Virus record (IMG/VR): IMGVR_UViG_3300028897_000536 | Strand: one strand, 5' to 3' | Source of the DNA: an uncultured virus (IMG/VR IMGVR_UViG_3300028897_000536) | Taxonomy: Duplodnaviria > Heunggongvirae > Uroviricota > Caudoviricetes | Length of the DNA stretch: 25,000 bases | Part shown: positions 1-25,000 of the stretch, in pieces | Position numbering within the stretch: position 1 is the stretch's first letter | Layout of the letters: each line of letters begins with the position of its first letter | Program-made: the position numbers and the translations under genes | The notes under the pieces: generated by a model | The model's database searches: none | Seen by the model: the letters and a program-made list of their open reading frames with translations, nothing else | What the model was told of the DNA's origin: nothing

Positions 1-3000
1 TTCTATTGTTTTACTTCCTATTTTTTTACCTGCAGTAACTGCTAAATCATCTACTAATTCTCCGTCTTCTATTAACTCGCTTCTAGATTGTTCAGCTTTA
101 TATATTCTTACTATAAGATCTCCAACATTACTTCCTCTTTTTTTCAAAGGAAGTACTAATTTTGTTAAATTTCCTGAAGAAACTGCGGTAAAAGATTGAC
201 TGCGTAGATAATCAGAACTTGTCGGTAATGAAAAACTTGAAGTTCCTCCTGAACTTGAGACATCTAAACTATCATTTATATATACTTCAAAATCAAAATC
301 AAATGAATCAGAGGAAGATCTATCTGTTCCATCTATTTTTGTATAAGTTACGATTCCTCCAGCATAATCGCCTGGATTTTTAAATCTTATTTGATAATTC
401 AAAGAAACTCTATTAATTGATGTAAAAGAAATTGTATATTTTTCTCCTGCTACTATAGTAGGAGGATTATCAAATATAACCTCTATATCTGAATAATCGG
501 TACCTATTTCAGATTCTAAAAATGTCTTTTGTGCTAGTAAAGAACCTATACTAGGAAAATCATTAGTTACTAGAGCTCCTTGTAATTTAGTAATGTTTCG
601 TAAAAGTTTATTTTGTCCAATAGTAATCGTACTAGAATTTAAATATGTTTCTTCACCTAAATTACTATAAGCTTCATTTAAAGCGTGAACTTGACTGTTT
701 CTTGCATAAATTCCATATTTTGGGGTATATATTCCTAATGTTTCATCATTAAAATTAAAAGCCGATATTATATTTATAAAATTATCAGAAATATCGGAGC
801 TATAAACGTAAATAGATTTAATATTTGAAACAAGAGAATCTGCTATAGTGCCAAAATGAACATCTTCTAAACTACATTTACTATTATTAATTGCATATAA
901 ACAGCTATTTTCTAAACCTATTATATTCATTTTTTTAAGTGCTAATCCAAAAGAATTAGACAGATAAATAGGAGCATATCCTGCTCCTATAATATAAGGG
1001 GGATTTTGACTGCTACTAGATTTACCTTGAATAAAGAATTCTTCTCCCATGAAATCTGTTATGCTTATATTTTCGACATATATTCCCTGTTCTAATTGTA
1101 AAGATCCTTTAGGATTAAAATCTTTTTGTATAATACTCATAGCTTTGTTTATAGAAGCAAATGGTAAAGTTGAAGTTCCATCGTTATTATCAGATATTCC
1201 ATTTACTTCAAAAGACCATTGATCATCTACAGTATGTCCTGTATCTGCACTAAATTTTACAAATACATCATCTTCTAATTCTATATATCCGCTACCTGTT
1301 ATTTGTTCCATGAGTTCTAATTCATAAATTTGTACTCTAGTTTCATATATATCATCTTCACTTTCCATATATATTCTATAATATCTATATGAAATATCAT
1401 TATTAATATCATATATATTACCTAATACTGTATATGTATAGTTACTATATTCAGGTGTAATTATTTTAAGTGTTGTCCAATCGCTATCATTATTAGAACC
1501 TTGAATTAAAGCTCTTTTAATTCCGCTTTGTTTAATCTTTAATCTTTTAACTATTTTTTCGTTACCTTCTCCTAAATCATATTTCCACCAATAAGGAGCT
1601 GTTGTTTGATAATTAGCAAAATACCAATAACTTGCAAAGTTTCTATCTACTGGATTATCTACATATGTAGATAATCCATAACTAGCAGTAGGAGTTCCTC
1701 CTGTTGCTATATTTTGATATCCTACTATTTCTTTTTCTTCGCTCCATTCGCCATCGTCAACTTTATATCTTATTTTATCACCTTCTCCAGATGCTACTGA
1801 AGATATTTTTACAGTAAAAGTATGTAATCCTTCACCTGTAAAGCCTGCTATACCCCAAGGAAGTGCTACACTAGAAGCATCAAGATCATTTAATCCTAAT
1901 CCTGTAAATGTAATTGTACTAGGATCGGGAATTCTTGATTTTAAATAAAAAGTTGCTTTTGATATAGAAGCTACATTTTCTACATCTATTTCATTATCTC
2001 CGCCTTCGTCAAGTTTAGTATCTGTATTTTGAGTATGTTTTTTAGAGACAGAATCTTCATAATCAGCTTTGTTTAAAGATCCTCCTCCCTTAAAGGTAAT
2101 AGAATCATCTTTTAAATTAATAATACTATGATCGTTCATATCAAGATCGGCTTCTTGAGCACCTAAAGTAGTATCTGTTCCTTGAGTATGTTTTTTATCT
2201 ATAGCATCATCTATATCGCTAGCTACTGTACCTGAAGCTAAATCTAATTGATCTACTGTTACATCATGAGGATTATCAGTTCTTACATCATGATCTCCAT
2301 CACTAACTAAATCTAATTCTGATTTACTACGGATATCCGAAGCGTGTGTTTCGTAAGAACGATCAACACCGATTCTATCAGGATCGTAACGTCCTGTATT
2401 AAGGATAACTCCTCCGTTACTTACTACTTTTGAAATATCTCCAAAAGAGCTATTGTTATGTGTAAGAATACCTCCTGAACTACTATAAAGTCCTCTTCCT
2501 ACTTTTTTAGAATCATAATTATTACCCATATCTACATAAACATGAGAATTAGTATCAGAAGATACTCCTATAGTATTATTATTGTCATTATCAGCAAAAT
2601 CACAACGATAGACTCTAACTAAACTATTAAATTTAGCACTAACGCATGCTTTATCATCTGCTGTTACTCTCATTGATAAATAACTAATCCAAACTGGAAT
2701 AAAACAATTATCAATAGTAAAAATATCATTCTCGTTAGTAATTAATACATTATCAGGATTGCCAGAACCTTTAATTAATAATTTACAGTCATTTGCATCT
2801 GTAGCTGAAGAAAATCCTTTAATATTGATAGCTTCATTATAATTAAGACTATTTGATAATATTATTTGTACTTGATATCTTAATATTTTAGGAAGTAAGT
2901 CTATTGCATGTTGAACTGTAGCAAAAGGGGTTTCGCTACTTCCGTCTCCTGTTTCATCGCTACCAGTATCACAATTAATATAATAAATAACTTCTGTTAT

Positions 3001-3489
3001 ACTTCCAGCTTTAACTATTTCACTAGCATCTATTTCATTGGCTCCTCCTTCATCTAACTTTGTATCTGTATTTTGGACATGCTCTTTAGATATAGCATCT
3101 GCTATATCTTCTTCTGTTTGTGTATAAGTATCTAATAGAGCTTTATTATCATGAGTATGGCTATCTTCTATAGTCTCTTTAATATCTTCATTAGCTTGAT
3201 CATAACTATCTAATAATGATTTATTATCATGTTCGTGAGCTTTAGAAATAGCATCTGTGGTATCTAAATTAGGTACATTGCCTAATCCTACTTGATCTTT
3301 AGTTACTTCATGAGGGTTAGCTTTATCGTCTATATGATCTCTAGCTTCTTCGGCAGTTACTTGATGTGTTCCATCATCTAATTGTTCTGCTTTATCAATA
3401 ATATCATCTCTATCTATATCTTTACCTCCTCTAACAATATCAATTAAATTTAATTCAACATGAATAATTTCTTTATCATATATACTCAT
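1..3489 (-). CDS. Large modular tail fibre / receptor-binding protein (3' end beyond window, >1163 aa)
   Basis: Manual translation from ATG at 3489 (SD GGAGG upstream) is open to position 1. It contains fibre-type repeats (NPHEVTKDQVGLGNV, HEHDNKSLLD, KHTQNTDTKLDEGG x2), two DUF1565-like 'G.D..DG....PFA.I..A' beta-helix caps and an F5/8-type-C/discoidin-like module (WWKYDLG, IQGSNNDSDWTTL, YRYYRI). Confidence 0.85.
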   Translation of the reverse strand, partial: MSIYDKEIIHVELNLIDIVRGGKDIDRDDIIDKAEQLDDGTHQVTAEEARDHIDDKANPHEVTKDQVGLGNVPNLDTTDAISKAHEHDNKSLLDSYDQANEDIKETIEDSHTHDNKALLDTYTQTEEDIADAISKEHVQNTDTKLDEGGANEIDASEIVKAGSITEVIYYINCDTGSDETGDGSSETPFATVQHAIDLLPKILRYQVQIILSNSLNYNEAINIKGFSSATDANDCKLLIKGSGNPDNVLITNENDIFTIDNCFIPVWISYLSMRVTADDKACVSAKFNSLVRVYRCDFADNDNNNTIGVSSDTNSHVYVDMGNNYDSKKVGRGLYSSSGGILTHNNSSFGDISKVVSNGGVILNTGRYDPDRIGVDRSYETHASDIRSKSELDLVSDGDHDVRTDNPHDVTVDQLDLASGTVASDIDDAIDKKHTQGTDTTLGAQEADLDMNDHSIINLKDDSITFKGGGSLNKADYEDSVSKKHTQNTDTKLDEGGDNEIDVENVASISKATFYLKSRIPDPSTITFTGLGLNDLDASSVALPWGIAGFTGEGLHTFTVKISSVASGEGDKIRYKVDDGEWSEEKEIVGYQNIATGGTPTASYGLSTYVDNPVDRNFASYWYFANYQTTAPYWWKYDLGEGNEKIVKRLKIKQSGIKRALIQGSNNDSDWTTLKIITPEYSNYTYTVLGNIYDINNDISYRYYRIYMESEDDIYETRVQIYELELMEQITGSGYIELEDDVFVKFSADTGHTVDDQWSFEVNGISDNNDGTSTLPFASINKAMSIIQKDFNPKGSLQLEQGIYVENISITDFMGEEFFIQGKSSSSQNPPYIIGAGYAPIYLSNSFGLALKKMNIIGLENSCLYAINNSKCSLEDVHFGTIADSLVSNIKSIYVYSSDISDNFINIISAFNFNDETLGIYTPKYGIYARNSQVHALNEAYSNLGEETYLNSSTITIGQNKLLRNITKLQGALVTNDFPSIGSLLAQKTFLESEIGTDYSDIEVIFDNPPTIVAGEKYTISFTSINRVSLNYQIRFKNPGDYAGGIVTYTKIDGTDRSSSDSFDFDFEVYINDSLDVSSSGGTSSFSLPTSSDYLRSQSFTAVSSGNLTKLVLPLKKRGSNVGDLIVRIYKAEQSRSELIEDGELVDDLAVTAGKKIGSKTIE

Positions 3490-3503
3490 TATTATTCCTC
3501 CGA

Positions 3504-3854
3504 TTAATCTCTATTTTGTATTACAGCTCTTTTTACTAATAATTTTCCATATAAAATAACGCCTTCATTTCCTTCTGTATCTTTAAAATCTACAGTATAA
3601 TAATATTCTCTAGGTTCTATATCAGTATCTTCAGTTGATAAATTTATTAATGTCTTTCCACTAGTTGCTTCTTCATGATCCGAAATTTCTTTATGAATTT
3701 CTGCATTTTCATCTGTATCCGTTAAATATTTTTTTACTGTAAAATAAATTGTCCAATTTGTTATATCAAAAGCTACTCCGTTTTCTGTAACAATTATTTC
3801 TAATGTTTTAGTTGCTCCTTTAAATAATTCTAAATTTTTACAATTTGCTTCCAT
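3504..3854 (-). CDS. BppU-N-like Ig-fold virion/baseplate protein
   Basis: Pattern LFKGATKTLEIIVT..G.AFDIT.WTIYFTVK..G...I.LS..DT......YYY resembles BppU N-terminal-like domains; sits just before the fibre gene; SD AAGGAG. Confidence 0.6.
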   Translation of the reverse strand: MEANCKNLELFKGATKTLEIIVTENGVAFDITNWTIYFTVKKYLTDTDENAEIHKEISDHEEATSGKTLINLSTEDTDIEPREYYYTVDFKDTEGNEGVILYGKLLVKRAVIQNRD

Positions 3855-3868
3855 ACTATTTCTCCTTT

Positions 3869-4444
3869 TTAATAATCAATATTATCCCATTCGATAATAT
3901 CATTTACTCCTAAGCCTCTATCAAATTTCTTGATTAATTCTTCTATTCTTTTTTCTTTTGACATTTCTCTATTATATCTGACTGTTAAATTAGGTAAGCG
4001 ATATTCAGAATAATCTGGTTTAATAAGTAAAGATGCTACTATAGCCATTAAGTCAGTTGTTCTGTTATCTGGAGTGGGAACAATTTCAGTATTGTTTTCT
4101 AATTCGTAATCTTTACATTTGTCAGAAAAAATACTTAGCCAAACTAATGCCGATCTAATATAATCATTAAGTTCACTATCAGAATATTTATAATAAGTAA
4201 ATTTAACTGTAACTACATCGTTAGTTGTTAATCCTTCTACTGTAAGTTGTGCAGTATCAGCATCGAATGTATAACTTTGTCCGCTAGCTAATTCACTTCC
4301 ATTAATTTGCACGTCAAGGATACTTATTCCTTTATCTTCTGATAAAGAAAATATATTAGATATACTATATGTAAAAGCATCTGTTTTTGTGTTAGTTAGA
4401 TCTTCTGTTAAGGCTCTAATTTTAGTCTTTATTTCTGATAACAT
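3869..4444 (-). CDS. Head-tail adaptor/connector-like virion protein
   Basis: Position two genes after MCP; N-terminal LSEIKTKIRAL and 'YSDSELNDYI' motif typical of adaptor proteins. Confidence 0.5.
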   Translation of the reverse strand: MLSEIKTKIRALTEDLTNTKTDAFTYSISNIFSLSEDKGISILDVQINGSELASGQSYTFDADTAQLTVEGLTTNDVVTVKFTYYKYSDSELNDYIRSALVWLSIFSDKCKDYELENNTEIVPTPDNRTTDLMAIVASLLIKPDYSEYRLPNLTVRYNREMSKEKRIEELIKKFDRGLGVNDIIEWDNIDY

Positions 4445-4877
4445 TTTTATCTCCTTTACTTCTTTTCATTAGTAATAATTCTTTACCTCTATTTCCTCTA
4501 AAAATAAAATTATTATTCAAAAAAACATATCTTAATGGATTCACTTTCTTTAATTTACAATAAAGTTCAGTATCTATATTCCAGTTTATTATTTTTAATA
4601 ACTTATCAGCAGAATCTTCGTCTCTAGCTAATATTTTAACATATTTTCTTGAAGATTTATCAGAATAACCTGTAATAAGAGCTATTCCTTCTCTTCCATA
4701 TGCTATTTTATCTCCTTTATTTAAACAATCAAATAATAAATCAATATTTTCTTTAATAAAAAGACGTAAATTATTTCTTGTTATATAAAAATCGCCATAT
4801 AGATCTATTAGATCACTAAGTATTTCAGATATTTCTAATTTTTCTTTTTCTGTTAATTTTCCTTTAAAATTAATCAT
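4422..4877 (-). CDS. Hypothetical protein, possible degenerate GNAT-fold acetyltransferase
   Basis: C-terminal ADKLLK...LYCKLKKVNPLRYVFLNNNFIFRG resembles the GNAT motif-B region (N..A..FY.K.GF). Confidence 0.35.
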   Translation of the reverse strand: MINFKGKLTEKEKLEISEILSDLIDLYGDFYITRNNLRLFIKENIDLLFDCLNKGDKIAYGREGIALITGYSDKSSRKYVKILARDEDSADKLLKIINWNIDTELYCKLKKVNPLRYVFLNNNFIFRGNRGKELLLMKRSKGDKNVIRNKD

Positions 4878-4896
4878 ATTCTATTTTTTTTAAGAA

Positions 4897-4924
4897 CTAG
4901 GGAAGGGCTTTCGCCCCTCCCTAG
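4897..4924 (-). terminator. Stem-loop (likely intrinsic terminator/mRNA stabiliser) after the major capsid gene
   Basis: Minus strand CTAGGGAGGGGC-GAAA-GCCCTTCCCTAG followed by TTCTT, just after the MCP stop. Confidence 0.75.
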
Positions 4925-4938
4925 AATTTATTCACCTA

Positions 4939-5892
4939 TTAAAGAATCGATGTACAATCAGCGATACAAATTGCTTTCGGATTTGTAATACAGAAGATGA
5001 TTGATTCATAGCCGAAAACTCCAAAACCTAATGTATTGGTACCAGAAATTGGTACAGGTGTGTTAGAAACACATAAAGCTCTTTGAGCTCCGTCCACTTC
5101 TGCTCCCATTAAAGTAGCGACATCCGCAGGAATTCTACGTCTAACGAACTTAATCGGTTTTCCTTCAGCAATTCTTGAATTCTTAGCAACAAGAATCAAT
5201 TTTTTAGAATCCATTAACGCATCTTCAGTTTCTCCAGTATCGTCAGCGACTTTACCAAAGACTTTTACAACATCGATGCCTAACTCTTTTAACTTTGCTG
5301 GTAATGTAACATTGTAATTTAAAGAGGAAGCTTGTTCTTTGTCATATGTATCAATTTTTTCCTTAGCTGTTGATCCACAAAGAAGAACAAACTGATCACC
5401 GTAATCTTCAATCTTATGCTTCATAGCCATAATAACATCATAAATATCATCAGTAGATGCAGGTGTAACTTCTTCTGGATTTACTCCAGGAAGGTAATCT
5501 GCTGTCTTTGCTAAAATAGCATCAAGAATGATTTTTAACTCTCTTTTATCCATTCCTCTTGTAATAGAAGCTTTCCTTCTACCTAACACTTGCGTATCAG
5601 GACTAGAAAGTACAGCGTCTACCAAAACATACTCTAACTTCGAATTTAATCCTTTAAATGTAAGCTCTACATCGCTAAGAGGAGATCTTTTTTTCTCCGT
5701 AATAGCTCCGTTAGTGTCTACATCAAGAATAACATCTGCTGTGCTATCCATAGCACTATATCTCCAAACATGTTCTCCTGCTTCCGCAGTAAACGAGTCA
5801 GCGATAGCCTCAATTTCATAAGGCACAGGAAGTTGAGTGTTAATCGGCTCACCAATTAACTTTGCAATTTCAAGATTCAAATTCTCTTTCAT
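4939..5892 (-). CDS. Major capsid protein (HK97-fold, probable)
   Basis: ~317 aa directly after protease/scaffold, followed by a strong hairpin, C-terminal 'NPKAICIA' typical of HK97-fold MCPs. Start moved to ATG 5892 because GGAG lies 8 nt upstream. Confidence 0.8.
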   Translation of the reverse strand: MKENLNLEIAKLIGEPINTQLPVPYEIEAIADSFTAEAGEHVWRYSAMDSTADVILDVDTNGAITEKKRSPLSDVELTFKGLNSKLEYVLVDAVLSSPDTQVLGRRKASITRGMDKRELKIILDAILAKTADYLPGVNPEEVTPASTDDIYDVIMAMKHKIEDYGDQFVLLCGSTAKEKIDTYDKEQASSLNYNVTLPAKLKELGIDVVKVFGKVADDTGETEDALMDSKKLILVAKNSRIAEGKPIKFVRRRIPADVATLMGAEVDGAQRALCVSNTPVPISGTNTLGFGVFGYESIIFCITNPKAICIADCTSIL

Positions 5893-5994
5893 TGTTTTTA
5901 CTCCCAAATTTTTTTAATGGTTTATCTTAATACCTTTCTTCTTATGCCCTCTTTTATCTTTTTTTATCTTTGTCAAAGGCATATGAATTTATTT

Positions 5995-8034
5995 TTAATT
6001 TCTTTTTCTTTTTGTATCGAACGCAAAAGAATCAATTTCTTTTCTAAGATCTTTATAATATGAACTATCTCTTATTGTTGATTTATCTCCAATAACATCA
6101 CTTTGTTCTAATTCACTATTTGCTTTTTTAACTTTAGCTTTAATAAATAATTCATCATTAAGGATTTCTTCATCAGTCATTCCTTTGGCTAAATCCCCTA
6201 AATCTTTTTCTCTTTTAACAACTTCTTTAGCTTTTGCTTTTAGAAGTTCAACTTTTTTATCAGTTTCGCTTTTAACTTTTTCTAAATTTTCCTTAGCTTT
6301 TTCTAGGTCTTTCTGAATAGAAGTTACTTTTGTTTTTTCAGTTTCAAGCTCTTTCTTTAGATCTGTAATCTGTTTAATTGCATTTTCTAAAGGTGTTGGA
6401 GTTTCAATCTTCTCAACTTTTGTCTCTTCTATAGATGCTTTTTCGGCTTTTTCCTTATGTCTTTCAAGTAAATCCTTCATATTAAGCTCTTTAGCTCTTT
6501 GTAAGATTTTCTTTAGGACTGTTTTAGGACTAATACCTAAACTTCTTAATTCAGCTCTAGGTTTAGCCTGTGCTAATCTCGCTAAAGCATTTCTAACATG
6601 AGCTTCATCATTAATAGGATATTTCCTAATTTTTCTAATCTCACCAGTTTTTTTATTTTTTACCTTGATAACAACAGCGAACATGTCATCAGATAAAGAT
6701 TTTCTTTCCTGATATTTTAATCTTTTAGCTTCTTCAAGGTCTCCATACTCTTCATTAATACTAGCTGTTTCTATTTCATCGAAATTTTCTACATCAATAT
6801 ATCGATGAAATTTACTAAGTTCAACTTTAAACATCTTTATTTGTCCTCCTTCTTCAGATTTTGCAACTTTTACAGTATTTTCTTGATTTATTACCTCTTG
6901 TTTTTTTATCTCTTCTACTTTACTTATCTTTTTTGTTTTACTTAATTTATTTAAATCATATGTAAATTCTAATCCACACTTATTACATTTAATTGTTTTC
7001 GTATTCATAGTAGAAATAGCTTCAATTGGATGATTCTTTTTACATTGAGGACATATAGCTATTCCTGAATAGTAAAAATTAACTTTTTCTATTAACTGGT
7101 TTTTTTCTGCCTTCGAAAAATCTATATTAAATTGCTTCGAGCATCCTAAGCACTTAATTAATGACTTATCTTGTTCTCTTGATATAATTAGCCAATTATT
7201 AAGTTTACAAGAAGGACACAATAAATTAAAATCTTTTATTTGAGGAGGAAACTGCATAACTCCTTCGCTATTAAGAATTGCTTTACATTTAGGACATCTA
7301 ACTTTTATATCGATACCATTATAAGTAATTTGTTCGCTACAATTAGAGCATGTAATTATTTTCTGCATAATGATTTTTGGTCTAATTAATTCATCATCTT
7401 TATATTTCTTATATTCTTCCATAGCTCTAACTAATTCTTGAGGAAATTCTACTTTCTTCTTAGCCATTTCTAAAACTTTTGCTTTATCAAAAGCTGGTTT
7501 TTCTCCAAAAAGTAAAGCTCCGCCAGCTATCTCCATTTCATGTAATTCATAAGAACCATCTTCTTTATGAATTCTTTTATCATTAGGAGACCAAATTTCA
7601 AAACTAGTTCCTAATTCATTTTTCTTAAATAGTTCTTGAGCTTCTTCCCATAAATCAGCGAAATTACTTTTATAAAAAACTCCATAAGCTATAATCATAT
7701 TTTCTTTTGCTTTATATCTATAATCAATATAATGTCCTACAACATGATTTCTATTGTGATTAACACTAATAGGTTTTCCTATTAATTGAGGCAAAACTCT
7801 CAATAATTCTTGTTTAGGAAGAATAGCTCCATTTGCATTTGGTTTATCTGTAAAAGCATAAATCGTTTTAAAAACTGCTAGATCTCTAGAATTTTTAATA
7901 CTATAATGTCTAGCTTCACAAATAGCTTCTAATTCTTTCTTTTCTTTACCTTCTTCTAAAATTTGAGTTTCTGATCTTTCTGCAAAATCACTCAAAAAAT
8001 CACTTGCCTGTAAATTAGTTAAAAAAGTTTGCAT
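5995..8034 (-). CDS. Prohead maturation protease fused to Zn ribbons and coiled-coil scaffold
   Basis: N-terminal protease motifs (N.NG, PISVNH, VVGH, GTSFEI, GGALL...PAF); six CxxC; 'RKYPINDEAHVRNALARL' module; Lys/Glu coiled-coil C-terminus; located before MCP. Confidence 0.8.
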   Translation of the reverse strand: MQTFLTNLQASDFLSDFAERSETQILEEGKEKKELEAICEARHYSIKNSRDLAVFKTIYAFTDKPNANGAILPKQELLRVLPQLIGKPISVNHNRNHVVGHYIDYRYKAKENMIIAYGVFYKSNFADLWEEAQELFKKNELGTSFEIWSPNDKRIHKEDGSYELHEMEIAGGALLFGEKPAFDKAKVLEMAKKKVEFPQELVRAMEEYKKYKDDELIRPKIIMQKIITCSNCSEQITYNGIDIKVRCPKCKAILNSEGVMQFPPQIKDFNLLCPSCKLNNWLIISREQDKSLIKCLGCSKQFNIDFSKAEKNQLIEKVNFYYSGIAICPQCKKNHPIEAISTMNTKTIKCNKCGLEFTYDLNKLSKTKKISKVEEIKKQEVINQENTVKVAKSEEGGQIKMFKVELSKFHRYIDVENFDEIETASINEEYGDLEEAKRLKYQERKSLSDDMFAVVIKVKNKKTGEIRKIRKYPINDEAHVRNALARLAQAKPRAELRSLGISPKTVLKKILQRAKELNMKDLLERHKEKAEKASIEETKVEKIETPTPLENAIKQITDLKKELETEKTKVTSIQKDLEKAKENLEKVKSETDKKVELLKAKAKEVVKREKDLGDLAKGMTDEEILNDELFIKAKVKKANSELEQSDVIGDKSTIRDSSYYKDLRKEIDSFAFDTKRKRN

Positions 8035-8038
8035 AATT

Positions 8039-8620
8039 TTATTCTCCTCCTAATAAATCTAACGCAACTAAAATTGGCGTTAAGTCCTTTTGACCTTTAA
8101 TTAAGGCTTCATTATTAATATTTATCTCTTTTATTCCAGCTAGTCTATTTGTTTTTTCTATATTAAAAAGTTTACTAGCTTTAATTGATTGTTCTAATTC
8201 TATCCCTACTTCTTTAGTTCCAAGAAGATTATAAATATCTGCTACTGTTAATTCTTTAACACCTAATAATCCAAAACTTTTATTTAATGAAAACGCTTTA
8301 CTTCCATATAAAATAAATAATTCTTCTAGTTTCTTTTCTAAAATTGCATTTAATATACATACAACTTCTAAAGGAACTTCTACTGTTCCTTTTATAATTC
8401 TTTCGACATCAACTTTAAATTCTTTAGTTCCTATTAAATTAAAAGTATATTCTAATTCAAAACTTTTTATACCTTTAATTGTAAAGAACTGATCGAAGGC
8501 GTATCCTTTGATTGTAGTTCCTATTTTTCTTTTATCTAATATACCTCTAGTAATTATAGCGATAGCTTTATTAAATCCAGAAATTCCTTTTGTAATTAAT
8601 GTTCTTCCTAATGGTCTCAT
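8039..8620 (-). CDS. Virion protein with ~10 tandem 14-residue beta repeats
   Basis: Periodic F/L-x-I/L-x-G-x-K pattern every 14 aa (FFTIKGIK, TFNLIGTK, ERIIKGTV, LFILYGSK, SFGLLGVK, IYNLLGTK, TNRLAGIK, EALIKGQK). Confidence 0.65.
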   Translation of the reverse strand: MRPLGRTLITKGISGFNKAIAIITRGILDKRKIGTTIKGYAFDQFFTIKGIKSFELEYTFNLIGTKEFKVDVERIIKGTVEVPLEVVCILNAILEKKLEELFILYGSKAFSLNKSFGLLGVKELTVADIYNLLGTKEVGIELEQSIKASKLFNIEKTNRLAGIKEININNEALIKGQKDLTPILVALDLLGGE

Positions 8621-9102
8621 ATTTTTTTCGTTTTATATCCTGTTAATCTACGTTTAGGATCGAATTCAGCTGTAACTAAATATTCTGCTATTGGATTTGT
8701 GTCATTTTCTACATCTTCAGCAGAAGGATATGTTTTTATTACTCCTGATATCATATTATTATGATTATCATAAATTGGATCTATAATTCTATAATTTTCA
8801 TGAACTAATCCTAAAATTCTCTTTAGTCTTTCATTAGGTTCTACTATATGACTCTTAATTTCAGAACCTGCAAAAGTATATCTTTCTGCATTAGTTAAAT
8901 CTGTTCCTCCATCACATCTGATAGCGTATTCTAAATCTTCGTCTCCATCAAATTCATATTTATACCAACCGTCTCCTAATTCTGACATACTAACTCCTTC
9001 AATAACTAAAGATCCAGTATCTACTCTTCTAATATTAATAGTAGGAGATAATCCTAATTTTGGATATCCGTTATCAGTAAAAAAAGAAATAATAGTTATC
9101 AT
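8617..9102 (-). CDS. Putative virion structural protein
   Basis: GLSPTINIRR...MSELGDGWYKYEF beta-rich motif; ATGA-coupled to both neighbours in the head operon. Confidence 0.6.
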   Translation of the reverse strand: MITIISFFTDNGYPKLGLSPTINIRRVDTGSLVIEGVSMSELGDGWYKYEFDGDEDLEYAIRCDGGTDLTNAERYTFAGSEIKSHIVEPNERLKRILGLVHENYRIIDPIYDNHNNMISGVIKTYPSAEDVENDTNPIAEYLVTAEFDPKRRLTGYKTKKI

Positions 9103-9329
9103 TTTGCTGGACTTACCTCTATATAATTAATTACTGTTTTATCTAATAACTCTAATTCTGATTCTTCAGGATCTAAAGCTATAAAAATTTGTTTACGATA
9201 AGCAATATCTCCTGCTTTAATCAGCCATTTATAACTACATCCTTTATTATCTGATGATTTTAATAATAAAGAATTAGCTACATAATCTGAATTTTCTGCT
9301 ATACTAATTAATAAATCTGATACTTTCAT
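9099..9329 (-). CDS. Hypothetical protein
   Basis: 76-aa ORF overlapping neighbours (TAATG and ATGA junctions). Confidence 0.65.
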   Translation of the reverse strand: MKVSDLLISIAENSDYVANSLLLKSSDNKGCSYKWLIKAGDIAYRKQIFIALDPEESELELLDKTVINYIEVSPAK

Positions 9330-11389
9330 TATTTTGGTACTAATGCTCCTAATAAATTTAATCTTCTATTATATGTGGTTTTAGTAGACGATAAATACTG
9401 AAGATATATTGTTTCTCCTTCTAATACAACTATTCCTCCTAATGGAATAGAAGCTGTTTGATATTGAGTATTCGCTGAAGTTAAAGTAAGATATAAAAAT
9501 TCTACATATCCACAAAATTGAATTGCTCCAGCTTGCCCAGTTGCAGAATGTGTAATATTTGTAATATCTATTAAACCGATATCTCCTGTTTGTAATGTAA
9601 CTTCTAATCTAGTTCCTATTAATGAGCCTTTTGTAAATGTAACAGTTCCTGTTCTTCCTGTTATTCCTTTACTATTGGTATAAGTAATAGTAAAAGTATC
9701 ATTAACTCCTGAACCTATCTCACTTGTAACACAAGCATATAATCTTGTTGCATATCTAGGTAATATAAAACTATTTTGATCGGTAAAAGTATTTGTAGGA
9801 CAATCAAATATTCCTATAGGATTTTTATAAATAGCTCTAATTCTTTCATTTGCTGTTTCGGATTGTCCTTCAAATGCTAAAACATTTAAATCATAACCTT
9901 CTGGTATTGTATAATCTAATACCTCTTGCCATTCTCCTGCATTTATAGCCGAATGTTGTCTATGAAATAAAATTTGAACTGTTGTATTTGTAAGAGGAGG
10001 AGTAAGAGATACTTCTAATCTTCCATCTGAACTTACTTTAACATTTTTATATACTCCATCTGTACTTCCTGTTAATATTGCTTTTACTAATTCGGCATCG
10101 TTCTCTCCTGTAATGATATCTTCTATTCTATGTGAAGAAGCTTTATAATTAAAAGGATGCAATATTGTTTGTATTCTAAATTTAGATTGTGAAGTACTGC
10201 TATTATTTTTATAATATATTCTAAAATAACGACTAATTGCTCCAAATGAATAACTATGTCCTCCAGATACAATAGTAAACGTATCATTAGTATCTATAGA
10301 TATTCCATCACTAGACCATTCTATCATAAAACCGTCTTCAGCTGATTCTACATCAGTATAAATTAAAATATTTATTGTACTATAATCTAATATTTCTTCC
10401 CATTCTCCTATAAATTCTTCTCCTATACCTAAAGTATCAACTGTAGAATTTAAAGTAGAAATTTTATTTCTTCCATGTGATATTGTTTGTAATTTATTAT
10501 CAGCAGTAATGTTTGCTTGATTTATTCCATCCCATAGTTTAACTTTAGCTACTCCATTATTAAATAATTCTACTAATTTATCCCAGAGATCTTTTAATTT
10601 ACTTAGAACAGTTATTCCGCTTTCTTGTCCAATAGTATCTAATATACTTTCTATATCTTCTTCTAAAGTAGACAAATCTTTATTATTTGTTCCTTTAATA
10701 GCATCTCTCAATTCTGTTAAAGAAATATTTAACTGTCCATATATATTTGATAATGTTGATTCTGATGCTCTGGTAGATAATTCTACATTAAGTTGATTTA
10801 TAATATTTTGTAGCTTTGTTAAAACTGTAACTCCAGATTCTTGTCCAATAGTTTCTTTTATTTCAGTCAAAGTAGCTTCTGAAGCTCTTGTAGAAAGATT
10901 AACATCTATTTTATCAATGATAGTTTGTAATTTTGTTTCTACTGTATCTAAATAATTTTTAACTTCTATTAAAGTAGATTCGGATGCTCTTGTTGATAAA
11001 GCTACATCTAATTTCGCCAAAATGTCTTGAACTTCATCTAAAAGATTAGTTCCTGATTCTTCGCCTAAAGCATTTAGAAGAGACTGTAAAGTACTTTCTG
11101 ATGCTCTAGATGATAATAAAACATCTAGCTGATCTCTAACAGATTGGACTTTTTCTTCTAAATCGTCAGTATTTAAATTTATTTGTCCAGCTTCTATTTT
11201 AATATTTTCTGTAGTTAATTCTAAATCATCTACTGCATTATAAATAGACTGTAAAACGGACTGTAAAGTTGTTTTTAAATCTTCTAACTTTTCTACAGTA
11301 GCTGGATTAATTTTGTTACCATCGGCATCATGCAATCCTATTGGATCTGGTGCTCCACGATTTGATTTTGCTACAATTAATTTTCCCAT
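9329..11389 (-). CDS. Fibre-like virion protein with LSTRASESTL repeats and beta-rich C-terminal domains
   Basis: Four L(S)(T/S)RASE(S/A)TL and three (L/I)G(E/Q)ESG repeats in a helical N-half; Thr/Gly-rich beta C-half. Confidence 0.65.
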   Translation of the reverse strand: MGKLIVAKSNRGAPDPIGLHDADGNKINPATVEKLEDLKTTLQSVLQSIYNAVDDLELTTENIKIEAGQINLNTDDLEEKVQSVRDQLDVLLSSRASESTLQSLLNALGEESGTNLLDEVQDILAKLDVALSTRASESTLIEVKNYLDTVETKLQTIIDKIDVNLSTRASEATLTEIKETIGQESGVTVLTKLQNIINQLNVELSTRASESTLSNIYGQLNISLTELRDAIKGTNNKDLSTLEEDIESILDTIGQESGITVLSKLKDLWDKLVELFNNGVAKVKLWDGINQANITADNKLQTISHGRNKISTLNSTVDTLGIGEEFIGEWEEILDYSTINILIYTDVESAEDGFMIEWSSDGISIDTNDTFTIVSGGHSYSFGAISRYFRIYYKNNSSTSQSKFRIQTILHPFNYKASSHRIEDIITGENDAELVKAILTGSTDGVYKNVKVSSDGRLEVSLTPPLTNTTVQILFHRQHSAINAGEWQEVLDYTIPEGYDLNVLAFEGQSETANERIRAIYKNPIGIFDCPTNTFTDQNSFILPRYATRLYACVTSEIGSGVNDTFTITYTNSKGITGRTGTVTFTKGSLIGTRLEVTLQTGDIGLIDITNITHSATGQAGAIQFCGYVEFLYLTLTSANTQYQTASIPLGGIVVLEGETIYLQYLSSTKTTYNRRLNLLGALVPK

Positions 11390-11718
11390 TATACAATCTT
11401 TCCAAATAATGCTCTTCCAGTAACTCTGAAAGGGGCATCTAATTCATCTTGAATATCTATCGAAGGACTCCATTTAATAACTAATTCATCTACAGATAAA
11501 GGAGCCATTTCTTTAGGAGCTTCAAGAATTTCTACTTCTTCGTTAGTTACTATAAATTGCAAATCTAATAAAGTTGCTTTTGAATCGTTATAAACATAAA
11601 ATTTAAATTCTTTAGAATCCCCTGCTGAAACTATTCCTAAAGGAAGAACAGAATTATCAGTTATTTCTTGAGTTAATTCTTTATCTTTATAGAATTTTAA
11701 ATTTTTAAAGCTTCCCAT
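11389..11718 (-). CDS. Small Ig-like protein (possible decoration protein)
   Basis: LGIVSAGDSKEFKFYVYN...P.EMAP.....LVIKWSP matches an Ig-like beta-sandwich pattern. Confidence 0.5.
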   Translation of the reverse strand: MGSFKNLKFYKDKELTQEITDNSVLPLGIVSAGDSKEFKFYVYNDSKATLLDLQFIVTNEEVEILEAPKEMAPLSVDELVIKWSPSIDIQDELDAPFRVTGRALFGKIV

Positions 11719-11719
11719 A

Positions 11720-13540
11720 TTATTCCTTACTTTCTTTATTTCCTAATAATTTATCCAATAATTTTTCTTTCTTTTCTTTTAGAACTTTTTCTTTCTCTTT
11801 AAGTTCTAAATCTTTTAATTTCATAGCTTCGTCTATAATTGATTTTTCTTCTTCTTCGAGAGCTTTATCAATAATGGCTTTATTAAGAGAAAGAGGTTCT
11901 AATTTTCCTTCTACTCTTTTTCTTTTTCTAACCCAAATTCCTTTTTTGTTTTTCCTTCCTATTTGTCTAATTACTGACCAAGCTACTCTAAAAGCTCTAG
12001 TTTCATTTTGATATTGTTTTAAAGCATTATTAAAGACTCTTAGAAAAACGCTTTGTAGATCTTTACTTACATTTTCTTTTACTTGTTTTGGTAGTTGGTT
12101 GATGTTTTGATAAGGAGCTCCTTCTAAACTGCCTACATCATATTCTTGTTTTTCTATTTCGTCCTTTTTATCTTCAGGAATTTCTTCTTCATCTATCTCT
12201 GATTCTGGACTAAATCCAGGTAAATCTATTCCTTGTCCTTCCTGATTTCTAGTAATAGGAGGATACATTGTTTCTTGTATTCCTTCTAAGTCTTCTTTTT
12301 CTCTACGATATACTTCTGTTTCAAAATCAACTTCTCCTATTAATTCTACTGCTGTTTTTGAAGAAACTCTTCCTCTATCATAAAGTTGTCTAATATGATC
12401 TTTAAATTCGGCTGTCATAAAAGCTCTTACTGGCGAAGAACTAATATACCATTCGTAATTAACCCACTTAGGGTGATCCTCTTTATTTTTTTCTATAATT
12501 ATTTTTATTAGTTCTTTTAAAATTTGTTTAAAATCTTTTACACCAGTTTTTACTTCTTCTATAAATGCTTTTGGATTTAAAATGCTTTCTCTTCTACTCG
12601 TACTAACTGCCTCAACTACATCAATAAATCCTAAACCTGCTAATATATTTCTTTCTGCACTTGCAAAAAGATCTTTATTAAAAATTGCTGATAAATCAGG
12701 AATTAAATGTTTAATTTCTTCATCAAAATTAGTAACTCTTGTAGGTACACTAGTTTTACTTGTATTTAATTTTAATTCTTGAATTTCTTGCATTAATGTT
12801 TTGAATTGTTCAAGGACTTTTGTTAATTGTTCGTCATTATAAGTGAAATCTTTTTGAATATATAAATTTTCTGTTCCTTTTTTGACTAAAAATAAATAAG
12901 GTATAATTCTATCAAGTATTTCTGTTTCTTTACTTTTAATTGATTCTATAATTTTCCAGTTATGATATACTCCTCGTTTAATAAGATAAGGAGTAGGATA
13001 TTTATCGAACCATCTTCCATATGGTTTAGTAATTATAACATTATTATCTAATTTATAATCAGTACTTGATCCTATATAATAATCATAATTAAGAATTCTT
13101 AATTTTTGATCTTTAGAATTTTTATCTTTAGCATGCACACTTTCTCCATCAATAAAATATAATTTAGATGGAACAATAACTCCTTGTATTTCTGTCCATC
13201 CTCCTATTTTTAAAATAGGAAAAGAAGAATATTTCCATCTCTCTTTAAAGTATTCTTTAGCTAATGGAGAAATACCTGATGGAATTTGTCCATTGAATTC
13301 CATGTTAATATTATCTAACCATTCTTGTAATATTTTATTAAAATCATCATTATCAGATTCTATTTTAAAATCAACAGAAGCACTATCTACAGCGAAATCT
13401 GTTAAAGAATCTACTAAACCTGAAACATCATCTTCCAACATACGTTTTATTTCTTTAATCTGTTCGTGATATTCTGTTGGAACTGTTATTTTTCTTGTTA
13501 ATGCACTTAAAAAATAATTAAGAATATTGGCATTATCCAT
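11720..13540 (-). CDS. Portal protein with C-terminal ChaB domain
   Basis: 606 aa immediately after TerL; acidic linker followed by PYQNINQLPKQVK...VFLRVFNNALKQY..ETRAFRVAWSVIR...GIWVRK, matching the ChaB pattern. Confidence 0.8.
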   Translation of the reverse strand: MDNANILNYFLSALTRKITVPTEYHEQIKEIKRMLEDDVSGLVDSLTDFAVDSASVDFKIESDNDDFNKILQEWLDNINMEFNGQIPSGISPLAKEYFKERWKYSSFPILKIGGWTEIQGVIVPSKLYFIDGESVHAKDKNSKDQKLRILNYDYYIGSSTDYKLDNNVIITKPYGRWFDKYPTPYLIKRGVYHNWKIIESIKSKETEILDRIIPYLFLVKKGTENLYIQKDFTYNDEQLTKVLEQFKTLMQEIQELKLNTSKTSVPTRVTNFDEEIKHLIPDLSAIFNKDLFASAERNILAGLGFIDVVEAVSTSRRESILNPKAFIEEVKTGVKDFKQILKELIKIIIEKNKEDHPKWVNYEWYISSSPVRAFMTAEFKDHIRQLYDRGRVSSKTAVELIGEVDFETEVYRREKEDLEGIQETMYPPITRNQEGQGIDLPGFSPESEIDEEEIPEDKKDEIEKQEYDVGSLEGAPYQNINQLPKQVKENVSKDLQSVFLRVFNNALKQYQNETRAFRVAWSVIRQIGRKNKKGIWVRKRKRVEGKLEPLSLNKAIIDKALEEEEKSIIDEAMKLKDLELKEKEKVLKEKKEKLLDKLLGNKESKE

Positions 13541-13541
13541 A

Positions 13542-15158
13542 TTATACTCCTTTTTTATCCCAATTTACAACACCAATTCCTGGTGTTTTCCTTACTATAG
13601 GTTTCGTTTGATTAAAATCTTTTTTTAACCATTGTGCTATTGCAAAAACTCTCCATGCTGAAAATAAATGATCTCCACTATCACAAATACATTCATATCT
13701 AGTTCTTGTATCTGTTCTAATAGAAATTACTTTTTCTAATTGTTTATCAAATTTGTAGTCTATAGGAAAAAAACATCTTCCTTCATAAAATAATTGTTTT
13801 AGTCTTGTAACTGACCATTCTGACATATATTCTTGTTTATATACTGGCATTCCTTTTTGAAAAATAACATTTCCTTTATCGTCTTTTTCAAAATCAACTT
13901 CTATTTTTTCTCTTCCTGCATATTTAACAATATTTTCTTTTGAATATATTAATTCTAATTCTCTTGCAATTGCTCTTCCTGTTCCATCTCCACAATCTAT
14001 ACCTATTACGTTTGCTTTTAATTTTTCTATAATATATTTGAAAACTTCTAATTGCTCATCATGTGTCAAATTATAAAGTACAATATTGTAGTTATATTTA
14101 TATTTGTCTTTAATTTCTGATAAAATGATAATATCAGTTCCTGCACTTTCTCCGATATCTGCACATATAAAAATACGATCTGCATTTTTTGGTCTATCTA
14201 AAATAATTAAATTTCTAAAATTATGATAACTGTCTTTATTAATTTCGAATCTTTTTATATCGTCTTTACTATAAAACTGTCTAACTCTTTGCATATCAAA
14301 TTCTGATATACCATCAGGAACTATTTCTCCTTTAACAAAAATTCTATAGTTAATTGTTTCTCCTCCGTATTCTTTTAGTCTTTCTTCTTTAGCTTTGTTA
14401 TCCCATTTAGGATTTACATATTGAGGGTAATTAATTACTTTTATTTTATTTGCTAAATCATTAAATATTCTACCAATAGGAGAATGTGTAGTAAAATTAG
14501 TCATTCCAGCTAATCTTATTACTGCTCCTAATTCTGATACTGATTCTTGTCTTTTTTTAAAAACTTCTTCTGTTTCAAAGCTTACTTCATCTCCCCACAG
14601 TTTACTTACATGCAATTGGTAAAATTGTTCTCCTGGAGATTTTCCTTTTAAGGTCATATTAACACCTTGAAGTTTCCATTTATTCTTTTTACCATAAAAT
14701 TTAATTTCTGGTTTAAAACTACATTTAAAATCCCACATTTTAAAAATAGGATGATATTCAAAAGCTGTTTTTACATCATCTAAAATTCCTCTAAGTCTTT
14801 TTTCATCTATAGAATAAAATGCTCCCCATAAATTTTCATCATAAAGTCCTGATAAAGCTATATCTATTTTAAGAGTTATTAAACTCTTTCCGTATAATCT
14901 TCCTCCTAAATTATAAATATCTCCAACATTCTTTTTTAATTGGAATTTCTCCTTATCGGTTAATCCTTCTATTTCAGTATCTATAATTGCTTCATATGAA
15001 AGAAATGGAATTTGATACAATCTGACATTACCTAGTTTTTCTTCGTCAAAACTGCCTAAATCATCAAAATTGTGAAATAAACACTCTGCTAGACATAAAG
15101 GATTATGCCAACATTGCATAAATTCTAATTCTTCTTTATTAATTTTTTCTAATAACAT
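13542..15158 (-). CDS. terL: Terminase large subunit
   Basis: Walker A GGRLYGKS, Walker B LWGDE, RNase H-like nuclease motifs ICADIG, IGIDCG, GDHLFSA. Confidence 0.9.
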   Translation of the reverse strand: MLLEKINKEELEFMQCWHNPLCLAECLFHNFDDLGSFDEEKLGNVRLYQIPFLSYEAIIDTEIEGLTDKEKFQLKKNVGDIYNLGGRLYGKSLITLKIDIALSGLYDENLWGAFYSIDEKRLRGILDDVKTAFEYHPIFKMWDFKCSFKPEIKFYGKKNKWKLQGVNMTLKGKSPGEQFYQLHVSKLWGDEVSFETEEVFKKRQESVSELGAVIRLAGMTNFTTHSPIGRIFNDLANKIKVINYPQYVNPKWDNKAKEERLKEYGGETINYRIFVKGEIVPDGISEFDMQRVRQFYSKDDIKRFEINKDSYHNFRNLIILDRPKNADRIFICADIGESAGTDIIILSEIKDKYKYNYNIVLYNLTHDEQLEVFKYIIEKLKANVIGIDCGDGTGRAIARELELIYSKENIVKYAGREKIEVDFEKDDKGNVIFQKGMPVYKQEYMSEWSVTRLKQLFYEGRCFFPIDYKFDKQLEKVISIRTDTRTRYECICDSGDHLFSAWRVFAIAQWLKKDFNQTKPIVRKTPGIGVVNWDKKGV

Positions 15159-15180
15159 TAATTTTTAAGATACGAGGAAA

Positions 15181-15846
15181 TTATGAACTTTTATCTGGTG
15201 AGCTATTATCGGTGGGATTTAATCTATAAATATGCTCTTCGAGCCAATCAATATAATCAGTAGATTCTACTTCTTCTCCCAATAAAACTTTAGCAACGTC
15301 TAGTTTAGCTATCTTTCCTTCTTTATATAATTTCCAAAGATGTTTATTAGCTAAAATTCTGTCTTCAAAAAAAGGATGTTTTAAAGCATCCCAAGCATCT
15401 GTTTTTATCTTTAGCATGACCTCTTTTTGACAATGAGGACATGGAAACGATCTAGAACCTTGATTTTCTTTAAGCCAAATTTTAAATTTTTTACCAAGAG
15501 TTTTAAACTTCTTGTAATTATCGTCATCTTTCTTTGTCTCAAATAGTCCTAGTTTATCCTTTAAAATAAGTATGATTTCCAAATTATCAGAAAGCAGTTT
15601 TTGTAAATGAGCAGGGGCTACTTCTGGCAATCCTGTGGCTTTATTTTTGCCTAACTTGCCTATTTTACCTTTTATTCGTTCCTGAAGGGATTCAGCGAAT
15701 ACTAACTCTTCCAATAATTGCAAATCACTCAAATTATCTATATGATAACGAGTTCTGTATTTATTAAATCTTTTTCGAGCTAAATTTCTTTCAGAGGTAT
15801 TTAATCCAGTACCTTTAAATTTATATTGTCCTATATTTTCTGTCAT
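15181..15846 (-). CDS. terS: Terminase small subunit (positional)
   Basis: First gene of late operon directly upstream of terL; helical and basic; SD AAGGA. Confidence 0.55.
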   Translation of the reverse strand: MTENIGQYKFKGTGLNTSERNLARKRFNKYRTRYHIDNLSDLQLLEELVFAESLQERIKGKIGKLGKNKATGLPEVAPAHLQKLLSDNLEIILILKDKLGLFETKKDDDNYKKFKTLGKKFKIWLKENQGSRSFPCPHCQKEVMLKIKTDAWDALKHPFFEDRILANKHLWKLYKEGKIAKLDVAKVLLGEEVESTDYIDWLEEHIYRLNPTDNSSPDKSS

Positions 15847-15857
15847 TATGTCCTTAC

Positions 15858-15898
15858 AATAAAAACGCCCATTGTAGATGATTATCTAAACAATGGGC
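15858..15898 (-). terminator. Intrinsic terminator in the leader of the late operon
   Basis: Minus strand GCCCATTGT-tt-AGAT-aatc-ATCT-ACAATGGGC then GTTTTTATT, ending ~12 nt before the terS ATG. Confidence 0.7.
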
Positions 15899-15961
15899 TT
15901 CTATAATTAAATATATATGAAAAAATATATATATAAGTAGTATTCATCCCTTCTATTATAT

Positions 15962-15991
15962 AGTATAACATATATAAGGGGGGTTTGTCAA
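15962..15991 (-). promoter_or_regulatory. sigma70/sigmaA-type promoter for the late operon
   Basis: Minus strand TTGACA-N18-TATACT with extended -10 TG. Confidence 0.7.
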
Positions 15992-16042
15992 GGGTTAAAT
16001 GACATTATTTTGTAATATATCTATAATATAAAGACTATTAAA

Positions 16043-16064
16043 TTATCTCAATATATTGAGATAA
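16043..16064. repeat. Perfect 22-bp palindrome
   Basis: TTATCTCAATATATTGAGATAA is its own reverse complement. Confidence 0.9.
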
Positions 16065-16077
16065 AATCAATAACTTA

Positions 16078-16091
16078 TGTAAACGCTTCCA
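16078..16091. promoter_or_regulatory. cre/LacI-like operator
   Basis: TGTAAACGCTTCCA, close to the cre consensus TGWAANCGNTNWCA. Confidence 0.45.
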
Positions 16092-16697
16092 TTTCCTCCC
16101 CCCAAACCCCCTCCTAACCATCGATCCGTCTCATTTCATTCGACTCCTCTCGGTCAGCTTCGCTGTCCTTTGCGGACTTTAGTGTCCGCTTGGGGCTTTT
16201 ATAGGATATAACTTATATCTAATATAGTCTAAAACCTATAATCTTAAAAGAAGCCGAACCGATCTAAAAACCTATAACTATGCTAAACGTTACCCCTATG
16301 GAGAGGGCTTTCTTACCGCTTTATAGCGGTAAATCATCACTTTCGTGATTCTCGGCAATTTATTGTTATTCGGTGGCTTTTTCTTAAAAAAAGACTGTTT
16401 TTAGGTGTTTTTAGGTCATTTTGGCTCGTTTTAAGGGTACTATTGGTGTATATTATTTAAAAAATGGGCGGTTTGCTAAATTCTACCCTATACCCTAAAA
16501 TGCTATAAACCCTTTAAAATCAATGGTGTTAAGGTAATCTAATTATAAGATAGATTACTAAAAGCGGTCTATCTTTACATATTGCGTTTATCATTGATAA
16601 CCGCTTTGCCTTTATCCCTTAACCTCTTATAATTACCCTTTAAGGCATTATTTAAGGTTGATTAGATTTTATCTTGTCAAAGAGCAGTTAAGACTTT

Positions 16698-17228
16698 TTA
16701 GAGGTCTTTTAAGATTGCTTCTCCTTGTCTATAAGATAAGATTTTTTTATAAATGCTTAAAGCTATAAGTCTTTGAATTTTTGAAGTAGTTGCGGAATAG
16801 TATTTTAAATTAAAATAGTTGTCTTTTTCGGAATAAATCAAGGTAGAATAAGAGAAGATTTTATAATCCGTTGAAGTCTTTATACCATAGCAAGAATTAC
16901 CTTTAAAAGATTGTCTTTGATTTATTCGGCTTTCAATCTCGGCATTTTTGCTATAACCTTTTGGAGTATCGGCTTGATTGTCTTTTACATATTCGCTTAC
17001 ATAGACTTGGAATTTACCGCAAGAAGTTATTGCGTAATAGTTGCCTTTTTTGATTTTATTTAAAAATTGATTAGCTGTTAATGCGATTTCGGTTTCACTT
17101 CCAAAACCGCTATTATCTACAAAGTATCTTTTAACCTCTTTAAATCCTAAAGGGTTATAAGTTAAATTCGGGCATTTTTTAAAAATGTTTTCGTCTTTGT
17201 CTTTTATTGCTTTATAAGGTCTTTTCAT
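16698..17228 (-). CDS. Early hypothetical protein, apparently two fused small phage domains
   Basis: N-half FVDNSGFG..E.ALT..QF...YAI...G.FQVY; C-half IFSYSTLIY...YYSATTSKIQ; SD AAGGAG. Confidence 0.75.
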   Translation of the reverse strand: MKRPYKAIKDKDENIFKKCPNLTYNPLGFKEVKRYFVDNSGFGSETEIALTANQFLNKIKKGNYYAITSCGKFQVYVSEYVKDNQADTPKGYSKNAEIESRINQRQSFKGNSCYGIKTSTDYKIFSYSTLIYSEKDNYFNLKYYSATTSKIQRLIALSIYKKILSYRQGEAILKDL

Positions 17229-17257
17229 TTTTTAAATCTCCTTTTTAAAGGTTGTTA

Positions 17258-17536
17258 TTAAAGAAAATCGGCTTTTATACTTTCAGTTGTCAATAATACG
17301 CTTGATTGATTATTTATCTTTTTAATGCTTTCAATAATAGCATTTACAGCGATTTTATTATAAATTAACTGCCTTTTTGATTTTTCGGTTAAAATCTCAA
17401 TTTTAAGCGATTTTTCTTTTATCCCTTGCCAATAACCGCAAGCGTTAATTATAGTATAACCTTTATAATAAAGATTGATAAATCCTTTTATGCTTTCAAT
17501 GTTTTTGTTTTCTGTATAAAGCGTGTATTTTATCAT
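17258..17536 (-). CDS. PII-like / SAM-lyase-like small protein
   Basis: GYTIINACGYWQGIKEKSLKIEI...IIESIKKINNQSSVLL parallels the G.Y..E..EKTV...A..LA..EQDCVLV pattern of T3 SAMase and DUF3574-like proteins. Confidence 0.5.
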   Translation of the reverse strand: MIKYTLYTENKNIESIKGFINLYYKGYTIINACGYWQGIKEKSLKIEILTEKSKRQLIYNKIAVNAIIESIKKINNQSSVLLTTESIKADFL

Positions 17537-17991
17537 AATTTTATGAGCCTTTTTCTTTTTAAATAATTTATAGCAAAATTGTCCGCTTCAATCTCGGTTA
17601 AATAACTTTTTCTGTATAACTTAAAATTATCATAACTTATCAATTCTCTTGCTTGTATAAAATGTCTAAATTCGTGAAGTATAGCAAAAAGAAAATTTAA
17701 TTTAAAAGACTTTAAAAAATCAAGTCTTTTTTGCCTTCCTTCGTAATAACAATCTTTATACCCTTTTTTGAAAGCAGAATAAACGCTTGCTAAATTTATT
17801 ATAATTTTTGATTTGGAAAGTTTACTTCCATCATAAAAATTATGGCAATACGAGGTTAAATAATCATAGTCTATTGTTACATCAATAAAAGCGTAAAAAG
17901 ACTTTTCAATCTTAAATTCCTTTAAAAGATTGTCAAAAATTTTGTAAGCGATTTTTTTGTAAATTTTTTCTTTTCTAAATAAATTTATCAT
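17533..17991 (-). CDS. Zincin-like metallopeptidase (HExxH)
   Basis: FAILHEFRHFIQ plus downstream EIEADNFA (ImmA/IrrE-like signature). Confidence 0.7.
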   Translation of the reverse strand: MINLFRKEKIYKKIAYKIFDNLLKEFKIEKSFYAFIDVTIDYDYLTSYCHNFYDGSKLSKSKIIINLASVYSAFKKGYKDCYYEGRQKRLDFLKSFKLNFLFAILHEFRHFIQARELISYDNFKLYRKSYLTEIEADNFAINYLKRKRLIKL

Positions 17992-17992
17992 T

Positions 17993-18124
17993 TTATAAAA
18001 AGGTTGTTATTTTATACCATTTAAAAGGGTTTATTTTAAAAGATAGAATTTTACCGCTTAAAAACCTTTTAAAAAGTTTTTTCTTTTTTCTTTTATTTAT
18101 TGTTTTTATTTTCTCTTTATACAT
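17993..18124 (-). CDS. Small basic hypothetical protein (43 aa)
   Basis: MYKEKIKTINKRKKKKLFKRF...; fills the gap exactly and overlaps the upstream stop via ATGTATAA. Confidence 0.5.
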   Translation of the reverse strand: MYKEKIKTINKRKKKKLFKRFLSGKILSFKINPFKWYKITTFL

Positions 18125-18356
18125 TGTTTTTTAAAAATTTATTTTCGCTTGTAAGTTTTTCAATCTCGGTTGCTAATTTATTTTTTAAAATCTCGCTTTG
18201 ATTTAATTCTATTGATAATTTTTCAAGATAATCTAATTTATTATAATCGGTTGAAAAATCAGCGATAACTTTATTTAAAGAGATTATTTTCTTTTCAATC
18301 TCTTTCCGCTTACTTATCAAGGTAAGATAATTATTTTTTAAATCTTTACATCTCAT
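18117..18356 (-). CDS. Coiled-coil hypothetical protein
   Basis: 79-aa heptad-rich ORF within the leftward early operon. Confidence 0.65.
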   Translation of the reverse strand: MRCKDLKNNYLTLISKRKEIEKKIISLNKVIADFSTDYNKLDYLEKLSIELNQSEILKNKLATEIEKLTSENKFLKNNV

Positions 18357-18454
18357 AGTATTTTTATTTTTAATTTATAGCTTTTATTTTTAGGATAAAT
18401 TTTTATCCCTTTATTTTTTAATTTTTTTATAATGTTTTTAATGTATTTATACAT
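18353..18454 (-). CDS. Small basic hypothetical protein (33 aa)
   Basis: MYKYIKNIIKKLKNKGIKIYP...; ATGTATAA overlap upstream, ATGA overlap downstream. Confidence 0.5.
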   Translation of the reverse strand: MYKYIKNIIKKLKNKGIKIYPKNKSYKLKIKIL

Positions 18455-18698
18455 TTTTTAAAGTTTTTAGTTTTTCTAAAAAATAAATTTTTTCTTTTTT
18501 TATACTATCTTCAGTTGATAAATCATTTTCATTGAAGATTAAAAAAGTTTTGTTTTTTCCTTGCCAGAATTTAATCTCTTCAAAAATTTTCAATAAATTT
18601 GCGGTATAGGTTAAAATGCGATAATCATTTTCAAATACGATTAAATGATAATTTTCACTTCTGATTTTTTTATACTCTTTTAATGTTATACTATACAT
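18447..18698 (-). CDS. Hypothetical protein (first gene of leftward early operon)
   Basis: SD AAGGAG and promoter upstream. Confidence 0.7.
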   Translation of the reverse strand: MYSITLKEYKKIRSENYHLIVFENDYRILTYTANLLKIFEEIKFWQGKNKTFLIFNENDLSTEDSIKKEKIYFLEKLKTLKNV

Positions 18699-18746
18699 TT
18701 TTTTAAATCTCCTTTTTTCAATTTACCTTTTCTTGTTTTCGCTTTA

Positions 18747-18775
18747 AGTATAACATAACCGCTTAAAAAAAACAA
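18747..18775 (-). promoter_or_regulatory. Leftward early promoter
   Basis: Minus strand TTGTTT-N17-TATACT with extended -10 TG. Confidence 0.6.
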
Positions 18776-18803
18776 TAGAAAACGGAAAAATTTTTATCTA
18801 AAT

Positions 18804-18832
18804 TGTAAGCGTTTTCTTGGTAAGCGTTTTCA
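18804..18832. promoter_or_regulatory. Tandem cre/LacI-like operators
   Basis: TGTAAGCGTTTTCT (18804-18817) and GGTAAGCGTTTTCA (18819-18832) between divergent promoters. Confidence 0.55.
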
Positions 18833-18851
18833 AAAAAAAATAAATTTTATC

Positions 18852-18880
18852 TTGATTTAACTTTTAAAAAATGTTATCTT
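18852..18880 (+). promoter_or_regulatory. Rightward early promoter (weaker match)
   Basis: TTGATT-N17-TATCTT with extended -10 TG. Confidence 0.45.
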
Positions 18881-18984
18881 TAAAGTGCCAATAATAACAG
18901 CTAAAAGGCAATAAAAAAATTTGATAATAGTATTTAATAAATAAGGAGAGTAAATTTTCTATAATAGGATTGAAAAATTTAAAA

Positions 18985-18998
18985 TGAAAACGCTTTCA
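18985..18998. promoter_or_regulatory. cre/LacI-like operator
   Basis: TGAAAACGCTTTCA matches TGWAANCGNTNWCA. Confidence 0.55.
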
Positions 18999-19126
18999 GT
19001 ATTGAGCCGAGATTTTAAGCTGATTTTCCAATATCGCAATATAGCGGTGGTTTTTCGGCAATATCTAATATATCAGTTTTTCAAAGGTTTTTTGGAATAT
19101 CAAGAAAATTAAATTTTCAATATCTC

Positions 19127-19174
19127 TTGACAATATCGGAAAAATATGTTATATCTTAAACGGAAAGGGAAAAT
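19127..19174 (+). promoter_or_regulatory. Early promoter-RBS cassette copy 1
   Basis: TTGACA-N17-TATATC (TG extended) TTAAACGGAAAGGGAAAAT then ATG at 19175. Confidence 0.7.
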
Positions 19175-19214
19175 ATGAATAAACAAGAATTTATAGAAAA
19201 ATGGAGATTTTGAA

Positions 19215-19631
19215 TTGAAGATACAGTTTTTAGAAAAAATTGCGGAATATTATAATGAAAAATATAATCTTAATACTTTTATAGATATATGCCATAAAGG
19301 AATATCTACTTATTATAGCATTAAAGGAAATTATATATATTTTAGTCAAGAATATGTTAAAAATCTATACAATAGACAAGATTTTAAAAAAAGAATAATA
19401 AATTTGAAAGAGATAAATCAAGCATATATATTTTGTATTTTACACGAAATTTATCACGCCATAGATTATAAATTTAATTCTAATAGATATAAACAAGATT
19501 TAAAAAATTTGAATTTATTAGAATATAATACAAATAGAATTTATCATAATTCTTTAAATTTTGAAATTAAAGCCGATAAATTTGCTAATAAAGAATTAAA
19601 AAAATGGATTAGAATTTTCAAAAAAAGTTGA
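19215..19631 (+). CDS. Zincin-like metallopeptidase (HExxH)
   Basis: FCILHEIYHAIDY and FEIKADKFA; start uncertain (see 19175 uORF/frameshift finding). Confidence 0.7.
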   Translation: MKIQFLEKIAEYYNEKYNLNTFIDICHKGISTYYSIKGNYIYFSQEYVKNLYNRQDFKKRIINLKEINQAYIFCILHEIYHAIDYKFNSNRYKQDLKNLNLLEYNTNRIYHNSLNFEIKADKFANKELKKWIRIFKKS

Positions 19632-19639
19632 TTTAGCCC

Positions 19640-19692
19640 TTGACAAAGTTTAAAAAATATGTTATATCTTAACCGAAAGGAGAAAAGAAAAA
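19640..19692 (+). promoter_or_regulatory. Early promoter-RBS cassette copy 2
   Basis: TTGACA-N17-TATATCTTAACCGAAAGGAGAAAA then ATG at 19693. Confidence 0.75.
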
Positions 19693-19980
19693 ATGAACGA
19701 AAATAAAGATTTAAAAAATATTTGCCAAAGTTGCGAAAGACAAGGAAAATGTTTTTTTGAAAGAAATAATTTAGTTTGTAAAAAGATTGTAGAAGCCGAA
19801 AAAGAATTAAATCAAAGAAAACAAGCCGATTTAGCTTTTGAAAAAGCAATTTGGCAAGGTAGATTATCAGAAAATCCTAAAGCCGAAAATTACGCAGGTA
19901 AATATATGTATATGGGAAAATCAGAAAACGGACAATACGATAACTTTAAAAATATTATAACAAGAAGATATGATGTATAA
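19693..19980 (+). CDS. Hypothetical protein
   Basis: Strong promoter/SD; Cys-rich N-terminus; AFEKAIWQGRLS...YAGKYMYMG...FKNIITRRY C-terminal module. Confidence 0.8.
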   Translation: MNENKDLKNICQSCERQGKCFFERNNLVCKKIVEAEKELNQRKQADLAFEKAIWQGRLSENPKAENYAGKYMYMGKSENGQYDNFKNIITRRYDV

Positions 19981-20332
19981 AAGAAAAAGAAGGCAATATA
20001 CAAAAGTTAAGTGGCTTGTTAATCCGCAATCAATAAAAGCCGAGATTAAAAAAAATCCTATTCTTAAATCTTATTTAGGATATTGGATTAAATCATCAAG
20101 GGTTAGTGGTTGGGGTAGAAGTTGCGGATATATACAAATTGATACTTTTGCGGTTGATTGGAAAAATATCAGAAGAACTGATTATGCTGATTATAACGAA
20201 AGTATTTTTTCTTGTAAAATTTTACTTTCTGCTGAAAACGATTACTCAAAAAAAGGTTGGGAAGAAAAACATTTAGAAGAAATTAAAAAAATTGCCGAAA
20301 AATTTAATATAGAATTAAAAATTATAAATTAA
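19970..20332 (+). CDS. Hypothetical protein
   Basis: 120-aa ORF overlapping the upstream stop. Confidence 0.7.
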   Translation: MMYKRKRRQYTKVKWLVNPQSIKAEIKKNPILKSYLGYWIKSSRVSGWGRSCGYIQIDTFAVDWKNIRRTDYADYNESIFSCKILLSAENDYSKKGWEEKHLEEIKKIAEKFNIELKIIN

Positions 20333-20343
20333 GAAAGGAGATT

Positions 20344-20565
20344 ATGAAAACTTTAAATTTTGAAATTGATGTAGAAAATGGAGATTTTTCTTGTAAATAT
20401 TGTCAAGAAGCATTAAAATATTATAAAAAATTATTAAAAAGGCATAAAGGATATTACGGAACTGTTAATATAAAAAAACAAGAAAAAATAAAAGGAATAG
20501 TTTTACGACCTGATTATAATAGTAATGGAATTTTAAATCATTGGCATATTGATATTGAGGAATAG
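20344..20565 (+). CDS. Hypothetical protein
   Basis: SD AAGGAG; 73 aa. Confidence 0.7.
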   Translation: MKTLNFEIDVENGDFSCKYCQEALKYYKKLLKRHKGYYGTVNIKKQEKIKGIVLRPDYNSNGILNHWHIDIEE

Positions 20566-20570
20566 ATTAA

Positions 20571-20613
20571 GGAGAGAGGATTATTTATATTTATTACCTC
20601 TCTCCGTTTTCTT
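20571..20613 (+). terminator. Intrinsic terminator
   Basis: GGAGAGAGG-N17-CCTCTCTCC followed by GTTTTCTT. Confidence 0.6.
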
Positions 20614-20621
20614 AAAATAAA

Positions 20622-21092
20622 ATGATTTATATTAAATATAAAACAAAATTTTTTAAAGAAAATGAAATTAACGCTTTAGAAAAAGGTTATAGATTAAAAG
20701 CAATTATAAGTGATATTAAAACTTATAGATTGAAAGCGATTATAAGAATAATAAAAAACGAATTAAAAACTACCTTAAAAAATTATCCCGAAATTGATAT
20801 TTATATTGATACAAGATTTACAAGTAGAGTATTAGGAAGATTTTATATCTCTAATTTAAAAACTTTAAAGACTTATCCAAAAACAGAAAATCCTTTTATA
20901 GTGCTTTATAACTTTAACATTATAAAATCTTTTAATAATCCTGTTTATAGTTTAAAAGAAGTGCTTTTACACGAATTTTTACATTTTAAACAATGGTTAT
21001 TGAATAAAGAATTAAAACACGATAGAATTTTAAAAGCGAGTGAAGATAAAAATATAAAGAATACTTATTATAAATTAAAAAGATTTGTTTAA
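20622..21092 (+). CDS. Zincin-like metallopeptidase (HExxH)
   Basis: VLGRF...IVLY...LKEVLLHEFLHFKQW...H, a SprT/zincin-like pattern. Confidence 0.65.
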   Translation: MIYIKYKTKFFKENEINALEKGYRLKAIISDIKTYRLKAIIRIIKNELKTTLKNYPEIDIYIDTRFTSRVLGRFYISNLKTLKTYPKTENPFIVLYNFNIIKSFNNPVYSLKEVLLHEFLHFKQWLLNKELKHDRILKASEDKNIKNTYYKLKRFV

Positions 21093-21397
21093 TGGAATTT
21101 ATTTATAGAGTAGAAAATAAAGACGGACAAGGTTGTTATATGAACGAAATAGAAGAAATTAACTTTATATTGGCAAGGCATTTTGAAGAATATTATCCTA
21201 CTCCAAAAGAAGATTTAGGAATTGAAAGAAATCCTAAATACAACGAAATTTGCGGATTTAAAGATATAAAACAAGCTGAAAATTGGTTTAATAATTACGA
21301 ACTTTGGGAACTAAAAAAATTAGGATATGAATTAAAAAAAGTTAAAGTTAAAAAAATTACTGCTATTGGAGAAAAGCAAGTTTTAGCGATAAAATGA
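21092..21397 (+). CDS. Hypothetical protein, possible minimal ADP-ribosyltransferase fold
   Basis: IYRVE..G.G.Y...P.P..D...CGF....A..WF...L..LGY...GEKQVL. Confidence 0.4.
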   Translation: MEFIYRVENKDGQGCYMNEIEEINFILARHFEEYYPTPKEDLGIERNPKYNEICGFKDIKQAENWFNNYELWELKKLGYELKKVKVKKITAIGEKQVLAIK

Positions 21398-21476
21398 TTA
21401 AAAATCTTACGAGGATTGATTTTAAGAGGGGTATAAGAAGGCAAGCTATATTATTATACCCTACATTTTTAGAATT

Positions 21477-22148
21477 ATGAAAACTTATATAAATAAAAAT
21501 TACGATTTACCGATATGTAAATTTAGGGGTAAAGTTTATGATGTTAAATACCCTTGTTATATCTCTTTAAAACTTGACGGAGAATTTACTTACCTTGTAA
21601 AACAAGGAGATAAAGTATATACCATAAATAAAAGCGAATACGGAAGATATAGAGAAGATTTTAATGCTTTAAATGAATTTAAGCAGTTAAAGGATATTCC
21701 TAACGGAATTTATTTAGCTGAATTGTATTTTGGAGAAGGAAGAACTAAAAAGGATTTTAATAATTTTTTACGAAATAAAACTAACGATAATTTGAATTTA
21801 GCGATTTGGGGTATTTTAGAATTAGAAGGAAAAAGAGGACTAACAACGGAAGATATTTTTAAAGTATTAGAAGAAATTAAAATAAAAACAAAAGACAAAG
21901 ATTTTAAAAATTTTTCTGTTATTCCTTTTTGGAAAGTAAAAAATAAAATACAATTACAAAATTTAATACAAGAGTGGATTTTAGATAATGGATTTGAAGG
22001 ATTAGTTATTAGAAATTTAATTGCGATTTGGAGAAACGGTCAATCAAATAATTTTATAAAAGTAAAAACGAAAGCGAGAGAAATAGGATATAAAAATATA
22101 AATGGAAACGAAATAAAATTTAGATTTGAAAAAGGAATTTGGATATGA
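21477..22148 (+). CDS. ATP-dependent ligase-type nucleotidyltransferase (adenylation) domain without OB fold
   Basis: Motif I SLKLDGE, motif III AELY, motif IV EGLVIR, motif V FIKVK; ends ~25 aa after motif V. Confidence 0.75.
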   Translation: MKTYINKNYDLPICKFRGKVYDVKYPCYISLKLDGEFTYLVKQGDKVYTINKSEYGRYREDFNALNEFKQLKDIPNGIYLAELYFGEGRTKKDFNNFLRNKTNDNLNLAIWGILELEGKRGLTTEDIFKVLEEIKIKTKDKDFKNFSVIPFWKVKNKIQLQNLIQEWILDNGFEGLVIRNLIAIWRNGQSNNFIKVKTKAREIGYKNINGNEIKFRFEKGIWI

Positions 22149-22182
22149 AATATAACTTATTGAAACTCAAGGACTTACATAA

Positions 22183-22196
22183 TGAAAACGCTTACA
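22183..22196. promoter_or_regulatory. cre/LacI-like operator
   Basis: TGAAAACGCTTACA, 28 bp upstream of TTGACA at 22225. Confidence 0.55.
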
Positions 22197-22224
22197 AAAA
22201 AAATTAAAAAAGTGTCTTTTGGAC

Positions 22225-22275
22225 TTGACAAAAAAGTTTTTTTATGGTATATCTTAACCGAAAGGAGAAAACGAT
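22225..22275 (+). promoter_or_regulatory. Early promoter-RBS cassette copy 3
   Basis: TTGACA-N17-TATATCTTAACCGAAAGGAGAAAA; 24 bp identical to copy 2. Confidence 0.75.
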
Positions 22276-22566
22276 ATGAAAAATAAATGCGGAAAAACAA
22301 GAGATATAAATAATCCTTACGAAATTTGGCAATCTTTTAACGGACAATGGGAGTGGAGAGTATTAAAAAAATATCAATCTCCTGAAAAAGAAAGACTAAA
22401 TCCTTACGCAAGGTGGTATTGTGGGGTTAAAAGCCCTTTCACTTTTGGTAGTTTTGAATATGGAGATACTTATATCAAAGATATTGTAGAAAATGCGAGG
22501 TTAATAAAAGGTATTCCTGACTTAAATACTATTGATAGACCTAACGATAAAGAAAATATATTTTAA
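22276..22566 (+). CDS. Hypothetical phage early protein
   Basis: GKTR...PYEIW...WEWRVLKKYQ...YARWYC.VKSP.T.GSFEYGDTY; follows promoter cassette. Confidence 0.8.
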   Translation: MKNKCGKTRDINNPYEIWQSFNGQWEWRVLKKYQSPEKERLNPYARWYCGVKSPFTFGSFEYGDTYIKDIVENARLIKGIPDLNTIDRPNDKENIF

Positions 22567-22567
22567 A

Positions 22568-22723
22568 ATGATAAAGGGAAGGAAAGCGAATTTGATTATT
22601 AAAATACAATTACAAAGGCATTATAACGGATTATCTTATCAAGAAGTTTTAAATAGTGTTAAGGGATATAAAAATAAAAAAGCGGAAGAATTATTAACAA
22701 TTTTAAAAAAAGAAAAAGATTAA
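22568..22723 (+). CDS. Hypothetical protein (51 aa)
   Basis: ATG right after the upstream stop is preferred to the TTG start in the ORF track. Confidence 0.55.
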   Translation: MIKGRKANLIIKIQLQRHYNGLSYQEVLNSVKGYKNKKAEELLTILKKEKD

Positions 22724-22725
22724 AT

Positions 22726-23007
22726 ATGGTAAATGAAAAAGAAATAAAAAAAGTGCTATTCCAATTAAGGAAGTGTAAAAGAAAAACTAAAGTTAAATCT
22801 CCTGAAAGAAGGGAAATTAACAAAAGGATAAGAGAACTTAAACAAAAAATACAATATGATATTCCTGATACTGAAAAACAATCTTTAATAGAAGAAATTT
22901 ATAAAATTAGACCTGAATATAAAGAATTAAAAATAAATTTATTAAAGTTTTCTACCGAGCAATTAAAAAAACATTTAAAGTTAATTAAAAGAAAGGAGAG
23001 TAAATGA
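22726..23007 (+). CDS. Basic helical hypothetical protein
   Basis: 93-aa ORF in the operon. Confidence 0.7.
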   Translation: MVNEKEIKKVLFQLRKCKRKTKVKSPERREINKRIRELKQKIQYDIPDTEKQSLIEEIYKIRPEYKELKINLLKFSTEQLKKHLKLIKRKESK

Positions 23008-23171
23008 GCATTTTTGATTTAGCGACTTTACAATTACAAAGAGAAGGTAAAGTATTTGCAAAAGATAATTTAAAACTTCTTATTGATAGAGCAATTACGA
23101 TTAGAAAATTCTTTGACAATCAAGAGAGAAATAAAAAAGTATTGGAAAATAGATATAGAAAGGAGAGATAA
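23004..23171 (+). CDS. Hypothetical protein (55 aa)
   Basis: MSIFDLATLQLQREGK...; SD AAGGAG; ATGA and TAATG overlaps. Confidence 0.7.
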   Translation: MSIFDLATLQLQREGKVFAKDNLKLLIDRAITIRKFFDNQERNKKVLENRYRKER

Positions 23172-23386
23172 TGAAAATTGTTAATTATATTATTGCTTAC
23201 GAAAGCGGAGAATTAAACAATGAAGATACCCTTAAATTATTCTCTAAATTGATTAAAAGCGGTCAATGTTGGTCTTTACAAGGTCATTATGGAAGAACTG
23301 CTAATGCTTTGATTGAAAGAGAATTGATTGACAAAAAAGGAAAAATAAATTGGGAATTATATAACGAATTAGTAGATAGATTATGA
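23171..23386 (+). CDS. Small conserved-looking phage early protein
   Basis: IIAYESGEL...LF..LI.SG.CWSLQGHYGRTA..LI motif; SD AAGGAG. Confidence 0.8.
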   Translation: MKIVNYIIAYESGELNNEDTLKLFSKLIKSGQCWSLQGHYGRTANALIERELIDKKGKINWELYNELVDRL

Positions 23387-23556
23387 ACGATAATATGGAA
23401 AACGAAATGGTAAATAGTTGGCTCTTTACTGCGGTAAGAGAAGGTATAGAAAGATTAGGATTAGAAGGTTGCCTTGAAAGTATAGAAAGTATAGTTAATC
23501 CTGTTTTAAGGTGGAAATTAAGGCAAGTTTTTGGAAATATTTTATTTAAAAAATGA
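23383..23556 (+). CDS. Hypothetical protein (57 aa)
   Basis: MNDNMENEMVNSWLFTAVREGIERLG...; ATGA overlaps at both ends. Confidence 0.65.
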   Translation: MNDNMENEMVNSWLFTAVREGIERLGLEGCLESIESIVNPVLRWKLRQVFGNILFKK

Positions 23557-23921
23557 AACATTTAATACTTACAATTCTTATAATTTTGGCTTTAGGTTAT
23601 TTATATAACAATAATCCTACAAAAGACTTATGGAGAATTACTGCTTATTGTGGTTGTGAAAAATGTTGTGGAAAATATGCTGACGGAATAACTGCAAGCG
23701 GTAAAAAAGTTAAAGTAGGGTTTGTGGCTAATAATTGGTTGCCTTTTGGAACGAAAGTTAAAATAGAAGGATTAGGCATTTATATAGTAGAAGATAGAGG
23801 AAGTAAAAAATATTTTGGAACGAAGGAAGAAAAAAGAAAAGCATTAGATATTTACTTTGAAGAACACGAAGAAGCAAAAAGATTTGGGGTAAAATATTTA
23901 AGAGTAAAGATTTTAAAATGA
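23553..23921 (+). CDS. 3D-domain (MltA-like) protein with N-terminal membrane anchor/signal
   Basis: ITAYC..CCG..DGITASG...LPFGTKV.I...Y.VEDRG...LDIYF..HEEA..FG; hydrophobic N-terminus. Confidence 0.85.
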   Translation: MKHLILTILIILALGYLYNNNPTKDLWRITAYCGCEKCCGKYADGITASGKKVKVGFVANNWLPFGTKVKIEGLGIYIVEDRGSKKYFGTKEEKRKALDIYFEEHEEAKRFGVKYLRVKILK

Positions 23922-24088
23922 TAGAGCAATTTAAAAGAAACAAAACAAAATATAAAATAACTTGTAGTAAGTGCGGAAAAATAGAAATTATACAAGCTAT
24001 AAATCCGATATTAACTGATAATTGTTTTGGTTGTATTTTAAAAGATTTAGAAGAAGAAAGAAAACGATTAAAAAAGGAGAAACAATGA
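23918..24088 (+). CDS. Small Zn-ribbon protein (56 aa)
   Basis: CSKC...CFGC; ATGA overlaps at both ends. Confidence 0.65.
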   Translation: MIEQFKRNKTKYKITCSKCGKIEIIQAINPILTDNCFGCILKDLEEERKRLKKEKQ

Positions 24089-24282
24089 ACGATAGCCCTA
24101 AATACGATACTGATAAAACTCCTCTTGAAAATGCCCTTGCGAAAGCAGAATATTACGAAAGCATAGGAGATAAAGAAAATGCGGAAAAAATGCTTAACTT
24201 GGCTCAAAAGTTTGAAGAAACTTTAAAGAAAAATAGGGAAGTTAAAACTGATTTAAAAAAATATGAAGAAAGAGAGGAATAA
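24085..24282 (+). CDS. Hypothetical helical protein (65 aa)
   Basis: ATG 24085 with SD AAGGAG is preferred to TTG 24022. Confidence 0.7.
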   Translation: MNDSPKYDTDKTPLENALAKAEYYESIGDKENAEKMLNLAQKFEETLKKNREVKTDLKKYEEREE

Positions 24283-24462
24283 ATGAAAAAAGATTTTTTG
24301 GTAATGGAAGATAAAACAGAAATTATTGACATTGAAGGAAGATACTTTTGTAGTCATTGTGCGGAAGAAATCAGAAACGATTACGAAGTGAACGAGAATT
24401 GCCCTCATTGTGATTACCTTTTTATTAACATAATCCCTGTTGAAAATTTAAAGGCGGTGTAA
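24283..24462 (+). CDS. Small Zn-ribbon protein (59 aa)
   Basis: FCSHC...CPHC; SD GAGG. Confidence 0.7.
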   Translation: MKKDFLVMEDKTEIIDIEGRYFCSHCAEEIRNDYEVNENCPHCDYLFINIIPVENLKAV

Positions 24463-24463
24463 A

Positions 24464-24796
24464 TTGTCAGATTTAGATATTAAAGTAAAAGAATTTTTAG
24501 CTGATTGTAAAAGGATTAAAGAATTAAAAGGCATTTTTAAGGATTTAGACTTATGTTTTCCTTACGCTGATGAAGAAAGACAGAAAAAAATTGATGAAGG
24601 AATTGCTAAAACGGAAAACGAAATCAAAACTCTTACAGAAAATCTACATAAATTTACAAAAGAAGAATTTAGTTTAATCTATAATAAATTTGAAATAATC
24701 CTCTTACAAGTTTGTCCTTTTTGTAGTGGATATATCATAAAATATTCTAATGAAATATTTTGTGGAAAGTGTAAATATTTATTTTATGAAGAATAG
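24464..24796 (+). CDS. Hypothetical protein with C-terminal Zn ribbon
   Basis: Coiled coil then CPFC...CGKC; TTG start. Confidence 0.65.
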   Translation: MSDLDIKVKEFLADCKRIKELKGIFKDLDLCFPYADEERQKKIDEGIAKTENEIKTLTENLHKFTKEEFSLIYNKFEIILLQVCPFCSGYIIKYSNEIFCGKCKYLFYEE

Positions 24797-24811
24797 AAAG
24801 GAGAAGAATTT

Positions 24812-25000
24812 ATGGGTTTTATTAAGCAGTTAGATTTGTTTATACAAGATTATAGTGAGAACGAAGAAGAATATTATAAATTGCTTAATGAAATTGATTA
24901 TTATTTACATAGTAAAAAAATTCCTAAATCAGAAAAAGCGAGAGAGATTTTAAGAAAATTTATCCCTGTTGAAGATTATTTAAAAACAATTTTAGAAGCG
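24812..25000 (+). CDS. Hypothetical protein (partial, runs off window)
   Basis: SD AAGGAG, ATG 24812, open to the window end. Confidence 0.65.
   Translation, partial: MGFIKQLDLFIQDYSENEEEYYKLLNEIDYYLHSKKIPKSEKAREILRKFIPVEDYLKTILEA

Follow-up and report, generated by a model that had tools for sequence, protein, structure and literature searches.

Gene organization of the window

The window is a stretch of 25,000 nt from an uncultured phage of marine sediment. It was analysed together with a 44.6-kb sister record; each holds 38 ORFs, and the two cover about 55 kb of a genome of about 100 kb. Protein families were searched in PHROGs at E ≤ 0.001 and in Pfam at E ≤ 0.01. The phage family has no tblastn match among 50,697 GenBank phage records. 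The features of the window are as follows.

1..15846, minus strand: late operon for virion and packaging proteins, palindrome content ordinary (ORF map)
1-3489, minus strand: tail protein (PHROG tail-protein matches)
11720-13540, minus strand: 606-aa protein with a ChaB domain (Pfam ChaB)
13542-15158, minus strand: large terminase, 538 aa (fold match)
15181-15846, minus strand: 221-aa ORF, putative small terminase, named by position only
15847..16697, no strand: non-coding gap containing the step in site content (site list and sequence)
16438..25000, no strand: purged zone, open at the right end of the window; 11 AGCT and 2 TGCA left, ATTAAT, GANTC, CTNAG and CCWGG at zero
16698..18698, minus strand: five small genes (176, 92, 152, 79 and 83 aa) that read towards the step (ORF list)
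17533-17991, minus strand: small HExxH protein, one of these five
19127..19155, plus strand: putative promoter copy 1 (TTGACA, 17-nt spacer with TG, TATATC; repeat family D1)
19215..25000, plus strand: nineteen small genes that read away from the step (ORF list)
19215-19631 and 20622-21092, plus strand: HExxH paralogues (alignment at 30% identity, HE..H invariant)
19640..19668, plus strand: putative promoter copy 2 (repeat family D1, pattern match)
21477-22148, plus strand: 223-aa protein with an ATP-dependent DNA-ligase adenylation domain (PHROG 114 ligase, E 3.6e-19)
22225..22253, plus strand: putative promoter copy 3 (repeat family D1)
23171-23386, plus strand: DUF7417 protein (E 2.3e-23)
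23553-23921, plus strand: 3D-domain protein (below the Pfam cut-off)

The phage genome carries siphovirus-type tail genes. An AlphaFold2 prediction for the 538-aa protein (mean pLDDT 66.7) matches the large terminases of D6E (E 2.6e-12) and T4 (gp17, E 3.9e-12) with a Foldseek probability of 1.0. The 850-bp gap upstream of the terminase genes contains no Rfam family and no tRNA. Its positions 15924-16038 share 74% identity with the corresponding gap of G003, a relative whose terminase is about 66% identical to that of the phage.

The block beyond the gap is composed of 24 small ORFs arranged as two units of opposite orientation. For the five gap-proximal genes, PHROGs and Pfam give weak or no family matches; an Atlas hit of the 176-aa protein to viral DUF8033-like clusters (score 0.83) is a lead only. 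Several zinc-ribbon proteins are encoded among the plus-strand genes. The block proteins are mostly basic, with a pI ≥8.9 in 17 of 24; the lowest pI, 4.5, belongs to a 59-aa zinc-ribbon protein.

The block also holds three copies of TTGACA-17-TATATC, against 0.02 expected by chance in the window, and none occurs in the rest of the window or in the sister record. Judged by their consensus, they are putative sigma-70-type promoters. Copy 1 is followed by a conserved leader and a ribosome-binding site and belongs to a 53-nt repeat (19121-19173), and copy 3 is kept at position 2281 of the relative L083. All three point away from the step, the nearest at a distance of 2.7 kb. With its 24 small ORFs and three putative early-type promoters found nowhere else in the sequence seen, the block looks like an early region.

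A selective loss of restriction sites with a sharp edge

Sites were counted in positions 1-16264 (left) and 16265-25000 (right). The sequence-only reading had put GATC at about 45 on the left and none on the right, had found CTAG, CATG and TCGA common on the left and missing on the right, and had placed the last GTAC at 16437. The counts agree with all of this: GATC 48/0, CTAG 45/0, CATG 29/0, TCGA 23/0 and GTAC 22/1. ACGT drops from 10 to 1, TGCA from 44 to 2, and AGCT from 92 to 11. AGCT and TGCA had been said to persist; the 11 and 2 copies do remain, but within the right-hand genes they reach only a third and a seventh of the codon-shuffle expectation (7 observed vs 21.7, and 2 vs 13.4).

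The purge is wider than first described. ATTAAT occurs 32 times on the left and never on the right, with 24 expected, and a single AACGTT and a single TTGCAA are all that the right side keeps of the G/C-containing 6-mer palindromes. GTNAC (1 vs 5.6 expected) and CCWGG (5 left, 0 right) are scarce or missing there too. Further words of restriction type, either interrupted or non-palindromic, have been lost from the right alone: GANTC (0 vs 11.0 expected), CTNAG (0 vs 9.8), GAATG (0 vs 9.8), GGATG (1 vs 6.9), and CCAG (1 vs 8.3). TCNGA, CANTG, AGNCT, TGNCA, and the A/T-only 4-mers stand at expectation on the right. The depletion is motif-selective.

Composition or codon usage does not account for the loss. 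On the right, 18.1 copies of each mixed palindrome are expected from mononucleotide composition and 5.8-24.6 from an order-2 Markov model. The ten lowest observed/expected values among the 136 strand-symmetrised 4-mers of that side all belong to palindromes, and TGCA ranks 12th. In 300 synonymous-codon shuffles, the right-hand genes gave 84.4±7.5 G/C-containing 4-mer palindromes (minimum 66) vs 9 observed, and the left-hand genes 322±14 vs 306 observed. By mononucleotide composition, positions 16438-25000 hold 13 such palindromes vs 146.7 expected; positions 1-15158 hold 293 vs 312.5. Neither the Markov nor the shuffle control reproduces the loss, and together with the unaffected interrupted words they uphold the earlier claim that the selectivity goes beyond an AT effect.

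Outside the purged zone, GATC, CTAG, CATG, TCGA, GTAC, and ATTAAT occur at about expectation; the 48 GATC of the late region compare with 39 expected, and the sister record contains 130. Non-structural genes are not uniformly depleted in the window and the sister record; those that lie beyond the zone, further along, are outside the depletion. Genome-wide avoidance is confined to CCGG, GGCC, GCGC, CGCG, GGNCC, and GCNGC, which are absent or nearly so over all 55 kb seen. The four G/C-only 4-mers number 0/0 on the two sides of the window and 0 in the sister record, where the order-2 Markov model expects 35.7.

The boundary, first placed at about 16.3-16.45 kb, falls within 16261-16437 (<180 bp), inside the 850-bp gap. 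Each 1-kb bin of positions 1-16000 contains 13-27 sites; the count falls to 8 at 16-17 kb and then, bin by bin up to 25 kb, to 1, 2, 2, 0, 3, 0, 3, and 1. The final sites before the purge are GATC at 16261, ACGT at 16287, and GTAC at 16437; beyond them lie only the 11 AGCT and 2 TGCA. An imperfect inverted repeat of 29 nt (16243-16271 and 16407-16435, 79% complementary) flanks the step.

The contig is not chimeric at the step, which is crossed without difference by contigs of X1 (14903-19202) and X2 (12001-19162) from two studies and by G001:C59. The other form of artefact would trace the loss to low GC, to purine skew, or to the codon usage of short genes. The right side is indeed more AT-rich (GC 0.20-0.28) and strongly strand-skewed, but the skew of the left side is equally strong and the Markov and shuffle controls fail to give the loss; an artefact of either form can practically be set aside. 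The k-mer depth of X1 and X2, a coarse measure taken from contigs, is 10-16 in the zone and 16-20 on the late side. The depth of the zone is not doubled, so the zone is not a collapsed long terminal repeat. Beyond position 25000, one contig and a loose end continue and L083 keeps the purge for another 3.7 kb; the right end of the window is thus not the genome end, and the zone, judged from L083, is at least 12 kb long. No molecule end is seen in any of the assembled contigs.

Selection and history of the purge in relatives

The window and L083 differ by 571 substitutions over 3293 aligned nt (17% diverged). In neither lineage did a substitution give rise to any of the ten strictly avoided words, compared with 21.7±4.7 in neutral simulation (lowest value of 2000 runs, 9). 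For AGCT and TGCA the same comparison fits neutrality (9 vs 10.2±3.0). The purge is held by continuing selection, and the selection against restriction words proposed for the block is thereby borne out.

The purge is clade-specific. Only one of 26 relatives' loci has it in common with the window, and the other 25, with the same gene order, lack it; first entry alone therefore does not force a local purge. The stretch that matches the zone has normal site counts in unpurged relatives, for example 7, 20, 24, and 16 per 2 kb at 82-90 kb of G006. Across the family, 28 of 33 loci of at least 8 kb contain next to no GATC throughout the stretch fetched, and three complete genomes have 0 GATC vs 251-268 expected; some relatives lack GATC or GTAC throughout. 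In a 92-kb sample of G001, the assigned nearest genome, whose status as host comes from binning only, no strong palindrome avoidance is seen.

In G003, the strictly avoided words number 5 over 15.3 kb of the zone; the 3.5 kb towards the terminase hold 19, and the 4.3 kb past the far edge hold 17. The near edge lies again within the gap adjoining the terminase operon, and the ORFs of the zone all read away from it. The far edge of the avoided words coincides with an intergenic gap (4110-4498).

In unpurged relatives, homologues of nine of the 24 block proteins are encoded upstream of the terminase. This shared position marks the module as ancestral, and the block is the family's own module, purged in place. 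Import of the block from another phage lineage that avoids palindromes genome-wide, with the step as the recombination joint, would fit the fall in GC from 0.286 to 0.248 across the step, the hypervariability of the block (many short variant contigs in four runs), and the restriction of homologues to 9 of 24 proteins. However, none of the 26 relatives' loci or three complete genomes is purged of all palindromes, the nine homologues show the module to be ancestral, and import cannot explain zero avoided words from 571 later substitutions. We regard it as very improbable.

Early, first-exposed DNA as the probable basis of the purge

The first-step-transfer region of T5 lies inside a direct terminal repeat of about 10 kb. 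It encodes the pre-early proteins A1, A2, and dmp, and until these are made the transfer is stalled at an injection-stop signal. The T7-type early region has a fixed leading end, inward host-polymerase promoters, and the DNA-mimic anti-restriction protein Ocr. Position-dependent vulnerability to restriction is experimentally established for T5-like and T7-like phages. T5 and BF23 resist restriction unless a site lies in first-step-transfer DNA (PMC10644984, available text), and in Murciavirus only the motifs of the early-injected region, which are of Type I, matter, late ones being harmless (PMC12455610, available text).

With a probability of about 0.6, the purged zone is early, first-exposed DNA, as in the first-step-transfer region of T5 or the early region of T7. 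We favour this reading because the depletion is large and selective, selection is ongoing, and avoidance is relaxed over the remaining genome; the module purged in place, the same architecture in G003, the early character of the block, and the T5, BF23, and Murciavirus precedents argue for it as well. Starting at about 16.4 kb and running past 25 kb, the zone would be transcribed by the host polymerase and would lie unprotected in the cell at a time when the restriction enzymes of the host still act. A single site in it would be lethal, and selection would strip nearly all short palindromes and several other restriction-type words. The remaining genome would arrive or become accessible only after a block product neutralises restriction, and would thereby be free to keep GATC, CTAG, and other words at chance frequency. 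In the simplest reading, the step in the terminase-adjoining gap would lie at or near a fixed packaging end, and the early block would be the arm packaged last and ejected first. We infer the entry order, the physical end, and the protective early factor.

Several observations run against the early reading, among them the lack of a local purge in 25 of 26 relatives and of strong palindrome avoidance in G001. The five step-proximal genes read towards the step and not inward. Among the 38 ORFs of the window and the 38 of the sister record, which together represent about 55 kb of the roughly 100-kb genome, none was recognised as encoding a known anti-restriction protein, a DNA mimic, a methyltransferase, or a base-modification enzyme; the search for the last two extended beyond the block, as the sequence-only reading had advised.

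The comparison with T5 holds in part. As in T5 and BF23, sites are gone from the block (9 vs 84.4±7.5) and kept outside it (306 vs 322±14), where they would presumably be harmless. The block is also alike in its size (about 8-15 kb), its small and mostly uncharacterised genes in two inversely oriented units, and the long repeat-rich non-coding border beside it (available text of PMC10644984 and bioRxiv 10.1101/866236). Unlike in T5, the block is not at double depth by the coarse contig measure, and its 24 ORFs, over the 8.7 kb of zone covered, have no match annotated as A1, A2, or dmp in PHROGs or Pfam, libraries that may lack such models, nor any anti-restriction match. The purge hits nearly all short palindromes rather than a few 6-mers, and the phage comes from an unrelated uncultured family with genomes of about 100 kb.

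The putative promoters, recognised by consensus and at least 2.7 kb from the step, would resemble the host-type promoters that point inward from one edge in T7-like phages. Whereas T7 is a 40-kb podovirus, this phage has tail genes of the siphovirus type and a genome of about 100 kb. It also differs from T7 in its five outward-reading genes nearest the edge, and in that no Ocr-like acidic DNA mimic was recognised by family match among its largely basic block proteins. The words lost are mostly of the Type II kind, in contrast to the Type I motifs of Murciavirus (PMC12455610, available text).

T5-type two-step transfer of the reverse polarity would place the genome end at the far edge of the zone, make the zone first-step-transfer DNA, and turn the step into the injection-stop region. 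In size (at least 12 kb here, about 15 kb in G003) the zone resembles its T5 counterpart, and in G003 it ends at an intergenic gap. BF23 likewise has inversely oriented pre-early gene units, bordered by a long non-coding stretch in which direct and inverted repeats occur (PMC10644984, available text). However, the undoubled depth speaks against a collapsed long terminal repeat, and no protein matches an annotated T5 pre-early protein in PHROGs or Pfam. The G003 zone is transcribed outward from the terminase-side edge, so that promoters at this edge would enter last. The purge, moreover, deepens towards the terminase-side edge, with observed/expected values per 2 kb of 0.6, 0.34, 0.27, 0.24, 0.11, 0.14, 0.10, 0.0, 0.13, and 0.15. 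This arrangement is unlikely.

Self-protection would produce the same local pattern and a relaxed late region: an early phage nuclease would cut host DNA at short palindromes while only the block is present, and the block would have to lack its targets. Davison put this hypothesis forward for T5 A1 (bioRxiv 10.1101/866236, available text). The purge of at least 12 unrelated words is far beyond the recognition of one nuclease, and PHROGs and Pfam give no nuclease domain among the 24 ORFs. L083 differs in its tolerance of AGCT and TGCA, as expected from changing host enzymes. Self-protection is accordingly quite improbable.

The genome-wide avoidance surveyed by Rusinov et al. 2018 (PMC6286503) resembles the treatment of the six G/C words here and the relatives without GATC or GTAC throughout; all other words of this phage are instead avoided locally, with a step edge. 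The position of sites was not analysed in that survey, as its text does not contain the words "early", "injected", or "local".

If the zone is early, first-exposed DNA, the footprint would allow the leading arm, fixed-end packaging, and the border between early and late genes to be predicted in metagenomic phages without reads. For a footprint taken from sequence alone it is very clean: the step spans <180 bp, about one-tenth of the sites expected remain, and ongoing selection can be measured. It comes from an uncultured family without a cultured relative. A broad anti-restriction function should then lie among at least 24 small proteins, and the purged and tolerated words would form a record of the restriction specificities of the host population. 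A tentative further suggestion, which we hold at somewhat less than even odds, is that one clade switched from genome-wide loss of a few words, mainly GATC, to about 12-15 kb of purged early DNA, with the other 85% of the genome drifting back to chance. Such a switch would imply a broad-spectrum restriction shield or staged entry, brought about by proteins of no known anti-restriction family.

Extent and sharpness of the depletion

The site counts of the sequence-only reading are reproduced almost exactly. Between 1–16264 and 16265–25000, GATC drops from 48 to 0, CTAG from 45 to 0, CATG from 29 to 0, TCGA from 23 to 0 and GTAC from 22 to 1. ACGT (10 and 1), TGCA (44 and 2) and AGCT (92 and 11) follow the same order, and CCGG, CGCG, GCGC and GGCC are absent from both sides of the window. 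The right-side expectation per mixed palindrome is 18.1 from base composition and 5.8–24.6 under an order-2 Markov model. When the 136 strand-symmetrised 4-mers are ranked, the ten lowest observed/expected ratios on the right all belong to palindromes.

Site density is 13–27 per kb in each bin of the first 16 kb, 8 in the 16–17 kb bin, and 1, 2, 2, 0, 3, 0, 3 and 1 in the 1-kb bins from 17 to 25 kb. The final sites are GATC at 16261, ACGT at 16287 and GTAC at 16437, and their positions confine the step to at most about 180 bases; just 11 AGCT and 2 TGCA lie beyond. These two words had been described as persisting. They are still present, but both are reduced, to 7 versus 21.7 and 2 versus 13.4 expected from codon shuffles. 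Each of the nine AGCT or TGCA sites left in genes of the zone straddles two codons, the first with A or T as its last base and the second encoding alanine as GCT or GCA.

The loss is not an effect of amino-acid content, codon usage or the lower GC content (0.248 right versus 0.286 left), as ruled out by shuffling and recoding. The 24 right-hand ORFs hold 9 sites, versus 84.4±7.5 (minimum 66) in 300 shuffles of their synonymous codons. The same proteins recoded with left-side codon usage would carry 90.3 sites. The left-hand ORFs hold 306 sites versus 322±14 in shuffles. Strand skew is comparably strong on the two sides of the step. A chimera is also ruled out, with contigs from two metagenome runs of different studies, X1 (14903–19202) and X2 (12001–19162), spanning the step without difference. 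A contig of the nearest assembly (G001:C59) also crosses it, at 99.87% identity over 22,845 bases. The depletion has withstood the checks proposed for it, namely order-2 Markov expectations, codon-shuffled controls and the chimera test.

The step lies in a non-coding gap that separates a late operon from a block of small genes.

Features on the two sides of the step
Left of the gap, minus strand: late operon (ORF map)
Within the late operon, minus strand: 1163-aa ORF with matches to PHROG tail-protein families
13542–15158, minus strand: large terminase, 538 aa (AlphaFold2 model, mean pLDDT 66.7, and fold search)
Ahead of the terminase, minus strand: 221-aa ORF, small terminase by position only
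15847–16697: non-coding gap of 850 bp, containing the step
16698–18698, minus strand: five small genes (ORF list), followed by a 516-bp gap
From the 516-bp gap to the window's end, plus strand: 19 small genes (ORF list)
17533–17991 (minus), 19215–19631 (plus) and 20622–21092 (plus): paralogues of 138–156 aa, about 30% mutually identical, with an invariant HExxH
19121, 19634 and 22219, plus strand: three copies of a 53-nt repeat in which a 17-nt spacer containing TG separates TTGACA from TATATC, ahead of a conserved leader and ribosome-binding site
21477–22148, plus strand: ATP-dependent DNA ligase adenylation domain, 223 aa (PHROG 114, E 3.6e-19; Pfam below cut-off)

The terminase has no sequence-family match in Pfam, PHROGs, NCBIfam or a PDB profile search, and was named by the fold search alone. 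Its model matches the large terminases of D6E and T4 gp17 with E values of 2.6e-12 and 3.9e-12 and a probability of 1.0. The 606-aa protein that follows it in the portal position (11720–13540, minus strand) has a ChaB domain at its C-terminal end (Pfam E 4.1e-11). The gap upstream of the small-terminase-like gene includes a non-coding segment, 15924–16038, that shares 74% identity with the corresponding gap of a relative, G003. Two back-to-back sigma-70-like matches (11/12 each; 15999–16027, plus, and 15991–15962, minus) overlap this segment, which may be a control element for late genes or packaging. Rfam and tRNA scans gave no match (15500–19500; whole window).

Words lost and genes of the block

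CCGG, GGCC, GCGC and CGCG form a genome-wide tier of avoidance, with zero copies in all DNA seen. This includes G002, a 44.6-kb sister record from IMG/VR in which the order-2 expectation is 35.7. GGNCC (0) and GCNGC (1) belong to the same tier. The remaining avoided words are missing in the right-hand zone only. From the 56 G/C-containing 6-base palindromes, the right side retains one AACGTT, inside the step, and one TTGCAA. All 32 copies of ATTAAT lie on the left; the right side would be expected to hold 24 from composition and 14.5 from shuffles. Interrupted palindromes (GANTC, 0 versus 11.0 expected; CTNAG, 0 versus 9.8; GTNAC, 1 versus 5.6) and asymmetric words (GAATG, 0 versus 9.8; GGATG, 1 versus 6.9; CCAG, 1 versus 8.3) are lost on the right only, their left-side counts matching expectation. 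CCWGG is found 24 times in G002, 5 times on the left and not on the right.

General avoidance of palindromes or hairpins is rejected. The A/T-only words AATT, TTAA, TATA, ATAT, AAATTT, TTTAAA and TTATAA reach or exceed expectation on the right, and so do the interrupted palindromes TCNGA, CANTG, AGNCT and TGNCA. Such a pattern is expected from many separate enzyme specificities, not from a dislike of symmetry or hairpins.

Uniform depletion through the non-structural genes, which had been named as counting against a bounded early region, is not found. G002 overlaps window 1–14588, extends 30 kb further and carries 7–30 sites per kb throughout. Its far-side non-structural genes (LicD/glycosyltransferase, short-chain dehydrogenase, IspD, M24 peptidase, SbcCD-like proteins and RlaP) keep ordinary site density, so the depletion is not common to all non-structural genes. 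Past the window's left end (L007:13084–17102), G002 encodes a LicD and family-2 glycosyltransferase fusion, a UPF0047 protein, a short-chain dehydrogenase and an IspD-like cytidylyltransferase, a surface-polymer-type cluster that looks like a ribitol/teichoic-acid-type pathway. A stretch of 128 bases at window 2098–2225, within the 1163-aa tail-protein gene, is missing from the otherwise 99.8–100% identical G002.

The promoter pattern of the 53-nt repeat has three matches in the window versus 0.02 expected by chance, and none in the late region or in G002. By consensus, the repeat would be a host-polymerase promoter, and the block therefore looks like an early region. Further domains recognised on the right are DUF7417, a weak 3D domain and several zinc ribbons. 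The HExxH paralogues show weak similarity to SprT-like, DUF3920 and DUF4344 proteins, and have homologues upstream of terminase in two complete relatives, G005 and G006. The ligase-like protein is an adenylation domain only, not long enough to be a full ligase that includes an OB domain, and has no relative among the viral contigs searched; RlaP, encoded elsewhere in the genome by G002, is an RNA-repair-type nucleotidyltransferase. In the ESM Atlas, two zone proteins fall only in unnamed viral or archaeal clusters, from which no function follows, and the leads are weakly SprT-like (15% of one cluster) and DUF8033 (0.83). The roughly 55 kb seen, with about 40 kb of the genome lying outside, contain no recognised gene for a known anti-restriction, methyltransferase or modification function.

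Relatives and ongoing selection

The window has no megablast match, and its terminase no tblastn match, among GenBank phages. Metagenomes contain at least 403 terminase homologues, and the contigs that carry them reach about 110 kb. The phage family is uncultured and about 100 kb in genome size, and comes from marine sediment and seawater runs. Several terminase homologues of 850–941 aa (P0010, P0051, P0071, P0085, P0105 and P0116) contain intein and LAGLIDADG Pfam domains (PF14890, PF14528 and PF05203) and are therefore intein-bearing terminases.

A profile scan of IMG/VR for the terminase yielded 52 loci, 26 of which had enough flank for comparison. A purged stretch upstream of terminase is present in one, L054 of G003 (terminase about 66% identical), with observed/expected ratios of 0.10 upstream versus 0.68 downstream. 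The other 25 loci have up/down ratios of 0.55–1.44. The ten strictly avoided words number 5 in the 15.3-kb zone of G003, 17 in the 4.3 kb past its far edge and 19 in the 3.5 kb on the terminase side. The near edge lies within a 1350-bp gap ahead of the terminase operon, and all ORFs of the zone point away from this gap. Depletion strengthens towards the gap, with ratios per 2 kb of 0.6, 0.34, 0.27, 0.24, 0.11, 0.14, 0.10, 0.0, 0.13 and 0.15, and then 0.26 and 0.79.

A second, diverged sequence of the zone is the 9.3-kb metagenome contig L083, which is 75–87% identical to window 20614–24999 and extends 3.7 kb beyond. It holds only 18 AGCT, 11 TGCA and 1 GTAC, and lacks both GANTC and CTNAG. Because L083 stays purged past the window's end, the zone is at least 12.4 kb in the window's lineage. 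The two phages differ by 571 substitutions over 3293 aligned bases, and in neither phage has any of these produced a strictly avoided word. When substitutions matched in number and spectrum are placed at random, 21.7±4.7 such words arise (minimum 9 in 2000 runs). AGCT and TGCA were created 9 times versus a neutral 10.2±3.0. Selection against the strictly avoided words is ongoing.

The local purge is absent in all three complete relatives (101–104 kb, end overlap 99–114 bases), in which chosen words are missing genome-wide instead. Observed/expected counts of GATC are 0/251 in G005, 0/268 in G006 and 0/267 in G007. G006 also lacks GTAC (0/268), CCGG, GCGC and GGCC; G007 has no GGCC and one CGCG. 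Across relatives' loci of at least 8 kb, GATC is at or below 10% of expectation in 28 of 33 and GTAC in 16 of 33. CTAG is also missing from 8 of the 33, and the set of missing words varies from genome to genome. The window's phage is the exception, with 48 GATC versus 39 expected in late DNA and none in the zone. Nine of the 24 zone proteins have homologues at the equivalent position upstream of terminase in unpurged relatives. In G006, for example, they lie at 82.9–89.8 kb, with terminase at 96.3 kb and ordinary site counts. The block is therefore an ancestral module purged in place, the remaining genome having been released from avoidance.

Contig ends and probable order of exposure

On the right, the window stops at a break in the assembly and not at the end of the genome. 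In the nearest assembly, the stretch is carried by a 22.8-kb contig that ends exactly at window 25000. Probing that assembly past this point with G003 DNA gave two 40-base matches at chance level only, and 43 bases taken from the right end of the window have no exact match among the genome contigs searched. Many short variant contigs near this end suggest strain diversity. Among seven linear family contigs of 82–93 kb, six (L015, L021, L023, L030, L033 and L050) stop at a point 3–9 kb upstream of terminase, compared with 9.8 kb for the window's contig and G001:C59. The early region seems to be where assemblies of this family break off, and strain diversity may be the reason. Contig ends near 16107, 16266 and 16442 in two low-depth runs were rejected as termini, the runs being fragmented everywhere. 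Contig depth is lower over the zone (10–16 versus 16–20 on the late side) and not doubled, which is evidence against a collapsed long terminal repeat.

The nearest genome was not taken as evidence of a host, as the phage contig may sit there by binning only. A 92-kb sample of it has a GC content of 0.27–0.31 and observed/expected ratios of 0.70–1.10 for G/C-containing palindromes, and five matches to the N6/N4 methyltransferase family are present.

Unless some positions are more vulnerable than others, selection against a cleavage site acts along the entire incoming molecule. To our knowledge, order or time of exposure is the only established mechanism for such a difference between positions. 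At lambda's right end, the DNA packaged last is ejected first. T5 and BF23 are restricted only via sites in first-step-transfer DNA (PMC10644984; bioRxiv 10.1101/866236). Murciavirus is restricted only via motifs in the early-injected region, and the authors of that study state that such avoidance makes no sense under headful packaging (PMC12455610).

Because of this position dependence and these precedents, the zone is read as probably the first-exposed early arm of the genome. Such an arm would imply that the genome has fixed ends and encodes a protective early function. Lying in the gap beside the terminase genes, the edge would fit an end at or near a packaging site, and the early arm would be last packaged and first ejected. 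The outward transcription of G003 from its terminase-side edge and the deepening of its purge towards that edge would favour a lambda-like polarity over a T5-like one. The points against this reading include the five genes nearest the edge, which point towards it, and the lack of a local purge in most relatives with the same layout, besides the absence of recognised anti-restriction and modification genes noted above.

Searches of open-access full text brought up the experimental precedents but no account of a local purge that takes in almost every short palindrome. No paper found there combines restriction-site or palindrome avoidance with phage early regions or early genes, none of 15 listed papers uses the phrase 'devoid of restriction sites', and the words 'early', 'injected' and 'local' are absent from the text of the genome-wide survey by Rusinov et al. 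First-entering DNA free of restriction sites is a known kind, and the present block would be an extreme, cleanly bounded case of it in an unrelated, uncultured family.
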